Shown here one piece after another: positions 1 to 64,000 of a stretch of 64,000 nucleotides of DNA (its first letter is position 1; each line of letters opens with the position of its first letter). The notes under the pieces were generated by a model. It was not told the origin of the DNA, searched no databases, and saw only the letters and a program-made list of their open reading frames with translations. The position numbers and the translations under genes are program-made. This stretch comes from Bacteroidales bacterium (GTDB lineage: Bacteria; Bacteroidota; Bacteroidia; Bacteroidales; WCHB1-69), in contig JAEETJ010000003.1 of assembly GCA_016290295.1 (NCBI GenBank), positions 127,048 through 191,047 of the forward strand, in the 5' to 3' direction.

Positions 1-34
1 CCCATTAAAAAAAGGACTGCCAGTTGATATGCGT

Positions 35-256
35 TTAGTCCAATCTTTCGTATTCAAACCAAGCCTTTGTGGCGTTGGCTCGCTCATAATCATAGCCATA
101 TCGGTCCATATACATGGCTTTGATCTCCTTGGCACCGTTGCAGAACGGGTCTGATGTGTGATGCTCTAATGTAACAATGATTTCCATTTCGGGAGTTAAC
201 ACACAACCATTCGTGCGTTTTGTTGTTTTTGGAGTGATTTTAAATACTTTTGACAT
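35..256 (-). CDS. small hypothetical protein (73 aa)
   Basis: ORF 35..286 trimmed to internal ATG (MSKVFKITPK...), 58 nt downstream of the TAnnTTTG box at 314..321. Resembles small DUF6140-type Bacteroidales proteins, from memory only. Confidence 0.45.
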   Translation of the reverse strand: MSKVFKITPKTTKRTNGCVLTPEMEIIVTLEHHTSDPFCNGAKEIKAMYMDRYGYDYERANATKAWFEYERLD

Positions 257-313
257 AATTTTACCCCTGATACGTGTCGGGCGCAACTGTTAAAGGATTT
301 TGTAATACGCCCA

Positions 314-321
314 CAAAAATA
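314..321 (-). promoter_or_regulatory. Bacteroidetes -7 promoter box (TATTTTTG)
   Basis: Plus strand reads CAAAAATA, matching TAnnTTTG on the minus strand upstream of the 73-aa ORF. Confidence 0.5.
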
Positions 322-456
322 GTTCTCATGTGTGCAAGAACGTGGCACAGCGGTGCCCGAGGAATGGTGGATCATGAAATGAAAAAAAACATGCGGATGA
401 GGGTTGGGGAGATTATTACAAGAAAAGTGTGAGATTCCCAAAAAGAGGGAAGTGAA

Positions 457-1704
457 TCATTCCTTTTCGTTTGGATTTTGAACCGGTTTCAGAGCTTTGT
501 CTATAACATCAACAAAAAGCATGAAATTATTATAGACACCTTCTAAAAAGGATTTCTTCTCGTCTGTTGATAATTCGGCGAAAGAGCCCTTCCCATCAGG
601 AATGTAATATGTTTTTTGATAACAAGTTGGATAACTGTTGGTAGAACTGTTGTCTTCGTTCAACTTATGGGAAATAATATTTGTTAGTGTCTTTTGAAAC
701 TCTTGATCACCTTCAACATGGATAACGAATGTTAATTTCTGAGAATCGAAAAGACTGTCTTGATTGAAATTAATCCATTCAAAATGCATAATTTTCGTTT
801 CCCATTCGTGCTTTTTAATTTGATAACAGCAATAATTCTCCTTGAATTCGCAAATCATCCCCTTCGGTTGATAGTAATTTTTTGTGATCCTATCAAATTC
901 ATTAATTACGATATCCTTGAGGAGACGGAGTTTTTCGTCACATCTACTTCTCACCTTTTCTAAGGCTCTGTGGAGGCTCATTATACGATGGTATTGTTCG
1001 TCAGCCGTAGCAGATTGTCCAATCCCAATTTTATTTAGGATAAGTAACAGTAATTCTTTTTTTTGAGCTTGTTCTCGTCGGCTTGAATATCCTTCCAAAT
1101 AATCAATATATTGCTCTATTGCACTTCTTAAATAAACTTCTTTTATTGTAACATTGGGCAACACATAATTCCTGAGCCACTCTAATACGTCCTCATTAAA
1201 TGAAACCACGGCAAACCTATCATTAAATGAATCTTTGTAATTACCCCATGTTTGTTTAGAAGATTCTCTTGTGAAAGAAGGCATATATAGGACAAATATG
1301 GCCTTTTCGTCATAGTGATACCCTTTAGTCACGTCAATATACCTTTTTATTTGTTCGTTTTGATCTCCAGCTCCAAAAATTTTGTTCTCAATGATGATCG
1401 CATAATTATTGTCGCGAATCCATATATCTATACGTTCTTCTTCTTGTGTAATAAGTGGATTGTGTATCTTTATTTTGTTAAAATCTTTGTCCTGATTTCG
1501 AGAAACAATAAAATTGAGAAAACTGTCATAAATCACAAATCCATGCTGGTTTTTGTATTGTAATAGTTTTGCTAGAATCCTACTATGCGCATTTTCGTTG
1601 GAATGCAACTCCTCAATAATATTCAAATGATAAGGGAGCTTTTCTATGTATTGATGGTTGATTTTCAAACAATCATCAATGAGATTATAATTGACTTGTT
1701 CCAT
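457..1704 (-). CDS. PD-(D/E)XK nuclease family protein (PDDEXK_4-like)
   Basis: 415-aa ORF with ATG start. N-terminal ENAHSRILAKLLQ motif and core IDIWIRD...AIIIENKI (D..ExK). A sampled line is about one-third G+C. Confidence 0.65.
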   Translation of the reverse strand: MEQVNYNLIDDCLKINHQYIEKLPYHLNIIEELHSNENAHSRILAKLLQYKNQHGFVIYDSFLNFIVSRNQDKDFNKIKIHNPLITQEEERIDIWIRDNNYAIIIENKIFGAGDQNEQIKRYIDVTKGYHYDEKAIFVLYMPSFTRESSKQTWGNYKDSFNDRFAVVSFNEDVLEWLRNYVLPNVTIKEVYLRSAIEQYIDYLEGYSSRREQAQKKELLLLILNKIGIGQSATADEQYHRIMSLHRALEKVRSRCDEKLRLLKDIVINEFDRITKNYYQPKGMICEFKENYCCYQIKKHEWETKIMHFEWINFNQDSLFDSQKLTFVIHVEGDQEFQKTLTNIISHKLNEDNSSTNSYPTCYQKTYYIPDGKGSFAELSTDEKKSFLEGVYNNFMLFVDVIDKALKPVQNPNEKE

Positions 1705-1713
1705 AAGTAAAAA

Positions 1714-2319
1714 CTATAGCTCGTAGTTTGGATTATTTATTTTAACTCGCTCTGCTACATCTAATATTTCATCTATCATTTCCGCAAATTGATTAACCAT
1801 AGTGCCGTCCATTATTTTATTTATGGCATCGTCAGTATGCCAATCATTATTGCCTTTAAACTGCTTATATATCCATAACTCATTGTTAAAGTTTTTCTTC
1901 ATATTATATAGATTCTGCAAATTGGTCCACAGTGGTTCCATAGTTTCACGTTTTACATCATCCTTTTTTAAAAAACCAATAATAGGTTTTTTTAACCATT
2001 TGCTCTCAAATTCAATCCCTATTAAAAAGTGTTTCCAATTGTCATTGATTATTGTAAAGCCTGCCCATGGACTAATAACCCAATCACAATCAGAATTATA
2101 AGGATATCCTTCTAAATATAGGCCTCTCTGCTTAAGCATATCTTGCATCTGAGGACAAAAAGAATTTCTGATTATTTGGTTCAACAAATCAACAACATAA
2201 TTTGCCACAAGAGAATTCAGATCTATCAGTGACCTGCTTTTATCTCGTAAACCACGATACAAATCAGCAATATCTTTGTTGTCTGTTGGATCTATTAGTG
2301 TTTTAAGGTCATTTTCCAT
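1714..2319 (-). CDS. hypothetical protein (201 aa), co-operonic with the nuclease
   Basis: ATG start; stop lies 9 nt upstream of the nuclease start; TAATTTTG box at 2414..2421. No recognisable motif. Confidence 0.55.
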   Translation of the reverse strand: MENDLKTLIDPTDNKDIADLYRGLRDKSRSLIDLNSLVANYVVDLLNQIIRNSFCPQMQDMLKQRGLYLEGYPYNSDCDWVISPWAGFTIINDNWKHFLIGIEFESKWLKKPIIGFLKKDDVKRETMEPLWTNLQNLYNMKKNFNNELWIYKQFKGNNDWHTDDAINKIMDGTMVNQFAEMIDEILDVAERVKINNPNYEL

Positions 2320-2413
2320 TAGAACAAGTGGGACTTCCGATGTTTTTTTCCTTTCCTCATTCCTTCTTCATTTGTCGAAGTCCGTTGAACAAAATCAGAA
2401 GAAAACGATTACG

Positions 2414-2421
2414 CAAAATTA
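2414..2421 (-). promoter_or_regulatory. -7 promoter box (TAATTTTG)
   Basis: Plus strand reads CAAAATTA, ~95 nt upstream of the 201-aa ORF start. Confidence 0.45.
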
Positions 2422-2454
2422 CAAAAAAAAACTATTCTCCTCTCCACAAACAAT

Positions 2455-3003
2455 TCAATATTCGCATTTCCTCCCCGATTTCTTCCCCGCAATCACCTCC
2501 GCAACTTTAAGTTCCATGCTTGCCAAAAAATCTACTAATGGCATGTTGCCATCCGCTTTAGATAGTTCTTCCTGCAGGTCTATGATGAGAATGTCGTCTA
2601 TTCCTAAAAACCGGCAATTGATGGGCAGATTGTATTGTTTAGCATCAAATCGTGGGGGTAAAATGTAGATGAGATGCTTCTTGATATTGGAGTGGTGCGC
2701 TTTGCACCATAAAAGATTAGTCCCAATAGCCATTATTTGCAACTCAAGATTCGAGCAACCTTTTATATTCGGATTTGGATGCGTTTTGGGTACCATGTTC
2801 GAGAGCGTGTCCCAAACGAGTAACCACACTTCCAAGGAAGTGTCGTAGGGGCCATCTTTCGCACAATAGAGATACTCTCTGACAAAATCCTCGCTTTCTA
2901 TCCACTCGTATGCATAGGATGAGGGTAGTTGTTGCATGATGCTTTCTTTACACCTTAGGGCATTGCAGCCCACAGGAATGATAATGTGTTTCGTTTTATC
3001 CAT
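2455..3003 (-). CDS. hypothetical protein (182 aa)
   Basis: ATG start, own -7 box at 3030..3037, divergent from the AAA+ gene. No recognisable motif. Confidence 0.55.
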   Translation of the reverse strand: MDKTKHIIIPVGCNALRCKESIMQQLPSSYAYEWIESEDFVREYLYCAKDGPYDTSLEVWLLVWDTLSNMVPKTHPNPNIKGCSNLELQIMAIGTNLLWCKAHHSNIKKHLIYILPPRFDAKQYNLPINCRFLGIDDILIIDLQEELSKADGNMPLVDFLASMELKVAEVIAGKKSGRKCEY

Positions 3004-3029
3004 AATTATTTATTGTTTGTTTACGTCAG

Positions 3030-3037
3030 CAAAAATA
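3030..3037 (-). promoter_or_regulatory. -7 promoter box (TATTTTTG)
   Basis: Plus strand reads CAAAAATA, 27 nt upstream of the ATG at 3003. Confidence 0.55.
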
Positions 3038-3074
3038 GCGATGCGCTGTGCTATATTTTGGCACACCATCATTC

Positions 3075-3082
3075 TATTTTTG
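3075..3082 (+). promoter_or_regulatory. -7 promoter box (TATTTTTG)
   Basis: Exact TAnnTTTG, 23 nt upstream of the ATG at 3105; back-to-back with the divergent box at 3030. Confidence 0.55.
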
Positions 3083-3104
3083 CAACGTTCAAAATTGTAA
3101 AGCT

Positions 3105-4850
3105 ATGAAAAAAGAAAACATTTTGCAGACATTGAGTTTTCTGGCGCTGAAAATAGAAAACTCCGGAACTGCCTTGTTAGAGGCAATTGCGCCTGATTCT
3201 ATTGCACATTTAGACTACACATTTACACGGCAGAACGAATCCACCACCTTTAAAGAGTTTGGCAAAGCAGAAACAGGTGAGATTGTTGAAAAACTGGATT
3301 ACGTTGCTGAATTTCTAAAAATAACAAATATTCAGGCCGTTATTATGACAGTGGCTTTCTGCAATAAATTCCAAGACAGCAATATAGATTGGAACGATAT
3401 TCCCAAATTCTTTAATGTAAAAAGTATGGTGTTGCTTCCATTGAAAAAAGAATTTGACTGTCTGGTATCAAGCAAATATCTTAGACGTGTTGGAAACAGA
3501 AGACGTTCAGAGTGTTATGAAATTGAGCAATGTGTGATGGAATCTATAATGAATAGGCATCCTTTTGACCCTGGTATGTTGAAGGAAGAAGGGTTTGACC
3601 GGTATAAATTTGTCAACGAAATATCCGATTTGATCGAACAACGTAGTGATGAAGAGATTTCTACCTACGCACTTTTTGACCGTTCATGCGAGTTGGAGCA
3701 ACAGAACAGCACTCTTTCTTTTGTTCAGAATGTCCAGAAATTGCTCCATGAGGCTAAAGACAGAGTGTTATTCTACGAGATATGCGATGATTTTCTTGCA
3801 AATGGCGAAACGGGGATCAATTGTACCTTGAAAGACATGTATGGCAATCCCAGTACTCGTTTCCAAATCTCAAGGGAGTTGATGGATGAGAAGCATATTC
3901 TGATGAAGTTGGATTTAGTGAGTTTACTTCGTGACACAATGTTCTCCGACAGCAATCTTGTCCTCACCGAAAAGGGGAAACAACTCTTTTTGGAGGGAGA
4001 TTTCGAGCTTTTTGCCAAATCCAAAAATCGAGACCAGAAAATAATTTGCCCTGAAGATATTCCCGAAAAATCCATGTTTTATGACGATGAACTCCTGCGA
4101 CAACTGAATCTGCTGAAGGAAAACCTCCAAGAGGAACGTTTCGCGGAGTTGCAAAAACGATTGGATGAACAGTCGCTGCCAAAAGGAGTGGCGGCCCTCT
4201 TTCACGGACAACCAGGTACAGGAAAAACCGAGACTGCAATGCAAATAGCCAAAGCCACTGGACGTGCAGTATGCCATGTAGATATCAGCGCAGCCAAAAC
4301 CTGTTGGTATGGGGAAAGCCAGAAATTGGTGAAGCGTATTTTTACCGATTATAGGCAGTTGTGCGAGAAAGAGAAGCTTAAACCGATTCTTCTTTTCAAC
4401 GAGGCTGATGCATTGCTCAGTAACCGTCAAAATATTAATAGTACCAGCGGTTCTACCAGTGTGGCACAGACTGAAAATGCTATCCAAAATATCATCCTTG
4501 AGGAAATGGAAAAACTGGATGGCATCCTCATTGCCACCACTAATTTGATAGATAATTTGGATGGTGCTTTCGAACGACGTTTCCTGTTCAAAATCCGCTT
4601 CAACAATCCTACAGTAGAAGCCAAACAGTCCATTTGGAAGAGCAAACTTTCCTGGTTGTCTGAATATGAAAGTCGCCAACTGGCAGAATGTTATAATTTC
4701 TCAGGTGGCGAAATCGACAACATTGTACGCAAGCTTATCATGGAGGAAGTGCTTACCGGAAAACACCCTGATATGCAATTTATTGAAGATTTATGCCGTC
4801 ATGAAAAGATAGGCAACAACGAAACGAGTTGTATTGGGTTCAGGAAATAA
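3105..4850 (+). CDS. AAA+ ATPase (classical AAA module) with uncharacterised ~350-aa N-terminal region
   Basis: ORF-track start 3048 is GTG; trimmed to ATG 3105 (MKKENIL). Walker A GQPGTGKT, Walker B LLFNEAD, second region of homology ATTN..LDGAFERRF. Confidence 0.85.
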   Translation: MKKENILQTLSFLALKIENSGTALLEAIAPDSIAHLDYTFTRQNESTTFKEFGKAETGEIVEKLDYVAEFLKITNIQAVIMTVAFCNKFQDSNIDWNDIPKFFNVKSMVLLPLKKEFDCLVSSKYLRRVGNRRRSECYEIEQCVMESIMNRHPFDPGMLKEEGFDRYKFVNEISDLIEQRSDEEISTYALFDRSCELEQQNSTLSFVQNVQKLLHEAKDRVLFYEICDDFLANGETGINCTLKDMYGNPSTRFQISRELMDEKHILMKLDLVSLLRDTMFSDSNLVLTEKGKQLFLEGDFELFAKSKNRDQKIICPEDIPEKSMFYDDELLRQLNLLKENLQEERFAELQKRLDEQSLPKGVAALFHGQPGTGKTETAMQIAKATGRAVCHVDISAAKTCWYGESQKLVKRIFTDYRQLCEKEKLKPILLFNEADALLSNRQNINSTSGSTSVAQTENAIQNIILEEMEKLDGILIATTNLIDNLDGAFERRFLFKIRFNNPTVEAKQSIWKSKLSWLSEYESRQLAECYNFSGGEIDNIVRKLIMEEVLTGKHPDMQFIEDLCRHEKIGNNETSCIGFRK

Positions 4851-4943
4851 AACTACCAGATGGTTTAGTATATGTTCCCAACTCTGACTTCCCTTTGATG
4901 TGAGGTCAAAGCGAGGCGGAATCATCAAGAAGGTTGTCACTTT

Positions 4944-6027
4944 TTAGTGAAACTGCATCAAGTACGCCTTGATGAAGCCGTCTAATTCACCATCCATGAC
5001 GGCGGCGACGTTGGAGGTCTCGTATTGCGTGCGCAGGTCCTTCACCATCTTGTAGGGGTGCATCACATAACTGCGGATTTGCGAGCCCCATTCGATTTTC
5101 TTCTTGCTGCTTTCTATTTCGGAGATTTTCTCTCTCTTTTTCTCCAATTCAATCTGATACAACTGAGATTTCAGCATCTGCATGGCTTTCTCGCGGTTCA
5201 TCAGCTGCGAACGGGTCTCCTGGCAGGAAACCACGATGCCGGTGGGGTGGTGGTGCAAGCGCACAGCCGTCTCTACCTTGTTGACGTTCTGTCCGCCGGG
5301 ACCGCTGGAACGGTAGGTGTCCCAGGAAATGTCGGCGGGGTTTACTTCGATGGTAATGTCTTCATTGATAATGGGATAGGCGAAAACAGAAGCGAATGAG
5401 GTGTGACGACGGTTGGCGGAGTCGAAGGGGGAGAGGCGTACCAGACGGTGTACGCCGATTTCGCTCTTCATATTGCCATAACCATAGCTGCCGTCCAACT
5501 CGATGGTGGCTTGCTTGATGCCGGCCACATCGCCTTCTTGTCGGTCTAATACTTTGATGGCGAATTTGTTGCGTTCGGCCCAGCGGATGTACATACGGAG
5601 CAGCATCTCGGCCCAGTCGCAACTTTCGGTACCACCGGCACCAGAGTTGATGGTGAGCACCACACTCAAGGGGTCTTCTTCCTCGCGCATCATGTTGCGG
5701 AATTCCAGCTTCTCCAAGGATTTCATGGATACGGCATATTGTTTGTCGGTCTCCTCCTCGGTGGCTTCTTCCGCTAAGAAAAATTCATGTAAAACTTTCA
5801 GGTCTTCGAAGTCGGCTACGGCTTTGTCGTAGTCTTCTACCCACGATTTGATGCCGCTGATTTCCTTCAGCAGCTTCTCGGCTTCCTTGGGGTCGTCCCA
5901 GAAGTTGTTCTGATGGGTGATTTCTTCCTTGGCTTGTATCTCGGCTAATTTCCCATCGATGTCAAAGACACCTCCTCAGCTCGGCTAAGCGGGCGTTAAT
6001 CTCTTTGAGTTGTTCGGCTTGTACCAT
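4944..6027 (-). CDS. prfB: peptide chain release factor 2, requires +1 programmed frameshift
   Basis: Frame 0 from ATG 6027 ([21 protein letters not shown]) hits an in-frame TGA at 5964..5962. The +1 frame continues into ORF 4944..5726, which carries the SPF and GGQ motifs. Confidence 0.95.
5961..5976 (-). promoter_or_regulatory. prfB: RF2 +1 frameshift site (AGGAGG-N3-CTT TGA C)
   Basis: Minus strand reads AGGAGGTGTCTTTGAC. An SD-like element sits 3 nt upstream of the slippery CTT followed by TGA C, as in E. coli prfB. Confidence 0.9.
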
Positions 6028-6030
6028 CTT

Positions 6031-6065
6031 TTAGGTTTTAGGTTACAGGTATCAGGTTTCAGTAG
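6031..6065. repeat. heptamer array (5 words)
   Basis: TTAGGTT TTAGGTT ACAGGTA TCAGGTT TCAGTAG, directly upstream of the prfB ATG. The reverse complement of 6041..6055 equals 40702..40716. Confidence 0.7.
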
Positions 6066-6212
6066 GGACGCACTGTGTGTGTCTGCAGGGGGAGTTTCGC
6101 TCCGCTCAAGGGGAGTGGACTTCGTCCAAAGGGGAGTCTCGCACTTCGTGCTCGAGGGGAGCTCTAATTCCCCTTCTTGAAGAAGGGGTGGCCGAAGGCC
6201 GGGGTAGTGGTA
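6066..6212. repeat. GC-rich G-tract / mini-hairpin array
   Basis: AGGGGAG-headed units at 6109, 6130 and 6155, plus GGGGGAG at 6088. Hairpins GGAC-TTC-GTCC, GCAC-TTC-GTGC, CCCCTTCTT/AAGAAGGGG and GGCC-GAA-GGCC. Confidence 0.7.
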
Positions 6213-6254
6213 TAGAGTATTAGTTCTCAGTTTTCAGTTTTCAGTTTTCAGTTC
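6213..6254. repeat. heptamer array (6 words) overlapping the recX stop
   Basis: TAGAGTA TTAGTTC TCAGTTT TCAGTTT TCAGTTT TCAGTTC. The recX stop (TGA, 6236..6234) lies inside it. Confidence 0.8.
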
Positions 6255-6686
6255 CACCCCCTTAATCTCTTCGTAAGTAAATCCCTTCGACATCAGGTGT
6301 CGGTAGAGTTTGGTGAGGTTTTCTTGGGTGACAGGTCCGTGGCTTTGCGTCCATTTACGGATGGCTGTCTGTATGTTGTCAGTATATTGTTGAGGGTTGA
6401 TGTCCTTTATATATTTGTCGATGAGGTCTTTGCTGATTCCTTTTTGGAGCAGCCCCAATCTTATTTTTTGCACGCCCCACTGCTTGCTGTTTACTTTGCC
6501 CCGTATGAAACTCTGCACATATCGCTCGTCATTGACAAAACCGTCGTTTTTCAGCAGTTGCAGTAGCTGTTGCGCTTCTTTTTCCTCAACCTGTAGGCTA
6601 CGGAGCTTGGTGAGCACTTCTTGTGTGCAGCGGTCTTGATAGGCACAGTAGCGTTCAAGTTTGGAGAGAATTTCTGTGGCAGTCAT
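6234..6686 (-). CDS. recX: recombination regulator RecX
   Basis: 150 aa. RecX-like helical repeats (YCAYQDRCTQEV..., GFVNDERYVQSFIRGK..WG..KI...L..KGI). Confidence 0.85.
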   Translation of the reverse strand: MTATEILSKLERYCAYQDRCTQEVLTKLRSLQVEEKEAQQLLQLLKNDGFVNDERYVQSFIRGKVNSKQWGVQKIRLGLLQKGISKDLIDKYIKDINPQQYTDNIQTAIRKWTQSHGPVTQENLTKLYRHLMSKGFTYEEIKGVELKTEN

Positions 6687-6689
6687 GGT

Positions 6690-8270
6690 TTAGTTTTCGG
6701 TAGGGGTGGACCAGAGCATGATTTCGTCCATATTCTTGTTGAAGAATTTCGTTTGGGTGAGGTAATAAGCTTGATTTGCCCGCAAGTGAATCCATTTATG
6801 ATACTTGAAGAACCATTTCAGGCGGATAGAAGGGAAGCCTTTGGTTAAATATGCATGGATATAGGGGTGCATCTCGATGGTGATGCCATTTTCACCTTGT
6901 TTGTCAAACAGAAATTCCAGTGTGTTTTCAATCTCTTCTTGCAGCAAGATAGAGGGCTTGATTTTGCCGGTGCCGTGGCAGGCAGGGCATTGTTCTGTCG
7001 TCTCAATAATGGTGGCTTCTTTTACCCTTTGGCGGGTGATTTCCAGCAAACCGAACTTATTGAGGGGCAGTATGGTGTGTTTTGCCTTGTCGTTGGCCAT
7101 AAATTCCTGCATTTTCTTGAACAGCATGGATTTATGGGTAGGCGTATGCATATCGATAAAGTCGCAAGTGATGATACCGCCCATATCTCTCAGACGGAGC
7201 TGGCGGGCGATTTCCTCGGCGGCCAACAGATTGACATCGAAGGCGTTGTCTTCTGGTGATTGGCTTGATTTGACACGGTTGCCACTGTTGACATCGATGA
7301 CATGCATGGCTTCGGTGTGCTCAATGATCAGATACACACCATTTTTGATGGTGACTACCTTGCCGAAAGAGCCCTTGATTTGCTTGGCAACATTGAAATG
7401 TTCGAAGATGGGCTGCTTCTCGTTGTAGAATTTGACGATGTTGGTCTTTTCAGAGGAGAAGCTATTGAGGTAATCTACCACCTCACGGTAAATGCTTTGT
7501 GAGTCGATATAGATGGCGTGGAAGGAGTCGTTGACCATATCGCGGACGAGGGCGGAAGTCTTGTCCAATTCGTCGGCGATTTTGGAGGGAGCTGTGGCTT
7601 TGTACAGTTTGTTAACCGCTGTGGCCCATCTGTTTTTCAGTTGTTCCATGTCGGCGGTCAGATCTTCGATGTTTTTGTCTCTGGCTACTGTACGTATGAT
7701 GATGCCGAAGTTGCGGGGTTTGATGCCCTGTACGATTTTTTTCAGTCGCTTACGCTCTTCGTTGCTTTTGATTTTCTGGCTTACACTGACCTTGTCCATG
7801 AAGGGCACGAGAACCAGGTAACGTCCAGCGAACGATATTTCGGTAGTGACACGGGGACCTTTGGTGGAAATGGCTTCTTTGGCCACCTGCACCAGGATTT
7901 TCTGTCCGGTAGTCAGCACATTGCCGATTTTTCCGTTTTTCTCGACTTCCTCGAGATTTTGGAACTTGGCGATGCTTTTTTTGTTGAAGTTGATGGCTTG
8001 GTTGACAAATTCGTTGATGGTACGTGCATTGGAACCCAAATCGAGGTAATGCAGGAAAGCGTCTTTCTCGCTTCCCACGTCAACGAAGGCCGCATTTAGG
8101 CCAGGCATGATTTTTCGGACGGTGCCGAGGTAGATGTCGCCGACGGAATGGCAGTCGGATGAGGTCTCACGATGAATTTCGACGAGTTTCTTGTTTTCGA
8201 GCAAGGCGATCTGGACTTCGTTCGGATGAGAAGTGATGATTAATTCTTTAGTAAGCTCGTTGTTATCCAT
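6690..8270 (-). CDS. rng: Rne/Rng family ribonuclease (RNase G-like)
   Basis: 526 aa. N-terminal S1 domain (GDIYLGTVRKIMPGLNAAFVDVG), catalytic-core motif GGIITCDFIDM, Cys pair CPACHGTG. Confidence 0.9.
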   Translation of the reverse strand: MDNNELTKELIITSHPNEVQIALLENKKLVEIHRETSSDCHSVGDIYLGTVRKIMPGLNAAFVDVGSEKDAFLHYLDLGSNARTINEFVNQAINFNKKSIAKFQNLEEVEKNGKIGNVLTTGQKILVQVAKEAISTKGPRVTTEISFAGRYLVLVPFMDKVSVSQKIKSNEERKRLKKIVQGIKPRNFGIIIRTVARDKNIEDLTADMEQLKNRWATAVNKLYKATAPSKIADELDKTSALVRDMVNDSFHAIYIDSQSIYREVVDYLNSFSSEKTNIVKFYNEKQPIFEHFNVAKQIKGSFGKVVTIKNGVYLIIEHTEAMHVIDVNSGNRVKSSQSPEDNAFDVNLLAAEEIARQLRLRDMGGIITCDFIDMHTPTHKSMLFKKMQEFMANDKAKHTILPLNKFGLLEITRQRVKEATIIETTEQCPACHGTGKIKPSILLQEEIENTLEFLFDKQGENGITIEMHPYIHAYLTKGFPSIRLKWFFKYHKWIHLRANQAYYLTQTKFFNKNMDEIMLWSTPTEN

Positions 8271-8354
8271 AAATTGTTTTTGATAAAAAGTGCCGCTCTG
8301 TAAGAGGGCTGGAGGTTTTCAGCTGTATGTTGTTTTCAAGCTGATTTCCGATAT

Positions 8355-8406
8355 TGATAAAAACGAAAAACTAAATGACATGTCAGTGGCACACCATTTA
8401 GTTTTT
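8355..8406 (-). terminator. rho-independent terminator downstream of hup
   Basis: 12-bp perfect stem AAAAACTAAATG (8366..8377) / CATTTAGTTTTT (8395..8406). The minus strand continues with TTTTTCGTTTTTATC. Confidence 0.6.
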
Positions 8407-8545
8407 CAGAGTTTTTAATCACCATAAGAGAAATTATCTCTTTTTATGTCTGTTCTTTCTGAGACGTTTTTTTCTCTTATGGGTTGACATTTTATGTCTT
8501 TTTCTTTTTTTACCACTGGGCATAGTGCTAAGATTTTAAGGTTAG

Positions 8546-8827
8546 TTATTTGATTTTCTTTACTACGTTCACGAAAGTCTTGCAAGGTTTGAATGCGGGG
8601 ATTTTGTGAGCGGGGATAACGATAGTTTGTTTCTTAGAGATATTTCTAGCGGTTTTTTCAGCTCTTTCTTTTACAATAAAACTACCGAAACCTCTCAAAT
8701 AGACATTCTCATTCTTTGCCAAAGAGCCCTTAACACTGGTCATAAAGGCTTCTACCACGGTTTGAACTGCATTCTTGTCAAAACCTGTCTTGTTTGAAAT
8801 TTCGTTTACGATTTCAGCTTTTGTCAT
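8546..8827 (-). CDS. hup: HU family DNA-binding protein
   Basis: 93 aa. MTKAEIVNEIS...GFGSF.VKERA.KTARN...IPA...P.FKP, a typical HU/IHF fold sequence. Confidence 0.9.
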   Translation of the reverse strand: MTKAEIVNEISNKTGFDKNAVQTVVEAFMTSVKGSLAKNENVYLRGFGSFIVKERAEKTARNISKKQTIVIPAHKIPAFKPCKTFVNVVKKIK

Positions 8828-8871
8828 AATTGTTATTTTTAATGGTTAAATGGTTAAAAATTTTTGGACTG

Positions 8872-8879
8872 CAAAAATA
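8872..8879 (-). promoter_or_regulatory. -7 promoter box (TATTTTTG)
   Basis: Plus strand reads CAAAAATA, 45 nt upstream of the hup ATG. Confidence 0.55.
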
Positions 8880-8927
8880 CACATTTATTTCATTCAAAAG
8901 CAACATTTTACAAAAAAAATTTTCAGC

Positions 8928-9767
8928 TTAAATTTTTTCTATAATTTTCTTAGCCAAACGGCTTGCTCCGATTCTGAAATATTGTTTATTCAGCCACTTT
9001 TCGCCTAATACATTTTCTAAAATCTTGACATATAGAATGGAAGTTTCCGCATCGGAGATGCCGCCAGCGGGCTTCATACCCACTATCTTACCTGTCTGTT
9101 TGTAGTAATCGTTAATAGCATCCAGCATAATCAAAAATGATTCAGGGGTGGCATTGACGGAAATTTTGCCTGTGGAGGTCTTGATAAAGTCCGCGCCAGC
9201 TTCCATGGCCATCATGGAGGCCGCATAGATGTTGTCGGCAGTTTTCAATTCGCCAGTTTCCAAAATGACCTTCAGATGTGCTTCGCCACAGGCTTTTTTG
9301 ATGGCGACAATCTCGTCAAACACATCCTGATAGTTGCCTTCCAAGAACTTGCCGCGTGAAATGACCATGTCGATTTCGTCGGCACCGGCGTTGACCGCGT
9401 ATTTTACTTCAGCCACCTTGATTTCTATAGGGGACTGTCCGGCGGGGAACGCACCAGCGACAGAGGCTACATGAATGTCCGTGCCCTTCAGCAGCTGCTT
9501 GGCTTGGGCTACAAAAGGCGGATACACGCATACCGCAGCGGTGCTGGGAATATGTCGTGCTTCATCCTTGAAATTGATGGCGGTTTGACACAGTTCGTTG
9601 ATTTTTTGAGCGTTGTCGCTGCCTTCAAGCGTGGTGAGGTCAATGACGCCTAAAACAAAGCGATAGGCTTCTGCTTCGGTAAAATACTTCAATTCCGCCT
9701 CACCATACTGTTTGATGCGCTGAGCGATTTCCTCTTCCTTTCTGGGATAATTCTTGTATGCTACCAT
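8928..9767 (-). CDS. deoC: deoxyribose-phosphate aldolase
   Basis: 279 aa. Motifs AAVCVYP, GADEIDMVI, LKVILETG and the Schiff-base lysine context GADFIKTSTGK. Confidence 0.9.
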   Translation of the reverse strand: MVAYKNYPRKEEEIAQRIKQYGEAELKYFTEAEAYRFVLGVIDLTTLEGSDNAQKINELCQTAINFKDEARHIPSTAAVCVYPPFVAQAKQLLKGTDIHVASVAGAFPAGQSPIEIKVAEVKYAVNAGADEIDMVISRGKFLEGNYQDVFDEIVAIKKACGEAHLKVILETGELKTADNIYAASMMAMEAGADFIKTSTGKISVNATPESFLIMLDAINDYYKQTGKIVGMKPAGGISDAETSILYVKILENVLGEKWLNKQYFRIGASRLAKKIIEKI

Positions 9768-9772
9768 TATAA

Positions 9773-9863
9773 TTGACAGTTAATAATTAATAATTTATAG
9801 TTTTGAATTTTGAATTCTTAATTCTTAATATCTGTAATCTGCTCCCTGTTCCCTGTAACCTCA
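9773..9863. repeat. heptamer array (13 words in one register)
   Basis: TTGACAG TTAATAA TTAATAA TTTATAG TTTTGAA TTTTGAA TTCTTAA TTCTTAA TATCTGT AATCTGC TCCCTGT TCCCTGT AACCTCA. Overlaps the last ~15 codons of the AI-2E transporter gene. Confidence 0.8.
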
Positions 9864-10954
9864 TTTTGCTCGTCATCATCAATGAAGTATTGTCCGAAGA
9901 GTTCCTTGAAGACGATACGCAGGAGAGTGTAAACAGGAACGGCGAAGATCATGCCCAGTACACCACCGATTTGGGAGGCGGCCATGATGACAATGAAGAT
10001 TTCAATGGGGTGTGCCTTCACACTCTTTCCGTAGATGACAGGCTGCAGCACAAAGTTGTCAATCAGCTGTGCTGAGAAGAAGATGGCCACCACCTTTATA
10101 ATATTATACAACACATCTATACCTGCAGGCGACAGAGGAATCATGCTGGTACAGGAAATGATGACATTCAAGCATAATGAAATCAAGGGTCCAAGATAGG
10201 GGATGACATTCAATAAGCCCGACAATACACCTATCAGAGCAGCATCGGGAACTCCTAACAGTTTGCAGGCGATACCATTGATAAGCCCCACAATGCACAT
10301 CTCAATGAGTACTCCTCCGAAGTATCTACCAACCTGTTTGCCCGTGGCTTCCACAATGTTGCTGAAGTTAGGACGCAGTTTGCTGGGGATGAATTTACGT
10401 ATGGTCTTAAGGAAAATACCATCATCTTTTAAGGAGAAAAAAGTGAGGAAAAGGATGGCAAAAACAGCCACAAACACGCTGGCGATGATGCCAACAAGGT
10501 TGCCAAGGATATTCCCGAAATCAAGTCTTTTGACAAGTCCCTGAAGTTGTAGGACCAGTCCCTCGGAAATCTCTGTGGCGGTCACGTCTATGCCTTGGTT
10601 AGAAGCAATATGCTCGAATTTGGAAAGAAAACGGTTGTAACCTTCCACAACCACTTGAGGATCAATGGAGGTGAGATTCTTGACTTCCTGGCTGATGAGA
10701 GGGGTCAGAATGGCAAAAAAGCCATAGAAAAATCCGAAAATAATCACCATGGCTATAATGGCTGCCAAGGGACGGGGGAAGGTGAATTTTTTGATTCTTA
10801 TTTTGCAAAGCAGCTTGACAATGGGGCGTCCTGCTACGGTAAGGGCGAGAGCAACGAGCAAATATATGACAATACTGGAGAAATACCAGCAGAGGAAAGC
10901 CAGTAAAGCTAAAAACAGCAGGATTACTAACATATGGGGAAGGTCGGACTTCAT
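9818..10954 (-). CDS. AI-2E family transporter (PerM/UPF0118)
   Basis: 378 aa, polytopic membrane protein. Family-typical stretch LLGVPDAALIGVLSGLLNVIPYLGPLIS. Confidence 0.85.
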   Translation of the reverse strand: MKSDLPHMLVILLFLALLAFLCWYFSSIVIYLLVALALTVAGRPIVKLLCKIRIKKFTFPRPLAAIIAMVIIFGFFYGFFAILTPLISQEVKNLTSIDPQVVVEGYNRFLSKFEHIASNQGIDVTATEISEGLVLQLQGLVKRLDFGNILGNLVGIIASVFVAVFAILFLTFFSLKDDGIFLKTIRKFIPSKLRPNFSNIVEATGKQVGRYFGGVLIEMCIVGLINGIACKLLGVPDAALIGVLSGLLNVIPYLGPLISLCLNVIISCTSMIPLSPAGIDVLYNIIKVVAIFFSAQLIDNFVLQPVIYGKSVKAHPIEIFIVIMAASQIGGVLGMIFAVPVYTLLRIVFKELFGQYFIDDDEQNEVTGNREQITDIKN

Positions 10955-10959
10955 ATCGC

Positions 10960-13900
10960 TTAATTTTTCTTTTTGTTCTTCTTCTGTTTTTCCTTCTTTT
11001 CCTTTTTCTTGATATCTATTTTAGCATCTTTAAATGCTTCGGAAAAATCGTTTTTATTGTTGAATTCTTGTTTGTACATCAAGGCAAGTCCAACACCGGC
11101 AATTCGTTTGTAGGATTCCAAAGCGTACTGGTCGTTGAAGTTGTATATTTTTACACGCCAATTGCCTTTTTTGGTGATCAGGTATTCCAAACTGAAGTCA
11201 CCATAGAAGTTCTCGATGCTGGTTTTACCGCCATTTGCGGAAGTGTTGTCGTAATAGCCGATGTTGGTCTCGAAAATCATACGGTCCTGCAAAAACTGCA
11301 CATTGGCGTTCAGCCCGTATTCGGCAGCAGTCTGCTGAGTTTTGTTTTTATAAACAATGCCCACACCAGCATGTTTCATTTGTCTGGATATGAAGTTGTT
11401 GACAAAATTCGTCAGAATGCCAATGCCACCACTCTCTACCGTGCTGGAAATATCCTCGTTGGAGGCATCGTCGGGCATGAATTGGTTGGTTAACAAGAAG
11501 ATGAAGAACTGTTTGGAACGGTTCTGGGGGTTGGTAGTATCTATGGCCATAAAAACAGCTCTATTCATCTCCTGATCCGCATTGGGCATCTCAAAAGAAA
11601 AATCTATAGAGGGGTATTTCATTAACTGTCCATTCATGTGAATGTATGCGTTGACAGGAGTACGTGTGGTGCTGGCGGTTTCCTCGCCGTATGACAGGAT
11701 GTTCGACAGTGAGGCTCGTGCATTGTAGTATGCACTGACATTGACATTGAAATCGGCTACGGGTCCATCGAAATATACCATGCCGCCAGGTACCAGTTTG
11801 AGCTTGGTGTTGACAATGTTTTCCAATGAAAGCAGAAAATCTCCGGAGTTGATTTCCAAATCACCATAGATGTTCACTCCGATAATATCGTTATACAGTA
11901 AGTGAAGTCGTCCAGTGGTATTGGCTCTCATAGTGCCTCCGATAGCCATCACATCCACCTGTACATCAGCTTCGGGGGTGACATTGAAAATGAAGTCGAA
12001 ATTCAGCTGCATTTTCTCTTCTGTAGCAGGCATTACCACTACAGAATCCTGTATCACAGTCTTGAAACGTATATTTGAATTCTCAGATACGGATTGAGAA
12101 GATGTGATAGGGAAGTAGATGGAACTTCCTCTCAGGGTGGTGAGGTTATCGCTGCTGAAGGCAAGTTGCTTGTCGTCGCCCTTGATTTTAACGCCACCGG
12201 ATACATAACCTTTGCCGTAAAAACTGCTGTTATTGTCACGGGGCAGGTTGAGTGCCAAGAGGCGAAGGGTATTGATATCCAGGTCTATCTTCATGTCTTT
12301 GAATAAATTATGATAGATATGACCATTCATGGTGGCGGAATTTCTATCTTTATCTGTCAAGATAATATTATCGAAAATAATACCTTTGTTATTGAATAAA
12401 ACATCCTGATTGTCAATGTAATATACAGTTCCCAAAGGGGTAATGCCCATGGTCATATTATTGACATGAGCCTTGCCGGAAATATAGGCGGAGTCGGTAC
12501 TGGCTATAAAACTGAGTTCACCGGAAGCGGTACCTGTGACTTGATTGCTGAAAGACGACAGGAACGGCTGCAAAAAGCCGAGGTCGAGGCTGCCAACATT
12601 GGCTTTGGCAACAAAACGCTTGATATGACTGAGGTAATAGCCGTTGATATTGGCTAACTTATTATTTTCAGTTTGATAGTTTTTGATGGTGTACTCATTA
12701 ATGATGTTTGAAGATATGGGCTCTTCACGCTTGAAAATACCGCCGGAGAACCCCAAGGAACCCCCTTCACCGATGCCGGCGGTTAAAAACACATTGCCTA
12801 ATTGTGTTTTATTGAATGTGAAATCGGAAGCCATGAGTTTTCCCATGACGACTCGGTTTTCATCGCGCATGGTAATGTCTGCATTGGCAGATAACATGCC
12901 GTCGAAACTGATGCCGCGTAGGAAGTTGTTGACAATACCGATATCGAAATTATTGATGGCTATGGTCAACTTGTCGTTGGGCAGTTTGGAAAATACACCA
13001 TTCGCCGAAATGCTGCTTTCATTGTCACTGAGCACCAGATTGTCTATCAGAATGCGTTGTTTTTGAATGGTTATGGCATTGCGGTTGTTGAATTTGAAAT
13101 TGTATTCGTTCAACAGGATTTGCGAATCTGTAAAACGAGCAACCATGCTGCTCTTGTCTTGAGCATCAAAGGTTCCTTTGATGTGGGAGAAAGGTCTGTT
13201 TTCATCTGAAATGTCTTTCCAAGACAGCTGATAATCGATATAAGACTGGAACATGTCGGCTTGGAGTCCAATCTGATGCAAAGACAAAGTGGCACCTTTC
13301 TTATTGGCCAATGAGATAGAGTCGCTGGTGACATCGATAATCATGTGATGGTTGGCAGCGGTATTGGAAGCAAGATGTAAATTGTTGATATTGAAGCGGT
13401 CTTTGAAGGATGCTTTAGGAATTACGATGTTGATGTGGTCCTGTTCCGCGATGTCGTCCAAACGCAAATCGATACTACTATGCTCCGCTATATATAGTTC
13501 GGGAAGGAAGATGTAGAGCAAGGGCTCTGTGTTAAATGTTTCGAAGGAAAAGTTGAAATGTTTGTCTTCCTGTTTTGTGTTGGCCATTGCTTTGTTCTTG
13601 CTTGCCTCTCTTTGAGGAAGGATATTGGGAATATAGCGATAGGCAAAATTAAATAGAGAATCCTGGATGTCTTTGTATGCGTAGTTGGTGTTGAGGGAGG
13701 CATTGACGATGTCGGAAGACAAAATGTATTTGTGCAGTCCGGCAGGGGTATTGATGGCGGTAAAGCGGATTCTTTCACTATATAAAGGTTGTATTTCATT
13801 GAATATCTGAAGTCCATCAATGCCGACAAAACCGTTCAGATTGTTCAAGTTAGAACCTGTGGAATTAAAGATTAGCGTATCGAAAGAGATTTCCACATTG

Positions 13901-15606
13901 GGATGTTGTTGAGCGAAAAGAATCAGTTTGTCAATACCTTTGGCCGTGGCAGTGTCGATGGGTGCGTGGTAGGTGGCCACTTCGCTCAATTTAATGCTAT
14001 GCAGCCCCAAGTTGGCTTGGATATTAGGTTCAAGCGAAGAGAAATCGGCAGAACCATCGAGATTGAGGTTGATTCTGGAGTCGTTAGAGCATAAGGTGGC
14101 CTTGCATGTCTTGTTTTTATATTGTCCATCGAGGTTGATGTCAGAAATTGGATATCCGAAGAGGTCGAAACGGGAAATTTTGCTATGCACATTGGCTGCA
14201 AGCGTGGAGAGGAATTCCGGCTTGTCCATTGGGTCGTCACTTGTGCCGTCAAGCTTGATGACAAAATGAGTTTGGCCGAAATACTTGCTGTTGTTGATGA
14301 GTCGTCCAAGATTGAAGTTATTGGAAGCGAGGTCTCCACTAAAACTAACTTGTTCGCCTAAGTCCTTGGAGGACATGTTGGCACGAACCGAGCCGATGCC
14401 TGTGGCAATGTCCATTTTGGTATTGATAGCAGGCACATATCCGTTTAAAGTTCCTTTTAATTGAGCATAGCCCAGTCGTTTTGCGATGTCGGGCAGCGGT
14501 ATTTTTTTGCCATTGGGAAGTTTAAATTCGGCCAATTCCTTCATGTTGAAATAGGAATCGTTGAAGTTCAAATTCCATACGGCATGTTTGAAATCTGTGA
14601 TGTCTTTTAAGGCAAAATCACCTTTGAAATAGGTGCTGCTGTTGTAATGGCAATCGAAATCTATCAGTTTCAAGTCGTTGACACAACCACTGACCAGTCC
14701 GCTGAAATGCAGGCAGTCGTCCATGCCGCGGATAGCTCCAGCATAACAGGCGGCATCTGTCAAACAGAAATCTGAAGGCCGAACTGTGGCGGTGATATTC
14801 ACACTATCGAGAAAATCACCGAGATTTTTCCATTTGCCATAGTCAAAGCGTAAATCCAAGTCTAAATTGCTGTTCTCTGTCTGGAGTTTGCAGTCGTCGA
14901 AACGCAGTAGATGACTGTTGATTTGGAAGTCGCCAGAGCCTTTGACCAGATGGAAACCGAAATATTGGTCGTAGCCGATTTGCTTGATTTTAGCGGAAAT
15001 ATCATCATTATAGACTTGGAACTTGTCGGCTTTGAAATCGATATGTCGTAGTTCAAAGAAGCCAGGGTCCATCTCTTGTCCTTCAATGTAGGGTGTTTTC
15101 TGCTGCTTGTTTTGGTTGGCAATCGAAAAACGGGAATTGACAAGCTGGATTTTGTCAATGCGCAGGATGAAGTCTTTCGGATTCTTTTTGGGTTTGGAGA
15201 TTTTCTTGGCCCAAGCGGAAATGTTGACCATGGTATCGCTCTCGTAGGTGACCAGGGTCACATCAGCCTCCGTGGCGGTAACGCTATGGAATGAAAGAGT
15301 CAAAGGCTTGGTTTTCAGTGTTTTGAAACGTCCTTTGACGTGCTTGACGTAGATCATGGGCTGATTGTGCAAGTCCTTGATGACAAAGTCGTCGGCGGCA
15401 ATGCGCAGGGTGGGGGTAACGTAAATGCGACCTACCCCGATCTCTGCTCCCCATTTGTCTGAGATAAAACCGGTGACTTTGCCGATGACATAGTTCTGGA
15501 CAGAAGGAACAAAAAACAGTCCAACTATCAATAAATCAAGGGCAATAAAAATACCGATGATCCATAGTAGCACCTTTCCGATTTTTTTTATAATTTTGCC
15601 CTTCAA
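10960..15606 (-). CDS. tamB: translocation/assembly module TamB-like protein
   Basis: 1548 aa. N-terminal membrane anchor (VLLWIIGIFIALDLLIVGLFFV) and a long beta-rich body, with the size and architecture of Bacteroidetes TamB/DUF490 proteins. The only available start is TTG at 15606. Confidence 0.7.
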   Translation of the reverse strand: MKGKIIKKIGKVLLWIIGIFIALDLLIVGLFFVPSVQNYVIGKVTGFISDKWGAEIGVGRIYVTPTLRIAADDFVIKDLHNQPMIYVKHVKGRFKTLKTKPLTLSFHSVTATEADVTLVTYESDTMVNISAWAKKISKPKKNPKDFILRIDKIQLVNSRFSIANQNKQQKTPYIEGQEMDPGFFELRHIDFKADKFQVYNDDISAKIKQIGYDQYFGFHLVKGSGDFQINSHLLRFDDCKLQTENSNLDLDLRFDYGKWKNLGDFLDSVNITATVRPSDFCLTDAACYAGAIRGMDDCLHFSGLVSGCVNDLKLIDFDCHYNSSTYFKGDFALKDITDFKHAVWNLNFNDSYFNMKELAEFKLPNGKKIPLPDIAKRLGYAQLKGTLNGYVPAINTKMDIATGIGSVRANMSSKDLGEQVSFSGDLASNNFNLGRLINNSKYFGQTHFVIKLDGTSDDPMDKPEFLSTLAANVHSKISRFDLFGYPISDINLDGQYKNKTCKATLCSNDSRINLNLDGSADFSSLEPNIQANLGLHSIKLSEVATYHAPIDTATAKGIDKLILFAQQHPNVEISFDTLIFNSTGSNLNNLNGFVGIDGLQIFNEIQPLYSERIRFTAINTPAGLHKYILSSDIVNASLNTNYAYKDIQDSLFNFAYRYIPNILPQREASKNKAMANTKQEDKHFNFSFETFNTEPLLYIFLPELYIAEHSSIDLRLDDIAEQDHINIVIPKASFKDRFNINNLHLASNTAANHHMIIDVTSDSISLANKKGATLSLHQIGLQADMFQSYIDYQLSWKDISDENRPFSHIKGTFDAQDKSSMVARFTDSQILLNEYNFKFNNRNAITIQKQRILIDNLVLSDNESSISANGVFSKLPNDKLTIAINNFDIGIVNNFLRGISFDGMLSANADITMRDENRVVMGKLMASDFTFNKTQLGNVFLTAGIGEGGSLGFSGGIFKREEPISSNIINEYTIKNYQTENNKLANINGYYLSHIKRFVAKANVGSLDLGFLQPFLSSFSNQVTGTASGELSFIASTDSAYISGKAHVNNMTMGITPLGTVYYIDNQDVLFNNKGIIFDNIILTDKDRNSATMNGHIYHNLFKDMKIDLDINTLRLLALNLPRDNNSSFYGKGYVSGGVKIKGDDKQLAFSSDNLTTLRGSSIYFPITSSQSVSENSNIRFKTVIQDSVVVMPATEEKMQLNFDFIFNVTPEADVQVDVMAIGGTMRANTTGRLHLLYNDIIGVNIYGDLEINSGDFLLSLENIVNTKLKLVPGGMVYFDGPVADFNVNVSAYYNARASLSNILSYGEETASTTRTPVNAYIHMNGQLMKYPSIDFSFEMPNADQEMNRAVFMAIDTTNPQNRSKQFFIFLLTNQFMPDDASNEDISSTVESGGIGILTNFVNNFISRQMKHAGVGIVYKNKTQQTAAEYGLNANVQFLQDRMIFETNIGYYDNTSANGGKTSIENFYGDFSLEYLITKKGNWRVKIYNFNDQYALESYKRIAGVGLALMYKQEFNNKNDFSEAFKDAKIDIKKKEKKEKQKKNKKKN

Positions 15607-15618
15607 AATATTGAGTTT

Positions 15619-16632
15619 ATGTCAGCCTATATTCTTGGTATCGAATCTTCCTGCGATGACACGTCTGCTGCCGTCATTGCCGATACTACCATCCTATCCA
15701 ATGTCATTGCCAGTCAGAAAGTTCACGCCGAATATGGGGGCGTTGTTCCCGAGCTGGCATCCCGTGCTCATCAGCAAAATATCATCCCCGTTGTGGACAC
15801 CGCACTTCACCGTGCAAAGATAAACAAAAATCAAATATCTGCGATAGGTTTTACAAATGGTCCCGGATTGCTGGGTTCTTTGCTGGTGGGAAGCTCCTTC
15901 GCCAAGGCTATGGCCTATAGTCTGGACGTGCCCCTGATTGAGGTAAATCACTTACAGGCACACGTTTTGGCGAATTTTTTGAACAAGAGTGATGATGATT
16001 CCGCCAAGCCTCATTTCCCCTTCCTTTGCCTGACGGTTTCAGGTGGTCATACCATGTTACTGAAGGTGAATGACTACTTCGAAATGGAACGTTTGGGAGT
16101 AACTATCGACGATGCTGCAGGCGAAGCGTTCGACAAAGCAGCCAAAATCATGGGCTTGCCATACCCCGGAGGACCGGTAATTGACCGACTGGCCGCAGAG
16201 GGAGACCCTAAGCGTTTTCAGTTCTCCATTGCCCATCTGCCAGGCTTGGATTACAGCTTCAGTGGCTTGAAAACCTCGTTTCTCTATTTCGTCAGAGATG
16301 AGCTGAAAAATGATCCAGATTTTATTCAAAAGAATCAGAAAGATTTAGCGGCCTCAATGCAATATGCCATTATTAAGTCATTGACCAATAAGGTGGTACA
16401 AGCATTAAAGCAATATGATTGCAAGGATTTGGTTTTGGCGGGCGGTGTGTCGGCTAACAAGGGCCTGCGCACGGCCATGCAGCAGATTGCTGACCGTTAC
16501 CATCGCAACTTGATATTGCCCACCATTGACCTGACCACAGACAATGCCGCCATGATTGCCGTGTGTGCCTATTTCAAGTATCTGAAAAAAGATTATACCT
16601 CGTTGGATGTCGTACCTTATAGCTCTTGTTAA
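15619..16632 (+). CDS. tsaD: tRNA N6-adenosine threonylcarbamoyltransferase
   Basis: 337 aa. ILGIESSCDDTSAAV N-terminus and Kae1/Gcp family sequence throughout. Confidence 0.95.
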   Translation: MSAYILGIESSCDDTSAAVIADTTILSNVIASQKVHAEYGGVVPELASRAHQQNIIPVVDTALHRAKINKNQISAIGFTNGPGLLGSLLVGSSFAKAMAYSLDVPLIEVNHLQAHVLANFLNKSDDDSAKPHFPFLCLTVSGGHTMLLKVNDYFEMERLGVTIDDAAGEAFDKAAKIMGLPYPGGPVIDRLAAEGDPKRFQFSIAHLPGLDYSFSGLKTSFLYFVRDELKNDPDFIQKNQKDLAASMQYAIIKSLTNKVVQALKQYDCKDLVLAGGVSANKGLRTAMQQIADRYHRNLILPTIDLTTDNAAMIAVCAYFKYLKKDYTSLDVVPYSSC

Positions 16633-16634
16633 TT

Positions 16635-18620
16635 ATGGAAACTCCCGAATTGGTATTGATTGACCCTTGGCTGAAGCCGTATAAGCAAAGCCTGTTTCGT
16701 CGCCATCAGATGGCGGTGCTGCGTATGCTGGATTTTACCGATGGCAAGTGCTCGCTGAAAGACAAGGCCAACCATCATTTGTATTACGGTCTGCATAAAA
16801 GTGAAAAGAACACCTGGATTTTTCGCGAAAAAGCGCCCAATGCCAAGCAAATTTTTTTGATGGGGGATTTCTCTTATTGGCAGGTGCAGCCGCAATACGC
16901 CTTGCATCCTATCGGCAATGGTGATTGGGAGATTGAATTACCAGAGAGTTTTCTGAAGCATGGCATGTTGTACAAGCTGTGGATGGTGTGGCAGGATGGT
17001 GCTGACGAGCGTTTGCCCTCTTGCGTGACCCGTGTGGTGCAAGATGATACCACTAAGATTTTCTCCGCTCAGGTGTGGGAACCTGAAAAACCCTATCAGT
17101 TCAAGCATTCTTCCCCGAAGAAACCTGAAAATCCACTGATTTATGAGGCACATGTGGGCATGTCGTCTGAGGAGGAGAAGGTTTCTACCTATTGGGAGTT
17201 TAAGGAATATGTGTTGCCGAGAATCAAAGAATTGGGATACAATACGATACAGCTGATGGCCATCCAAGAGCATCCTTATTATGGTTCTTTTGGTTATCAG
17301 GTGTCTAATTTGTTTGCCCCTTCCTTCCGTTTCGGCACGCCTGAAGAACTGATGGAGCTGATTGACACAGCACATGGGATGGGCATTTCTGTCATTTTGG
17401 ATGTGGTGCATTCTCATGCCGTCACTAATGAGAAAGAGGGACTCAGTCGCTTCGATGGCTCGGAAACCTTGTATTTCCATGGTGGCGAGCGGGGCAAGCA
17501 TCCAGTATGGGATTCCCGCTGCTTCGACTACGGCAAGCAGGAAACCGTTACTTTGCTCCTGTCCAATCTGAAATATTGGTTGGAAAATTTCCATTTCGAT
17601 GGTTTCCGCTTTGACGGGGTGACCAGCATGTGTTACTGGAACCACGGTATTGGCGTGGATTTTGTGGGTTATGATCAGTATTTCGACGGCAATGTGGATG
17701 AGGATGCGGTGACCTACTTGACTTTAGCCAATATTTTGATCAAAGAAGTGAATCCGGAGGCCTTGACGATTGCCGAGGATGTGAGTGGAATGCCTGGCAT
17801 GGCATTCCCAGTGGAACGTGGTGGTATCGGCTTCGACTACCGCATGTCGATGGGCATTGCCGATTATTGGATGAAGATTGTCAAAGAGCGGAAAGACGAG
17901 GATTGGAGTGTGGGCGAGATGTTTTTCAAAATGACGGACCACCGCAAGGAAGAACGGGTGGTAAGCTATGTGGAAAGCCATGATCAGGCGATGGTGGGTG
18001 ATAAAACGTTGATATTTAGATTGATAGATAAAGAAATGTACACTTCTATGTCGGTCTTTACGCCCAATTTGGTGGTGGATAGGGGAGTGGCATTACACAA
18101 GATGGTGCGCTTGCTGACGCTGAGTTTGTCGGGCGGCGGCTATCTTAATTTCATGGGCAATGAGTTCGGTCATCCGGAATGGATAGATTTTCCGAGAGCG
18201 GGAAATAATTGGTCGTATCAGCATGCTCGCAGACAATGGTCGCTAGCAGATAACAAGGATTTGAAATACCATGCCCTCAATGAGTTCGACAAGGCGATGG
18301 TGCATTTGATTACAGAGGAGCATTGTTTACAGTCGGAAGCGAAACTGATCTTGCAAAACGAAGGCGACCAGGTGCTGGCTTTCAGCCGTGGCAACTGCCT
18401 GTTTGTCTTTAATTTTAGCCCTGATAAATCGTATGCTGATTATGAAATAGAATGTCCTTCAGGAGATTACAAAATCGTATTGGATACCGATGACCCGAAT
18501 TTTGCCGGTTTCGGCAATGTGGATCACAGGATGACATACACATCCCAACCGCAAGACGGAAAAACCGCCGTGCGGTTGTACTTGCCATCTCGCACGGCGG
18601 TGGTGCTGAAGAAACAATAA
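16635..18620 (+). CDS. glgB: 1,4-alpha-glucan branching enzyme (GH13)
   Basis: GH13 regions DVVHSH, GFRFDGVTSM, AEDVSG and ESHDQ. ATG 16635 is 2 nt after the tsaD stop; the ORF-track start at 16626 is TTG. Confidence 0.85.
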   Translation: METPELVLIDPWLKPYKQSLFRRHQMAVLRMLDFTDGKCSLKDKANHHLYYGLHKSEKNTWIFREKAPNAKQIFLMGDFSYWQVQPQYALHPIGNGDWEIELPESFLKHGMLYKLWMVWQDGADERLPSCVTRVVQDDTTKIFSAQVWEPEKPYQFKHSSPKKPENPLIYEAHVGMSSEEEKVSTYWEFKEYVLPRIKELGYNTIQLMAIQEHPYYGSFGYQVSNLFAPSFRFGTPEELMELIDTAHGMGISVILDVVHSHAVTNEKEGLSRFDGSETLYFHGGERGKHPVWDSRCFDYGKQETVTLLLSNLKYWLENFHFDGFRFDGVTSMCYWNHGIGVDFVGYDQYFDGNVDEDAVTYLTLANILIKEVNPEALTIAEDVSGMPGMAFPVERGGIGFDYRMSMGIADYWMKIVKERKDEDWSVGEMFFKMTDHRKEERVVSYVESHDQAMVGDKTLIFRLIDKEMYTSMSVFTPNLVVDRGVALHKMVRLLTLSLSGGGYLNFMGNEFGHPEWIDFPRAGNNWSYQHARRQWSLADNKDLKYHALNEFDKAMVHLITEEHCLQSEAKLILQNEGDQVLAFSRGNCLFVFNFSPDKSYADYEIECPSGDYKIVLDTDDPNFAGFGNVDHRMTYTSQPQDGKTAVRLYLPSRTAVVLKKQ

Positions 18621-18649
18621 AGGAATATGGTGATAATTCCCATATTCTT

Positions 18650-18702
18650 TTGATATTGAATCCTCTGCGAGGATATTTTCCCCGTCAGGGGATAAATATC
18701 AA
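18650..18702. repeat. three-way-junction repeat, copy 1
   Basis: Closing stem TTGATATT/AATATCAA encloses hairpins ATCCTC-TGC-GAGGAT and TCCCC-GTCA-GGGGA. Its reverse complement aligns with 32849..32910. Confidence 0.75.
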
Positions 18703-19253
18703 TAATTTCTGGCTTCTACCTGGAAATAGGACTGCGGATGGTCGCAAACGGGGCAGATTTTGGGAGCCTTTTTGCCGATGACGATGTGACCGCAGTTGGC
18801 ACATTGCCAGATGGCTTCGCCGTCCTTGGAGAACACCTTCTCGTCCTCAATGTTCTGTAACAGTTTGCGATAGCGCTCCTCATGGTGTTTCTCAATGGCT
18901 GCTACCATCTCGAATTTTCTGGCGATTTCGGTGAAACCTTCCTCTCGGGCTTCTTTGGCCATGCGGGCGTACATGTCGGTCCATTCGAAATTCTCGCCTG
19001 CGGCGGCGTCGGCCAGATTCTCGGCGGTTGAGCCTATTTCACCTCCGTGCAGGTATTTGTACCATATCTTGGCATGTTCGCGCTCGTTGGCAGCGGTTTC
19101 TTCAAACAGGGCTGCAATTTGCACAAAACCTTCCTTCTTGGCCTTGGAGGCGAAGTAGGTGTATTTGTTGCGGGCCATTGATTCGCCAGCGAAAGCCTCT
19201 TCTAAGTTTTTCTCGGTTTTTGTGCCTTTCAGCGATTTGGGTGCTTCACTCAT
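18699..19253 (-). CDS. rbr: rubrerythrin
   Basis: 184 aa. Ferritin-like diiron domain ([20 protein letters not shown]) plus C-terminal rubredoxin-like CANCG...CPVC. Confidence 0.95.
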
Positions 19254-19310
19254 GATGTTGTGATTTTTAAGGGTTGATAATAATGTTTTGAAAATTCAAA
19301 TTTGATACTG

Positions 19311-19318
19311 CAAAGATA
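19311..19318 (-). promoter_or_regulatory. -7 promoter box (TATCTTTG)
   Basis: Plus strand reads CAAAGATA, 58 nt upstream of the rbr ATG. Confidence 0.55.
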
Positions 19319-19381
19319 GTTTTTTTTTGTAAAAATGGCAATAAAAATTTTTCGGTCACGTTTTGTTTAGACTGAAAAATG

Positions 19382-19389
19382 TATTTTTG
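19382..19389 (+). promoter_or_regulatory. -7 promoter box (TATTTTTG)
   Basis: 25 nt upstream of ATG 19414. The surrounding TGTATTTTTGTAGTCC is conserved upstream of the paralogue at 33073. Confidence 0.6.
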
Positions 19390-19413
19390 TAGTCCAATAT
19401 TATTAACATCACC

Positions 19414-20466
19414 ATGAAAATTAAACTTTGTGTTAGCTTATTGTTGGCTATGCTGATAATCTCCTGCGGGCAGCCGAAACCCAAAGAAATTGAACAGGAA
19501 CCAGTTTCGGAAGAGGAATTGATAGCGCAATATGCTGAACCTGAGAATCTTTCGGAGTATGCGAAGACATTAGTTGTGCCTACGATGGAACATCTGATTC
19601 CTGTGGATTCCAATTCGTTTTATTGTGCCACGCTGTTGTTTGCCTGGGATGAGGTCAGGAAAATCGTCGGTTCGACTTTGTCTATTCCTGAAAAATATCG
19701 GGATTTGAGGCTGCTTAATGCCTCTACCTCTTTTCGGGACGTGCTGAAACCAACTGAATACAAAGCAAGTGGAGAGATTCAGGGAGATTACATTTTTGCC
19801 CGTGCTGAATTTGAAAAGTCGCTGCCGTTTGCTTGTCAGCTTCAGACATATAAGAATAAACTAACTTTTGACAGACAAAAAGTCGATGCGTTTGGAGTAA
19901 AGGGTGAAGACGGGGACGAAATGACTAATGTGGTGGAAATTCTATACTATAAGAATGATAATAATTTTATTATCAAGCTAATACCTATAGAGAAGGAGCA
20001 TGAAATCGTTCTGTTTAAGACAGGAAAAACATACCAAACTATGGCTGAAATGAGTTCTGCTGTGGACAGTTTGATTAAACTTGGTCAGAAAGAACAAACT
20101 GTTCAAAGCAAGAAATGGAAATATCAGTTCAGGGTTGACGATGAAGTGATTGTTCCCGTTATAGATTTCGATATCAGTGCTACATTTGGCAAGATAATCG
20201 GCAATGTGTTCAGCTCTAATTCTTTGGAATATAAAATTTTACAGGCATGGCAACGGACCGCTTTCAAGCTGAACGAAAAGGGTGCGGAATTGGTGAGTCA
20301 GTCGGAGATTATCTGTTCTCTGGGTGTTGATATTGACGAGGATAAAATTGCTCCCAAAAAGATGATTTTCGACAAGCCGTTTTATGTAATGCTTCGACGT
20401 ACAGATGCTCCAAACCCGTACTTCTGTCTGCATGTGGTCAATGCCGAGTTGCTGGTGAAGGAGTAG
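19414..20466 (+). CDS. serpin-like lipoprotein (paralogue 1)
   Basis: 350 aa. Lipoprotein signal (LLAMLIISCG), hinge-like AFKLNEKGAELVS, and C-terminal MIFDKPFYVML, which fits the serpin signature as I recall it. Confidence 0.55.
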   Translation: MKIKLCVSLLLAMLIISCGQPKPKEIEQEPVSEEELIAQYAEPENLSEYAKTLVVPTMEHLIPVDSNSFYCATLLFAWDEVRKIVGSTLSIPEKYRDLRLLNASTSFRDVLKPTEYKASGEIQGDYIFARAEFEKSLPFACQLQTYKNKLTFDRQKVDAFGVKGEDGDEMTNVVEILYYKNDNNFIIKLIPIEKEHEIVLFKTGKTYQTMAEMSSAVDSLIKLGQKEQTVQSKKWKYQFRVDDEVIVPVIDFDISATFGKIIGNVFSSNSLEYKILQAWQRTAFKLNEKGAELVSQSEIICSLGVDIDEDKIAPKKMIFDKPFYVMLRRTDAPNPYFCLHVVNAELLVKE

Positions 20467-20614
20467 TGATAAAAGCAGCTATAAGAAAGATGAAATTTTG
20501 ACGTCAGCGATAATTTCTCACTTTCGCGGCGGGCAAATGTTGTGCTTCGGTGCACGCGACACCTGCGCCGCGAACAAACATACGGGGCATCCTCATCCCC
20601 GGGGTAGCGGCGCT

Positions 20615-20633
20615 CGTTCCTCGCACCTTACCC
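20615..20633. repeat. inverted repeat, left arm (19 bp perfect)
   Basis: CGTTCCTCGCACCTTACCC. Its exact reverse complement is at 20986..21004, and imperfect similarity extends ~70 bp inward. Confidence 0.85.
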
Positions 20634-20985
20634 CGGGCTACCAAGCCCAGCAGACCTAACGGCCTGCCCAAATAATATGTGGCGTCCCGTTTTGCCTTGC
20701 CATGTAGACCTACGGCCTGCCAAAATAAATGCATTCCGCCAAGAATGCGTGTTTTATAAATCCCCGGTGTCACCACCAATAAGAAGCACTCCGTCAGGAG
20801 TGCGGGGCTTGGTAGAATGTCATGTTAGCATAATTAATTCGCACGCCAGAGGTGTGCGGGCTTTGAACAAACAAACAACTAAACGGCTGAAAGCTGTGTG
20901 AGAGCTTAGCAAAGGGTAAACCCCTGATGTGATGAATACTGCCCGATATTATTGCAGGCTGTAGGCCTGCAAGCAGCATAGCTCA

Positions 20986-21004
20986 GGGTAAGGTGCGAGG
21001 AACG
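20986..21004. repeat. inverted repeat, right arm (19 bp perfect)
   Basis: GGGTAAGGTGCGAGGAACG is the reverse complement of 20615..20633; the spacer is 352 bp. Confidence 0.85.
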
Positions 21005-21186
21005 TGCACCGCAAGCCTGGGTAAAGGTGGATCTGTGAATTGGCCTATGAACCTGCCCCGAAGCTCTGTACTGCTCACCTCGGAAGGAATTCATTATAGT
21101 TGATGCAAAAAAAACGCGCAGTAGCCATGAAAAACTCATTTCTAAAAAAAAGTGCAATAAACACTTGAAAATTTAAAAATAATATG

Positions 21187-21194
21187 TAATTTTG
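21187..21194 (+). promoter_or_regulatory. -7 promoter box (TAATTTTG)
   Basis: Exact TAnnTTTG, 86 nt upstream of ATG 21280 and outside the inverted-repeat element. Confidence 0.5.
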
Positions 21195-21279
21195 CCCTGT
21201 TATATTTCCGGATTTTTTTGTAATGGACTTTGCAAGGTCTGAAAGTATGACGTGAAATATAAAAAAAATAGAAATCCCC

Positions 21280-23289
21280 ATGATTATGAAAAATTTTGAC
21301 TTTTTACAAAAATTGACACAGCGTGAATGCTCAGTTCCCCGATGGAATCTAATGGCACTTCTGCTGATATTGCTGCTAATGTCGCCGGCAGTCTTGTTAC
21401 CGGTTTCCGCTCAGATTTCTAGTGAACCCGAGACTCTCACAACCGCCAATTCAACGCTTATTTGTCCTGCCAACATTGACGACACCATCCGTCATGGTGG
21501 CTGCAACTTGAAGCTGAGCATTGGTGTGCCGACCTTCAGCACAACTACCAGCTTGCCGATGAGTGAAATCACCATCAGCAACAATGCTCCTGTCGACAGC
21601 ATTTATCCTGTCGGCGAGACCGTGGTAAGATGGGTGGCCAAGAGCTTGTCCGGTGACAGTGTGTTCTGTGACCAGATTGTCAAAGTCAGCTTCCTGCCCT
21701 GTCCCGATGCTGTTGACTATGAGGGCACAATTTACCAGTCTGTCCATCTGGGCAGCGATTGCAAGTGCTGGACCACCACGAACCTGAGGTCAACGAAGTA
21801 CAGCGATGGTCGTCAGATCGAGAATGTGATGAGTTGCCACTCATACGAGTATCCTAACACTACGGAGAATGTGGACATCTTTGGCCATCTGTACAACTGG
21901 TATGCGGCTGTCGACACAGGAAGATACGGTTCTGTGGATTCAGTGGAGAGAGCTTACAACATGGGGCATCGCATCCAGGGTATCTGTCCTGACGGCTGGT
22001 ATTTGCCATCGGATGAGGAATACGACGAGTTGAACATACACTCTTCTGAAGATCTGAGATCAGTCAACTACTGGATTGATGGTGCAAACAATACCAACGC
22101 AACAGGCTTCAACTCACTTCCTGGCGGTAATTATAACTGTGTCAACGGCAGATACGAGAGCATCATGGGAAATGCCTACTATTGGACCTGTCATCCGGTA
22201 TATGACATGGCTACCGGTGCCATGATTGACTATGTCTGCGAGAAGATAGTTGTTTCACCGAATCCCCGTTGCAGCGGTTACAGTATCAGATGTATCTATG
22301 AATTCTATGAACTTCCTGTGATAGGACTGCCCACGGTAACCACACGTGCAGCGAGCAATGTTACGGCCATTACGGCAACCCTTGGCGGTAACGTTACCTC
22401 TGATGGCGGTGCTCCCGTAACCGCCCGCGGTGTGTGTTGGGGAACCTCTACAAGTGCTATCAACAGTTGCTCCACTGACGGCAGCGGTACGGGCAGCTTC
22501 ATTAGCAGTCTCTCTAATTTGAGTGAAGGAACAACCTACTTTGTGCAGGCGTATGCCACCAACAGCGAAGGCACGGCATACGGAGAGTTTGTGAACTTTA
22601 CCACCGAAGTAAGCGGTTCTCCATGCTCTGGATTAACCGTTACCGACATCGATGGCAACAGCTACTATACCCTGCAGATGGGCAGCCAGTGCTGGATGAT
22701 GGAGAACCTGCGCTCCACACGCTATGCGGATGGCACTCCCATTTCCTTAGGTTCTAGCTCCAGCACAATAACGCCGTGCCGTTATAACCCCAATAACAAC
22801 GCCGACAATGTTCCCACTCACGGCTACCTATACAACTGGTTTGCGGTGATGCATGGTACCTCTTCCTCATCTGCCAATCCCAGTGGCGTGCAAGGTATTT
22901 GTCCGGATGGCTGGCATGTTCCAAGTGATGCGGAGTGGACAGAACTGACCAACTATGTGGGTAGTCAGACGCGGTATCAGTGCAACAATAGCAGTGAATA
23001 CATTGCCAAGGCGTTGGCCTCTACCACAGGATGGAGTAATAGCAGCAACACATGTGCAGTGGGAAATAATTCCAGCACGAATAACGCCACACATTTTTCA
23101 GCTCTTCCCACTGGCTACTACATCAACGGCAGCTACGGCAGTTTTGGCGACGGCACCAGTTTCTGGTGTGCTACGGAGAACGGTGACTACGAAGCGTACT
23201 ACCGTTACCTCTACTATAAAAACGATAACGTGGGCAGGGTGAGCAACGATAAGAGCTACGGTTTCCCGGTCCGTTGCGTGCGCGATTAG
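21280..23289 (+). CDS. secreted protein with two FISUMP (Fibrobacter succinogenes major paralogous) domains
   Basis: 669 aa. Two copies of G(H/Y)LYNW(Y/F)A + GICPDGWx(L/V)PSD + G(Y/F)x(I/V)RC(I/V). Fn3-like module between them (VTARGVCWGTS). The signal peptide starts only at residue ~25, so an alternative start at 21352 is possible. Confidence 0.85.
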   Translation: MIMKNFDFLQKLTQRECSVPRWNLMALLLILLLMSPAVLLPVSAQISSEPETLTTANSTLICPANIDDTIRHGGCNLKLSIGVPTFSTTTSLPMSEITISNNAPVDSIYPVGETVVRWVAKSLSGDSVFCDQIVKVSFLPCPDAVDYEGTIYQSVHLGSDCKCWTTTNLRSTKYSDGRQIENVMSCHSYEYPNTTENVDIFGHLYNWYAAVDTGRYGSVDSVERAYNMGHRIQGICPDGWYLPSDEEYDELNIHSSEDLRSVNYWIDGANNTNATGFNSLPGGNYNCVNGRYESIMGNAYYWTCHPVYDMATGAMIDYVCEKIVVSPNPRCSGYSIRCIYEFYELPVIGLPTVTTRAASNVTAITATLGGNVTSDGGAPVTARGVCWGTSTSAINSCSTDGSGTGSFISSLSNLSEGTTYFVQAYATNSEGTAYGEFVNFTTEVSGSPCSGLTVTDIDGNSYYTLQMGSQCWMMENLRSTRYADGTPISLGSSSSTITPCRYNPNNNADNVPTHGYLYNWFAVMHGTSSSSANPSGVQGICPDGWHVPSDAEWTELTNYVGSQTRYQCNNSSEYIAKALASTTGWSNSSNTCAVGNNSSTNNATHFSALPTGYYINGSYGSFGDGTSFWCATENGDYEAYYRYLYYKNDNVGRVSNDKSYGFPVRCVRD

Positions 23290-23291
23290 AG

Positions 23292-23351
23292 CAGACCGCA
23301 AAAGCGCGAAGCGCCAAAGCGGTCTGAAAGGAAAAAACCGCCGTAAGGCGG
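23292..23351. terminator. nested GC hairpins between convergent genes (probable bidirectional terminator)
   Basis: CAGACCGC...GCGGTCTG encloses GCGC-GAA-GCGC, followed by CCGCC-GTAA-GGCGG. Lies between the stops at 23289 (+) and 23377 (-). Confidence 0.5.
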
Positions 23352-23376
23352 GCAATGGGAGATTGCTTATACTTAG

Positions 23377-24258
23377 TTAGTACTTGATCTTAAAATAGTT
23401 AAGCAATAACCTGTACTGATCTTGCGCGGTCAGGCAGGTGTCACGTAGGTAGCCGTTGATTTGGCCCCATTTTTGAAGACCACGGTAATAGAACAATCGA
23501 AGCTCCTCAGTGATAATGAATGGCACATGGCCGCTTTGCAGACACTGCCAGAACATGAGTAGGCGTCCGACACGTCCGTTGCCGTCTTGAAAGGGGTGAA
23601 TGCGTTCAAATTGCACATGGAAATTCAAAATGTCATCAAATTGAACTTCTTTGAGCGCATTATATTCCGCAAGCAAGTTCTTGATATGCTTGCTAACATT
23701 TTCGGGCTTAACGGTCTCCTCACCACCCACCTCATTGGGCAAGCGTTTGTAATCTCCAATGGCAAACCACGATTTGCGACTGTCGGAAGTATTGGTCTTC
23801 AATATCAGATGCAGTTGTTTCAGCTGAGCTTCTGTGATCTTGTCTGTAGCGTGATCGATGATGTAGTCTATGCATCGGAAATGATTGACCGTCTCCATGA
23901 TATCGTCGATACGGGTGCTTTTGGCGGTGATGCCAAGGGTGTTGGTCTCAAAAATGTGGCGGGTCTGCTCCTTGGTCAGGCGACTGCCTTCTATATGGTT
24001 GGAGTTATAAGTTAGGTCTATTTGCGTACGGTGGTAAATCCCGCCTTTTAATTTGGATTCTTTTTCTTCCTTCAGTCGTTGTAGTAAGGGTGATATGCGC
24101 TGTTTCCCCTTGCGAGGAAGGGGTGCGTCAGCGGGAATGTTCCATGTCTTACCAGTCAGAAACGATCCGTCAATTTTCCCTGTGGCGCAATAATTGCGGG
24201 CGGTTCGTTCGCTGATACCGTATTTTTCGGCATATTGGGTGACTGAGATGTATTCCAT
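23377..24258 (-). CDS. Fic family protein with N-terminal HTH and internal inhibitory motif (class II-like)
   Basis: Fic motif HPFQDGNGRVGR; inhibitory-helix motif SNHIEG, matching (S/T)xxxE(G/N); N-terminal ISVTQYAEKYGISERTARNY HTH. Start trimmed to ATG 24258 because the -7 box at 24292 lies inside the longer ORF. Confidence 0.88.
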   Translation of the reverse strand: MEYISVTQYAEKYGISERTARNYCATGKIDGSFLTGKTWNIPADAPLPRKGKQRISPLLQRLKEEKESKLKGGIYHRTQIDLTYNSNHIEGSRLTKEQTRHIFETNTLGITAKSTRIDDIMETVNHFRCIDYIIDHATDKITEAQLKQLHLILKTNTSDSRKSWFAIGDYKRLPNEVGGEETVKPENVSKHIKNLLAEYNALKEVQFDDILNFHVQFERIHPFQDGNGRVGRLLMFWQCLQSGHVPFIITEELRLFYYRGLQKWGQINGYLRDTCLTAQDQYRLLLNYFKIKY

Positions 24259-24291
24259 ACTATCGGCAAGTTTTTTTTGTGAAATCTGCCG

Positions 24292-24299
24292 CAAAGATA
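24292..24299 (-). promoter_or_regulatory. -7 promoter box (TATCTTTG)
   Basis: Plus strand reads CAAAGATA, 34 nt upstream of ATG 24258. Confidence 0.55.
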
Positions 24300-24303
24300 C
24301 TAA

Positions 24304-24325
24304 TTTTTGCCGATATCGGCAAAAA
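24304..24325. promoter_or_regulatory. perfect 22-bp palindrome (candidate operator)
   Basis: TTTTTGCCGATATCGGCAAAAA, immediately upstream of the fic -7 box. A half-site TATCGGCAA recurs at 24261..24269 next to the ATG. Confidence 0.4.
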
Positions 24326-24371
24326 ATCAGTGTAAAATTTTTATGACGCATGTTCAAGACGGTGCGTCTTC

Positions 24372-26078
24372 CTACTCCTTCAACCACTCCAGTGCCTTCT
24401 CCATGATTTCGTCGCGGCCATTGCGGATGCCTTGGACCGTAGGCCAGACATAGATGTCGGGGATGATGCCGACACGCTGGGTTTCGGTGCCGTCAGGGTA
24501 ATATATGCCGATGCCGGAGAAATAGGAGTTGACTCCACCGGGAAGTTGGATTTTCACCACATTGCCGTCAGCACCCGCCGTCGTGTTGCCGATGACGATG
24601 CTGTTGGGAAGCGTGCGGTACATCATGGTGCAGAACTCCGCATGACTCTGTGATTCTTCATCGATGAGGATGGCAATCTTGCCAGGATACGCTTGTTTTC
24701 CTTTTCCAGTATAAACTGGTTTTGAAAACGTGAACTGACCGGGATTGACCATGTTGGCTTCTGTGGCCTTGAAAAATGGTCTTGATTTGTCAGCCAGGAT
24801 AGCGTAAAATTTGTAGTTGATGGTCTCATTCGGATACTCTCTCAAATCTAAAATCAGACTTTTTGTGGTGTGCAAGGTGTCCGCAATGCGTTTCACCCAT
24901 GCTTCGGTGATGTCGTCCATGGAGACATATCCGATGCTGTCGCCCAAGTCTTTGTAGCAGATGCTGTCGGTTTGGTAAACATACCCCATTTCATCAATAT
25001 TGTATCGGGCAACGGTGGCCTCTTTGGGAATTCCATCTGAAATGAAAGAGATGCTGACGGAGGGTTTGTTGCCGCCACAAATCTCCCATGACAATTGACG
25101 GAGTTTTACGGGATAGTTGGATGCTGCATAATAGGGTGCCAGGCTGTCAATCCAAAACGAAACGGGTTTCCCGTCGATGTGGGTGATGATATCACCAATG
25201 AGCGGCCCAGAACTGTCGATTTTCTCTGAGTCCCAATATGAAGTGACCACCAAGGTGTCGTTTTTCAGGAAGCTTACCTTGAATGGAGGCCGGTAATAAT
25301 CCAGTGATTTTGTCTGTTTTGAGGACCAGACCACCCCGTGGGTGTCGTCTATTTGGGCAATCAGGCGCCTAACTGCACTCCAATAGGATTTCTTGTCTGT
25401 GGCCGAGATGAAAGAAGGAATTTGATTCTTCATCACCGTGTTCCAGTCGGCATCCATGAGAGATTTGTATGGGAAGAAATAATGCACCATATTCCAGTAT
25501 CTGTATAGAGCCAGCAGTTGGAAACCGGCGTCAGGAAACTCTATATCAGCATAGTTGTTTTCGTGAGTGAAGTTGGCCGCTTTTACCCATAGAGATGAAA
25601 AGCTCACATAGTAAAGTCCATTGTTGCGGTTCTGGTACACTTTCATCAGCAGATTGTACAGCTTTGGCGACATAGTCTCCTGATTAATCCATGCCATATC
25701 GGGTTTCAGCACGGCGTTGGTGTCAACGGGTTTGACATTTTTGTTGACGGGGATCTTCCCAAAATGAAGAATCCATTTGGCCAGATAAGCGTCACGCTGT
25801 TTGTTGTCTTTAACCTGTATGTAGCCGGGCAGCATTTTGAAAAGCTCCTCATCCCAGTTGTACGTGCCTTTGGAAATGGTCGGATGGTGATACTTCAAGA
25901 ATCCCCACACACGTCCCAATAGGTCAAGATTGTCCACAAGTTGCGGGGTCATTTCAGGAAAAACCACACTAGAGCTGTGGTTATACGCTGTGTCTTTGAC
26001 CGTGCTTTGAGCAAATGACAAGTTGAAAATAAAAATTGTCAGAATTGCTGTGATAAAGAAGGTTCTGAGTTGTTTCAT
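24372..26078 (-). CDS. S41 family peptidase (secreted)
   Basis: 568 aa. Signal peptide MKQLRTFFITAILTIFIFNLSFAQ. C-terminal S41-like region (KIAILIDEESQSHAEF..., NTTAGADGNV). Confidence 0.7.
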   Translation of the reverse strand: MKQLRTFFITAILTIFIFNLSFAQSTVKDTAYNHSSSVVFPEMTPQLVDNLDLLGRVWGFLKYHHPTISKGTYNWDEELFKMLPGYIQVKDNKQRDAYLAKWILHFGKIPVNKNVKPVDTNAVLKPDMAWINQETMSPKLYNLLMKVYQNRNNGLYYVSFSSLWVKAANFTHENNYADIEFPDAGFQLLALYRYWNMVHYFFPYKSLMDADWNTVMKNQIPSFISATDKKSYWSAVRRLIAQIDDTHGVVWSSKQTKSLDYYRPPFKVSFLKNDTLVVTSYWDSEKIDSSGPLIGDIITHIDGKPVSFWIDSLAPYYAASNYPVKLRQLSWEICGGNKPSVSISFISDGIPKEATVARYNIDEMGYVYQTDSICYKDLGDSIGYVSMDDITEAWVKRIADTLHTTKSLILDLREYPNETINYKFYAILADKSRPFFKATEANMVNPGQFTFSKPVYTGKGKQAYPGKIAILIDEESQSHAEFCTMMYRTLPNSIVIGNTTAGADGNVVKIQLPGGVNSYFSGIGIYYPDGTETQRVGIIPDIYVWPTVQGIRNGRDEIMEKALEWLKE

Positions 26079-26112
26079 GGTTTTGATTTTGATATTTTCA
26101 TTTTTGCGAAGA

Positions 26113-26460
26113 TTATTTCCTCTTCTTTGTATATTTCGCTTTCACAATCTCGAAGGAGTTTTGTGTCAGCTCTTTGAGCAGGGTAGAGGGCACGCGGTTC
26201 ACCTGCACGCCAATCCAGTATTTGGGACTCATGTGGTCGGGGTCGCAGAAAGCGTCGGAGGATTCGCGCAGCTCTAGGATGCGTTCGGGTTGGCATTTGA
26301 GGTTTACAGCACTGAAGTCGTTGAGGTCGCAGTAGCAGAAGGTGTGGCCGCAGACGTAAAAGACCAGCACAGACTCGCCACCGGGCATCTTCGCGAAGGG
26401 CAATTTCTCCTCCACTTCGCCTAACGACAGACAAAACTCACGGAATTCTTCGATGTTCAT
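26113..26460 (-). CDS. MmcQ/YjbR family protein
   Basis: 115 aa from internal ATG (MNIEEFREFCLSLGEVEEKLPF...); matches the YjbR fold family by sequence pattern. The longer ORF would overlap the upstream gene. Confidence 0.75.
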   Translation of the reverse strand: MNIEEFREFCLSLGEVEEKLPFAKMPGGESVLVFYVCGHTFCYCDLNDFSAVNLKCQPERILELRESSDAFCDPDHMSPKYWIGVQVNRVPSTLLKELTQNSFEIVKAKYTKKRK

Positions 26461-26479
26461 AGTCAGGTGTTTTAGGGTG

Positions 26480-26782
26480 CTATTTTTCAGAATTGTACGG
26501 AATGTCGTTTTCTGCCACCTTTTCAGTTGGTTTTTCGTTAATGTCATATACCGCTACCCCTTTTTCAAAGAGGTATTCAGGGGCAAAATCAGCGCCGTTT
26601 TCCCATTCTATGGTATTGAAGTGTATGGTGAAATTCTTGAAATAATCCTTATCGAGGAGTGGTTTAAAGATTTCTCCGTTCAAAGAGTCTGAAAGGTCCA
26701 CATCCCTCACCATTCCGTTGTTGAACCACAATCGTATTTTGTATTCTTCTAAATATTCAGCTTTGTTAACTTCTAAAAACAT
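26480..26782 (-). CDS. DUF2442 domain protein
   Basis: 100 aa. YKIRLWFNNG..RDVDLS....IFKPLLDKDYF..F.....IEWENGADFAPEYL matches the DUF2442 pattern. Confidence 0.8.
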   Translation of the reverse strand: MFLEVNKAEYLEEYKIRLWFNNGMVRDVDLSDSLNGEIFKPLLDKDYFKNFTIHFNTIEWENGADFAPEYLFEKGVAVYDINEKPTEKVAENDIPYNSEK

Positions 26783-26789
26783 GATCTTG

Positions 26790-27047
26790 TTATTTTAAGG
26801 GTTCGATTGTATTTAGTTTGTCACCTTTCTTAGCTTTTTCCCAATTTATGAGCAGTTCTTCTTTGTGGAGGTCAAGCCATTCAAAAATAAATTTCAATTC
26901 TTTCCGTGGCATTTTTCCTTTTATAACACCGTTCATAATATCTACTGATACTTTGTAGTCCCCATACCAAGCATGAAAATGAGCTGGATTATGATCGTTA
27001 AAGTTCATGAAGATGTATATCCCATAGAAGTAACTAATTTGTGGCAT
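26790..27047 (-). CDS. DUF4160 domain protein
   Basis: 85 aa. MPQISYFYGIYIFMNFNDHNPAHFHAWYGDYK matches the DUF4160 pattern. Its stop lies 7 nt upstream of the DUF2442 start. Confidence 0.85.
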   Translation of the reverse strand: MPQISYFYGIYIFMNFNDHNPAHFHAWYGDYKVSVDIMNGVIKGKMPRKELKFIFEWLDLHKEELLINWEKAKKGDKLNTIEPLK

Positions 27048-27079
27048 AGTTGAATTTTCTGTTGTTTGTTTTTACGCTG

Positions 27080-27087
27080 CAAAGATA
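27080..27087 (-). promoter_or_regulatory. -7 promoter box (TATCTTTG)
   Basis: Plus strand reads CAAAGATA, 33 nt upstream of ATG 27047. Confidence 0.55.
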
Positions 27088-27138
27088 CGAAAAAATTTTA
27101 TTCAAATATATAAAATATTAACTTTTATATATGTCTTT

Positions 27139-28014
27139 TTATTCTTTATCTTCGTCTGGGTACGTTGATTTAATGCGCCATAGTCCAGCATCTATTCCTC
27201 CATTTACATACTTCCAGTACTTCTTGGGCAAAGGGGCGTAGTCGGTATATTGTATGGGCTGGAACACTCCTTTTTTGAGTAAAACCCAGCGTTTGAATAA
27301 TACCGCTTTTTTGTCTATGATTTTTACAGGCTCGCCCAAAAATCGTTCATAAAGGAAGAATTCCGGAGTGACCATGGGCATGTAGATGTCAAAAATATTG
27401 GAGGAGGAATTCTTCGCCACAATGTTATTCTGTACAGAAAATCTTGGAATGTCGGCGTCTCTGGAGTTTGTGAAAACATTCACTCTGAAATAGCAGATGG
27501 ATTTCGCAGGCTTTGGGATGATTAGGAGAGTGTCATCCGTATAAAATGCCCTGATATTGGTGTCGTTTGGAATATAGTTCAATTTTATGTACTCCCATTC
27601 TGCGGTATCAGGTTCTAAGTATAGTGTGACATTGAATATTAACCAATTTCTAAGTAATAAATTTTTATAGTTCGGTTTGGGGATGTGGAAACGGAAAATT
27701 AGATTGTCGCTGTCATCAGAGGATTCCTCGATTTTGCATTCTTTCTCGGGGTAAAGAGAAGTGTCAGAGAATAGATAATAAGCCTCCTTCTTGTAGGTGT
27801 AGTATTGGCCGAAACTTTGAAGATTGTTAGGGAGGAGGCGTGGACATATATCGCAAGGTTCCACAAAAAACTGGTAGGTGTTGTCGGGCAGAAGTTTGAG
27901 TGTTAACTCTCCGCGCTGATAGACAATCGTATCGTTCGATTTCTGGGCTGCTACGCTTCCTGCTGTGAATATTAACAGGAGCAGATAAATAGAAATGTGA
28001 TGAAGTGTGTTCAT
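27139..28014 (-). CDS. hypothetical secreted protein (291 aa)
   Basis: Signal peptide (ISIYLLLLIFTAGSVAAQ). Its start overlaps the upstream stop in ATGA (28011..28014). No recognisable motif. Confidence 0.6.
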   Translation of the reverse strand: MNTLHHISIYLLLLIFTAGSVAAQKSNDTIVYQRGELTLKLLPDNTYQFFVEPCDICPRLLPNNLQSFGQYYTYKKEAYYLFSDTSLYPEKECKIEESSDDSDNLIFRFHIPKPNYKNLLLRNWLIFNVTLYLEPDTAEWEYIKLNYIPNDTNIRAFYTDDTLLIIPKPAKSICYFRVNVFTNSRDADIPRFSVQNNIVAKNSSSNIFDIYMPMVTPEFFLYERFLGEPVKIIDKKAVLFKRWVLLKKGVFQPIQYTDYAPLPKKYWKYVNGGIDAGLWRIKSTYPDEDKE

Positions 28015-28769
28015 AGCTTTCCGAAATAATACTGTTCTTTCCCGACGCTGGCTTTGCCGTACTGGATGGCGTTTTTGGGGCAGTGGTGGAAGCAGGCGTC
28101 ACAGTTGGTGCAATTGCCGTGCCATTTCGGGCGACCGTCTTCCAAACTGATGTTCTGCAGCGGGCACACGCTCACGCACTTGCCGCAGGAAATGCATGCA
28201 TCGGTGCTGCGGAAGGGTTCGTCGGAGACCCATTTATGGAATGATTTACCGATGACATTGGTCTTGAAGCGCGGGAATATACCTCGCCGCATTTCCGTCA
28301 CGGACTTACAAGCTTTAATATTTTGGATAACCTCTGGCAGATGCGCCTGAGCTCTTGCAATCTTACGCTTCGCCTTCTCAGGTTTGTCGGTGCTCATGCC
28401 TGCCATGTTGACATAGGTGTTGGGCATCACGAAACAGTAGTCGGCATGCAGAGGTAATCCTGTTTTTGCAAGTTGCTCAGCGAAAACCTTTTCCGCTACT
28501 CCGCCGTTGTCGCCACAGGAGACGGCCATCCATACATAGTTGGGCGCTTTCGTGAATTTTAGTTTCTGCACGAAATCCATCACGAGTTGCGGGGGACACC
28601 AGGAGTAGATGGGGAAGACGAAGCCCACTCGTTCGTACTCCGCAAGGGTATAGTCGAAACGCCCTTCGCGCTCGGCTTCCGGGATGAAAACGAGCTGCTC
28701 GTCAAGGGCTTGTGCGATGCTTTCTGCAATAAAGCGGCTGTTGCCGCAAGCTGAAAAGTAGAAGATCAT
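28011..28769 (-). CDS. EFR1-type ferredoxin (flavodoxin-like domain + 2x[4Fe-4S])
   Basis: MIFYFSACGNSRFIAE N-terminus; CISCGKCVSVCP and CTNCDACFHHCP clusters. Start trimmed to ATG 28769 because the TATATTTG box at 28789 lies inside the longer ORF. Confidence 0.8.
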   Translation of the reverse strand: MIFYFSACGNSRFIAESIAQALDEQLVFIPEAEREGRFDYTLAEYERVGFVFPIYSWCPPQLVMDFVQKLKFTKAPNYVWMAVSCGDNGGVAEKVFAEQLAKTGLPLHADYCFVMPNTYVNMAGMSTDKPEKAKRKIARAQAHLPEVIQNIKACKSVTEMRRGIFPRFKTNVIGKSFHKWVSDEPFRSTDACISCGKCVSVCPLQNISLEDGRPKWHGNCTNCDACFHHCPKNAIQYGKASVGKEQYYFGKL

Positions 28770-28788
28770 AATGTGTCTTTTTTGAGGG

Positions 28789-28796
28789 CAAATATA
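28789..28796 (-). promoter_or_regulatory. -7 promoter box (TATATTTG)
   Basis: Plus strand reads CAAATATA, 20 nt upstream of ATG 28769. Confidence 0.55.
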
Positions 28797-28832
28797 CAAA
28801 AATTAAAGAATAAAAATGCTGATGGTTTCTCA

Positions 28833-29969
28833 TCAGAACCATCCCAGATCAATGCCTACAAAGTTGCCATTAAGGTCAAAGGTGTATGCTACTTGACTTG
28901 CGCAATATATGTCTTCAGGTTTAAACTTGATATAGATGACATAGTGTCTTTTCACGACTTCCAGTGAAATGATTTTTCCGTTTATTGCGAAATCCTGTCC
29001 GCGACGGGACATGTCTTCATGAATGTAGGTTAGCATTTGCTTGATGTGTGGTACGGACTGCAAAGATTCGACAGGAAGATTCCCCCAATAGAGCTCCTTA
29101 GCCCCGGTAAACATCCATTTTCCATTAGCGTGGTATCCTCGTTGAATACTGTCAGTGAAAATAGCGTAATAATAACGTCCTTTGTATAGTGATTGTTCAT
29201 AAATCAAAGTGGTGTCTTGTGGATTTGTTACTAAATTCTTTATCTTTTGTGGGAGTTTTGAATAGGGTATTATTTTTTCATGACGCCACCTGCCATTCAG
29301 GAAAACACATTGGTTTCCAAGTCCATGAGGTTCTTTGTTGCGGCCTTTTACAACAAATATCGTTGGCCCGTTGATGTAATATTCTTGAATCTGACCTTTG
29401 CTTAGATTGAGTGTGGCAACCCAGTAAGTGTCGTCTCCGTCACACTGGGCGTGAAACATCCTGTCAAGGCATGTTCCATTGTCTGGAATTGTAAAGTTGA
29501 TTAGAACACAGGTGTCGCCTTTTGTCGTCAGATAGAAAACATACTGTCGAATATATTGGTAAAAGTGAGGGGCAGTGAGTGCCCGTTGAATATATTGGGC
29601 TTTATCGGCCAGTAAATCCAATTCTTTGGCTAAAAGGTTTTCCGCACGTTGTACCTCTGTAAGACCGACAAGGATGGGCGTGCCATTTTTGTCTCTAATA
29701 TAAGCATTAAAACGGTCGTGAGAATCACGTACTTTTAGCAAGTATCCGACTGTTGCAGTGTTATTCCGACATTCATAAAAAGTGATGTTGGTGTCGATAT
29801 AAGAGCATAAGTGTCGCTGAAAAGCATTTTGGAATTGCGTGCTGTCATGTCTCACCAAGGATATTTCAGTGACTTGTACGGGTCTCAGATGCTCAAGTTC
29901 TTGGGCGATGGAGCTGTTCAACATAACAACTCCAATAAGCATAATCGTCACAAGGATGTTTCTATTCAT
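28833..29969 (-). CDS. hypothetical secreted protein (378 aa)
   Basis: Signal peptide (ILVTIMLIGVVMLNSSIAQ) and -7 box at 29990. No recognisable motif. Confidence 0.6.
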   Translation of the reverse strand: MNRNILVTIMLIGVVMLNSSIAQELEHLRPVQVTEISLVRHDSTQFQNAFQRHLCSYIDTNITFYECRNNTATVGYLLKVRDSHDRFNAYIRDKNGTPILVGLTEVQRAENLLAKELDLLADKAQYIQRALTAPHFYQYIRQYVFYLTTKGDTCVLINFTIPDNGTCLDRMFHAQCDGDDTYWVATLNLSKGQIQEYYINGPTIFVVKGRNKEPHGLGNQCVFLNGRWRHEKIIPYSKLPQKIKNLVTNPQDTTLIYEQSLYKGRYYYAIFTDSIQRGYHANGKWMFTGAKELYWGNLPVESLQSVPHIKQMLTYIHEDMSRRGQDFAINGKIISLEVVKRHYVIYIKFKPEDIYCASQVAYTFDLNGNFVGIDLGWF

Positions 29970-29989
29970 ACTGGGATTGTTTCAGTCTG

Positions 29990-29997
29990 CAAAGATA
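29990..29997 (-). promoter_or_regulatory. -7 promoter box (TATCTTTG)
   Basis: Plus strand reads CAAAGATA, 21 nt upstream of ATG 29969. Confidence 0.55.
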
Positions 29998-30130
29998 GAA
30001 AAAATACAATTCAATAGGATATTTTGCCTGCTTAGATTATGAAAAGCCGCACAGCAATGAAATTCTCCGTTGCTGTGCGGCTTTTAGTGGTAAACATAGA
30101 GTCGGGTGGGGAAGCGGAATCCCCATTCAG

Positions 30131-31516
30131 TTAGCTCTCTTTATACCATTTCACTTTTTGCGATGCATACATCAGGGCGGAGAGGATGATGAAGATGCCG
30201 ATGCTGCCGACAAGCAGAGTGTAGGTCTCTAACTGTAGAAGCACGTACATGAAAACATAGAGCGAGAGCAACATTAATCCAATCATGATTGCGGTTTTGC
30301 GGATTTTTAAGATGCCTGCCAAATAGCCTGTAATCAGCACGATAGTCATCAACATGGCAATGAGGTATGACCAAAGGAAGGGAATGTGTTCGCTAAAGGA
30401 AAGCAGTAAGGTGTAAAATACCAGCAGGGCGATTCCGATCAGCAGATATTGCACGGGATGGATGGGCGTTTGACGGCGGTATTCCACAAAAAATACTGTG
30501 GCAAAGGTGAGAAAGATGAACAGATAAGCGTATTTGACACTGCGAGTGGTCTGCTGGTACTGCAAAACGGGGACTTTCATGGTGACACCGAACTCGTTCT
30601 CGCTCATGTTTACACAACGAGGATCGTTGCTGTATTCGTTCCATCTTGTGACCATCTGCGAGAAGTCGCGGTTGATGGACAATATTTTCCATGTCGCCGT
30701 GAATCCTTTGTCGGTTACTGTTTGGGTGAGGGGCAGAAAATTGCCTTGAAAGCTTGGCGACGTGCAGTCGGAAGTCAGTTGTACTTCCGTACTGTTGCCT
30801 AATGGCAGGAACATCAGCGATTCGGATCCTTTTATCGGTATTTTTAACGAATAGTTTACCTGCTGTCCGTCATGCATATTAAACAGCGGGATGCGGCAAC
30901 ACAGTACAGAGCCCATTTCCTCATCCTTGTTGGATTTCATTGCATAGTTTTTGTCGTCAAGTTTGAGGGTGATGTTTTCCGTCAGCCCGCGAAAATCATT
31001 CAGCGCGATCAACATTTCCGCTTTAGAAATATCATAAGCAGAATCTACAAAGGCGGACAGATTGGGCATAATAAAGTTGCCGTTGATGTCCAGGCTTGCT
31101 TTGTAAACCGTCACATCAAAGATTCCTCGATGACGCGTCTCTGTCTTTACATCGCCTTTCACTTGCAACGCTTCGGGAAGCAGATAGACATCTTTGTTGT
31201 TGCTGCTTCTGGCAGGAATTCGGATTACAGGTCCAGTGATGCGTTGGGGTTTGCTCCAGAGTTGACTGACCTCCCTTTCGGCTTCTGAAGAGGTCTCGTA
31301 TCGCTCGCTGATCAGTTTCATAATGAATTGCTGTGGAATCAGTAGGAGGAGGCTCAACAGGCCAATAATAAGGAGTTTCAGCAGCAAGCGGTCGCTGCGA
31401 TTCGGTTTAGGCTCATTTTTCATTTTTGATTTGTTTTGAAAATTTGATTCGTTTTGCATTTCTGCGCTTCTTTGTTCTTCTTGCGGTACTATTGCCGCGT
31501 TTTCCATTGCTGTCAT
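30131..31516 (-). CDS. creD: cell envelope integrity protein CreD
   Basis: 461 aa. N-terminal TM followed by ISERYETSSEAEREVSQLWSKPQRITGPVIRIP; C-terminal multi-TM block starting VKYAYLFIFLTFATVFFVE. Confidence 0.8.
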   Translation of the reverse strand: MTAMENAAIVPQEEQRSAEMQNESNFQNKSKMKNEPKPNRSDRLLLKLLIIGLLSLLLLIPQQFIMKLISERYETSSEAEREVSQLWSKPQRITGPVIRIPARSSNNKDVYLLPEALQVKGDVKTETRHRGIFDVTVYKASLDINGNFIMPNLSAFVDSAYDISKAEMLIALNDFRGLTENITLKLDDKNYAMKSNKDEEMGSVLCCRIPLFNMHDGQQVNYSLKIPIKGSESLMFLPLGNSTEVQLTSDCTSPSFQGNFLPLTQTVTDKGFTATWKILSINRDFSQMVTRWNEYSNDPRCVNMSENEFGVTMKVPVLQYQQTTRSVKYAYLFIFLTFATVFFVEYRRQTPIHPVQYLLIGIALLVFYTLLLSFSEHIPFLWSYLIAMLMTIVLITGYLAGILKIRKTAIMIGLMLLSLYVFMYVLLQLETYTLLVGSIGIFIILSALMYASQKVKWYKES

Positions 31517-31686
31517 AATTGTTTATTTTGTGGGTTATATGGTTTGCTGTGTCCCCATACTGCGCTATGCTTGTATGGGGTTATTGAGATGTCGCCTCTT
31601 CGAGGCTGCTGCAGGAATATGATATCTCTAATTATCATTATAAATTAAAAGTACTTTGAAATACAAAGTTTAAAGGGCAAAAAAAT

Positions 31687-31986
31687 TTAGCTTTTACATT
31701 CTTTCAAAAAATTTTCAAGGGCGTTGATGTGCGCGGCGAAAGCTTCACGGCCAGCTTGGGTGGCGAAGTAGGTGGTGTTCGGTTTGCGTCCCACGAACTT
31801 TTTCTCGCAACGGATGTAGCCAGCCTCTTCCAGACTGCGTGTATGGCTCGCCAAGTTGCCGTCGGTAAGCTCCAGCAGCGACTTCAGCGTGGCAAAATCC
31901 GCAGATTCATTGGCCACCAGTACCGACATGATGCCCAAGCGGATTTTGCTTTCAAATATCTTGTTCAAACCTTCAAGAATAGCCAT
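31687..31986 (-). CDS. winged-helix transcriptional regulator (HTH_34-like)
   Basis: 99 aa. RLGIMSVL......DFATLKSLLELTDGNLASHTRSLEEAGYI...K.FVGRKP.T.Y..T..G. Its start is 3 nt after the upstream stop. Confidence 0.8.
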   Translation of the reverse strand: MAILEGLNKIFESKIRLGIMSVLVANESADFATLKSLLELTDGNLASHTRSLEEAGYIRCEKKFVGRKPNTTYFATQAGREAFAAHINALENFLKECKS

Positions 31987-31988
31987 GA

Positions 31989-32633
31989 TTACGCTTTTTT
32001 ACGATCAAATAGAATCACGTAGATGATGCCGAAGATAATGTGCAGCACGCTGAATCCGAGGAACCAGCAGAGCAGGGCGTGAGAAACTATGAAGCAGTCG
32101 ATGAGGCCAAGAAGAAGTTCCGCGTAGCCCAAGTAACGGAGGATAGGGTAGGTGTAGTGACTGCAGTTGATCAGGGCAAGTCCATAGAAAATCAGCATGA
32201 TGGATGAGGTCAGTCCGTAATGGTGTTGCATGACCATAGCTATGCTGAGCACACCACCGGCAACCAATGGAATGAAAAAGTCGAGGAGCATTTGGCCCGT
32301 ACGTTTGTCAAGGACAAATCGCAACTGATTTTTTTTCGACTTGATAGTGGCAAAAATGAATACTGTTAGCAAGGAGACGACGAAAAGAACCATGCCAATT
32401 AATGCGATATAACGGGTGCGTGTGGTTGTGTCTAAGATGGCGCATTGTTGCAATTTTTCGGAGCAGGGAAAGCAATTTTCCACTCCTAAGACAACGGCAG
32501 ATATCAGTGTCGCTACTGCTGCCAACAAGCCCACAACTATGATGGAATATCCGCTAATTGATTGAAAACGTGAAGATTTGCTCATCATGTCGCGGATGTC
32601 ATTCAAGGTCTGTTTTACTTCTTTTTCTTCCAT
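31989..32633 (-). CDS. hypothetical integral membrane protein (214 aa)
   Basis: Several hydrophobic spans; first gene of the membrane protein - wHTH - creD arrangement; -7 box at 32656. Confidence 0.65.
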   Translation of the reverse strand: MEEKEVKQTLNDIRDMMSKSSRFQSISGYSIIVVGLLAAVATLISAVVLGVENCFPCSEKLQQCAILDTTTRTRYIALIGMVLFVVSLLTVFIFATIKSKKNQLRFVLDKRTGQMLLDFFIPLVAGGVLSIAMVMQHHYGLTSSIMLIFYGLALINCSHYTYPILRYLGYAELLLGLIDCFIVSHALLCWFLGFSVLHIIFGIIYVILFDRKKA

Positions 32634-32655
32634 AATCTAAAAGTACTTTGCACCG

Positions 32656-32663
32656 CAAAGATA
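32656..32663 (-). promoter_or_regulatory. -7 promoter box (TATCTTTG)
   Basis: Plus strand reads CAAAGATA, 23 nt upstream of ATG 32633. Confidence 0.55.
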
Positions 32664-32848
32664 TAAAAATTTTTAATGCAAATCTAATTTTGAAATTTTT
32701 TTCTTGAAAAATTTTTCGGAATTATCCCTTTTGGTCTTGCGTTTTTATCAAATGATCTTATCTTTTCCTTAAACCATACACTTTTAACGTATGAATTAAT
32801 ATTAAACCCTCTTTGAGGGTAATTCGAAAATGTGGAATATCCTGTAAT

Positions 32849-32910
32849 CTATTGATATTGATTCCCCTGATGGGGAAAAAGGGTATCCCGCAGGGATTCA
32901 ATCTCAATAG
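32849..32910. repeat. three-way-junction repeat, copy 2 (inverted relative to copy 1)
   Basis: Closing stem CTATTGATATTGA/TCAATCTCAATAG encloses TTCCCC-TGAT-GGGGAA and ATCCC-GCA-GGGAT. Aligns with the reverse complement of 18650..18702. Confidence 0.75.
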
Positions 32911-32927
32911 AACAAAGCATCACAACA

Positions 32928-32968
32928 CATTTCTTATCCCGTAAGGGATTTAATAATCAATAGAAATG
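32928..32968. repeat. related stem-enclosed hairpin
   Basis: CATTTCT...AGAAATG encloses ATCCC-GTAA-GGGAT and contains a TCAATAG tail like copy 2. Confidence 0.55.
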
Positions 32969-33021
32969 AGAAATGGTGTATATTTCAACAAAACTAAAAG
33001 AGATAATTCCGTATTTATTTG

Positions 33022-33029
33022 TATTTTTG
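33022..33029 (+). promoter_or_regulatory. -7 promoter box (TATTTTTG)
   Basis: 44 nt upstream of ATG 33073. The context TGTATTTTTGTGGTCC is shared with 19380..19395. Confidence 0.6.
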
Positions 33030-33072
33030 TGGTCCGAATTAGGAAACATTTAATTAGTAAAAGCAAATAGTC

Positions 33073-34092
33073 ATGAGAACTCCAATTGTTTATATGCTGG
33101 CTGCTATTTTGCTGTTGCTTTCATGTCGTCAGACACCTAAGCAGGCTTTCCCAGAAGAGAAGGATATTTCCGAGTATGAGCAAACACAATTCTTGCCAAC
33201 TTTGGAACACCGTATTTCTACGGATACTAATTCGGTCTATTGTGCTACGTTGCTATTTGCCTGGGATGAGGTGCGGAATATTATTGGGGCACCTTTGTCT
33301 ATTTCGGAAGAATATCAGGATTTAATCCTGCTAAATGCCTCTACATCTTATCGCAATGTATTGAAAGATAATGAGTATAAGGTGAAAGGGGAGGTTCAGG
33401 GAAATCTCATTACTGCCCGTGCTGAATTTGACAAGTCGCTGCCTTTCCCCTGCGAGTTGCAAAAATTCAATAACAGCCTGACTTTTGACGGACAGATGGT
33501 TGCAGCTTTCGGAGTGGCGGGGTACGAAAGAGACGAGATGACCAATATCGTGGATATCCTTTATTATGAAAATGATGACAATTTTATCATTAAGTTAGTG
33601 CCTACTGATACAGAACACGAAATTATCCTGTTCAAAACAGGGAATGCATATAAAACCATGGCAGAGATGGTTGCCGCATCAGATAGTCTGATACAGATAG
33701 GAAAACAGGAAAGAGGGATGGATGGCACAAGTTGGAAATATCAGTTTGAAGATGATGATATGGTGATAATTCCGGATATGAGTTTCAATATTAGTTCGGA
33801 TTTCAATAAATTGATAAACAATACTTTTACGGCAAAACAGGAATCATATCGTATCATAAAGGCATGGCAAAGGATTGCTTTTTTGTTGAATGAAACTGGA
33901 GCCAAAATAGAAAGTGAGGCGGAATTGGAAATGGCGTTGGATGAGTGTTCGGAATTTGAAGAACCTGTCAGACATGAGCCCAAAAGGATGATTTTTGACA
34001 AGGCATTTTTCCTGATACTTCATCGCTCCGACGCACCGCATCCGTATTGTTGTATGCACTTGGTCAATTCAGAATTAATGGTGAAAGAATAA
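33073..34092 (+). CDS. serpin-like lipoprotein (paralogue 2)
   Basis: 339 aa, clearly homologous to 19414..20466 over its whole length (e.g. YCATLLFAWDEVR, ARAEF(E/D)KSLPF, EMTN(V/I)V(E/D)ILYY). Lipobox LLLSC. C-terminal MIFDKAFFLIL. Confidence 0.55.
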   Translation: MRTPIVYMLAAILLLLSCRQTPKQAFPEEKDISEYEQTQFLPTLEHRISTDTNSVYCATLLFAWDEVRNIIGAPLSISEEYQDLILLNASTSYRNVLKDNEYKVKGEVQGNLITARAEFDKSLPFPCELQKFNNSLTFDGQMVAAFGVAGYERDEMTNIVDILYYENDDNFIIKLVPTDTEHEIILFKTGNAYKTMAEMVAASDSLIQIGKQERGMDGTSWKYQFEDDDMVIIPDMSFNISSDFNKLINNTFTAKQESYRIIKAWQRIAFLLNETGAKIESEAELEMALDECSEFEEPVRHEPKRMIFDKAFFLILHRSDAPHPYCCMHLVNSELMVKE

Positions 34093-34106
34093 AAAGATTT
34101 TATACT

Positions 34107-35081
34107 ATGCTTTGTATATATAACCCCTCTACAGAACCTTATTTCAATTTGGCGGCGGAAGAGTACTTCTTAGATAGCTGCCAAGAAGATGTGTTTATGT
34201 TGTGGCGTAATGAGCCGGCCATCATTGTGGGAAAATTCCAGAATTCCTTGGCGGAAATCAATCTGGACTATGTGCAGGAGAAACATATCAAGGTGGTGCG
34301 CCGCCAGACGGGTGGGGGAGCGGTTTTCCACGATTTGGGCAACCTGAACTTCACCTTTATAGAAAACGATAGCAATGGCAATTTCCAGACCTTCACCGAG
34401 CCGATTCTGAAGGTGCTCAACCAGTTGGGTGTGGACGCTCGCTTTGAGGGTCGCAACGATTTGACTATCAATGGAATGAAGTTTTCTGGCAACGCCCAAT
34501 GTGTGCATCACAACCGTACCTTGCATCATGGCACGCTGTTGTTCGCTTCCGAGATGACCAATTTGTCACAGGCTTTGAAGGTGAACCCCTTGAAGTTTCA
34601 GGACAAGGCGGTGAAGTCCGTGCGGAAAAGGGTGACGAATATCAGCGAGCACCTGCCGGACAAGAGTTTTACCGTTATGGATCTGAAAGATGCCATTATG
34701 CAATATGTGAAATCCACGAACGCTAATGCGGTAAATTATGAGCTGACAGACAACGACAAGGCCAACATTCAGCGTTTGGTGGAGGAGAAATATTCCACGT
34801 GGGAGTGGAATTTCGGCAGCTCGCCCCGCTATACCTTCCAGAAAGCCATCAAGACCAAGGGCGGAATGATAGAGTTGTATTTGTTGCTGGACAAAGGATG
34901 TATCAAGGAAATCAAAATCTATGGGGATTTTTTTGCTTTGAAGGATATCCATGAGTTGGAACAGCGACTGACAGGCGTGCAGCACAATAAGGAGCAGCTG
35001 GCTGCCGTTATAGCAGAAGTGGGGCTATCGGATTATATTCGCCAGGTTGAAGAGGAAGAATTTTTGCAATTGTTTTTCTGA
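34107..35081 (+). CDS. lplA: lipoate-protein ligase A
   Basis: RRQTGGGAVFHDLGN and NGMKFSGNAQ motifs. Start trimmed to ATG 34107 (MLCIYNPSTEPYFNLAAEEY) to avoid overlap with the upstream gene. Confidence 0.9.
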   Translation: MLCIYNPSTEPYFNLAAEEYFLDSCQEDVFMLWRNEPAIIVGKFQNSLAEINLDYVQEKHIKVVRRQTGGGAVFHDLGNLNFTFIENDSNGNFQTFTEPILKVLNQLGVDARFEGRNDLTINGMKFSGNAQCVHHNRTLHHGTLLFASEMTNLSQALKVNPLKFQDKAVKSVRKRVTNISEHLPDKSFTVMDLKDAIMQYVKSTNANAVNYELTDNDKANIQRLVEEKYSTWEWNFGSSPRYTFQKAIKTKGGMIELYLLLDKGCIKEIKIYGDFFALKDIHELEQRLTGVQHNKEQLAAVIAEVGLSDYIRQVEEEEFLQLFF

Positions 35082-35096
35082 TAATGATAAAAAAGC

Positions 35097-35104
35097 TATC
35101 TTTG
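35097..35104 (+). promoter_or_regulatory. -7 promoter box (TATCTTTG)
   Basis: Exact TAnnTTTG, 20 nt upstream of ATG 35124. Confidence 0.55.
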
Positions 35105-35123
35105 CACTTCAAAAACTAAAATC

Positions 35124-36167
35124 ATGAGAATTATTCTGAAGAATCTGATAATAACGTTGTTATGCTGTCTTGTGGCTGGTTTTTGCATGGCACAAGATAA
35201 CCTGAACCGTGTGGATAAGAACGGAAAAAAGCAAGGTCCGTGGAAAAAATACGAAAAGGGGGTGCTGGTTTATGAGGGACAGTTTGTGAATGACGTGCCC
35301 CAAGGTACTTTCAAATACTATTACCCCAACGGTAAGCTGAAAAGTGTGAGCGAGTTTGTGACGGGCGTGTCCAAGGTAAATGTCACTACCTATCACGAAA
35401 ACGGCAACGTGGCTTCCAAAGGTACTTTTATCAACCAGCAGAAGGATGGCAAGTGGAAGTATTTCAATGATAAAAATGTTCTTCTTTCAGAGGAAAACTA
35501 TAAATTAGGCAAGAAGAATGGTGCATTTGTGACCTATTCGGTGGATGGCTATAAACTGAAAGAAGAAATGTATGCCAATGACTTGCTGAACGGTGAATGC
35601 AAATCCTATTATGAGAAAGAAGAGTTGTTTACGGTTTCCCATTACATTAATGGCAAATTGAATGGTGAAATGGTAACTTATTATCCAGGAAAGATTCCGT
35701 CGCAGAAGGGTGTGTATTACAATGGATTAAAAACAGGTGTGTGGGAGGTTTATGACTCAAAAGGTCAGATGCGTATCACTGAGGAATTCGATAAAAATGG
35801 CAATTTGCTGAAGAAATACATTTATTTGTATGTCAATGAGCATCCCCAGAAAATCAATCAGAATTTGATTGCATATTTCCAGAAAAAGGGGGAAACTAAG
35901 ACTGTGGCTATTTTGAAAAATGGCAATAAGATTGAAGCCACAGAGAGTTTGACGACAATAGTGCAGTGGCTGGATATGTTGGAATTTGTGAAGATTACAC
36001 CGAAGCTGTATGCCGAGATGAGCTGTGTGCGAGGTTACAAGAATATAGATGCGCAAAGTGTGCGTGTGCTGTTGAAACCCGCTTTGGATTACGAGGTGAT
36101 TGCCGAAGGTGAGGATGCCGCTTCTATACGTTCGCTGTTCGCCACAGGAGAGCCGAAAGAGAATTAG
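35124..36167 (+). CDS. MORN-variant repeat protein (YwqK-like), secreted
   Basis: 347 aa, with a signal peptide. Repeated G.....G.W..Y..NG.L units (GKKQGPWKKYEKG, VPQGTFKYYYPNGKL, KDGKWKYFN, LNGECKSYY, LNGEMVTYY, KTGVWEVYD). Confidence 0.75.
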   Translation: MRIILKNLIITLLCCLVAGFCMAQDNLNRVDKNGKKQGPWKKYEKGVLVYEGQFVNDVPQGTFKYYYPNGKLKSVSEFVTGVSKVNVTTYHENGNVASKGTFINQQKDGKWKYFNDKNVLLSEENYKLGKKNGAFVTYSVDGYKLKEEMYANDLLNGECKSYYEKEELFTVSHYINGKLNGEMVTYYPGKIPSQKGVYYNGLKTGVWEVYDSKGQMRITEEFDKNGNLLKKYIYLYVNEHPQKINQNLIAYFQKKGETKTVAILKNGNKIEATESLTTIVQWLDMLEFVKITPKLYAEMSCVRGYKNIDAQSVRVLLKPALDYEVIAEGEDAASIRSLFATGEPKEN

Positions 36168-36198
36168 CAAATTAGTCAATTAGCAAATGTGCAAATTG
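36163..36198. repeat. octamer array
   Basis: ATTAGCAA ATTAGTCA ATTAGCAA ATGTGCAA ATTG. Begins on the stop codon of the MORN gene. Near-identical words occur at 54715..54754. Confidence 0.75.
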
Positions 36199-36324
36199 TT
36201 TTTTTGTACCCGTAGGGCGGGGTAGTGGAGAAGTTGAAATTATGGGTTGTAAAATATTTTATTGATCTTCAATGTTTTAAGATTTTTTTGATTCAAAAGT
36301 GATGTAGAAATCAAAAAAAGGTTA

Positions 36325-36332
36325 TATCTTTG
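36325..36332 (+). promoter_or_regulatory. -7 promoter box (TATCTTTG)
   Basis: Exact TAnnTTTG, ~100 nt upstream of the sigma-factor ATG. Confidence 0.45.
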
Positions 36333-36435
36333 CAAAAAATTTAACGCATAACCTTTAAAATTATAGGAGGAACATTATCGATTAGACTTTTACTTGTTTT
36401 TTATTATTAACGATAAAAAAGAAAGGGAGGTCCCT

Positions 36436-37017
36436 ATGAAATCGATAATGCTAAGCGATAGCGAATTGATTAGTTTATATGTTGGTGGCGACGAGTCTGC
36501 GCTGAAGACTTTGATTTTGCGTCACGAAGAAAAGATATTTACTTATATTTTATCAGCGGTAAAGTGCCGCGAGTTGGCGGAAGATATCTTCCAGGATACT
36601 TTTATCAAGGTGATTAACACGCTCCGTTCGGGTGGCTACCAAGACGAAGGCAAGTTCCCGCAGTGGGTGATGCGTATTGCCAATAACCTGAAAATTGACC
36701 ATTTCAGAAAGGCACAGCGCTTGCCAGCTTACGAAAGTAATGGCGATTTTGACATTTTCGACACGCTGGGTATTGAAGACCCATCTGTAGAGCAGAAAAT
36801 GATACAAGAGCAGGTGTATACGGATATCCAGGGTTTGCTGCAATACCTGCCCGAAGAGCAACGAGAGGTCTTAGAGATGCGTATCTATCAGGATATCAGC
36901 TTCAAAGAGATAGCTGAACTGACGAATGTGAGCATCAACACGGCATTGGGTCGTATGCGCTATGCGTTAATTAATTTACGGAAGATGGTAGAGGAAAAGA
37001 AATTGGTTCTTTGCTAA
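36436..37017 (+). CDS. ECF-type RNA polymerase sigma-70 family factor
   Basis: 193 aa from ATG 36436 (the ORF-track start at 36394 is TTG). Region 2 (AEDIFQDTFIKV, FPQWVMRIANNLKIDHFRK) and region 4 (LPEEQREVLEMRIYQDISFKEIAELTNVSINTALGRMRYA). Confidence 0.9.
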   Translation: MKSIMLSDSELISLYVGGDESALKTLILRHEEKIFTYILSAVKCRELAEDIFQDTFIKVINTLRSGGYQDEGKFPQWVMRIANNLKIDHFRKAQRLPAYESNGDFDIFDTLGIEDPSVEQKMIQEQVYTDIQGLLQYLPEEQREVLEMRIYQDISFKEIAELTNVSINTALGRMRYALINLRKMVEEKKLVLC

Positions 37018-37169
37018 TTTTTTAGGCGTATTTCAATAGAAGAAATTTTATCTTGCTCAATATCAATAGGTTGACTTCTTTTTGTAAGAAATCAACCTAT
37101 TGTTGTAAAATAAAGTGAACTATTCCTCGTTAATAAAATGTGTGAATGCAAATTAAACTTTATTAGCCT

Positions 37170-37328
37170 ATGGAAAAAAGTTCGACCCTTTTACAAGAAG
37201 AGAAAAAAACGATGAAAGTTGAGCGTCCCCGCAGAAGTGTGATACAAAACATCTTGAATTATTCAAAATCTTTGCAGGTGGTTCCTGCTGCAAATTTGGG
37301 AATGTCGTTTTTACTGCTCAACAATTAG
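37170..37328 (+). CDS. possible 52-aa mini-protein downstream of the sigma factor
   Basis: ATG..TAG ORF below the 60-aa track cut-off: MEKSSTLLQEEKKTMKVERPRRSVIQNILNYSKSLQVVPAANLGMSFLLLNN. No independent support. Confidence 0.3.
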   Translation: MEKSSTLLQEEKKTMKVERPRRSVIQNILNYSKSLQVVPAANLGMSFLLLNN

Positions 37329-37345
37329 TCCTGGACAGTTTCAAA

Positions 37346-39397
37346 TCACCTCCTTTTACGGCAGAAGTAGTCGCCGATTTTCATCAGCAGGACAGCGTTG
37401 TCGAAAGCTTCACGGCCATAAAAATCCTCTGTGATACAATTTTTTATGAAACGTGATAGTGCAACGTCATAGCAGTTGAAGTGCTGTCCCTTGTACTCAA
37501 AACGCCATGGGAGAAACCATGGGTCCCCGTCTTCGTAATAAAAATTCCTCATCCAACAGGTATCGTTGTTTTGGTTGACAAACTCAATTTTGAACCAATT
37601 CTTCGTTGTGCTTGTAAAACCCTCACCCGTGTTGAGGATGTCGCATAATGTGGCCTTGTCAATATCATCCAGCATATCTGGAATCGAACTATAAAGACTT
37701 TTGTCCTTTTTTTCAATCTTGTTGAAGTCATATTTTCCCAAGTCCAGACGCTTTTGCACTCTGTCCATATAATGCATTTTGTCAATCTTTGTGATGTTAA
37801 AATCTTGTATTTCAATCGTTTTGTCAGGATTGGCATTGGCGTTTTTTAACAATCGGACAAGTTGCGCAACATTCACAGTAATGTCAATCATCGTGTCTGT
37901 TCTCTCTTTAAAACCTCCCTCTTTAGACATCAATGCCTTGTCGAGGAGGGTATCTTGGGCTACATTATATTCAATTTGATGGTTAAAATAGTGAAAACAG
38001 CCTTGGCTGCCAGACGAAATGCTGAATTTCTTAATGGGTACGGCAAGGAAATCACGTAACGGTTCCGAAAGCGTATAGCTTTCAATAGTGTGATCTGGCA
38101 AGGAGTAGCGATGGTTCCGAAGTCCATCCCAAAGAATGGCTACACTGTCGCTTAGTAACTTGATGCCACAGGTCGGGAAGTCCAGTTCCGCCTCACGATA
38201 CCAACGGCGCCCCTTTTTGTCTGCGATATAAAGCTGCTTTTCTTCCACACCCCAGATCAGATGATCCCCGCTTTCCATTAAACAAGGATCCTCTATCGCC
38301 TGATCAGAGGTGTATGGAAAATGGCAAATCAATCCCTTGTGGTTAGCGCGACATACCCGTTTGTTGGCCAGAATCATATATAACGAATTGTTAACAGCTT
38401 TGATGTCAATTGGATATGTGGGGATACGCTTGTCTGTGGGTATCACATATTCCGTTGGTGAAGTGAAAGTCAGCACCCTGAGGCTGTCGTCAACCGCCCA
38501 CAATAGGTTGGTGTTTTTGTCCAGTGTGAAATCATAGATCCGGCCAGGAAACGCTTGCCAGTTAATCTTTTTGCCTGTCGTTGTATAAAAGACCTTGCCA
38601 CACTGTTCTGCAATTAGATAAGATCCCCAAATGAGCACCTTGTTAATTCGTGGCCGATTGTCGAGCTCGCTTGCCACCACTTTCTTCTGGTCTAATGGCG
38701 TGGGAATGCTTCGGGCGGTGCGCCAGTTGTTTTCTGTGATTAGAATCTCGTTTTCATCAGAGCCGATGATGCCGTGAAACGCATCCGCCATATAAAGACC
38801 GTAAATTCTATCCGATTTTTTCAAGGGAATTTTTAACGCCTTGAAATGCTCTCCGAAATCGGTGGAATAGTATATGGTCTTATCAGCTGTGCCGAGCCAG
38901 GCAAACCCATAACTTGATGTAATGGCTGCATAAATCCATCCGTCTCCGCCAATATCTCGCAATTTCCATGTGTGTCCACCGTCGGTAGTGCGATAATACC
39001 CGCTTTTGAGCTTTTGGGGGCCTTCGGGGGATGGTATAGAACCTGTCATGATGGCGGTGTCGGAATTGAAAAAGGAAATGCGGTCAATATAGGGCATGTC
39101 TTTCCATGTAATATCACTCCAGTTGCGCCTTGGGGATGGAACAGGTTGGCCATAATGCCAAGAGGTGATAGGACTGCCGTAATGCCAGTTGGAATCGATG
39201 CTGTTGGTGTAGTATATCTCTCCCGCGGCAGTGGTCAGCCATATCTGCTCGTTCGGCGCGACTGAGATTTCGTTAATTCTCCCGAAAATAATGAGGGGAG
39301 CACGGTAGTCGCGGGTGTCATTTGTGGGATACTCTTGTCCTTGGACGGTGAGCAAGCTCAGCGCAAACAGGAGAAAAAGGACGAGTGACGATTTCAT
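37346..39397 (-). CDS. secreted protein with Asp-box/BNR-like propeller region and unknown C-terminal domain
   Basis: 683 aa from ATG 39397 (MKSSLVLFLLFALSLLTVQG); the -7 box at 39418 lies inside the longer ORF. Asp-box TTDGGHTWKL and a weaker YSTDFGEHF. Confidence 0.6.
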   Translation of the reverse strand: MKSSLVLFLLFALSLLTVQGQEYPTNDTRDYRAPLIIFGRINEISVAPNEQIWLTTAAGEIYYTNSIDSNWHYGSPITSWHYGQPVPSPRRNWSDITWKDMPYIDRISFFNSDTAIMTGSIPSPEGPQKLKSGYYRTTDGGHTWKLRDIGGDGWIYAAITSSYGFAWLGTADKTIYYSTDFGEHFKALKIPLKKSDRIYGLYMADAFHGIIGSDENEILITENNWRTARSIPTPLDQKKVVASELDNRPRINKVLIWGSYLIAEQCGKVFYTTTGKKINWQAFPGRIYDFTLDKNTNLLWAVDDSLRVLTFTSPTEYVIPTDKRIPTYPIDIKAVNNSLYMILANKRVCRANHKGLICHFPYTSDQAIEDPCLMESGDHLIWGVEEKQLYIADKKGRRWYREAELDFPTCGIKLLSDSVAILWDGLRNHRYSLPDHTIESYTLSEPLRDFLAVPIKKFSISSGSQGCFHYFNHQIEYNVAQDTLLDKALMSKEGGFKERTDTMIDITVNVAQLVRLLKNANANPDKTIEIQDFNITKIDKMHYMDRVQKRLDLGKYDFNKIEKKDKSLYSSIPDMLDDIDKATLCDILNTGEGFTSTTKNWFKIEFVNQNNDTCWMRNFYYEDGDPWFLPWRFEYKGQHFNCYDVALSRFIKNCITEDFYGREAFDNAVLLMKIGDYFCRKRR

Positions 39398-39417
39398 GGT
39401 TTTTTCAAATTTGACTG

Positions 39418-39425
39418 CAAAGATA
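39418..39425 (-). promoter_or_regulatory. -7 promoter box (TATCTTTG)
   Basis: Plus strand reads CAAAGATA, 21 nt upstream of ATG 39397. Confidence 0.55.
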
Positions 39426-39517
39426 CTGTTTTTTGTTGAAATGTTGAGTTGTTTGATAGTTGAATTCAGGCCGTAATTTTTTTTGTTAACATCAGCGTGT
39501 AATCCGAAAAAAATGCG

Positions 39518-39525
39518 TAAGTTTG
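39518..39525 (+). promoter_or_regulatory. -7 promoter box (TAAGTTTG)
   Basis: Exact TAnnTTTG, 44 nt upstream of the gcvT ATG at 39569. Confidence 0.55.
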
Positions 39526-39568
39526 CAGTTTGGAACATTTTAAATTTTTAACATTAATACAAAACAAA

Positions 39569-40660
39569 ATGAAACAGACAGTATTCAAAGAAACTCATGA
39601 GAAATTAGGTGCCAAAATGGTTGAATTTGCAGGCTTTTACATGCCCATCCAGTACGAAGGCGTGTCAGCAGAACACCTGCATGTGAGAAGCAAAGTCGGT
39701 GTGTTCGACGTTTCCCACATGGGCGAATTCACCGTGAAAGGTCCCAAAGCTTTAGACCTGCTCCAGTACATTACTTCCAACGACGTGGCCGCTCTCTTCC
39801 CCGGCAAGGTGCAGTATTCCTGCTTCCCCAATGGCAACGGCGGTATCGTTGACGACCTCTTGGTGTACAACATCGCTGAAAACGACTATCTGTTGGTGGT
39901 GAACGCCGCTAATATCGACAAGGACTGGGCTTGGGTAAGCAAACAGAACGAGAAATTCGGTGCTGAAATCGCTAATATCTCCGACAATATCTCACAGTTG
40001 GCCGTTCAGGGTCCTTTGGCACTGAAAGCCATGCAGAAACTGACCGATGCCAATGTCATCGACATGGAATATTATACCACCAAGACTATCACTTTCGCTG
40101 GTATTCCTAATATCATCTTCTCTACCACAGGTTACACAGGTGCCGGTGGTTGCGAGATTTATTTCAAAAACGAGGACGCTCTCAAGGTTTGGGACGCTGT
40201 TTTTGAAGCTGGCAAGGAATTCGACATCAAACCTATCGGTTTGGGTGCCCGCGACACTTTGCGTCTGGAAATGGGCTTCTGCCTCTATGGTCACGAAATC
40301 GACGACACCATCACTCCCGTTGAGGCTGGTTTGGGCTGGATTACCAAATTTGTGGACCACAAGAACTTCATCGACAAAGATTTCATGTTGAATTTGAAAG
40401 CCAACGGCATGAGAAAGAAATTAGCTGGCTTTGAAATGATTGAGCGTGGTATTCCGCGTTTGGAATATGAGGTTTGCGACGCTGAAGGCAACCACATCGG
40501 TATTGTCCGTTCAGGTACTTTCGGACCCTCTATCAACAAATCAGTGGGTACCGCTTGGTTGAAACCCGAATTCGCCAAATCAGGCACGGAAATCTACATC
40601 AAGATCCGTGAGAAACTGGTGAAGGCTGTTACTGTGAAAATGCCGTTTTATAAAGGATAA
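39569..40660 (+). CDS. gcvT: glycine cleavage system aminomethyltransferase GcvT
   Basis: 363 aa from ATG 39569 (MKQTVFKETHEKLGAKMVEFAGFYMPIQY); VGVFDVSHMGEF; family sequence throughout. Confidence 0.95.
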   Translation: MKQTVFKETHEKLGAKMVEFAGFYMPIQYEGVSAEHLHVRSKVGVFDVSHMGEFTVKGPKALDLLQYITSNDVAALFPGKVQYSCFPNGNGGIVDDLLVYNIAENDYLLVVNAANIDKDWAWVSKQNEKFGAEIANISDNISQLAVQGPLALKAMQKLTDANVIDMEYYTTKTITFAGIPNIIFSTTGYTGAGGCEIYFKNEDALKVWDAVFEAGKEFDIKPIGLGARDTLRLEMGFCLYGHEIDDTITPVEAGLGWITKFVDHKNFIDKDFMLNLKANGMRKKLAGFEMIERGIPRLEYEVCDAEGNHIGIVRSGTFGPSINKSVGTAWLKPEFAKSGTEIYIKIREKLVKAVTVKMPFYKG

Positions 40661-40751
40661 AACAGGATTCAGGATTCAGGGGACAGGTGTCAGATTTATT
40701 ACTGATACCTGTAACCTGACACCTGTAACCTGACATCTGATACCTGAAAAT
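40661..40751. repeat. heptamer array (13 words) filling the stop-to-start gap exactly
   Basis: AACAGGA TTCAGGA TTCAGGG GACAGGT GTCAGAT TTATTAC TGATACC TGTAACC TGACACC TGTAACC TGACATC TGATACC TGAAAAT, then the ATG. Confidence 0.85.
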
Positions 40752-41222
40752 ATGTACGACAAACGATTTATGGAGGAAGCCGTTGCCCTGTCCCGGAAAT
40801 GTATCGGGACAGGCAAGGGTGGTCCTTTTGGTGCTGTGGTGGTGAAAGATGGCCAAATTGTGGGCCGCGGCAGTAACAGTGTTACCCTGTTGAACGACCC
40901 CACTGCCCATGCCGAGGTGATGGCTATCAGGGATGCCTGCAAAAACCTGGAATCATTCCAACTGGATGGCTGCGAAATCTACACCAGCTGCGAGCCCTGC
41001 CCCATGTGCTTGGGTGCCATATACTGGGCGCGTCCAGACCGTGTGTATTATGCGGCAGATCGCCAAGATGCTTCAGAAGCTGGTTTCGACGACTCGTTTA
41101 TATATGAGGAACTGGATTTGCCCGCTATGGAGCGGAAAATTGTAGCTGAACAGCACGACCGCGCTATCGCTCAGGAGGTGTTCCAGCAGTGGATACACCT
41201 GGAAAACAAAATTGATTACTAA
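40752..41222 (+). CDS. CDA-fold nucleoside/guanine deaminase
   Basis: 156 aa. Zinc motifs HAE and PCPMC; GuaD-like N-terminus (GGPFGAVVVKDGQIVGRG.N). Confidence 0.85.
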   Translation: MYDKRFMEEAVALSRKCIGTGKGGPFGAVVVKDGQIVGRGSNSVTLLNDPTAHAEVMAIRDACKNLESFQLDGCEIYTSCEPCPMCLGAIYWARPDRVYYAADRQDASEAGFDDSFIYEELDLPAMERKIVAEQHDRAIAQEVFQQWIHLENKIDY

Positions 41223-41225
41223 AAC

Positions 41226-43121
41226 ATGAAGGCCACTCGTCTGCTTATCCTGCTTTTGTTGTTGTGGACTCCCTTTCTGTTGAAAGCGCAGGAAGATGAG
41301 ACCCAGGATGACAGACATTTTCATCAGCATGAGGTGGATTCCGTGATGGCCTTCTCGCCGGATTTTATGCCGGTCTCTTACGATTACATAGAACCCCACT
41401 GGATTAAGCCATTGGTAATGAAACCCGTGGATACTTCAATGGCACAAGTCCATCAATATACCCCTTGGTTGAAAACCCAGAACCTCTGTCAGGATTTGGG
41501 AATCCCCGATCAGGCACACCAGTTTATGAACTTCGATTACAATCGGGATCCTGGTTTTTCCATGATTACCTTGCCTTATCCTTTGTTATGGCAGACACAG
41601 AAAGATGTGAAGTTTTATGATGTAAAGACTTCTTTCACGGATCTTTCTTTTACATACGGAATTGTTGATTTATATGATTTCAACGCCACACACACGCAAT
41701 ATTTCAAAGGTTTGACCGCCGCTTTTGATATGCATGCCTATTCTAATGCGGGGTATTTTTTGAATCAGCAGACGAGGGATATCCGTATCAATGCATTTTT
41801 GAATTATGAGGAACCAGCTGGCATCTATGGCTTTACGGTATCGTATATTTTCAACCGATTGAAAGCACAGGAGAATGGCGGTTTGCAAGATACCTCTTTG
41901 TTTATGCATAGGGCTGCGGATGCTTTGAAGGGATATCCTGTGAAGTCTGAAAATGGTCGTTCCGTCATCATGTCAAATGATTTGCTGTTCCAGCAACATG
42001 TGAATATCATAGATAAAAAGAAGAGATATTATGGCACGATTACCCATAGTTTCCAATTCAAACATTTGAGGACGGATTATTTTGATACAAAATTCGATTC
42101 GACATTTTATCAGCATCATTTCTATTTTTCAACTGATACAACACGGGATACAGTAGCATGCTATAGCCTGATTAATACTATCCAGTGGTCGAATTATAGG
42201 CCTTTGGACACGCTTTCGTCAAAAAAGTATTTTCTCAGGATCGCCGGAGGCTTGACGCATGAGTATGTTTATGCACGAATTCCGTATTATAAGGGGAATA
42301 CGTTCACCCTTTTCGCACGCGTTCATACCCGTTTGTTCGGTGTGATGGATTTGACAGGACGCATAGCGTATTCATTTGGTGGATACAACAATAACGATGT
42401 GGTAGCTGCGGTGGGTGTCGAATGGATGATACAGAAAAAATGGAATCACCGCTTAGGAGGAAATGTCAGTTTCTACCGGAACTCACCGGATTATATCTAT
42501 GATCTTTACTACGGAAACCATAATTTATGGTATCATAAGGATTGGCCGAAGCAGAATACGCTGAAGGTAAATGCTTTCTGGACCATGATGAATTACAAGC
42601 TGGAGTTCAATTATTTTATGTTGCAAAATTTGGTGCGTTTGGACTCCCACTATGAATTGTATATATTGCCGAAGAGTGCTAATGTAATACAGTTCCATCT
42701 GTTTGCCCCTATCAGGGTAAAGGGCTTTGGACTGGATATCAATGCTTATCTGCAGTATTCGACCAGTGTGGCTTTGAATCTTCCTTTGTTCGCTTTCAAA
42801 GCATCCCCTTATTACATTTTCAATGTGTTGCATGGTAAGCTGAAAATACAGATAGGCTGTGATTTGATGTACAATACTTTGTATTTCGCTGATGGGTATG
42901 ACCCTGTTATGCATCAGTTCTATTTCCAAAGAACAATGAGAGTGGGTAACTATGTGTATTGGGATGCCAACTTGACACTTAAAATCAAGCGTATCAGCTT
43001 CTTCTTCAGGGCAGGGCACATTTTGTCGGGTGTAGTAGGGCAGTTCTATTTTCTGACTCCCGATTACCCGGCACAAGGACGAAACTTCCAGCTGGGCATC
43101 AATTGGAAATTCTATGACTAA
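41226..43121 (+). CDS. outer-membrane beta-barrel protein (putative porin family)
   Basis: 631 aa. Signal peptide MKATRLLILLLLLWTPFLLKAQ, Y/G/N/F-rich alternating pattern, terminal strand GINWKFYD. Confidence 0.6.
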   Translation: MKATRLLILLLLLWTPFLLKAQEDETQDDRHFHQHEVDSVMAFSPDFMPVSYDYIEPHWIKPLVMKPVDTSMAQVHQYTPWLKTQNLCQDLGIPDQAHQFMNFDYNRDPGFSMITLPYPLLWQTQKDVKFYDVKTSFTDLSFTYGIVDLYDFNATHTQYFKGLTAAFDMHAYSNAGYFLNQQTRDIRINAFLNYEEPAGIYGFTVSYIFNRLKAQENGGLQDTSLFMHRAADALKGYPVKSENGRSVIMSNDLLFQQHVNIIDKKKRYYGTITHSFQFKHLRTDYFDTKFDSTFYQHHFYFSTDTTRDTVACYSLINTIQWSNYRPLDTLSSKKYFLRIAGGLTHEYVYARIPYYKGNTFTLFARVHTRLFGVMDLTGRIAYSFGGYNNNDVVAAVGVEWMIQKKWNHRLGGNVSFYRNSPDYIYDLYYGNHNLWYHKDWPKQNTLKVNAFWTMMNYKLEFNYFMLQNLVRLDSHYELYILPKSANVIQFHLFAPIRVKGFGLDINAYLQYSTSVALNLPLFAFKASPYYIFNVLHGKLKIQIGCDLMYNTLYFADGYDPVMHQFYFQRTMRVGNYVYWDANLTLKIKRISFFFRAGHILSGVVGQFYFLTPDYPAQGRNFQLGINWKFYD

Positions 43122-43130
43122 CAAAAAAGA

Positions 43131-43256
43131 GATAATAGTTGATAGTTAATAATTAATAGTTGACGAATAATGACTAATAGATAAGGAATAGTATTTGATA
43201 AACAAGGGATTATTTTCCTATTAACTATTAACTGTTAACTATTAACTGTAAATTGC
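43131..43256. repeat. heptamer array (18 words in one register)
   Basis: GATAATA GTTGATA GTTAATA ATTAATA GTTGACG AATAATG ACTAATA GATAAGG AATAGTA TTTGATA AACAAGG GATTATT TTCCTAT TAACTAT TAACTGT TAACTAT TAACTGT AAATTGC. Confidence 0.8.
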
Positions 43257-43261
43257 AAACA

Positions 43262-44635
43262 ATGATAGAATACAGAAAAGAAAAGGATACCATGGGTACG
43301 GTTGAGGTGCCGTCTGACAAGCTCTGGGGGGCACAAACCCAGCGTTCCTACACGAATTTCAAGATCGGCGGGCAACAGATGCCCCTGGAAGTGGTCTATG
43401 CCTTGGCTTACGTGAAAAAGGCTGCAGCATACGCCAATTGTGAGCTTGGGGTACTTCCTGCAGAGAAGAGGGATGCTATTGCCGCTTGCTGTGATGAGAT
43501 AGCGGCTGGCCGGTTGGATGAGCATTTTCCGCTGTGTGTTTGGCAGACTGGTTCGGGTACCCAAACCAATATGAATGTGAATGAGGTGATCGTGAATCGT
43601 TCTGAGCAGAAAAGCAAGGGTATGATCGATGTTTCCAATCGTTTGCTTTCGGCCAATGACGATGTGAACAAGTCACAGTCCACTAACGATGTTTTTCCTA
43701 CAGCCATCAGAATTGCTTCTGCAAAGTTGTTGTTGGAAAAGACAATACCGGCATTAGAGAGCTTGGTTAAGACATATCAAAGTAAAATTGATGAGTTCGG
43801 AAGTATCAAAAAAATTGGAAGAACTCACATGATGGATGCAACGCCACTGACCTTGGGCGAGGAATTGTCGGGACACCAGTCGCAAGTAATGCATGGGGTA
43901 GAGTGCCTGAAAAATGCCCTGAAACATTTGATGGAACTTCCCGTTGGCGGAACTGCGGTGGGCAATGGCTTGAATACGCCCGAAGGCTACGACCGCTTGG
44001 CATTGTCATATATTAACCAGTTCACGGGCATGCAGTTCGTGAATGCTCCCAACAAGTTCGAGGCGATGGCCAGCCACGACAGCATGGTAGAAGTTTCGGG
44101 TGCGTTAAAGCGCTTGGCAGTATCGTTGATGAAGATTGCCAACGATATTCGTCTGTTGTCGTCGGGACCGCGTTGTGGTATCGGTGAGCTGACTATTCCT
44201 GCCAATGAGCCAGGTTCGTCCATTATGCCGGGTAAGGTGAATCCTACCCAGTGCGAGGCCCTGACTATGGTATGCTGTCAGGTGATTGGCAATGATACGG
44301 CTATGACTTGCGGTGGTTTCCAAGGACATCTGGATCTGAATGTTTTCATGCCGTTGATGGCGCAGAATTTGCTGCACTCTGCACGCATTTTGGCAGATGC
44401 GGTGGAATCCTTCAATCAGCATTGCCTGATGGGTATGAAGCCTAATCTGGAAAAAATAGATTATTACCTGAAAAACTCGCTGATGCTGGTAACCAAACTG
44501 AGTCCGACCATCGGCTATTACAATGCGGCGAAAATTGCTCAGCATGCTTTTGAACAGAATATGACCTTGAAGGAATCCGCTATGGATTTGCAACTCTTAT
44601 CTGAAGAAGAATTTGACAAAATTATGAAATTATAA
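43262..44635 (+). CDS. fumC: class II fumarate hydratase
   Basis: 457 aa from ATG 43262 (the ORF-track start at 43253 is TTG). KDTMGTVEVPSDKLWGAQTQRS, WQTGSGTQTNMNVNEV, signature GSSIMPGKVNPTQCEA. Confidence 0.93.
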   Translation: MIEYRKEKDTMGTVEVPSDKLWGAQTQRSYTNFKIGGQQMPLEVVYALAYVKKAAAYANCELGVLPAEKRDAIAACCDEIAAGRLDEHFPLCVWQTGSGTQTNMNVNEVIVNRSEQKSKGMIDVSNRLLSANDDVNKSQSTNDVFPTAIRIASAKLLLEKTIPALESLVKTYQSKIDEFGSIKKIGRTHMMDATPLTLGEELSGHQSQVMHGVECLKNALKHLMELPVGGTAVGNGLNTPEGYDRLALSYINQFTGMQFVNAPNKFEAMASHDSMVEVSGALKRLAVSLMKIANDIRLLSSGPRCGIGELTIPANEPGSSIMPGKVNPTQCEALTMVCCQVIGNDTAMTCGGFQGHLDLNVFMPLMAQNLLHSARILADAVESFNQHCLMGMKPNLEKIDYYLKNSLMLVTKLSPTIGYYNAAKIAQHAFEQNMTLKESAMDLQLLSEEEFDKIMKL

Positions 44636-44647
44636 AAACCATTCATT

Positions 44648-46921
44648 ATGTTTAAGATTTTAAGCAAAAAAGAATTACCAGGTGACTGCTGTCAAATGGA
44701 CATCTTAGCACCGAGAATTGCAGCTTCCGCACTGCCCGGCCAGTTCATTATCATCAAAATGGAAAAGAATTCGGAGCGTATTCCGTTGACCATCAGTGAT
44801 CATGATGTTGAAAAGGGATATATCCGCATTGTTTTCAAGGCTATCGGTAAATCTACTCGCCAGATGATGACTTTCCAGGTTGGCGATGCCTTTGAGGATG
44901 TTGTAGGTCCTCTGGGAAGACCTTCAGAGTTCATTCATCTCTCACCAGAAGAACTGAAAAGCAAGAATTTCGTTTTTGTGGGTGGTGGTGTAGGTATCGC
45001 TCCTATCTATCCGCAAGTCAAATGGTTGGCTCAGCATGGCGTGAAGCCCGATGTGATTATTGGCGCCAGAATGCAGTCGCTGATTATTTTCGAAGAAGAA
45101 CTGCGTAGCGTGTCAGGTCATTTGTATGTGACTACCGACGACAACTCCAGCGGTATGCAGGGTGTGGTGACGGATGTGCTGAAGAAGCTGGTGAAAGAGG
45201 AAGGCAAGCATTACGATGAAGTGATTGCTATTGGCCCAATGATTATGATGAAGTTCACTACCTTGTTGGCCAAGGAATTGGGCATCAAGTGTACCGTCAG
45301 CTTGAATTCGCTGATGGTGGACGGAACCGGTATGTGTGGTGCCTGCCGTGTGTCAGTGGGTGGCAAGACCAAGTTCACCTGCGTGGATGGACCAGAGTTT
45401 GACGGTGCCTTAGTGGATTTCGACTTGGCAATGAAACGTCAGGCCATGTACAATTCCATCAAAGGACACAAACAGATGGAGCAGGAAGAGAAGGCAGAGG
45501 GCCATGTTTGCCATGTGGGTGGTATCAGCGAGGAAACCCGTGACCGTTGGCACCGTATTCCGATTCCAGAGCAGGATCCGAAGGTGCGTGCCACAAACTT
45601 TGATGAGGTTTGCTTGGGCTATAGTGCAGAGGATGCCATTGCCGAGGCACAGCGTTGTTTGCAGTGCAAGAAGCCGCAGTGTATGGAGGGTTGCCCGGTG
45701 TCTATCAATATTCCCGCTTTTGTGCATTGTGTGGCAGAAGGCCGTTTTGAGGATGCCGCCCGCATAATCAACCAGGATTCAGCTCTGCCAGCAGTATGTG
45801 GCCGTGTATGCCCGCAGGAACGTCAGTGCGAGGGCCGTTGTGTGTTGGGTAATAGGGGAGATGCCTTAGCAATTGGCAAGCTGGAACGTTTCGTGGGTGA
45901 CTGGTCGCGCGAACATAAGTTGCAATTTGAGCAGCCTGCCTCCAGAAATGGCAAGAAAGTGGCTGTTATCGGTAGCGGTCCTGCCGGTATCACTTGTGCC
46001 AAAGAGCTGATCATGAAAGGTTACGATGTAACGGTTTTCGAGGCATTGCATGAATATGGCGGTGTGTTGGTATATGGTATTCCATCCTTCCGTTTGCCTA
46101 AAGAAACAGTGGTGCGTTACGAGGTGGAGAATGTGATGAAGTTAGGTGCTAAGTTCGAAAAAGACGTGATTATCGGCCGTACGGTAACGGTAGATGACTT
46201 GATGGATAAAGAAGGCTTCCAAGCAGTTTTTATCGCTTCTGGTGCCGGTTTGCCGATGTTTATGAATATTCCTGGTGAGAATCTCTGTGGTGTGGTTTCC
46301 GCTAATGAGTTCCTCACTAGAAACAATCTGCTTTTTGCATATAAAAAAGGCTATGATACGCCGAATTATGTAGGTAAGAAGGTCATTGTGGTCGGTGGTG
46401 GCAATGTGGCTATGGATGCTGCCCGTACCGCTTTGCGTTTGGGCGCTGAGGTGCATATTGTGTACCGTCGTTCCGAAGAGGAATTGCCTGCCCGTGTGGA
46501 GGAAGTTCACCATGCCAAGGAGGAAGGTGTGCAGTTCCAATTGCTGACCAACCCGTTGGAGATTATCGGCGACGAGAATGGCTGGGTGAAGGCTGCCAAG
46601 TGCATTCGCATGGAGTTGGGCGAGCCTGACGCTTCTGGCCGTAGAAGTCCTATTCCTATAGAGGGTTCTGAGTTTGAGATAGAATCAGATATGGTGATTA
46701 TGGCTTTGGGTACCTCTCCCAATCCTATGATTTCTGATACTACTCCTGGCCTTGAGTTGACGAAGCGTCGTTGTGTGGCGGTGGACGAAAAAGGCCAGAC
46801 CTCCCGTAAGGGTGTGTTTGCCGGTGGTGATGCTGCCAGCGGTGCCGCTACAGTTATCCTGGCTATGGGAGCAGGTAAGAATGCCGCTAAAGCCATAGAT
46901 GAATATCTATCGAATTTATAA
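44648..46921 (+). CDS. fused NfnA/PyrK-like + NfnB/GltD-like NAD(P)H oxidoreductase
   Basis: 757 aa. The N-terminal FNR-like module ends in the 2Fe-2S motif GMCGACRV. The C-terminal module has CLQCKKPQCMEGCP, CGRVCPQERQCEGRC and the dinucleotide fold VAVIGSGPAG. Confidence 0.85.
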   Translation: MFKILSKKELPGDCCQMDILAPRIAASALPGQFIIIKMEKNSERIPLTISDHDVEKGYIRIVFKAIGKSTRQMMTFQVGDAFEDVVGPLGRPSEFIHLSPEELKSKNFVFVGGGVGIAPIYPQVKWLAQHGVKPDVIIGARMQSLIIFEEELRSVSGHLYVTTDDNSSGMQGVVTDVLKKLVKEEGKHYDEVIAIGPMIMMKFTTLLAKELGIKCTVSLNSLMVDGTGMCGACRVSVGGKTKFTCVDGPEFDGALVDFDLAMKRQAMYNSIKGHKQMEQEEKAEGHVCHVGGISEETRDRWHRIPIPEQDPKVRATNFDEVCLGYSAEDAIAEAQRCLQCKKPQCMEGCPVSINIPAFVHCVAEGRFEDAARIINQDSALPAVCGRVCPQERQCEGRCVLGNRGDALAIGKLERFVGDWSREHKLQFEQPASRNGKKVAVIGSGPAGITCAKELIMKGYDVTVFEALHEYGGVLVYGIPSFRLPKETVVRYEVENVMKLGAKFEKDVIIGRTVTVDDLMDKEGFQAVFIASGAGLPMFMNIPGENLCGVVSANEFLTRNNLLFAYKKGYDTPNYVGKKVIVVGGGNVAMDAARTALRLGAEVHIVYRRSEEELPARVEEVHHAKEEGVQFQLLTNPLEIIGDENGWVKAAKCIRMELGEPDASGRRSPIPIEGSEFEIESDMVIMALGTSPNPMISDTTPGLELTKRRCVAVDEKGQTSRKGVFAGGDAASGAATVILAMGAGKNAAKAIDEYLSNL

Positions 46922-46935
46922 TGATTTAAAATAAA

Positions 46936-46963
46936 GAAGAGACGTGCCTTTGCACGTCTCTTC
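46936..46963. terminator. 12-bp perfect hairpin between convergent genes
   Basis: GAAGAGACGTGC-CTTT-GCACGTCTCTTC. A T-run lies on the minus-strand side (TTTATTTT). A second weaker hairpin plus TTTTATTTTT follows for the plus strand. Confidence 0.6.
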
Positions 46964-47084
46964 CACATAAAAAAATAAGGAACGTGATTCGCGTCCCTTT
47001 TATTTTTCGGCTGCCATGATATGACAGCCCTACAAATACAAAATTATTCTTTTTAATAATATGCTTTTTCTAATCAGCATAACA

Positions 47085-47483
47085 TTATAAGGTGAAATGT
47101 CCGTCTTTGTCGAACTGCACCTGGCGGAGAATTTTTTCGTTACCTTGTGTTGTTCTTTTCAGAGTATATACCATATAGTCGTTATCATGGAAGAAGGGTT
47201 TCCAAGAACTGGCTTTCAATGCAAGTGCGGCAACGGATGCCTCGAATTTTGTATGGGCTTCCGCATCAGTGGTTTTGGTGTTGATGAGCGTGAGTTCGAT
47301 TTCGCTTGTCCAAACAGAACTCCAGCTGTTAATAAGTGTTTCAACCGACTGTTGGTCGCTGGGATTAGTGAAATGATATTCAAAATAGGCTCTGTAAGTG
47401 TTGCTTACAAAATCTTCTTTTTTGCAGCCAGCACATAAAATAAGGCAGCAGGAAAGAATAGCGATAACGATGGATCTTTTCAT
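47085..47483 (-). CDS. small lipoprotein (132 aa)
   Basis: Signal with lipobox (AILSCCLILCAGC). Last gene of the TPR - barrel - lipoprotein string. Confidence 0.6.
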   Translation of the reverse strand: MKRSIVIAILSCCLILCAGCKKEDFVSNTYRAYFEYHFTNPSDQQSVETLINSWSSVWTSEIELTLINTKTTDAEAHTKFEASVAALALKASSWKPFFHDNDYMVYTLKRTTQGNEKILRQVQFDKDGHFTL

Positions 47484-47509
47484 GTTGATAAATTTAATGT
47501 TATTGATAA

Positions 47510-49333
47510 TTATTTCTTTTTGTTCTTGATACTTTCTTTGCCAAACGAATAGGTTATGCCTATGAGGGCGTTGATGCCGAAGTTGTTGAAGTCGTAGTAT
47601 TTAGCATAGTATTGGCAGCCTATATTGTTGATGGTGGCGAAGGCGGAGAAGTTCTTGTTGATAAGGTATTCGAAGCCGATGCCGAAGTCCAACACGGGTT
47701 TCATCTTGGTGGGTGCATAGCATACATTGCCAAGTTCATCATAGCGGATATTGCCTTTCTCATCACGCGGAGCCAAAGCCCAACGCATGAATTCCAACTT
47801 GAAATTCAGGTCGAAAATGTATTTTCCTTTCAAGGTGTATTTTCCGTCAAAACCGAAGTCCAAAGCGGGTTTATACCAAGCGTATTGCAGTTCACTGTCT
47901 TTTTTGAAATAGTAACCGTTGTAGTTGGCTTCAAAATTCAGTGACAAATGGTCAATCACGTCCCAGGAAAGATTGAAGCAGACATTGAGATAGTTCACAT
48001 CGTTATAAAGCACCAAGAATTTGTTACGTAGCAGGTAGGTTGGATTCAACTGGAAGAAGGCCATATCCTGCACGAAAGCGTAGCGGGCAGAAATGTGGTA
48101 GTTCAGTTTTTTGACCAGATTTCCCTTGATGCCGCCATAGATGTTGATACGGGTGCGGGTGAAATCAGGAATGTCAAAACCTGTGAAAGTGGGGGAATAA
48201 TACGGGTTCTCATACAGCAATTCTTTCATGCCGTTATATTGAGCTTTGCCATCCACACCAGCATAAATGCTGAGAATACTGGGCACAATGCCTAACTGTA
48301 CTTCCGCCACGGGATAAACAGGGCAGCGGGTGACCTCATTCGAACGCAATACGGGAACACCCACACCTACCTTGATGTGATATTCCTTGATGGTGAATTG
48401 CATGTTGGGGACGACTTCAAATTTGAAGGCATTGGCATTGTAATATCCTGGATTGTCCCCTTCGAGTGTTCTGGTGTAGTATTGGAGACGGTCGTTATAA
48501 TAATCGAAATTGAAGTCTATACGATAGTTCTGGCTTCCAGAAACCTTTATAAAGCGGCTGTCGTAAGCGAAAAATGAAGTGATGCCCAGATGGTTCTCCA
48601 TGTTCTTGTTATGGCAACGCAGGAAGTTGTAATTCAGGCGTACATCTTGTTTGAGCTTCTTGACACCGGGCAGGTGATTGGAGCGGACGCCAATTTCTGC
48701 CTTCACATGGTGGAAGTCGTTGCGGATTTCATCGTAATAGTTTTTGGAGTAATAGTCTTCGAGATAATAGTTTCTTGCTTCTAAGACATCTTTCCCATAG
48801 CCATAGAAATGTGCCAGTTCGTGATTGTAGCCTACGGATGAATACAGGGTTTGATCTTTGAAAAAACGGGTCAAAAACAGATGTACGCGGGTGTCACTGG
48901 TAGGAGCGTAGACGTAATTTTTCTGTTTTTTGCCCACGGGACCTGCCCATGAGGAAAAATGGTGCAGGTTGATGCCATACGAATACTTGGTATTATTGGC
49001 ATTATGGGCGGCAAACTCCAACAGGGGAGTCAATGGATAGCCGAATCCCACCTTGATGAAATTGCGGGCGATGCTCTCAGTGACTTCTGGGGACAACTTG
49101 CTGGCCTTGATGGGGGTAGGGGAGAAGGTCACATCCATCTGGGCTGGAGTGATGTAATAGTCGAATTTGACGTTCTCCTTGACCGTGTCATTGATGACCG
49201 CCTGTTGGTTGATTTTTTGCACATTGCTTAACTGCGGGTTGAAATTCAGACGGAAACGGGCGGTGTCAATTGCCTGGCCGAAAGCCCAACTGGCAATGCA
49301 AATTATGGCTGCTGTTAAAAAGATGCGTTTCAT
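47510..49333 (-). CDS. outer-membrane beta-barrel protein (putative porin family)
   Basis: 607 aa. Signal peptide (IICIASWAFGQ), Y/N/F/G-rich alternating strands, terminal strand GITYSF followed by a basic tail. Confidence 0.6.
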   Translation of the reverse strand: MKRIFLTAAIICIASWAFGQAIDTARFRLNFNPQLSNVQKINQQAVINDTVKENVKFDYYITPAQMDVTFSPTPIKASKLSPEVTESIARNFIKVGFGYPLTPLLEFAAHNANNTKYSYGINLHHFSSWAGPVGKKQKNYVYAPTSDTRVHLFLTRFFKDQTLYSSVGYNHELAHFYGYGKDVLEARNYYLEDYYSKNYYDEIRNDFHHVKAEIGVRSNHLPGVKKLKQDVRLNYNFLRCHNKNMENHLGITSFFAYDSRFIKVSGSQNYRIDFNFDYYNDRLQYYTRTLEGDNPGYYNANAFKFEVVPNMQFTIKEYHIKVGVGVPVLRSNEVTRCPVYPVAEVQLGIVPSILSIYAGVDGKAQYNGMKELLYENPYYSPTFTGFDIPDFTRTRINIYGGIKGNLVKKLNYHISARYAFVQDMAFFQLNPTYLLRNKFLVLYNDVNYLNVCFNLSWDVIDHLSLNFEANYNGYYFKKDSELQYAWYKPALDFGFDGKYTLKGKYIFDLNFKLEFMRWALAPRDEKGNIRYDELGNVCYAPTKMKPVLDFGIGFEYLINKNFSAFATINNIGCQYYAKYYDFNNFGINALIGITYSFGKESIKNKKK

Positions 49334-49350
49334 TATCTCTATTCTATTAT

Positions 49351-49455
49351 ATTAATTCAAAATTCAAAATCCAAAATTCAATGTTAAATGTTTAGTGTTT
49401 AGAGGTATAAGAGCTTAATTATCAATTATTAATTGTTAACTGTTAACTGTCAACT
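49351..49455. repeat. heptamer array (15 words in one register)
   Basis: ATTAATT CAAAATT CAAAATC CAAAATT CAATGTT AAATGTT TAGTGTT TAGAGGT ATAAGAG CTTAATT ATCAATT ATTAATT GTTAACT GTTAACT GTCAACT. Its end overlaps the TPR gene stop. Confidence 0.85.
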
Positions 49456-52400
49456 ATTCCTCACTATTTTCTGTCTGTTCCGCTCTGTCGAGGGCAGCGA
49501 TCTTGTCTTCCGCCACTTTCTTCAGGTCTTCGCCCTCATAGTTGTCGATGATACTTTGGTAGGTGTAGCGAGCTTGGAAAGCGTTGCCTTTGGCGAGATA
49601 AACATCACCATAGAGAATGAAGGTTGAGGCATACCAATATTCTGATGTATAATCGGATGCCAGAATTTCTTTGATTTGTTTCTCGCAGAGATCTAAATTG
49701 TTATCGTTAAAATGGATGAGAGCCACTAAATAAGCGGCTTCGGCACACTGGTCGTTGTTGCCGTTCTTTGAGAGGCGTGTCAGATATTTGAGAGCATTGG
49801 TATTGTCGCTCAGGGCAATGGCTGATTTGCCGGCAATCATCAGGGCTTCGTTTTGTAGGTCATTGTCATTTTGTCCTGACAGCATAATGTTAGTAGCTGC
49901 ATTGTATGCATCTCTGTATTGGCGCAGCTCGTATGCACAGTGCATGCAACCATTATTGCCATAAATGATGTTGTTGTCGTTAGAGGCGTATTCCACTAAT
50001 TTTTTGAAATAAACCAGTGCGCGGCTGTACTCTTTCTTTCCGTATAGGATGCTGGCAGCTTTGCGGTAGGCCGTTTCGTTGTATTCGGTATTGTAATTGT
50101 TGACCAATCTCTCGAAGGAGGCTAATGCATTGTCATAGTCGCCGGTGCCATATTCGCAATCGCCCTTGCAGTACAGTGCTTTGGCAGCGAACAGACCATT
50201 GGGGAACTGGCGCAGATAATCGTTGTAGGCTTTGATAGCTGCTTCGCAGTCGCCACGCATATATTTGTTGTCGGCAGCCTTGAAGCTGATGGAATCTTGC
50301 TTGTCAGCGGAGATGTTAAGGTTGCGGGTTTTGATGTATGCGAAGAAATCGCTGGTGTTGCCAGTCTCGCTGTAAATGTTTTCCAGGTTGGCCAAGGCGT
50401 CTTTGGCTTCTTGTGAACCGGGATAAGTTTCAAACACATACTTGAAAGTGGAAATAGCCATATCCACATCTTGTGTGTTCAGATACGACTGGGCCAATTT
50501 GTTGTGTGCCTGTCTGATATAGGGACTTTTGGGGTGTTTGAGAATGAAGTTTTTGTATGCCGCAATGGCAGCTCCATATTCATTTTGAGCGTGATAAGTG
50601 GAAGCCAGTTCATATTCCGCATCATCAATATAGCTTGACTTTGGATAACTGCTCATCAGTCGCTCCAAAACATCAATTTTCTTGTTGTAGTCGTTGAGAT
50701 AGCTGTAGCATTTAGCGGTTTGGAAGATGGCGTAGTCGGCGTTTTTCTGTCCTAATTGCTGACATTGCTCATAGTATTTAATGGCCGTTTTCAAGTCTTT
50801 TTGCATATAGTAGCAGTCGGCCAAACGTGCGGTGGCATCCGCTTCAATATCCACATTGTCGCTTTTTTGCAGGTATTTGCGGAAACCTTGGGCAGCTTCT
50901 GAATACTTGTTAAGTTTTAGAGCCGCATAACCGTATGAGTATTGGGCGTTGTTGTAGTTGACATCAGCGGTGGCATTGGAGGCCTTCATATAATTCTGGA
51001 AGGAATAGTAGCTGTCTCTGTATTTTTCGCTGCGGTATTCACACTCGGCTTTCCAATAAAGATTCTCGGTGTTGATGGTCTTGTCCATGGGGTAGGTGAG
51101 TGATTTGTTGAGCATTTTGAGAGCATCCTTATAGTTGCGATTGTTGATCATTTCCAAAGCGCGGAAATGGGTGCAGCGTTGGTAAGCTCTTAACAATGAG
51201 GGACTTTTGATGTCAATCTTTTCCAATGAGTTGATGGCACTTTGGTAGTTTTTGGTGGACATGTAAATGGAGGCTAAGTAGCTGTTGGCTTCCTGTGAAC
51301 GCGAAGAGTAGGGGTATTTGTTGATATAGTCTTCCAAGGCCTTGATGGCGCTGTTGAAAGGACTGGAGGATGTCTCATACTGTAATTTGGCATGATTATA
51401 CAAGGCATCTTCTTGAATATCAGTATTAAAGTTGTATTTTGATGCTTGCAGAAAACTTTGTGAAGCGGTCTGATAGTCCTTCTGCTGTAAGTAGCAGTCG
51501 GCAATCAGATAATAGCTGTTCTGCGTCATCTCATCGGCTGGTTTTTGGCTTGTGGTCTTGGACAGGTATTTGACGGCCTCGTCATACTTTTTGTTTTGAT
51601 AGAAAGTATAACCGATGGCGAAATAGTCGTTGCGTTCAAGCTGCACTTTGTCATTGTTGAGGATAGGTCTGAAAGAAGCCTCGGCATTGCGGAAATCCTT
51701 GAGGTTGTAGAAAGATAATGCCAGTGTGCGGTACAACTCGGGTTGGTTCTTCAGGTTGTTTTCCGTCATGACGGAGGGTGCCATGGCTACAACCTTATCA
51801 TACTGTTCCTGAAGGAAATAGATCTGCATCAAGTATTGTTGCACTTCATCCTTGTATTCGGGAACATTCTGTAATTTCTGGAAATCTTCCAAGGCAGCCT
51901 CGTACTGTTTGTCGGAATAGGCCATGTGAGCCAAATAATACAGGGCTCTGTAGTGATAGGGACCGTTTTCCTCGCTGCTTTGTTTCAGCAAGGCTTTGGC
52001 CTCCGCATATTTGCCAGTGGCAAAATAGCTGTAGCCTTTTTTGAAGCGGAACTCTGCCAGGTCGTCTTTGTTGACTACTCTTTCATCGATTTCATCGAAT
52101 TGTTCCAGCACTTTTTTGTATTGCTTGGTAGAAAAATAATACATGCCCAGGTGATAATGAGCCTGGGGCACAAAGGCGTGGACCGGATATTGGCGGATAA
52201 AGTCGCTGAGCAGGAAAGCGGCATCCTGATTGCTTAGCTTGGCGGCGCACAAACCCAGATAAAAATAGGATTCAGCTTTCAAGTCCTGTTGTTTGTCCTC
52301 GCTGAATTCGTAAACTTGTTTGAAATATTGCTGTGCGGAACCGTATTTCTGTTTCTGGAAAAGTTCCTTGGCTAATTTGTATTCGTATCGCGGCGAGTCA

Positions 52401-52483
52401 TAGGCAACAGGCTTCTGAGCCAACACTGATGCGGAACACAGGATGATGGCTGCGATGAGAATGTTTTGGAGGATTGATTTCAT
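49454..52483 (-). CDS. tetratricopeptide repeat protein (1009 aa)
   Basis: Signal peptide with a possible lipobox (AAIILCSAS). TPR-like Y/A/L periodicity over the whole length. Confidence 0.85.
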   Translation of the reverse strand: MKSILQNILIAAIILCSASVLAQKPVAYDSPRYEYKLAKELFQKQKYGSAQQYFKQVYEFSEDKQQDLKAESYFYLGLCAAKLSNQDAAFLLSDFIRQYPVHAFVPQAHYHLGMYYFSTKQYKKVLEQFDEIDERVVNKDDLAEFRFKKGYSYFATGKYAEAKALLKQSSEENGPYHYRALYYLAHMAYSDKQYEAALEDFQKLQNVPEYKDEVQQYLMQIYFLQEQYDKVVAMAPSVMTENNLKNQPELYRTLALSFYNLKDFRNAEASFRPILNNDKVQLERNDYFAIGYTFYQNKKYDEAVKYLSKTTSQKPADEMTQNSYYLIADCYLQQKDYQTASQSFLQASKYNFNTDIQEDALYNHAKLQYETSSSPFNSAIKALEDYINKYPYSSRSQEANSYLASIYMSTKNYQSAINSLEKIDIKSPSLLRAYQRCTHFRALEMINNRNYKDALKMLNKSLTYPMDKTINTENLYWKAECEYRSEKYRDSYYSFQNYMKASNATADVNYNNAQYSYGYAALKLNKYSEAAQGFRKYLQKSDNVDIEADATARLADCYYMQKDLKTAIKYYEQCQQLGQKNADYAIFQTAKCYSYLNDYNKKIDVLERLMSSYPKSSYIDDAEYELASTYHAQNEYGAAIAAYKNFILKHPKSPYIRQAHNKLAQSYLNTQDVDMAISTFKYVFETYPGSQEAKDALANLENIYSETGNTSDFFAYIKTRNLNISADKQDSISFKAADNKYMRGDCEAAIKAYNDYLRQFPNGLFAAKALYCKGDCEYGTGDYDNALASFERLVNNYNTEYNETAYRKAASILYGKKEYSRALVYFKKLVEYASNDNNIIYGNNGCMHCAYELRQYRDAYNAATNIMLSGQNDNDLQNEALMIAGKSAIALSDNTNALKYLTRLSKNGNNDQCAEAAYLVALIHFNDNNLDLCEKQIKEILASDYTSEYWYASTFILYGDVYLAKGNAFQARYTYQSIIDNYEGEDLKKVAEDKIAALDRAEQTENSEE

Positions 52484-52598
52484 TATGTTCGTTTTTTTAT
52501 TAATCGATAATAATATTAATTAACGAACAAAAATATGAAATTGGTATACAGCAATCTAATATTCTCTTATAAATTTGTGAACAGCCTATTTTTAATAA

Positions 52599-52773
52599 CA
52601 GTGGTCAGTGGTCAGGATTCAGGGGCCAGGGGGCGGAGATTAGTTGACAATTGACAATTAACAATTAACCTTCTAAACTCAACACGTTAGACATTTGAAT
52701 TTTGAATTCTGAATTCTTAACCTCTAACCCCTAACCCCTAATTACTGTAACCTAAAACCTGTAACCTGTTAAC
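52599..52773. repeat. heptamer array (25 words, 175 nt, one register)
   Basis: Runs from CAGTGGT CAGTGGT CAGGATT CAGGGGC CAGGGGG ... to TGTAACC TAAAACC TGTAACC TGTTAAC (full parse in findings). The last word contains the ABC-F stop codon. Confidence 0.9.
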
Positions 52774-54691
52774 TGTCTTGCAGTTCCAGCCACTCCATCT
52801 CTTTTTCCTCGATGGCGTTTTTGATGTCATTGTACTGGGTGTAGAGTTCGCCCGAATTGATTTCGGTAGCATAGTCGGAGGGATTGGAAATCTTGTTTTC
52901 GATGATGCTAAGTTGCTGTTGTAGGTCGGCGATTTCGCTTTCGATTTTGCTGAGGCGGTTTTTAAGTTTCCGCTTAGCTGCTTCCTCTTCTTTTTTCTTC
53001 TCCCAGCTGATTTTGTTGGAACTCTCGATTTTCTCGCCGTTGCCAGCCACTTGGACTCTCTTGTCCAGTTCTTTCAGTGAATCCAACTTCTTCTTTTCAA
53101 GGAAGTCATAGACATCGCCGATATAGGTCTTGATGTGATGGTCTTTGAATTCGAAGACTTTGGTACTGAGGCCTTGCAGGAAGTCACGATCGTGGGAGAC
53201 CAGAATCATGCTTCCCTCGTATTGCAGCAGGGCGTTTTTGAGCACGTCTTTCGACTGCATGTCGAGGTGGTTAGTGGGCTCGTCGAGGATGAGCAGGTTG
53301 AAAGGGGAGAGCAGTAGTTTGGCAAGGGCCAAACGGGATTTTTCGCCACCAGACAACACGCTCACTTTCTTTTCGGTGTCTTCGGTGTCGAAGAGGAAAC
53401 TGCCGAGGATGGTTCTGATTTTCGGACGGATGTCACCCACGGCGATGTCGTCGATGGTTTCGAAGACGGTCTTGTCGGGGTTGAGCAGCTGGGCCTGGTT
53501 CTGGGCGTAGTAGCCGATGACCACCTGGTGACCCAAAGTCAGTTTGCCGCCTTGCGGGGCCAACTCGCCCACGATGGCTTTGACCATGGTGGATTTGCCT
53601 TCGCCATTACGGCCTACAAAAGCTACCTTTTCGCCTCTTTCCAAGTGAAAATCAATGTTTTTCAGTACTTCCAAATTGCCATAACCCAGATTAAGTCCTT
53701 CGGTTTCAACGGTCACACGGCCAGAGTGTGGGGCAGGGGGGAACTTGAACGAAATGGACGAATGGTCGATACTTTCCACTTCGATTTTTTCCATTTTGTC
53801 AAGCAACTTGATACGGCTTTGCACCTGTTTGGCCTTGGTGGCCTTATAGCGGAAGCGCTCGATGAAGCGCTCTATTTGGGCGATTTCTTTTTGCTGGTTT
53901 TCGAAGGCGTTCTGCTGTGATTCAATGCGTTCCAGACGCTGTTCTACATACTGTGAATAGCTGCATTTGTAGTCTTGCAGGCTGCCGAAGGTGATCTCGA
54001 CAGTGCGGTTGGTCACGCGGTCAAGGAAGGCACGGTCGTGCGACACCAAGATGAGGCAACCGGCGTAGTTGGCCAGATAGTCTTCCAGCCACTGGATAGA
54101 CTCAATGTCGAGGTGGTTGGTGGGCTCGTCGAGGAGGATGATTTCCGGCTGTTGCAGCAGGATTTTGGCCAAGTTGACGCGCATCTGCCAGCCGTTGCTG
54201 AATTCGGCCATGGGGCGGGAGAAGTCGGAGGCTTTGAACCCCAGGCCGATAAGCACTTTCTCCGCATCGCCCTCCATGGTAGCACCTCCAAGATGGTGGA
54301 AGCGGTCGGTGGCGTCCGATAACTGCTGGGCGAGGCTGATGTACTCGTCCGATTCGTAGTCGTCGCGGTCGGCGAGTTTGGCGTTGATCTCCTTGATTTT
54401 AGCTTCCAAGCGGCGTGGCTCCACAAAGCAGGCCATGGTCTCTTCCCAGATGGTCTTGTTGTAGTTGCCGAGAATTTCCTGTGGCAGGTAGCCGGTTTTA
54501 AAGCCAGAGGTGATGACAATACTGCCGGATTCGGGTTCCAGTTCCTTATGGATAATCTTAAGCAGGGTTGACTTGCCCGCGCCGTTTTTGCCAACAAGGC
54601 CGATTCGGTCGCGGTCACCCGCCACAAAAGATATATCTTTAAATAAGTAGTCGCCGGTAAAGTTGACCGACAGTTTGTTTATCTGTATCAT
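52769..54691 (-). CDS. ABC-F family ATPase
   Basis: 640 aa with two ABC cassettes (GKNGAGKST / FSNGWQMR / LLDEPTNHLD; GRNGEGKST / LSGGEKSR / ILDEPTNHLD), no TM domain, and a C-terminal coiled-coil tail. Confidence 0.93.
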   Translation of the reverse strand: MIQINKLSVNFTGDYLFKDISFVAGDRDRIGLVGKNGAGKSTLLKIIHKELEPESGSIVITSGFKTGYLPQEILGNYNKTIWEETMACFVEPRRLEAKIKEINAKLADRDDYESDEYISLAQQLSDATDRFHHLGGATMEGDAEKVLIGLGFKASDFSRPMAEFSNGWQMRVNLAKILLQQPEIILLDEPTNHLDIESIQWLEDYLANYAGCLILVSHDRAFLDRVTNRTVEITFGSLQDYKCSYSQYVEQRLERIESQQNAFENQQKEIAQIERFIERFRYKATKAKQVQSRIKLLDKMEKIEVESIDHSSISFKFPPAPHSGRVTVETEGLNLGYGNLEVLKNIDFHLERGEKVAFVGRNGEGKSTMVKAIVGELAPQGGKLTLGHQVVIGYYAQNQAQLLNPDKTVFETIDDIAVGDIRPKIRTILGSFLFDTEDTEKKVSVLSGGEKSRLALAKLLLSPFNLLILDEPTNHLDMQSKDVLKNALLQYEGSMILVSHDRDFLQGLSTKVFEFKDHHIKTYIGDVYDFLEKKKLDSLKELDKRVQVAGNGEKIESSNKISWEKKKEEEAAKRKLKNRLSKIESEIADLQQQLSIIENKISNPSDYATEINSGELYTQYNDIKNAIEEKEMEWLELQDS

Positions 54692-54699
54692 AGCGGCTG

Positions 54700-54707
54700 C
54701 AAAAATA
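54700..54707 (-). promoter_or_regulatory. -7 promoter box (TATTTTTG)
   Basis: Plus strand reads CAAAAATA, only 9 nt upstream of ATG 54691, which implies a near-leaderless mRNA. Confidence 0.45.
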
Positions 54708-54714
54708 CGAGAAA

Positions 54715-54754
54715 ATTAGCAAATTAGCAAATTCGTAAATGTGACAATGCGAAA
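54715..54754. repeat. octamer array
   Basis: ATTAGCAA ATTAGCAA ATTCGTAA ATGTGACA ATGCGAAA. Same word family as 36163..36198. Confidence 0.75.
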
Positions 54755-54832
54755 TTTCGGATAAAATTGGAGTTTTTTTCCGCAAGATTTTATTAGGAGA
54801 ATAGGGCGGAGGTTAAAAAAAAGAAGTGTTGA

Positions 54833-54871
54833 GAAAAAGAAAAAAGCACTTGCAAGATTGCTTGCAAGTGC
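54833..54871 (-). terminator. rho-independent terminator of tRNA-Arg
   Basis: 11-bp perfect stem GCACTTGCAAG-ATTG-CTTGCAAGTGC, followed on the minus strand by TTTTTTCTTTTT. Confidence 0.75.
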
Positions 54872-54883
54872 CTGATTTTCAGC

Positions 54884-54960
54884 TGGTGACCCATGCAGGA
54901 TTCAAACCTGCAACCTTTTGATCCGTAGTCAAATACTCTATTCAGTTGAGCTAATGGGCC
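54884..54960 (-). tRNA. tRNA-Arg (anticodon ACG), CCA encoded
   Basis: Minus strand GGCCCAT-TA-GCTC..GAGT-A-TTTGA-CTACGGA-TCAAA-AGGTT-GCAGG-TTTGAAT-CCTGC-ATGGGTC-A-CCA. 77 nt, cloverleaf checked by hand. Confidence 0.92.
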
Positions 54961-54977
54961 GTTTGAATTTGTGACTG

Positions 54978-54985
54978 CAAAAATA
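54978..54985 (-). promoter_or_regulatory. -7 promoter box (TATTTTTG)
   Basis: Plus strand reads CAAAAATA, 18 nt upstream of the tRNA 5' end. Confidence 0.55.
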
Positions 54986-55057
54986 CATAAAAATTGAATA
55001 CAATATCATTCTTCAAGAAAAAAATGCGAAAAAAATTTTTTCTATTGAAAAATTGTG

Positions 55058-55065
55058 TATTTTTG
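55058..55065 (+). promoter_or_regulatory. -7 promoter box (TATTTTTG)
   Basis: Exact TAnnTTTG, 38 nt upstream of the rpsP ATG. Confidence 0.55.
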
Positions 55066-55102
55066 CACCCTCAAATTTTAACCGTATTAAATATTAAAAG
55101 TT

Positions 55103-55669
55103 ATGGCAACAAGAATCAGATTACAAAGACGTGGCAAGAAGAATCAGCCTTTCTACCACATTGTAATTGCAGATGGTCGTGCACCACGTGACGGACGCTA
55201 TATCGAAGAGATCGGCACCTACAACCCGCTGACCCATCCTGCAACAGTTAATTTAAATTTTGACAGAGCGTTGTATTGGGTTGAAGCAGGCGCTGCTCCC
55301 TCAGATACCGCCCGTTCGATTCTTAAACATGAAGGTGTTTATTTGATGAAGCATCTGAGAGGTGGAATCGCCAAAGGTGCGTTGACCCAATTGGACGCTG
55401 ATCGCAAATTCGATGCTTGGAAACAAGATAGAGAGTCAAAAATCAGCAACATCAAACGTGAGGACGCTGATAAGAGCCGCAAGGAAATGAAGGCTCGTCT
55501 GGAAGCTGAAACCAAAGTGAGAGAAGCTATCTCCGCTAAGGTTGCTGCCAAGTATGCCGCCGCCGCTGAGGCAGAGGCTGCTGAAGCAGAAGCTAAAGCC
55601 GCTGAAGAAGCCGCTAATGAAGAGGCTACCGAAGCTCCCGCAGAAGCTGCTGAAACTCCTGCAGAATAA
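55103..55669 (+). CDS. rpsP: 30S ribosomal protein S16 with long A/E/K-rich C-terminal extension
   Basis: MATRIRLQRRGKKNQPFYHIVIADGRAPRDGRYIEEIGTYNP core (~85 aa) plus a ~100-aa low-complexity tail. Confidence 0.95.
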   Translation: MATRIRLQRRGKKNQPFYHIVIADGRAPRDGRYIEEIGTYNPLTHPATVNLNFDRALYWVEAGAAPSDTARSILKHEGVYLMKHLRGGIAKGALTQLDADRKFDAWKQDRESKISNIKREDADKSRKEMKARLEAETKVREAISAKVAAKYAAAAEAEAAEAEAKAAEEAANEEATEAPAEAAETPAE

Positions 55670-55694
55670 GCCTCATGTCAATGAGTTACAAAAT

Positions 55695-55729
55695 AGACGC
55701 GACAAAAGGGTTGCGTCTATTTTGTTTTT
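55695..55729 (+). terminator. rho-independent terminator after rpsP
   Basis: AGACGC-N12-GCGTCT followed by ATTTTGTTTTT. Confidence 0.65.
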
Positions 55730-55734
55730 AAAAG

Positions 55735-55769
55735 AACTGAAAGTTGAAAACTGAAAACAGAAAGTTATA
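55735..55769. repeat. heptamer array (5 words) upstream of rimM
   Basis: AACTGAA AGTTGAA AACTGAA AACAGAA AGTTATA. Confidence 0.7.
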
Positions 55770-55796
55770 CGACCGTAGGCAAAAAAAGGAAATTGA

Positions 55797-56318
55797 ATGA
55801 TGAAAAACGAATATTTTTATTTGGGACATATCACCAAACCCTTTGGTATCAAGGGACAGCTATGCTGCTACTTCGACACGGACGAACCGGAAAAGTATGT
55901 GAATCTGGATGCGGTGTTCTTGGATTTGGACGGCGAAAAACTGCCCTATCTGATAGAAGATATCCAGTATCGGGGTGCCAATACCTTTGTGATTAAGTTC
56001 CAAGATGTGGATGAAGAAGAGGCCAAAGGCTTGGTCAAAGCGGAAATGTATCTCCCCTTGTCAGAACTTCCTCCCTTGACTGGCAACAAGTTCTATTTTC
56101 ACGAAGTTATTGGTTTTCATGTGATTGATGAAGAAAAAGGAGACATCGGAGTCTGTCAGGATTTTATCGATATAAGCCATAATCCCATCATGCAAATTGA
56201 CCATGACGGAAAGGAGATACTGATTCCGGCTATCGACGAGGTTTTCAAGAATGTTGACCGTGAGAACCATCAGATACATATTGCTGCTCCAGAGGGGTTG
56301 ATAGATGTTTATTTGTGA
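55797..56318 (+). CDS. rimM: ribosome maturation factor RimM
   Basis: 173 aa. YLGHITKPFGIKGQL N-terminal barrel and a PRC-barrel-like C-terminal half. Classical rpsP-rimM linkage. Confidence 0.9.
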   Translation: MMKNEYFYLGHITKPFGIKGQLCCYFDTDEPEKYVNLDAVFLDLDGEKLPYLIEDIQYRGANTFVIKFQDVDEEEAKGLVKAEMYLPLSELPPLTGNKFYFHEVIGFHVIDEEKGDIGVCQDFIDISHNPIMQIDHDGKEILIPAIDEVFKNVDRENHQIHIAAPEGLIDVYL

Positions 56319-56353
56319 AGTTGAAAACTGAAAACTGAAAGTTGAAAATTTGG
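56319..56353. repeat. heptamer array (5 words) immediately after the rimM stop
   Basis: AGTTGAA AACTGAA AACTGAA AGTTGAA AATTTGG. Same words as 55735..55769 and the reverse complement of the recX array words. Confidence 0.75.
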
Positions 56354-56408
56354 GATGAAAGTGGGGATGTAAGCTCTTAACTTTTATTTGAATTTTTTAT
56401 CAAAAAAA

Positions 56409-56443
56409 GCATGCGAAAAAATGTGTTTCGTATGCTTTTTTTT
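56409..56443 (+). terminator. rho-independent terminator after rimM
   Basis: GCATGCGAAA-N7-TTTCGTATGC (one G-T pair) followed by T8. Confidence 0.7.
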
Positions 56444-56445
56444 AT

Positions 56446-56453
56446 TATTTTTG
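56446..56453 (+). promoter_or_regulatory. -7 promoter box (TATTTTTG)
   Basis: Exact TAnnTTTG, 81 nt upstream of ATG 56534. Confidence 0.5.
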
Positions 56454-56533
56454 TCCTTTGCTTAAAATTGCATATTATAAATATTATTATACAAGAATAA
56501 AAAGAAAAAAAGTATTAATATAACATTCTGAAA

Positions 56534-59500
56534 ATGAAAAAGTTATTATTCTCATTGCTCGTTCTCGTGATGCCTTTTATGCTGTCAGCACAGTTGATGG
56601 ACACTGCCGTTGTTTTTTATGAAAACTTTGATGGCGATGTCGTCAAGATGACTTCAACGGTAAACCAGGCTCAAAATGTTCCGCATTGGACTGTCGTCTC
56701 AAATTTGTATGAAACGTCTCCGTCTTCGTATCATGTGACTTTGTTGCCTTCTGTGGGTAACTTGGCATGTTGGACCCGTGCCGTTGCGGTGGATCGAACC
56801 TATCCGTATGTCTATTTGCAGTTTGACCATATCTGCAAAGTAAACAACAACGATAGATGTTATATTTCCTATCAGTGGGAAAGTAATATAACCCCTCAGG
56901 GCGATATTGAGTTCGGCCAGTGGATCACATTGAATAGTTTTACCGCAACAAGCCCCTATTATCATGGGCATGCAGAATCTATCACTGAGGGTAATATATG
57001 CCAGAACTGGTACTCCGTTTGGGCTCCGAACAACAATACGGCTGCACCAAACAATACTTGGTGGAAAACGGAGTTGTTCGATATGACACAATTTTTGGTG
57101 GGTCAGAGCAACCAGTATTTCCGTATCCGTTTTTATACGACGCACCAGTCCGGTACGGGTTCTGGTACTGAAGTATGCGCAGGTTGGTATCTTGATAACC
57201 TGAAAGTGATTTATTCCAATGTGGAGTTGGTTCCGCCTGAAATCAACATCACACAAACCCAATATGTTAACAATAATGGGCAGTCCCAAAACAGAATTTT
57301 CTCCGGAACGATTAACGACTTTACCGGTCCTTTCGTGGTGAATGCTACACTTACGGATAATGATGCCATTGACACATCAACCGTACGTTTCTGGTACACA
57401 ACAAGTAATGGTGATTCAGATACTCTTCCCAACAATATGCAATACTTCCAACTTGGCTATGGTCAGGTAGCATACAATTGGACTATCCCCATGCAGTGCT
57501 ATGGAACAACCATCACTTATCACATTTATGCCAAAGACGTTCATGGAAGCAGCTGCTACGAGACCAGAACCTTTAGCTTGAACACAACTCAGTCTTTGAT
57601 GGTGAATGACGCCAAGATGGAACCTGGGTCATTCCAACTGCCAGTTTATCCCGACCGTATGACTACAGGTCAGACCTATCCCGTTAAGGTCGTTTTCCGT
57701 AACAAGGGTCTTGCAACGGAAACCAATCCCAACCACATGACTTCTGCCACTTTCGGATGGAGTGTCAATGGGGTGGTGAAGCCGAATGCCACTTGGACTG
57801 GTGACTTGTGTTTGGACTATACCGATACCATCGTGGTGGGTAACCATATCGCCTTACGCGACTCCAACTATATTAAGGTTTGGTTAGTATCGCGTAATGG
57901 GGTTACAAACTTGGACCGCCGTACGGATGATACTATCAAGTATGACGGTTATGGTTGCGACAGTGCTTTGTCGGGAACATACACCTTGGGTGGACCTGGT
58001 GCTGATTTCCCGACTGTGAAATATATGAAGGAGCGTTTCTATCGCTGCGGTTTCGACGGACCTGTGACCATTAATATGAATGCTGGCACATACACGGGCT
58101 TCGATTTCGATGACCAGTATCCGGGGTTGGATAGTAACAATACCATTACATTCCAAGCAGCACCTGGCGTGAGCAGAAGCGCTGTGATTATTACGAACGA
58201 TGGTAATAATCCGCCGGTGAAATTTACAGAGATGGCGTACGTCACCATTAGAAATGTTACCATCAGGAATACCAATGTGGGACGTTGTGTTGATTTCACT
58301 GGCCGGTATTCACATGATATTACCATTGACAACTGTTATATCCAGGGTACAAACTCAACTGCTACCCCGTATTACAATTCATCAGCCATTGGTAGAATCA
58401 CCGCACCGCCAACTACTGCTGGTGGACTCGGTGATTACAATCTGACATTCACCAATAACACGATTAACAACACCAATTTTGGTGTTTATTTCACGGGCGC
58501 AACTTCCAACAATGTCACATTAAAAGCAAATAATTTTGTGGTGAGTGGTAATACCATCAATGCCACTGTGACGGGTATCAATGCTATCCATTCAAGATTA
58601 TGGACCATTGATGGTAACCGTATTAACCAGCAGGCAACGGCTTCTGATATGAACTTCGTGGGTATTGCTATACAAAATGGCGCTGATTTCAGAAGTGTTT
58701 CCGCTAATAGCATTAAGATGAATGAACGTGGTGGTACGGGTATCTCAATGGTTACTTACGCCAACTCAAATGGTGTGACATCCATGATGACTATGGCTAA
58801 CAATGAAATCATCAACAAGGCTACTGTCACCGCCAGGTACAATATTATGATTCAAAACACCAAGCAGGTTAATATTTACCATAACAGTAGCTATATCTAT
58901 TCTTTGGTGGATGTTGCCCAGTCGGCTCCGATTTATATTACAGGTGCTTCCTCTTCTACTAATACCATCAATGTTTATAACAATATTTTCTATAATGCAA
59001 GTACATCTGCTGAAAATAAGAACTATGCTATCTACTTGAATTATACTACCGCTACTGCTCTGGCTAATACTATTAAGCTGAATAACAACGAGTATTATAC
59101 CGTAGGTAATTCTTTGGGTTGGTTTGTGGCTCCACGTAACACATTTGCTGAGTGGCAAGGCGCTTTGGCTAGCAGAGGTGAAGATGTGACCTCAGTGAAT
59201 CTGCCTCTTGATTTTGTGTCAACCACCGATTCATTGATGCCAGTAGCCTTTGAAGGTCTTGAATGTGAACCTGTAACAGGTGTTACCACCGATATCAGAG
59301 GTGCTCAACGTTATAATTTCATTACCTACATGGGTTGCTATACCCGTGCTATTCCGGCAACGGATTTGGCTATTACCGCATTGACTTCTCCTGTGTTGGG
59401 CAATGAGTGTCCCTCAACTCAGTATCCTATTAAGGTTATGGTGAAGAATACCGGTAGTGCCAACCTTAATTTTGCTACTAAACCGACAACCATATACTAT

Positions 59501-62500
59501 ACTATTGGAACCACTACGGGTAGTATGACCGTCACATCGGGAACCATTACCCCGCTGCAGTCTCAGGAAGTAACAGTGGTGCCTAACTTCCCGGTGAATA
59601 TTAATACGGTATATAATTATATGTTTGTTATTCATGTGAATGGAGACAATAATACGATGAATGATACTTTGACGGGTTCATTCGAAATCCAGGCTGCTTT
59701 CCCGTATTATGAAGAGGTATTCTCAACCAATGACTTGTATCCTTCATGGAGATTTGAACAAATAAATGGTGCAGGTAACTGGAGAGTGGAGTTGGGTGCA
59801 GGTACCAATCCGAGTATCTCTCCGAACTATGGTTTGGGACGTTTGTTCTTCAATTCAAAACAGTTTGCCAACAATACCGAGTCTCGTGCCATTATGCCGG
59901 TAACCATCCTGCAGGGCGCCACCACTCCGATTTTGGAATATTGGTTTGCTCACGACAATACTGGTAGCAGCAATACAGAAGGTGTCACAGTGAAGATTTC
60001 TACCGATGGCGGCACAACCTATACGACAGTCAACTCAGTGAATACAGCTGGCGCTACTTCAACCCTTGTGAAACGTTACAATACCGCATACAGCACTCCG
60101 GATTGGGAAAAATACATGGTGGACTTGGCACCCTATAGCAACCAAAGCTGTATTTATATTGCCTTCGATGCTAAATCAAATGCTAAGAACAATATTAATA
60201 TTGACCGTGTGGTCGTTAGAAATTTCTACAACACAGATATTGCTGTCAACGACATCTGGGCATTGGGTGTTAATCCTACGCAACATGCGGTTTCACCTAA
60301 GATTAGTGTGAATATCAGCAATGAAGGTCGTAACCAGCAGAATAACTTCCCCTTAATGCTCGAGATTACGGGTGCCAATACTTATAGAGACACTATCACA
60401 GTTCCTGCATTGGCCTCCAGAAGCAACATGGTGGTAAGTTTTGATGGTGTTCATTTGAACAATCCTGGTGATAACGTGGTTCGAGTATATTGTCAGAATG
60501 ATCAAAACAATGACAATAATGAACACACTTGGCAGATGACCACAGTACCTGCAGAAGTTGGTTACGCCAATGATTCTATAGTTGGAGGCCAACACCGCAC
60601 TTATTCGTCATTGTCAACGGGTGGAACAGACCAGATCGCATACGTGAACAAATATACCATGGTGGATACTTTGATAGCCACTCATGTGAAAGCATTCATT
60701 ACCAATACTGCCAACAATAGCAATGTGGGTCGTCATTTCCGCTTTATCGTTGCTGATGCAAGTGGCAATGTTATTGAAAGTTCTGATGAAATGACGGTGA
60801 CTGCCGCTATGGAGAATCAGTGGGTAACTGGTGAAATCAACAACTTTGCTTTGACCAGCACCAATGGTCCTTTGTACGTGGGTATTGAAATGATGGATGG
60901 CGGTACTTATTTGGGTGTTCAAGAAGAGGCTCCTTTGAGAGACACCACTTATTACACGCTGGTGAACGGAACTTATACTCCTTCAACAGTGGGTCGTCAG
61001 ATGGTGAATGCTGTCTTGGAAAGCCACATGAAGCATGAGTTGGCCTTGTTGTCACTGGTACATCCGTTGACCAATTGTGACCTGGGACATGAACATATTG
61101 TGGTTAAAATGGTCAATAACGGTAGTGTTGACCTCCTTCCGGGAACACCTATCCATTATTCTATCAATGGCGGTACTCCGGTGAATGCCACCATTACCAA
61201 TACTATTGCAAGTCATGAGACTGTGAATTACACTTTTGCTACTCCATATGACTTTACCAATAACCAGGTCAATGTGGATGTGCCTTATACTATTACAGTA
61301 TGGGTGGATGTGCTTGCTGCAGATAGAGTTCGTTTCAATGATACATTAAGTACATCCATTGAGTCGTATGGCAAGTCACCGATGCCCACAGTAAATAGTC
61401 CTGTTCATGCCAACTATCATGAGACCGCTACGTTGACTGCTACAGACGCAACGACTGGCAACGCTCATTTCTGGTACACCAATACTGGTTATGAATCATG
61501 GCAGTTGCAGTATGTGGGAGATCCATTTGTGACCCCGGCTGTATATTACGACACAACATATTATGTTGCCTCCGCTCCCGCTGATTTCTATACACCTCAG
61601 GTAGGAACTTTAACCGCATCAACAACTGCCAACAACATTACGCAGCCGTTTGTATATACCAATGGCTTCTCTCGTGGTAAGTTGTTATACAAAGCAGATG
61701 AGTTGAATGCCAATGGCAAATTGATGCAAATTAGTTTGTATGTTACCAATGCAGCTGGTGGTGATCAGGGTATTCCGATGAGATTGTATGCGATGAACAC
61801 TGATTTAACATCTTTGAGTGCAACTCCGGTGAACACTTGGGATGCTGAGATTGCTGAAGCAACATTGATTTATGATGGTAACTATCTGTTCGATAATACA
61901 GGCTGGGTGTCTTTCAACTTGCCTGTTCCTATGGAATATACAGGTGGTAACCTGCTGATTTTGACCGAAACCTATTGTGGCGGTGCTAACTGCTCAACCG
62001 CAACTGGTTCAACGACCTATCCTAAGTTCAACTCTGCAGCTGCTACCAACTGTGTGTTATATAAGGGCGTTAACAACTCCGAAGCGGCATATTCGGGTAA
62101 CTATTCCACCTACGCCAAACGTTTGGTGATGAAGTTCCAGTTTGTGGATGCCGAATGTCAAAGTGAGAAGGTGCCTGTTCAGGTTATTGCTGACAATATT
62201 CCTATCTATGATGTGGAACCTGTTGCTCTGGATACTCCGTTGACCAACACTTGTACTTTGATGGATGAGCATATCAAGGTGTCAGTGAGAAACCTGATTA
62301 ACAATACTATTCCGGCTAATACGGTGGAAATCGTAGCCAAGTTCAACAATACTACAGTATCTCATATTGTTGATGAACCATTTGCTCCAAATGAAGTGAA
62401 ACAGGTTACCTTTACCAATACTATCGATTTAAGTGCTCCTACTGCTGACGTTACTTACAATTATGTGATTGTGACTAACCTGATTGGAACACCCGCTTAT

Positions 62501-64000
62501 CGTGGTAATGATACTATCACTGGATCGATAGTTTCGAAGAAGACCTATTCTTTGCCAGCTGATGCAGTAGTTGATGGAGAGTTCTTGCATACCTATACTA
62601 TTTTATGCCAGAATACACAAACACCTCGTATTACCAAGTGGTTCTATGAGAATGCCGCTACAGGTGAAGTGACCACAGTACAGACGAATCCCTATAACTT
62701 CACAACTCCTGTTTTGTATGACACGGCTGTGTATTATATTAGTGGTCTTACTCCTGGAACTTCATGTACTACTCGTAACATGAGATACCAAATCAATGTG
62801 GCTACACCAATGTACGATCTCAGTACAAATGAGCTGGTGGCTCCTGTATCCTATCAGTGTGGTATTACTAATGCTAATCTGAAGGTGAATGTGTCTAACA
62901 CTTGGCCAACTTCAAACACCATTCCTGCAAATACATTCAAACTGAAAGCCAACTTTACAGGTTCTTCCACTTTGAACTCTGAACATACCATTAGTCAGCC
63001 GGTAACTACAGATGCAAGTGTGGATGTTATGTTTGGCAATGCAATGACTTTGGGTTCAGCCACACAAAATAATATATACAATTATACTATATATTCTACC
63101 CCGGTGAATACTGGCATGTATGTGTATCGGAATAATGATACCATCAGTGGAACCTTGTATGTGCCCGCAACCCCTGCAACCCCCGCTAACATAAACGCAA
63201 ATGCACCTTACGGCGGAACAGCCACGATTACCCCTACGGCGGATAGCTTCAACCAATTCTACTTCTATGATCAGCCGACAGGTGGAACTGCCTTGGCACA
63301 GGGTATGTCTTTCACGACTCCTCCAATTGTGGCTGACCCCACGCACTTCTATTACAGTGGTAGAATAATGGATTCGCAGAACTTCTATGCCAGCACGACA
63401 GTTGGTACAGGTACTGTCAACAATAATTCCAAACCTTTCGATTTCACGAAAGAGCATTCAGTGGGTATTATCATGTACACCAAGGATGAACTGGAATTCT
63501 CCGCAGGTATTATTGATACGGTATTCTTCTATGTCCATACGGTGGGCAATGGTAATATTCCGATGAAGCTGTACCTGAAGAATGACTCCTCATTTGTTCA
63601 AACGGCAAGTGGTGTCGAATATCCCAACTTGACTCCGGCATTAATGAATACTGTTTATCAGAATAAATGGAACAACGCCCTCAATAATGCAGTTCTGATT
63701 GCGGAGAATTTGGAATTTAACCAGACGGGTTGGTATGCTATTGCTATTCCTGGTGGTTTCCATTATACAGGAAAAAGCCTGTTGCTGTTGACCGAACACA
63801 ATGGCAAGAACACGATACTGGGTTATACCGCTCCGGTCTTCCGTTCAACAACAGTGCCTAATGTGCCGAACTCAACCTACAACAAGAGAGTGCTTTCATA
63901 CGCTACAGACAATGCTTTCAATCCGACAACCTCTGTAACCTATACTCAGGCAACAGGCAGATTCAATACCAAGTTCAGCATTGGTTATACTTGCGAGTCT
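56534..64000 (+). CDS. giant secreted multidomain surface protein, 3'-truncated by the window edge (over 2,480 codons visible)
   Basis: Hand translation from ATG 56534 met no stop up to 64000. It is absent from the ORF track because no stop is reached. Signal peptide MKKLLFSLLVLVMPFMLSAQ; MAM/choice-of-anchor-J-like modules (FYENFDG..., YYEEVFS...WRFE); parallel beta-helix repeats at ~58135..59110; several CARDB-like modules. Confidence 0.85.
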   Translation, partial: MKKLLFSLLVLVMPFMLSAQLMDTAVVFYENFDGDVVKMTSTVNQAQNVPHWTVVSNLYETSPSSYHVTLLPSVGNLACWTRAVAVDRTYPYVYLQFDHICKVNNNDRCYISYQWESNITPQGDIEFGQWITLNSFTATSPYYHGHAESITEGNICQNWYSVWAPNNNTAAPNNTWWKTELFDMTQFLVGQSNQYFRIRFYTTHQSGTGSGTEVCAGWYLDNLKVIYSNVELVPPEINITQTQYVNNNGQSQNRIFSGTINDFTGPFVVNATLTDNDAIDTSTVRFWYTTSNGDSDTLPNNMQYFQLGYGQVAYNWTIPMQCYGTTITYHIYAKDVHGSSCYETRTFSLNTTQSLMVNDAKMEPGSFQLPVYPDRMTTGQTYPVKVVFRNKGLATETNPNHMTSATFGWSVNGVVKPNATWTGDLCLDYTDTIVVGNHIALRDSNYIKVWLVSRNGVTNLDRRTDDTIKYDGYGCDSALSGTYTLGGPGADFPTVKYMKERFYRCGFDGPVTINMNAGTYTGFDFDDQYPGLDSNNTITFQAAPGVSRSAVIITNDGNNPPVKFTEMAYVTIRNVTIRNTNVGRCVDFTGRYSHDITIDNCYIQGTNSTATPYYNSSAIGRITAPPTTAGGLGDYNLTFTNNTINNTNFGVYFTGATSNNVTLKANNFVVSGNTINATVTGINAIHSRLWTIDGNRINQQATASDMNFVGIAIQNGADFRSVSANSIKMNERGGTGISMVTYANSNGVTSMMTMANNEIINKATVTARYNIMIQNTKQVNIYHNSSYIYSLVDVAQSAPIYITGASSSTNTINVYNNIFYNASTSAENKNYAIYLNYTTATALANTIKLNNNEYYTVGNSLGWFVAPRNTFAEWQGALASRGEDVTSVNLPLDFVSTTDSLMPVAFEGLECEPVTGVTTDIRGAQRYNFITYMGCYTRAIPATDLAITALTSPVLGNECPSTQYPIKVMVKNTGSANLNFATKPTTIYYTIGTTTGSMTVTSGTITPLQSQEVTVVPNFPVNINTVYNYMFVIHVNGDNNTMNDTLTGSFEIQAAFPYYEEVFSTNDLYPSWRFEQINGAGNWRVELGAGTNPSISPNYGLGRLFFNSKQFANNTESRAIMPVTILQGATTPILEYWFAHDNTGSSNTEGVTVKISTDGGTTYTTVNSVNTAGATSTLVKRYNTAYSTPDWEKYMVDLAPYSNQSCIYIAFDAKSNAKNNINIDRVVVRNFYNTDIAVNDIWALGVNPTQHAVSPKISVNISNEGRNQQNNFPLMLEITGANTYRDTITVPALASRSNMVVSFDGVHLNNPGDNVVRVYCQNDQNNDNNEHTWQMTTVPAEVGYANDSIVGGQHRTYSSLSTGGTDQIAYVNKYTMVDTLIATHVKAFITNTANNSNVGRHFRFIVADASGNVIESSDEMTVTAAMENQWVTGEINNFALTSTNGPLYVGIEMMDGGTYLGVQEEAPLRDTTYYTLVNGTYTPSTVGRQMVNAVLESHMKHELALLSLVHPLTNCDLGHEHIVVKMVNNGSVDLLPGTPIHYSINGGTPVNATITNTIASHETVNYTFATPYDFTNNQVNVDVPYTITVWVDVLAADRVRFNDTLSTSIESYGKSPMPTVNSPVHANYHETATLTATDATTGNAHFWYTNTGYESWQLQYVGDPFVTPAVYYDTTYYVASAPADFYTPQVGTLTASTTANNITQPFVYTNGFSRGKLLYKADELNANGKLMQISLYVTNAAGGDQGIPMRLYAMNTDLTSLSATPVNTWDAEIAEATLIYDGNYLFDNTGWVSFNLPVPMEYTGGNLLILTETYCGGANCSTATGSTTYPKFNSAAATNCVLYKGVNNSEAAYSGNYSTYAKRLVMKFQFVDAECQSEKVPVQVIADNIPIYDVEPVALDTPLTNTCTLMDEHIKVSVRNLINNTIPANTVEIVAKFNNTTVSHIVDEPFAPNEVKQVTFTNTIDLSAPTADVTYNYVIVTNLIGTPAYRGNDTITGSIVSKKTYSLPADAVVDGEFLHTYTILCQNTQTPRITKWFYENAATGEVTTVQTNPYNFTTPVLYDTAVYYISGLTPGTSCTTRNMRYQINVATPMYDLSTNELVAPVSYQCGITNANLKVNVSNTWPTSNTIPANTFKLKANFTGSSTLNSEHTISQPVTTDASVDVMFGNAMTLGSATQNNIYNYTIYSTPVNTGMYVYRNNDTISGTLYVPATPATPANINANAPYGGTATITPTADSFNQFYFYDQPTGGTALAQGMSFTTPPIVADPTHFYYSGRIMDSQNFYASTTVGTGTVNNNSKPFDFTKEHSVGIIMYTKDELEFSAGIIDTVFFYVHTVGNGNIPMKLYLKNDSSFVQTASGVEYPNLTPALMNTVYQNKWNNALNNAVLIAENLEFNQTGWYAIAIPGGFHYTGKSLLLLTEHNGKNTILGYTAPVFRSTTVPNVPNSTYNKRVLSYATDNAFNPTTSVTYTQATGRFNTKFSIGYTCES

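Follow-up and report, generated by a model that had tools for sequence, protein, structure and literature searches.

Mirrored heptanucleotide arrays at a gcvT-deaminase junction belong to a lineage-wide class of intergenic repeats in uncultured rumen and gut Bacteroidales

Introduction

Among the long simple repeats of many bacteria, heptamers are the commonest, and an origin by polymerase slippage has been proposed for them (Mrazek 2007, as cited in PMC4679880 and PMC4692102). In Xanthomonas, arrays of the unit GGGAATC are intergenic, lie mostly between co-oriented ORFs and are mostly transcribed. Each genome carries 70-75 convergent array pairs that could form stem-loops or cruciforms, and the arrays vary extensively in length and sequence among close relatives (Rehm et al. 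2015, PMC4692102). In Nostoc and other filamentous cyanobacteria, the STRR sequences and other heptamers are found near start codons, where they have effects on reporter expression through a mechanism that is not established (bioRxiv 10.1101/2022.06.06.494920). Direct repeats of TAACTGA are present in the Beggiatoaceae, in some Cyanobacteria and in five Bacteroidetes including Paludibacter; these repeats are intergenic, stand in forward orientation and end a few nucleotides before start codons (MacGregor 2015, PMC4679880). Heptamer arrays are therefore known from Xanthomonas, filamentous cyanobacteria, giant sulfur bacteria and a few Bacteroidetes. Neither a mechanism nor a function has, to our knowledge, been established for them.

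Here we analyze a spacer between gcvT and a nucleoside deaminase gene on a 64-kb stretch of Bacteroidales DNA, which we call the window. Like the GGGAATC arrays of Xanthomonas, the arrays described here are intergenic, enriched between co-directional genes, partly arranged in inverted pairs and variable between strains. Xanthomonas, however, is a gammaproteobacterium of 65% GC with a single G-rich consensus that has G-quadruplex potential, whereas dozens of unit classes are found here in a Bacteroidales genome of 44% GC. GGGAATC is never tandem in the window, and the spacer contains only one GGGG run. Set against the Xanthomonas arrays, the polarity of the arms by gene direction is a feature seen here. 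The window shares with the cyanobacterial STRR sequences the presence of several tandem heptanucleotide families in intergenic DNA, but the phylum and the units are different, STRR1-3 and GGGGATT are never tandem in the window, and inverted pairs, which are reported as few in Nostoc, account for about one-third of array-bearing spacers here. The TAACTGA repeats resemble the spacer in that units of its 3' arm are near-variants of CTGATAA and in that the array ends just before a start codon. As for TAACTGA itself, the window holds one singleton and no doublet. Moreover, the TAACTGA system has one unit, whereas the arrays described here have no single unit, and mirrored pairs are common here, whereas Maribeggiatoa has a single inverted repeat among 170 sets (PMC4679880).

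The spacer can also be compared with two kinds of known stem-loops. Like intrinsic terminators, it has a stable stem-loop just downstream of a stop codon; unlike them, it has no U-tract and no downstream promoter, and its stem is far longer with periodic mismatches. The REP and BIME elements of enterobacteria are short palindromes within operons or after genes, and their transcribed stem-loops shield upstream mRNA from 3' exonucleases, thereby setting the relative expression of cistrons. REPs form a conserved sequence family that is spread by a dedicated transposase (RAYT), and they have no 7-nt periodicity. These elements are a functional analogue for the arrays studied here, which, unlike REPs, have no conserved sequence (48 dominant units in 59 segments). 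Because the known units are not tandem in the window, Rfam gives no match and there is no REP-like conserved sequence, we assign the spacer to a general class, that of intergenic heptamer arrays with inverted pairs, and to no named sequence family.

Results and Discussion

Layout and predicted fold of the spacer

The spacer follows gcvT (39569..40660, + strand), which encodes a glycine cleavage T protein of 363 aa from its ATG and ends with the stop codon TAA at 40658-40660. The gene was identified with NCBIfam and Pfam (TIGR00528, 378.8 bits) and is called at the same start in the locus L081. Three further genes follow on the same strand: a nucleoside deaminase of the cytidine/deoxycytidylate-deaminase (CDA) family (40752..41222, 156 aa, PF00383), an outer-membrane protein of the Porin_10 family (41226..43121), and the class II fumarate hydratase fumC (43262..44635), whose identity holds. 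Relatives of the deaminase are variously named nucleoside deaminase, guanine deaminase or TadA by different sources. The region from 57 to 64 kb looks poor in ORFs but is really one giant + strand ORF that leaves the window.

The spacer (40661..40751, + strand) is an inverted pair of heptamer arrays, as seen by TRF, lag-7 matching and folding. An earlier note on this DNA had parsed the interval between stop and start codons as 13 heptamers, and its coordinates are correct: the spacer is 91 nt long, can be read in this way and runs from the TAA to the deaminase ATG at 40752. Nucleotides match at lag 7 in 54 of 84 positions, compared to 20.9 ± 4.0 (maximum 39) in 20,000 dinucleotide shuffles (z = 8.2). 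The 5' arm (40663..40696) begins 2 nt past the stop codon and is composed of G-rich CAGGnnn heptamers (CAGGATT twice, CAGGGGA, CAGGTGT and CAGATT); TRF detects an array of 2.6 copies with 100% matches at 40663-40680. Folding and the inverted-repeat scan place a 16-nt apical loop region (40697..40712) between the arms. The 3' arm (40713..40746), which stops 5 nt short of the ATG, is C-rich and G-poor, and its nnnCCTG heptamers alternate between CTGACAC and CTGTAAC with a period of 14. For this side TRF reports an array at 40702-40749, either as 6.9 copies or, at period 14, as 3.3 copies with 87% matches, and the right half-array is more aptly read as the 14-mer CTGACACCTGTAAC in three copies. 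The spacer thus contains a 7-nt unit repeated head to tail in at least three copies, which defines a heptanucleotide tandem array, and the same unit returns close by in opposite orientation with a predicted stem-loop, which defines an inverted pair of such arrays.

The mirrored halves had been proposed to form a hairpin, and the folding calculations support that proposal. The inverted repeat 40663-40696 / 40713-40746 has 34-nt arms that are 76% complementary around the 16-nt loop, and it ranks second longest within the window. The 11-mer ACAGGTGTCAG (40683-40693) recurs as its exact reverse complement, CTGACACCTGT, at 40716-40726, as had also been noticed before. As RNA, the spacer reaches a minimum free energy of -41.3 kcal/mol as one hairpin, compared to -20.4 ± 3.0 for shuffled sequences (z = -7.05); as DNA it folds at -20.4 (z = -5.3). 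The stem predicted in this way has a 7-nt period: 2 x 2 internal loops alternate with helices of 4-5 bp, and the helix at the center runs for 11 bp. We conclude that the spacer is a mirror-image pair of 7-base repeats that is predicted to fold as one hairpin. At the gathering score, Rfam 15 has no match to the spacer, and its sole match in the window is a tRNA-Arg at 54887-54960. A canonical terminator, a promoter and a length-counted device were each considered as the identity of the spacer, and none of them fits.

Transcription across the spacer

A scan for TAnnTTTG identified a candidate Bacteroidetes -7 promoter box of gcvT, TAAGTTTG, at 39518..39525 on the + strand, 44 nt upstream of the gcvT ATG. 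The region around TAAGTTTG is conserved in the related locus L084, and its upstream part is conserved in L002. On the + strand, this box is the sole one near gcvT and the last before 50260. None is present on that strand from 39525 to 50260, and the spacer contains none, in agreement with the earlier note. A terminator scan of 39300-43400 found no terminator-like site (stem plus T-run) in the spacer, where the stem is followed by AAAATATG and not by a T-run. In relatives the gap between gcvT and the deaminase gene is only 12-13 nt, which argues for an operon junction. The lack of a promoter box and of a canonical terminator, together with these short junctions, makes it likely from the sequence that gcvT, the deaminase gene, the porin gene and fumC are co-transcribed.

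The available RNA data are assembled metatranscriptome contigs, which could include DNA. One contig of the window allele covers the end of gcvT and continues into the 5' arm (40609-40702, one mismatch), and a contig of a second, GACG-type allele described below also runs from gcvT into the 5' arm. No assembled metatranscriptome contig crosses the hairpin, but assemblers break at inverted repeats anyway. Co-transcription through the array, as previously suggested, is likely on the grounds given above, to which the contigs add little direct evidence.

The same observations bear on a different reading, in which the spacer is a terminator or attenuator after gcvT and the deaminase gene has its own transcription start. 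The very stable stem right after the stop codon would suit such an element, as would RNA contigs that enter the array and never leave it, although de Bruijn assemblies would stop there in either case. We consider this reading highly improbable. No T-run lies behind the stem and the terminator scan is negative, even though elsewhere this genome does employ a classical stem with A and T runs on its flanks (56399-56445). Furthermore, no -7 box is found downstream from which transcription could restart, and the relatives have their operon junction of 12-13 nt. The predicted accessibility of the deaminase start region is 0.52, which is mid-range among the genes of the window, and strong translational blockage of the deaminase start is therefore unsupported.

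Alleles of the gcvT-deaminase junction

We recovered the junction from other assemblies through exact-protein look-ups. A search of metagenome contigs with the deaminase, in which the best identity was 77%, gave no close relative and added no orthologous spacer. The spacer of L082 is identical to that of the window (91 nt). L083 encodes an identical GcvT protein, and its flanking genes share 98.3-98.5% DNA identity with the window; its spacer is 89 nt long and keeps the CAGG / CCTG architecture with only 65% identity to the window spacer. L165, with a deaminase that is 98% identical, has a CAGG-type spacer of 87 nt. The 91-, 89- and 87-nt alleles differ also by substitutions and not by unit number alone. 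The spacers of L084, L002, L003, L166 and L167 are 124 nt long and are built from unrelated units, with AAGGCGT facing ACGTCTT (GACG-type), and contain two small inner hairpins. In L001 the spacer is 149 nt long, with outer arms as in the 124-nt alleles and a different interior. L013, L168 and L169, whose deaminases are 72-84% identical, have a junction of only 12-13 nt and no array. Alleles of the 89- and 124-nt types were also found in DNA runs of other samples. This series shows that the junction is 12-13 nt long in related species and has grown to 87-149 nt in one sub-lineage.

The earlier note had placed weight on the exact multiple of 7, and the spacer could accordingly be seen as a length-counted, phase-locked element in which the 13 x 7 fit is functional; the adjacent porin|fumC spacer, at 140 = 20 x 7 nt, would be a second case. 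However, the orthologous junctions of 91, 89, 87, 124, 149, 12 and 13 nt leave remainders of 0, 5, 3, 5, 2, 5 and 6 when divided by 7, so the 13 x 7 fit is a coincidence. The lengths of the five most strongly periodic spacers of the window give 1, 0, 0, 1 and 5 modulo 7. In addition, the 91 nt are the sum of 2 + 34 + 16 + 34 + 5 nt with no single repeat register, and the CCTG words sit 3 out of register with the CAGG words. The orthologous spacers refute the length-counted reading, which retains practically no probability, and the same is true of a minor variant in which a REP- or MITE-like mobile element was inserted, because the 48 unit classes hold no conserved element sequence. The earlier note had itself named orthologous spacers of arbitrary length and sequence as the outcome that would count against it, and the relatives have arbitrary lengths and two unrelated unit types.

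All long alleles, whether CAGG- or GACG-type, fold as a single spacer-spanning hairpin (z -3.3 to -7). The 5' and 3' arms of CAGG-type alleles pair at -31 to -45 kcal/mol, and pairing within the GACG-type falls in the same range. In contrast, CAGG-type arms combined with GACG-type arms, either way, reach only -15 to -21 kcal/mol, which is no real pairing. Because arms pair within a type but not across types, the CAGG- and GACG-type alleles are two independent solutions to one fold. Only this comparison between types is informative: within the CAGG-type arms covariation gave no signal, since cross-pairing is as good as self-pairing, and a GGGG / CCCC co-variation in L083 is only suggestive. In L084 the gcvT is close to that of the window (97.5% DNA identity), but the deaminase gene is of the L002 kind (83.9%). 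This mixture points to a recombination breakpoint at the spacer, and recombination is therefore part of the allele turnover.

Sister arrays and slippage

A second mirrored heptamer hairpin occupies the porin|fumC gap (43122..43261, + strand), with arms at 43127-43161 (TAATAGT type) and 43219-43247 (ACTATTA type). Its folding energy is -34 kcal/mol (z = -6). The spacer is 140 nt in the window and 126 nt in L002, whose 3' arm lacks exactly two units (14 nt); apart from two base substitutions the two spacers are otherwise alike. An exact 14-nt difference between strains indicates slippage, and a two-unit step is the signature expected of slipped-strand replication. L003, L084 and L001 have other units at the porin|fumC site.

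Three further arrays of the window are assigned to the - strand. The largest cluster, with several drifting heptamer units, is found in the gap between an ABC-F gene and a TPR gene (52597..52760), and the 285-nt array-rich spacer at 52484-52768 is identical in L170. An array-filled spacer between co-directional genes (49334..49453) has a lag-7 match of 0.66 and no strong hairpin. Upstream of a DeoC-family gene, a 50-nt spacer (9768..9817) is also array-filled, with a lag-7 match of 0.72, and is unchanged in nine near-clonal assemblies that show 0-4 base differences in 3 kb compared to the window. Rapid switching or hypermutability on clonal time scales was rejected on the basis of this identity.

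One heptamer array adjoins the start codon of prfB (6028..6063, - strand) and reads CTGAAAC CTGATAC CTGTAAC CTAAAAC CTAAAAG ATG in gene sense. The 15-mer CTGATACCTGTAACC, which begins at 40702 on the + strand, recurs here as its reverse complement at 6041-6055, as had been reported, and has no other copy in the window. The copy at 40702 is 35 nt away from the deaminase ATG, and the other copy is 13 nt away from the prfB ATG. The view of this 15-mer as a specific common signal has to be given up, and its recurrence instead reflects a heptamer vocabulary (CTGATAC, CTGTAAC) shared by two start-adjoining arrays.

Following the proposal made for TAACTGA in Beggiatoaceae, the heptamers, and the start-adjoining array in particular, might be binding sites of an RNA-binding translational regulator (S1, cold-shock or CsrA-like). 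The 3' arm adjoins a start codon in forward orientation, as the prfB array does. CTGATAC and CTGTAAC are one or two changes away from CTGATAA, which is TAACTGA rotated, and their placement is as described in PMC4679880. Heptamer repeats at start codons also change reporter expression in Nostoc (bioRxiv 10.1101/2022.06.06.494920). Nevertheless, TAACTGA is found once in the window and never in tandem, the alleles at the gcvT-deaminase junction are built from unrelated units, and no single specificity fits 48 unit classes that lack a common core motif. We therefore regard a dedicated binding protein as very unlikely.

Period-7 arrays across the lineage

Tandem heptamers are found in intergenic DNA of the window at 6020-6063, 6206-6264, 9767-9856, 43116-43265 and 49347-49466, and further ones at 52597-52760, 55735-55763 and 56309-56350. 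We compared periods 3-15 across the window with one common threshold. Period 7 gave 63 high-scoring intervals, compared to 0-1 at the other periods from 3 to 13 and at 15, and period 14, a multiple of 7, gave 7. We then pooled the window with 38 loci of relatives whose GcvT is at least 78% identical. In this clade pool, period-7 arrays make up 7.1% of intergenic bases versus 0.17% of coding bases, and they are present in 37 of 134 co-directional gaps versus 9 of 71 convergent or divergent gaps (Fisher p = 0.014). Mirrored arrays of 210-250 nt occur in other species: in L018 (1118-1369) approximately 18 TGACGTG-type units face approximately 17 ACGTCAA-type units, and L047 (2130-2340) is similar. 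Many of the loci from relatives at or above the 78% GcvT threshold show arrays. Relatives with a GcvT that is 72% identical or less (Lentimicrobiaceae and others) are mostly without arrays, with L043 and L055 as exceptions. The genomes nearest to the window are rumen and gut MAGs.

The 59 array segments fall into 48 distinct dominant unit classes, and it is the period that is conserved across arrays, not the sequence. A CAG/CTG anchor common to all units was considered and rejected because the unit vocabulary is diverse. Mirrored pairs are present in about one-third of the array-bearing co-directional gaps, and about two-thirds are unmirrored. The array is not gcvT-specific: it is one instance of a lineage-wide intergenic class in uncultured rumen and gut Bacteroidales.

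Arm polarity and leader composition

We examined arm polarity, in gene sense, in the co-directional spacers with a well-scoring mirrored pair (n = 13). In 12 of 13 pairs the G-rich arm lies on the 5' side, behind the stop codon of the upstream gene, and the C-rich arm stands before the start codon of the downstream gene (p = 0.0034); when orthologous duplicates are removed, 10 of 11 pairs are arranged in this way (p = 0.012). The polarity tracks gene direction on both strands of the window. Bacteroidota leaders are without Shine-Dalgarno sequences. In array-free spacers, the 30 nt before start codons are A-rich with 13.7% G and a GC skew of -0.12, and the 30 nt after stop codons are unskewed (+0.01). 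Given such A-rich, G-poor leaders, the arm that adjoins the start codon must be the G-poor one; the G-rich arm would thereby be forced to the 5' side, which would account for the 12/13 polarity. In matching G-poor leaders, the arrays are thus at the least screened by what the downstream gene requires.

Origin and possible role

We estimate a probability of roughly 60% that the spacer is a slippage-born, recombining inverted heptamer array at an operon junction, which probably acts as an intercistronic stem-loop in the transcript and has its form constrained by the clade's G-poor leaders. In this model, the array would be transcribed within the gcvT-deaminase-porin-fumC mRNA, and the transcript would fold as an imperfect stem-loop with 34-bp arms and 2 x 2 internal loops every 7 nt. 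Most likely, such a stem-loop would act as a barrier to 3' exonucleases or as a site for a double-strand RNase. The cistrons would thereby decay independently of each other, and translation of the deaminase would to some extent be damped or coupled. Any effect of this kind would be secondary to the origin by slippage, and the hairpin is dispensable, because relatives manage with spacers of 12-13 nt.

We also considered whether RNA or DNA is the folded molecule, and found nothing that points to RNA rather than DNA. The sense and antisense strands of the spacer fold equally (-41.3 versus -40.1). Over the 13 mirrored arrays, wobble asymmetry was not significant, with 12 G-U-type versus 8 A-C-type mismatches (p = 0.5). 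Across 37 array spacers the sense strand folds better than the antisense strand (Wilcoxon p = 0.004), a difference that may reflect only G+U composition.

A purely neutral, functionless origin is a serious rival. The arrays would then be selfish or neutral slippage DNA, with arms produced by intrastrand template switching (fold-back copying) and a hairpin that has no role, and selection would merely remove versions that harm neighboring genes, such as those that create G-rich leaders. Much of the evidence is compatible with such a by-product: the junction works at 12-13 nt in relatives, the sequence is unconserved (48 unit classes), wobble-type mismatches have no strand asymmetry, sense and antisense fold equally, and only about one-third of the arrays are mirrored. 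The pre-existing G-poor leader rule can account for the polarity, and the abundance of heptamers among long simple repeats, with its proposed slippage origin (Mrazek 2007, as cited in the two papers named above), fits as well. We nonetheless find a neutral origin possible rather than probable. The hairpin spans the spacer in all long alleles despite two unrelated unit types, the arrays are enriched in co-directional gaps, and a stem of -41 kcal/mol in an mRNA would hardly be without effect.

The preferred reading, a slippage-born array with a probable transcript stem-loop, can be extended to a general hypothesis that we put forward as speculation and think improbable. Mirrored heptamer hairpins may constitute a sequence-agnostic, gene-direction-polarized and evolvable form of intercistronic tuning, in which slippage by 7 or 14 nt resets stem length, segment stability or translation coupling at dozens of junctions. 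Selection or dedicated copying would preserve the complementarity of the arms, and a factor that measures 7 nt could take part.

To the known heptamer arrays, this uncultured lineage of the rumen and gut contributes a dense and sequence-diverse case. It also provides a natural allele series at one operon junction, comprising a 13-nt ancestral-like form, three CAGG-type hairpins and two GACG-type hairpins, and the clean two-unit slippage step at the neighboring array is a useful handle. The polarity connects the arrays with Bacteroidota leaders, which are poor in G and lack Shine-Dalgarno sequences. Should the hairpins influence mRNA processing or translation, they would represent a widespread and cheaply evolvable way to tune operons in abundant gut bacteria; if they are without effect, they would be a clear example of leader constraints shaping slippage-born DNA. 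For annotation, such spacers should not be taken for promoters, terminators or length-coded signals.

In cyanobacteria, Elhai et al. (2008) reportedly described heptamer arrays in which small hairpin repeats of 21-27 nt are nested. Modules that consist of GGGGAG plus a hairpin, at 6089-6155 of the window and in L001, resemble the nested hairpin repeats of the cyanobacterial arrays.

Variation around gcvT between related assemblies

We compared the gcvT–deaminase junction of the window (39569-41222) with loci from related assemblies that carry the same junction. At the DNA level, locus L084 is 97.5% identical to the window over gcvT but only 83.9% identical over the deaminase gene. The L084 locus is a mosaic, and this difference between adjacent genes indicates that recombination broke at the array spacer or close to it. 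The other side of gcvT also varies. In the window, a divergent gene encoding a BNR/sortilin-like protein of 730 aa (37346-39538, minus strand) lies immediately upstream, and the two start codons are 30 nt apart. This gene is found in L082 and L083 and is missing from L001, L002, L003 and L084, where approximately 50-160 nt of other sequence takes its place.

Small repeats nested in and accompanying the heptamer arrays

The heptamer arrays contain a second small-repeat family. In the recX–prfB spacer, three modules, 21-25 nt long, follow one another in tandem (6089-6155, plus-strand reading), flanked on both sides by heptamer arrays. The modules start at 6089, 6110 and 6131, with two modules 21 nt apart, and each consists of GGGGAGT followed by a short hairpin that differs from module to module. 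Like modules, composed of GGGGAGTCTC and a hairpin, fill the interior of the gcvT–deaminase spacer in L001 (L001:7140-7215), where their orientation relative to the flanking genes is the reverse of that in the recX–prfB spacer. This nested family, defined by GGGGAGT or GGGGAGTCTC plus a hairpin, recalls the small dispersed repeats of Nostoc.

The intergenic DNA of the window also contains period-8 tandem arrays, built from AATTAGCA / AAATTAGC and from AAAATTAT, at 36162-36197, 54713-54733 and 44618-44637. The spacer that holds the 36162-36197 array has an entirely different sequence in L001 and L002, and its L002 counterpart has CTGAAAA repeats.

The heptamer array of the 9768-9817 spacer extends (9818-9856) into the last codons of an AI-2E-family transporter ORF (9818-10954, minus strand), and therefore repeat units encode the C-terminus of the transporter.

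Other inverted repeats and open reading frames

A canonical two-way terminator-like hairpin at 56399-56445, downstream of a gene that ends at 56318, provides a useful contrast with the heptamer hairpins: its 20-nt arms, which are 90% complementary, are flanked by an A-run and a T-run. The longest inverted repeat in the window is an imperfect 43-nt repeat (54961-55003 / 55040-55082) that directly adjoins tRNA-Arg(ACG) (54884-54960, minus strand), the whole region spanning 54884-55082.

The prfB gene (4944-6027, minus strand; start ATG at 6027) is divided between two frames, and the ORF at 4944-5726 matches residues 98-353 of RF2. Release factor 2 genes usually have this layout, which goes with a programmed +1 frameshift. 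Finally, a single plus-strand ORF, at least 2,434 codons long and uninterrupted by any stop, runs from approximately 56699 past the window end (64000), so the gene it represents is giant. The numerous short ORFs listed on the minus strand within 56699-64000 are shadows of this ORF.

Follow-up and report, generated by a model that had tools for sequence, protein, structure and literature searches.

A heptanucleotide repeat array between an ABC-F gene and a TPR-protein gene in an uncultured rumen Bacteroidales bacterium, compared with the described prokaryotic heptamer repeats

Arrays of heptamers have been known for 35 years in cyanobacteria, and were later recorded in Xanthomonas, in Beggiatoaceae and in a few Bacteroidetes. 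The REP/BIME elements of enterobacteria, on their part, are transcribed intergenic hairpins that follow stop codons and can stabilise the upstream message. Among the described heptamer systems, prokaryotic heptanucleotide ‘long simple sequence repeats’ (LSSR) were reported by Mrazek et al. (2007, as summarised in PMC4679880 and PMC4692102), and the STRR heptamers of Calothrix and Nostoc are mentioned in PMC4692102. Direct repeats of TAACTGA and related heptamers were described in Beggiatoaceae, cyanobacteria and five Bacteroidetes (MacGregor 2015, PMC4679880), where the stop codons within the heptamers were viewed as a constraint on where such arrays persist, while G-rich heptamers (GGGAATC in Xanthomonas and GGGGA(C/T)T in Nostoc, inverted pairs included) were analysed by Rehm et al. 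(2015, PMC4692102). Furthermore, in Nostoc PCC 7120 contiguous TTTTGAA/TTCAAAA heptamers lie close to start codons and promoters, and the finding that deletion of the repeats changed reporter output suggests modulatory effects (bioRxiv 10.1101/2022.06.06.494920). The initial annotation of the array considered here knew of no description of such an architecture; this judgement has to be revised, as heptamer arrays are already present in PMC4679880, in PMC4692102 and among the cyanobacterial STRR, and the 175-nt spacer that we analysed is a member of this described heptamer-repeat kind, in a host group of rumen and gut Bacteroidales.

The window (the whole stretch of 64,000 nucleotides that was analysed) comes from an uncultured rumen Bacteroidales bacterium and was set against ~1 Mb (1.04 Mb) of DNA from related Bacteroidales, the loci of which are labelled L001 and so forth. 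Both genes that flank the focal array are read from the minus strand (the plus strand being antisense to ABC-F and TPR alike), and the locus comprises, in the direction of transcription, the following features:

52769..54691, minus strand: ABC-F ATPase gene (640 aa); the first array word of the mRNA strand holds its stop codon
52599..52773, minus strand: focal heptamer array of 25 words, recognised by period, phase lock and alignment breaks against array-free genomes
52718..52768, minus strand: 5' arm (mRNA strand), G-rich and C-poor (AGGTTAC, TTAGGGG, TTAGAGG), predicted to pair with the 3' arm
52641..52717, minus strand: AT-rich middle with palindromic-hexamer words (AGAATTC, TCAATTG, TTAATTG) and a degenerate centre
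52599..52640, minus strand: 3' arm (mRNA strand), C-rich and G-poor (CTGACCA twice, CTGAATC, CTGGCCC, CCGCCCC)
52484..52598, minus strand: conserved TPR promoter and leader block, nearly invariant in nine relatives
49454..52483, minus strand: gene for a TPR-repeat protein (1009 aa), following the array

On the mRNA strand the array extends from the ABC-F stop codon to the conserved block upstream of the TPR gene, and positions 52599-52773 read exactly as the 25 words that the initial annotation had listed, with the ABC-F stop codon (TAA, complement of 52769-52771) in the last of them. The Hamming distances between neighbouring words (0,3,3,1,4,6,2,1,0,4,4,4,3,2,1,0,5,1,0,3,5,2,2,2) do not exceed 3 in 17 of 24 cases, in agreement with the statement that most neighbours are 0-3 substitutions apart. 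Identity at lag 7 reaches 0.655, as compared to 0.256 ± 0.034 in 2000 dinucleotide shuffles (z = 11.8, shuffle maximum 0.387), amounts to 0.54, 0.47 and 0.41 at lags 14, 21 and 28, and is ~0.2 at off-register lags; one column holds A in 20 of the 25 words, and the column information is 1.99 bits (0.54 ± 0.18 in 5000 controls, maximum 1.43). A single register is kept across all 25 words, so that the described drift without loss of register holds. The focal array thus consists of head-to-tail 7-nt copies beyond chance, as heptanucleotide SSR/STRR do, and it contains no TAACTGA, the unit of the TAACTGA family. As had been judged from the outset, it is neither a uniform microsatellite nor a CRISPR array, since the latter requires repeats of 23-55 nt and unique spacers of similar length, and the units found here are contiguous, 7 nt long and free of spacers. 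A G-quadruplex was likewise rejected, since it needs at least four G runs of at least three G per strand and the focal spacer has only two per strand.

Alignments to array-free genomes break at 52598/52599 and at 52762-52776, and therefore 52599-52773 represents the true limits of an insertion: the focal array is an inserted expansion, bounded exactly by the ABC-F stop codon on one side and by the TPR promoter/leader block on the other. The latter (near-invariant whether or not the relative carries an array) is ordered as TTATTAAAAA..CTGTTCACAA, followed by CTGTATACCAATTTCATATTTTTGTTCGTTAAT with a TAnnTTTG-like box, and then by a stem TGTTCGTT/AACGAACA. A search with the Rfam 15 covariance models gave no match at gathering score at the focal array, the sole match in the window being a tRNA at 54887-54960.

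The same architecture had been counted at about ten loci of the window; Tandem Repeats Finder produced period-7 rows at ~10 sites, and a stricter scan recovered 8 tracts at lag 7 (as compared to 0-2 at lags 2-13). In the period-7 scan against shuffles that the initial annotation had suggested, z exceeded 3 in 6 of 28 intergenic regions of the window and in 0 of 101 coding chunks. The arrays outside the focal spacer are:

49332..49477, minus strand: heptamer array that occupies the entire spacer between the TPR stop and the next gene start
40645..40756, plus strand: hairpin-type heptamer array filling the spacer between a gcvT-like and a cytidine deaminase gene
43110..43277, plus strand: two heptamer sub-arrays (43114-43179 and 43205-43266) between a porin gene and a fumarase gene
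9762..9864, minus strand: heptamer array from an AI-2E transporter gene to a DeoC-like gene (z = 4.8)
6199..6271, minus strand: post-stop array (3-4 copies of AACTGAA) after a recX-like gene
6013..6070, minus strand: C-rich pre-start array (ACCTGAT, ACCTGTA, ACCTAAA twice) that reaches the prfB ATG at 6027
55735..55763, plus strand: short AACTGAA/AGTTGAA array in the spacer between rpsP (S16) and rimM
56299..56357, plus strand: AGTTGAA/AACTGAA array behind the rimM stop, conserved also in L001 and L002

The array at 9762..9864 spans the whole 50-nt spacer together with both gene ends, and the second porin/fumarase sub-array extends into the start codon. The rpsP-rimM spacer is expanded in L003 (340 nt) and L009 (244 nt), and L004 has the rimM post-stop words AGTTGAA/AACTGAA at 4798-4866 (assigned by position only). 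Words related to TAACTGA occur in the window as AACTGAA (at 6222, 55735 and 56322) and TAACTGT (at 49429), and true TAACTGA repeats were found in the relatives L009 (8118-8201) and L028 (11466-11729).

Arrays of this kind are almost confined to intergenic DNA: with gene calls that are crude (longest ORFs) and array statistics that pool orthologous, non-independent arrays, period-7 tracts occupy 7.5% of the intergenic bases and 0.14% of the coding ones (~1 Mb). Periodic tracts over the 1.04 Mb sum to 7951 bp at lag 7, versus 89-1968 bp at the other lags from 5 to 12. Spacers that hold an array are 57 of 456 among co-directional gene pairs, 8 of 92 among convergent and 4 of 91 among divergent ones, and the arrays cluster by clade (4 of 25 loci carry one in one clade, as compared to 13 of 16 and 10 of 11 in the others). 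The over-representation of 7-nt units, the intergenic bias, the whole-unit polymorphism and the sporadic occurrence among lineages are those of heptanucleotide SSR/STRR. On a practical note, two contigs end inside arrays (i.e. arrays break metagenome assemblies), and heptamer arrays can be miscalled as spurious ORFs.

The alleles of relatives show how the spacer changes. Arrays with different words occupy the ABC-F/TPR spacer in the window, L001, L002, L009, L081 and L083 (terminal CTGACCA words being common to the window and to the L002, L081, L082 and L083 alleles), and the same spacer has no array in L003, L004 and L068. The alignment of orthologous spacers, which the initial annotation had likewise proposed, revealed word gain and loss as gaps in multiples of 7 nt (7 and 98 nt between L002 and L083), as well as some empty alleles; the relatives' spacers measure 200, 193, 214 and 284 nt, each of which leaves a remainder of 4 on division by 7. 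The near-identical strain GCA_016648615.1 has the same spacer length as the window, 285 nt. Turnover is much faster than in the flanks; whole 7-nt words are gained and lost and point changes are added, which accounts for a ‘word ladder’ with its register kept. As three relatives have no array, it is a dispensable expansion, absent from some sister genomes and not essential. Slippage-born spacer DNA, until now listed as one alternative among several, fits these observations (allele lengths differing by multiples of 7, sister genomes devoid of the array). On the other hand, an array of some kind follows ABC-F in relatives down to ~72-78% protein identity (L010, L012, L014, L015, L017 and L064), and the array downstream of TPR, in which the window and L001 differ by indels of 21 and 7 nt, retains related words in four lineages; such persistence could reflect positive selection and not tolerance.

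Array word orientation follows transcription. Six arrays repeat the word AAAACTG, and none repeats its complement (AACCAAT and AAACCTT behave likewise), and the sense strand has more A than T in 42 of 50 arrays. Those that abut a start have more C than G in 18 of 20 cases (G 7%, C 28%), whereas those that abut a stop have more G than C in 19 of 23 (stop versus start contrast, p = 8e-6), and the rule (G/A-rich after stops, C/A-rich and nearly G-free before starts) also holds in convergent and divergent spacers, which points to selection at the level of the transcript. A general G-to-C gradient within every array was not significant (26 versus 18, p = 0.29), and replication strand was rejected as the determinant of orientation, the same sense-strand bias being present on both strands of one monotonic GC-skew segment. 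As in the TAACTGA family, the arrays lie forward to the adjacent gene and often abut its start, the focal one abutting a stop.

It is extremely unlikely, in our estimate, that the arrays act at the DNA level, i.e. as DNA that is curved or specially bound ahead of the TPR promoter, or as a footprint or remnant of a mobile element (scars of 7-bp duplications, MITE). The focal array does lie ~40 nt upstream of a conserved promoter-like block, 21 bp correspond to two helical turns, duplications of 7 bp are made by some transposons (PMC4679880), and the array has inverted ends. Nevertheless, orientation tracks transcription for genes on both strands of one replichore, which a symmetric DNA property would not do, and the arrays sit mostly after stops or at starts, divergent promoter regions being the rarest of their sites. 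DNA curvature, offered as an alternative by the initial annotation, is disfavoured on the same ground of orientation. A MITE or transposon remnant was rejected, since the arrays compared share neither terminal repeats nor full-length similarity, and numerous individual 7-nt steps, in place of a single insertion, set filled alleles apart from empty ones.

The strict sense-strand orientation would also be expected if the arrays were multi-site platforms for a single-strand RNA-binding protein (S1, cold-shock-domain or RRM, with one heptad per domain) that tunes translation or stability of the neighbouring genes, as was already proposed for TAACTGA repeats (PMC4679880). In keeping with such a platform, one column is conserved at 71-100% through 13-48 words (mixed arrays included), pre-start arrays are G-free and unstructured, and identical words recur in distant phyla (AACTGAA/TAACTGA, TTTTGAA and GGGAAT(A/C)). 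However, the 87 distinct repeated words share no motif or common core (k-mer enrichment is modest, for AAC/GTT, TTAA, TGAC and CAGG, while TAC, GAT and ATA are depleted), the conserved column holds A, C or T depending on the array, and the arrays are dispensable and hypervariable; we consequently regard a platform of this type as distinctly unlikely.

The function favoured by the initial annotation was a frame-independent translational insulator: as 7 = 1 mod 3, stop-bearing heptads would halt ribosomes in every frame, be it after read-through or after a frameshift. The premise that most words carry a stop was derived from the plus strand (i.e. the antisense one), where a stop lies within only 12 of the 25 words. 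On the mRNA strand of the focal array 16 stop triplets occur, and none of the three frames stays open beyond +34 nt. Moreover, stop-bearing words are enriched on the sense strand (59 of the 87 distinct words, versus 43.1 ± 3.8 expected), and sense-strand stop density is 10.2 per 100 nt in arrays and 5.6 in 196 array-free spacers. The enrichment is however also present on the antisense strand (52 of 87), and a sense-specific excess was rejected (24 sense-only versus 17 antisense-only words, p = 0.35). Ordinary spacers already provide a stop per frame every ~54 nt as against ~29 nt in arrays (a small gain), and the sister genomes devoid of the array have at this spacer AT-rich sequence with several stop triplets past the ABC-F stop (L003, L004 and L068, read by eye). 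The stops are more simply seen as a condition for the survival of arrays outside genes (PMC4679880). The enrichment of stop words thus stands and its strand specificity does not; the insulator is weakly supported, and we think it very unlikely to be what the arrays are for.

The distribution of G and C within the focal array gives it folding potential. As in the inverted pairs of Rehm et al. (2015), the array begins at the end of the upstream ORF (in its stop codon) and its G-rich and C-rich halves pair, with a predicted energy of -56.4 kcal/mol (z = -3.1; z = -3.8 with another composition-matched control, and -4.1 with quarter-restricted shuffles). The gcvT-like/cytidine deaminase array is similarly built, with CAGGATT/CAGGGGA/CAGGTGT in the 5' arm and ACACCTG/TAACCTG in the 3' arm (-42.6 kcal/mol, z = -5.9).

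One may envisage that selection keeps such halves complementary, and that the resulting long intergenic stem (in RNA or DNA) prevents read-through into the TPR promoter, shields the ABC-F message against 3' exonucleases in the manner of REP elements or provides an RNase III site. Folding indeed surpasses composition-matched controls at three independent spacers (40648-40751 with z = -6.8 and -8.6, and rpsP-rimM in L003 and L009 with z = -3 to -5, besides the focal one), the L081 allele folds better still with other words (-74.4 kcal/mol, z = -6.0), word families are strictly mirrored between the arms, arrays are rarer between divergent genes, like REP elements, and inverted pairs of heptamer arrays are common in Xanthomonas too (PMC4692102). 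Against this stand the weak folds of the L001, L002 and L083 alleles (z = -1.9 to -2.3), the lack of folding in most long arrays (0 to -6 kcal/mol, with 0.0 kcal/mol predicted for G-free arrays over 98-158 nt) and the three array-free relatives. Compensatory G-C to A-U covariation between the hairpin arrays of L003 and L009 was suspected and not borne out by clean changes.

Template switching at quasi-palindromes is an established mutational mechanism, and mirrored arms could arise through it free of selection. An intrinsic terminator was rejected as a reading: on the minus strand between ABC-F and TPR there is no terminator-like site, i.e. no short GC-rich hairpin followed by a U run, the sequence after the focal hairpin being GUUAUUAAAAAU. 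On balance, a hairpin maintained for its function appears rather improbable to us.

In view of this missing terminator, the C-rich and G-poor 3' half could be taken as a Rho loading site on the ABC-F transcript, ending transcription ahead of the TPR promoter. Sense-strand windows of 78 nt contain 23-25 C and 10-11 G (C/G up to 2.3) with 16 YC dimers, and the 3' side of the arrays is as a rule made of C-rich, G-poor words. Yet in most arrays the C-rich part leads straight into the following start codon, and loading there would switch off the gene behind it, the fold prediction pairs the focal C-rich arm with the G-rich one although Rho needs unstructured RNA, and sister genomes do without the array, so that we give this proposal little chance.

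Taken together, we consider it likely that the whole is explained by an STRR or ‘long SSR’ heptanucleotide array which evolves by slippage in 7-nt steps and whose words are filtered through the transcript, with no dedicated device. Replication slippage or unequal exchange, acting in 7-nt steps, would cause the length changes, and transcript-level selection would filter the words that survive. Near starts only A/C-rich, G-poor words would persist and the RNA would stay unstructured, which suits Bacteroidia because their start regions are tuned by RNA structure and not by Shine-Dalgarno pairing (PMC6847099); after stops, G/A-rich words would persist. Where both word types meet, the halves would be complementary and could form a long imperfect hairpin in transcript or DNA. 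In the focal case the ABC-F message would carry this hairpin at its 3' untranslated end, ahead of the TPR promoter, and the hairpin would at most modulate read-through, message stability or spacing.

A more ambitious alternative, which we deem unlikely, is that the arrays constitute evolvable cis-regulatory modules read at the transcript level, with two orientation-specific ‘dialects’, expression tuned by slippage and a clade-specific factor. The dialects may be G/A-rich post-stop words on the one side, and G-free, C/A-rich, structure-free ribosome landing pads on the other; where they meet, the long hairpin may uncouple neighbouring genes, and a heptad-binding protein or a property of replication or repair may explain why arrays are limited to certain clades. 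Independent of the reading preferred, uncultured rumen and gut Bacteroidales represent a new host group with array-rich and array-free sister clades, a contrast that allows a phylogenetic-profiling search for the causal factor, and the allele series document 7-nt-step turnover together with complete array loss. If the arrays tune expression in a setting devoid of Shine-Dalgarno pairing, they would offer a simple and evolvable means of regulation; if they do not, they would be a clean example of lineage-specific mutational bias.

In comparison with known systems, the arrays resemble REP/BIME elements in occupying co-directional and convergent spacers and in being scarce in divergent promoter regions. 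They differ in that REPs are conserved units of 35-40 nt spread by a dedicated transposase, while the arrays described here are 7-nt tandem words without shared sequence, many of which do not fold. As far as the accounts of LSSR and STRR in PMC4679880 and PMC4692102 go, the likeness consists in the following: tandem 7-nt units are far commoner than other lengths, mostly intergenic and scattered among lineages, copy number varies by strain, and several heptamers exist per genome. The differences from those accounts lie in the host (an uncultured rumen Bacteroidales) and in single arrays that mix word families in place of one unit.

The TAACTGA family (PMC4679880) shares the intergenic position, the ‘forward’ placement directly upstream of starts and stops in all frames. 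It is likewise represented in operons for ribosomal proteins, its strains differ by indels in 7-nt increments, several heptamers are combined into ‘assemblages’ in Gramella, Aequorivita and Elizabethkingia, and contigs are interrupted within the arrays. Words are also held in common (TAACTGA itself in L009 and L028, AACTGAA and TAACTGT in the window), whereas the focal array is built without the TAACTGA unit, the vocabulary found here is much wider, and the split between G-rich post-stop and C-rich pre-start words is not reported there. The G-rich arrays of Rehm et al. (PMC4692102) are 89-93% intergenic, near the end of the upstream ORF, mostly co-directional and seldom divergent, vary extensively in length and sequence among close relatives at conserved positions, and include inverted pairs that can form stem-loops, all of which resembles our case; near-identical words occur here as GGGAATA (L001), GGGGATA (L021) and TTAGGGG (window). 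Their arrays are, by contrast, near-uniform and form G-quadruplexes in vitro, while an intramolecular quadruplex is not expected at the focal locus, and the G-rich strand in Xanthomonas has no gene-relative preference, while orientation here is strongly tied to transcription. Finally, the heptamers of Nostoc PCC 7120 belong to another phylum, and the effects reported for them concern the binding of cyanobacterial regulators; the likeness consists in their position near start codons and in the words themselves, with TTTTGAA in the window at 9801-9816 and GAATTTT and GAATTCT in the focal array.

The focal array is a real, well-delimited feature: its 25 heptamer words at 52599-52773 were recovered exactly, word for word, and 17 of the 24 adjacent word pairs carry 0-3 mismatches. 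Lag-7 identity reaches 0.655, with z = 11.8 relative to 2000 dinucleotide-preserving shuffles (0.256 ± 0.034), and is still high at lags 14 (0.54), 21 (0.47) and 28 (0.41). The phase lock across word families described in the initial annotation was borne out by an A in one column of 20 of the 25 words and by a column information of 1.99 bits (0.54 ± 0.18 in controls; maximum 1.43 in 5000), and the ABC-F stop codon does lie in the last listed word. As both flanking genes are encoded on the minus strand, the words as first listed are those of the antisense strand. The genes concerned are:

49454-52483, minus strand, TPR protein gene
52769-54691, minus strand, ABC-F ATPase gene
54884-54960, minus strand, tRNA-Arg (ACG) gene, upstream of the ABC-F gene

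The best matches, together with a Porin_10 domain, assign the window to uncultured Bacteroidales of the rumen or gut. The closest genome found was MAG RUG14804 (92.5% nucleotide identity across 13.7 kb), and GCA_016648615.1 was found to carry the exact ABC-F protein together with the same 285-nt spacer. We compared the ABC-F/TPR spacer in ten relatives (the window and the related Bacteroidales loci L001, L002, L003, L004, L009, L068, L081, L082 and L083). Heptamer arrays with largely differing words and lengths occupy it in the window, L001, L002, L083, L081, L082 and L009, while three alleles (L003, L004 and L068) are empty, having the conserved block TTATTAAAAA..CTGTTCACAA directly after the ABC-F stop codon. 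Alignment of the window with these empty alleles breaks at 52598/52599 and 52762-52776, i.e. at the array edges, which indicates that the array is a discrete expansion placed after the stop codon and ahead of the promoter/leader block. The alignment of orthologous spacers, as initially suggested, revealed that arrays differ by whole 7-nt steps (gaps of 7 and 98 nt between L002 and L083; 21-nt and 7-nt differences between the window and L001 in the next spacer). In four alleles, moreover, TTATTAAAAA lies 200, 193, 214 and 284 nt from the ABC-F tail, each of these lengths being 4 mod 7; the empty alleles have 33-34 nt here. The TPR promoter/leader block (52484-52598, minus strand) is nearly invariant in nine relatives; it has a TAnnTTTG-like box (TATTTTTG) and, immediately before the ATG, a stem (TGTTCGTT/AACGAACA) with a G-U change in some relatives. 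Since two contigs end within heptamer arrays (L009 at its contig end, 8118-8201; L082 at its contig start), the arrays break short-read assemblies, and metagenome-assembled genomes probably contain too few of them.

The claimed recurrence at about ten loci of the window was matched by ~10 period-7 sites in Tandem Repeats Finder and by 8 lag-7 tracts in a stricter sliding scan (0-2 for lags 2-13). The period-7 scan of spacers that had been called for gave z > 3 in 6 of 28 intergenic regions of the window vs 0 of 101 coding chunks. A set made up of the window and 80 related loci (1.04 Mb altogether) yielded 7951 bp of periodic tracts for lag 7, against 1968 bp for lag 8 (the second commonest period in the relatives) and at most 1090 bp for each of the other lags 5-12. 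By crude gene calls on this set, period-7 tracts cover 7.5% of intergenic vs 0.14% of coding bases, and are found in 57/456 co-directional, 8/92 convergent and 4/91 divergent spacers. Array presence follows clades (4/25 loci in one; 13/16 and 10/11 in two others). Tandem arrays of 8-nt units (AATTAGCA) lie beside heptamer arrays at 36162-36197 and 54713-54733 of the window, and also in L058, L061, L059, L051 and L052; the L081 allele of the focal spacer includes a run of 8-nt units (TAGAAGGT). Heptamer tracts also lie inside ORF calls (L064 7927-8074, L062 10024-10123, L058 12186-12242, L070 12008-12069), at least some of which are probably spurious and made by stop-free words; two orthologous GGTTTCA-unit tracts, well within a long ORF, may be truly coding.

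The frame-independent translational insulator proposed initially is weakly supported. Words with a stop exceed expectation (59 of the 87 distinct words that repeat vs 43.1 ± 3.8 expected with letters permuted within words), arrays have 10.2 sense-strand stops per 100 nt vs 5.6 in 196 array-free spacers, and the mRNA strand of the focal array has its three frames closed at +3, +20 and +34 nt. What did not hold is strand specificity and the need for an array: antisense stop-bearing words are also enriched (52/87; sense-only vs antisense-only 24 vs 17, p = 0.35), ordinary spacers already offer ~1 stop per 54 nt per frame (from the measured densities), and three sister genomes do without an array at the ABC-F/TPR spacer, so that an insulator is not needed. 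Stops in the words look more like a condition for array persistence outside genes, as has been argued for TAACTGA repeats (PMC4679880).

Once arrays were read in the sense of the gene next to them, word composition proved strongly oriented: AAAACTG is repeated in 6 arrays and its complement in 0 (AACCAAT 6 vs 0, AAACCTT 5 vs 0), and 42 of 50 arrays have more A than T. C > G holds in 18/20 arrays that adjoin a start codon alone (mean G 7%, C 28%), and G > C in 19/23 that adjoin a stop codon alone (G 24%, C 12%), a difference (Mann-Whitney p = 8e-6) whose p-value is generous, as are those for arrays generally, orthologous arrays being pooled and not independent. The same rule is seen in convergent and divergent spacers. 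Replication was ruled out as the source of word orientation, given that, in a segment over which GC skew is monotonic, plus-strand and minus-strand genes have the same sense-strand bias; orientation thus tracks transcription. For G-free pre-start arrays spanning 98-158 nt, folding energy is predicted at 0.0 kcal/mol, and the final 30 nt 5' of start codons in array-free spacers are 40% A and 12% G. In Bacteroidia, RNA structure tunes translation initiation, which operates without Shine-Dalgarno pairing (PMC6847099).

On the mRNA strand the focal array is G-rich in its 5' half and C-rich in its 3' half, thereby joining both word types, and its end-to-end fold is predicted at -56.4 kcal/mol (z = -3.1; z = -4.1 against shuffles preserving each quarter's composition). 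Predicted folds are also strong for the array at 40645-40756 (z = -5.9 to -8.6), the L081 allele of the focal spacer (-74.4 kcal/mol, z = -6.0) and the rpsP-rimM arrays of L003 and L009 (-83 and -86 kcal/mol, respectively; z = -3 to -5). Hairpin potential is weak in the L001, L002 and L083 focal-spacer alleles (z about -2) and absent from the predicted folds of most long arrays. In hairpin arrays, word families are mirrored between the arms; a compensatory change between L003 and L009 was suspected and fell on checking. Neither a canonical terminator nor an Rfam family match was found at the ABC-F/TPR region. The rpsP (S16)/rimM spacer, 127 nt long in the window and with a short array there, reaches 340 nt in L003 (4536-4875) and 244 nt in L009 (4694-4937); the two expansions are hairpin-type arrays within a normally single ribosomal operon, and the 3' end of the array adjoins the rimM start codon. 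We consider that the best explanation is a slippage-driven, dispensable heptamer array filtered by transcript constraints: slippage would drive growth, the constraints on the transcript would filter its products, and in the focal case a hairpin would arise where G-rich meet C-rich words.

Elsewhere in the window, prfB (release factor 2; 4944-6027, minus strand) displays a classic programmed +1 frameshift (ORF0 with ATG at 6027-6025, SD-like AGGAGG at 5976-5971 and CTT TGA C at 5967-5961; PCRF and RF-1 domains in the +1 frame from 5963), and a C-rich heptamer array reaches right to its ATG. Upstream (6075-6205, minus strand) lie two clean hairpins (GGCC-TTC-GGCC and CCCCTTCTT-CAA-GAAGGGG) followed by 3-4 units of ~21-25 nt, each with a CTCCCC end and a small GAA-loop hairpin; this element has no Rfam match and a fold z of only -2.2. 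A giant ORF (56534-64000, plus strand; >2488 aa, open at the window end) probably encodes a type IX secretion cargo protein, because its 3307-aa counterpart in GCA_016648615.1 has GEVED, Ig_7 and Por_Secre_tail domains.

The initial statement that no description was known is wrong, as heptamer arrays of matching kind are described in PMC4679880 and PMC4692102. In many prokaryotes, according to Mrazek 2007 as relayed in these two papers, heptanucleotides outnumber every other class of long simple sequence repeats, with polymerase slippage as their proposed cause. MacGregor (PMC4679880) described intergenic TAACTGA repeats, forward-oriented at start codons, with all-frame stops, 7-nt indels between strains and contigs ending in arrays, as well as mixed heptamer assemblages in Gramella, Aequorivita and Elizabethkingia; the 7-nt indels, forward orientation and contig ends are shared by the arrays found here, and TAACTGA itself is present in the relatives. 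The GGGAATC and GGGGAYT arrays of Rehm et al. (PMC4692102) are 89-93% intergenic, near the upstream ORF's end and mainly between co-directional genes, variable among close relatives, and frequently in inverted pairs capable of forming stem-loops; ours have in common with them the intergenic and co-directional placement, the variability and the inverted pairing. In Nostoc PCC 7120, TTTTGAA heptamers are reported to lie near start codons and to have reporter effects (bioRxiv 10.1101/2022.06.06.494920). Words matching or resembling the published heptamers (GGGAATA, TTAGGGG, AACTGAA and TTTTGAA) are found in this DNA and its relatives. The focal array belongs to this known, poorly understood kind of repeat; the uncultured rumen/gut Bacteroidales host group, the position-dependent word composition and the contrast of array-rich with array-poor sister clades, of which no report was seen in the papers cited here (PMC4679880, PMC4692102, PMC6847099 and the Nostoc preprint), are modest additions to it and not a new category.
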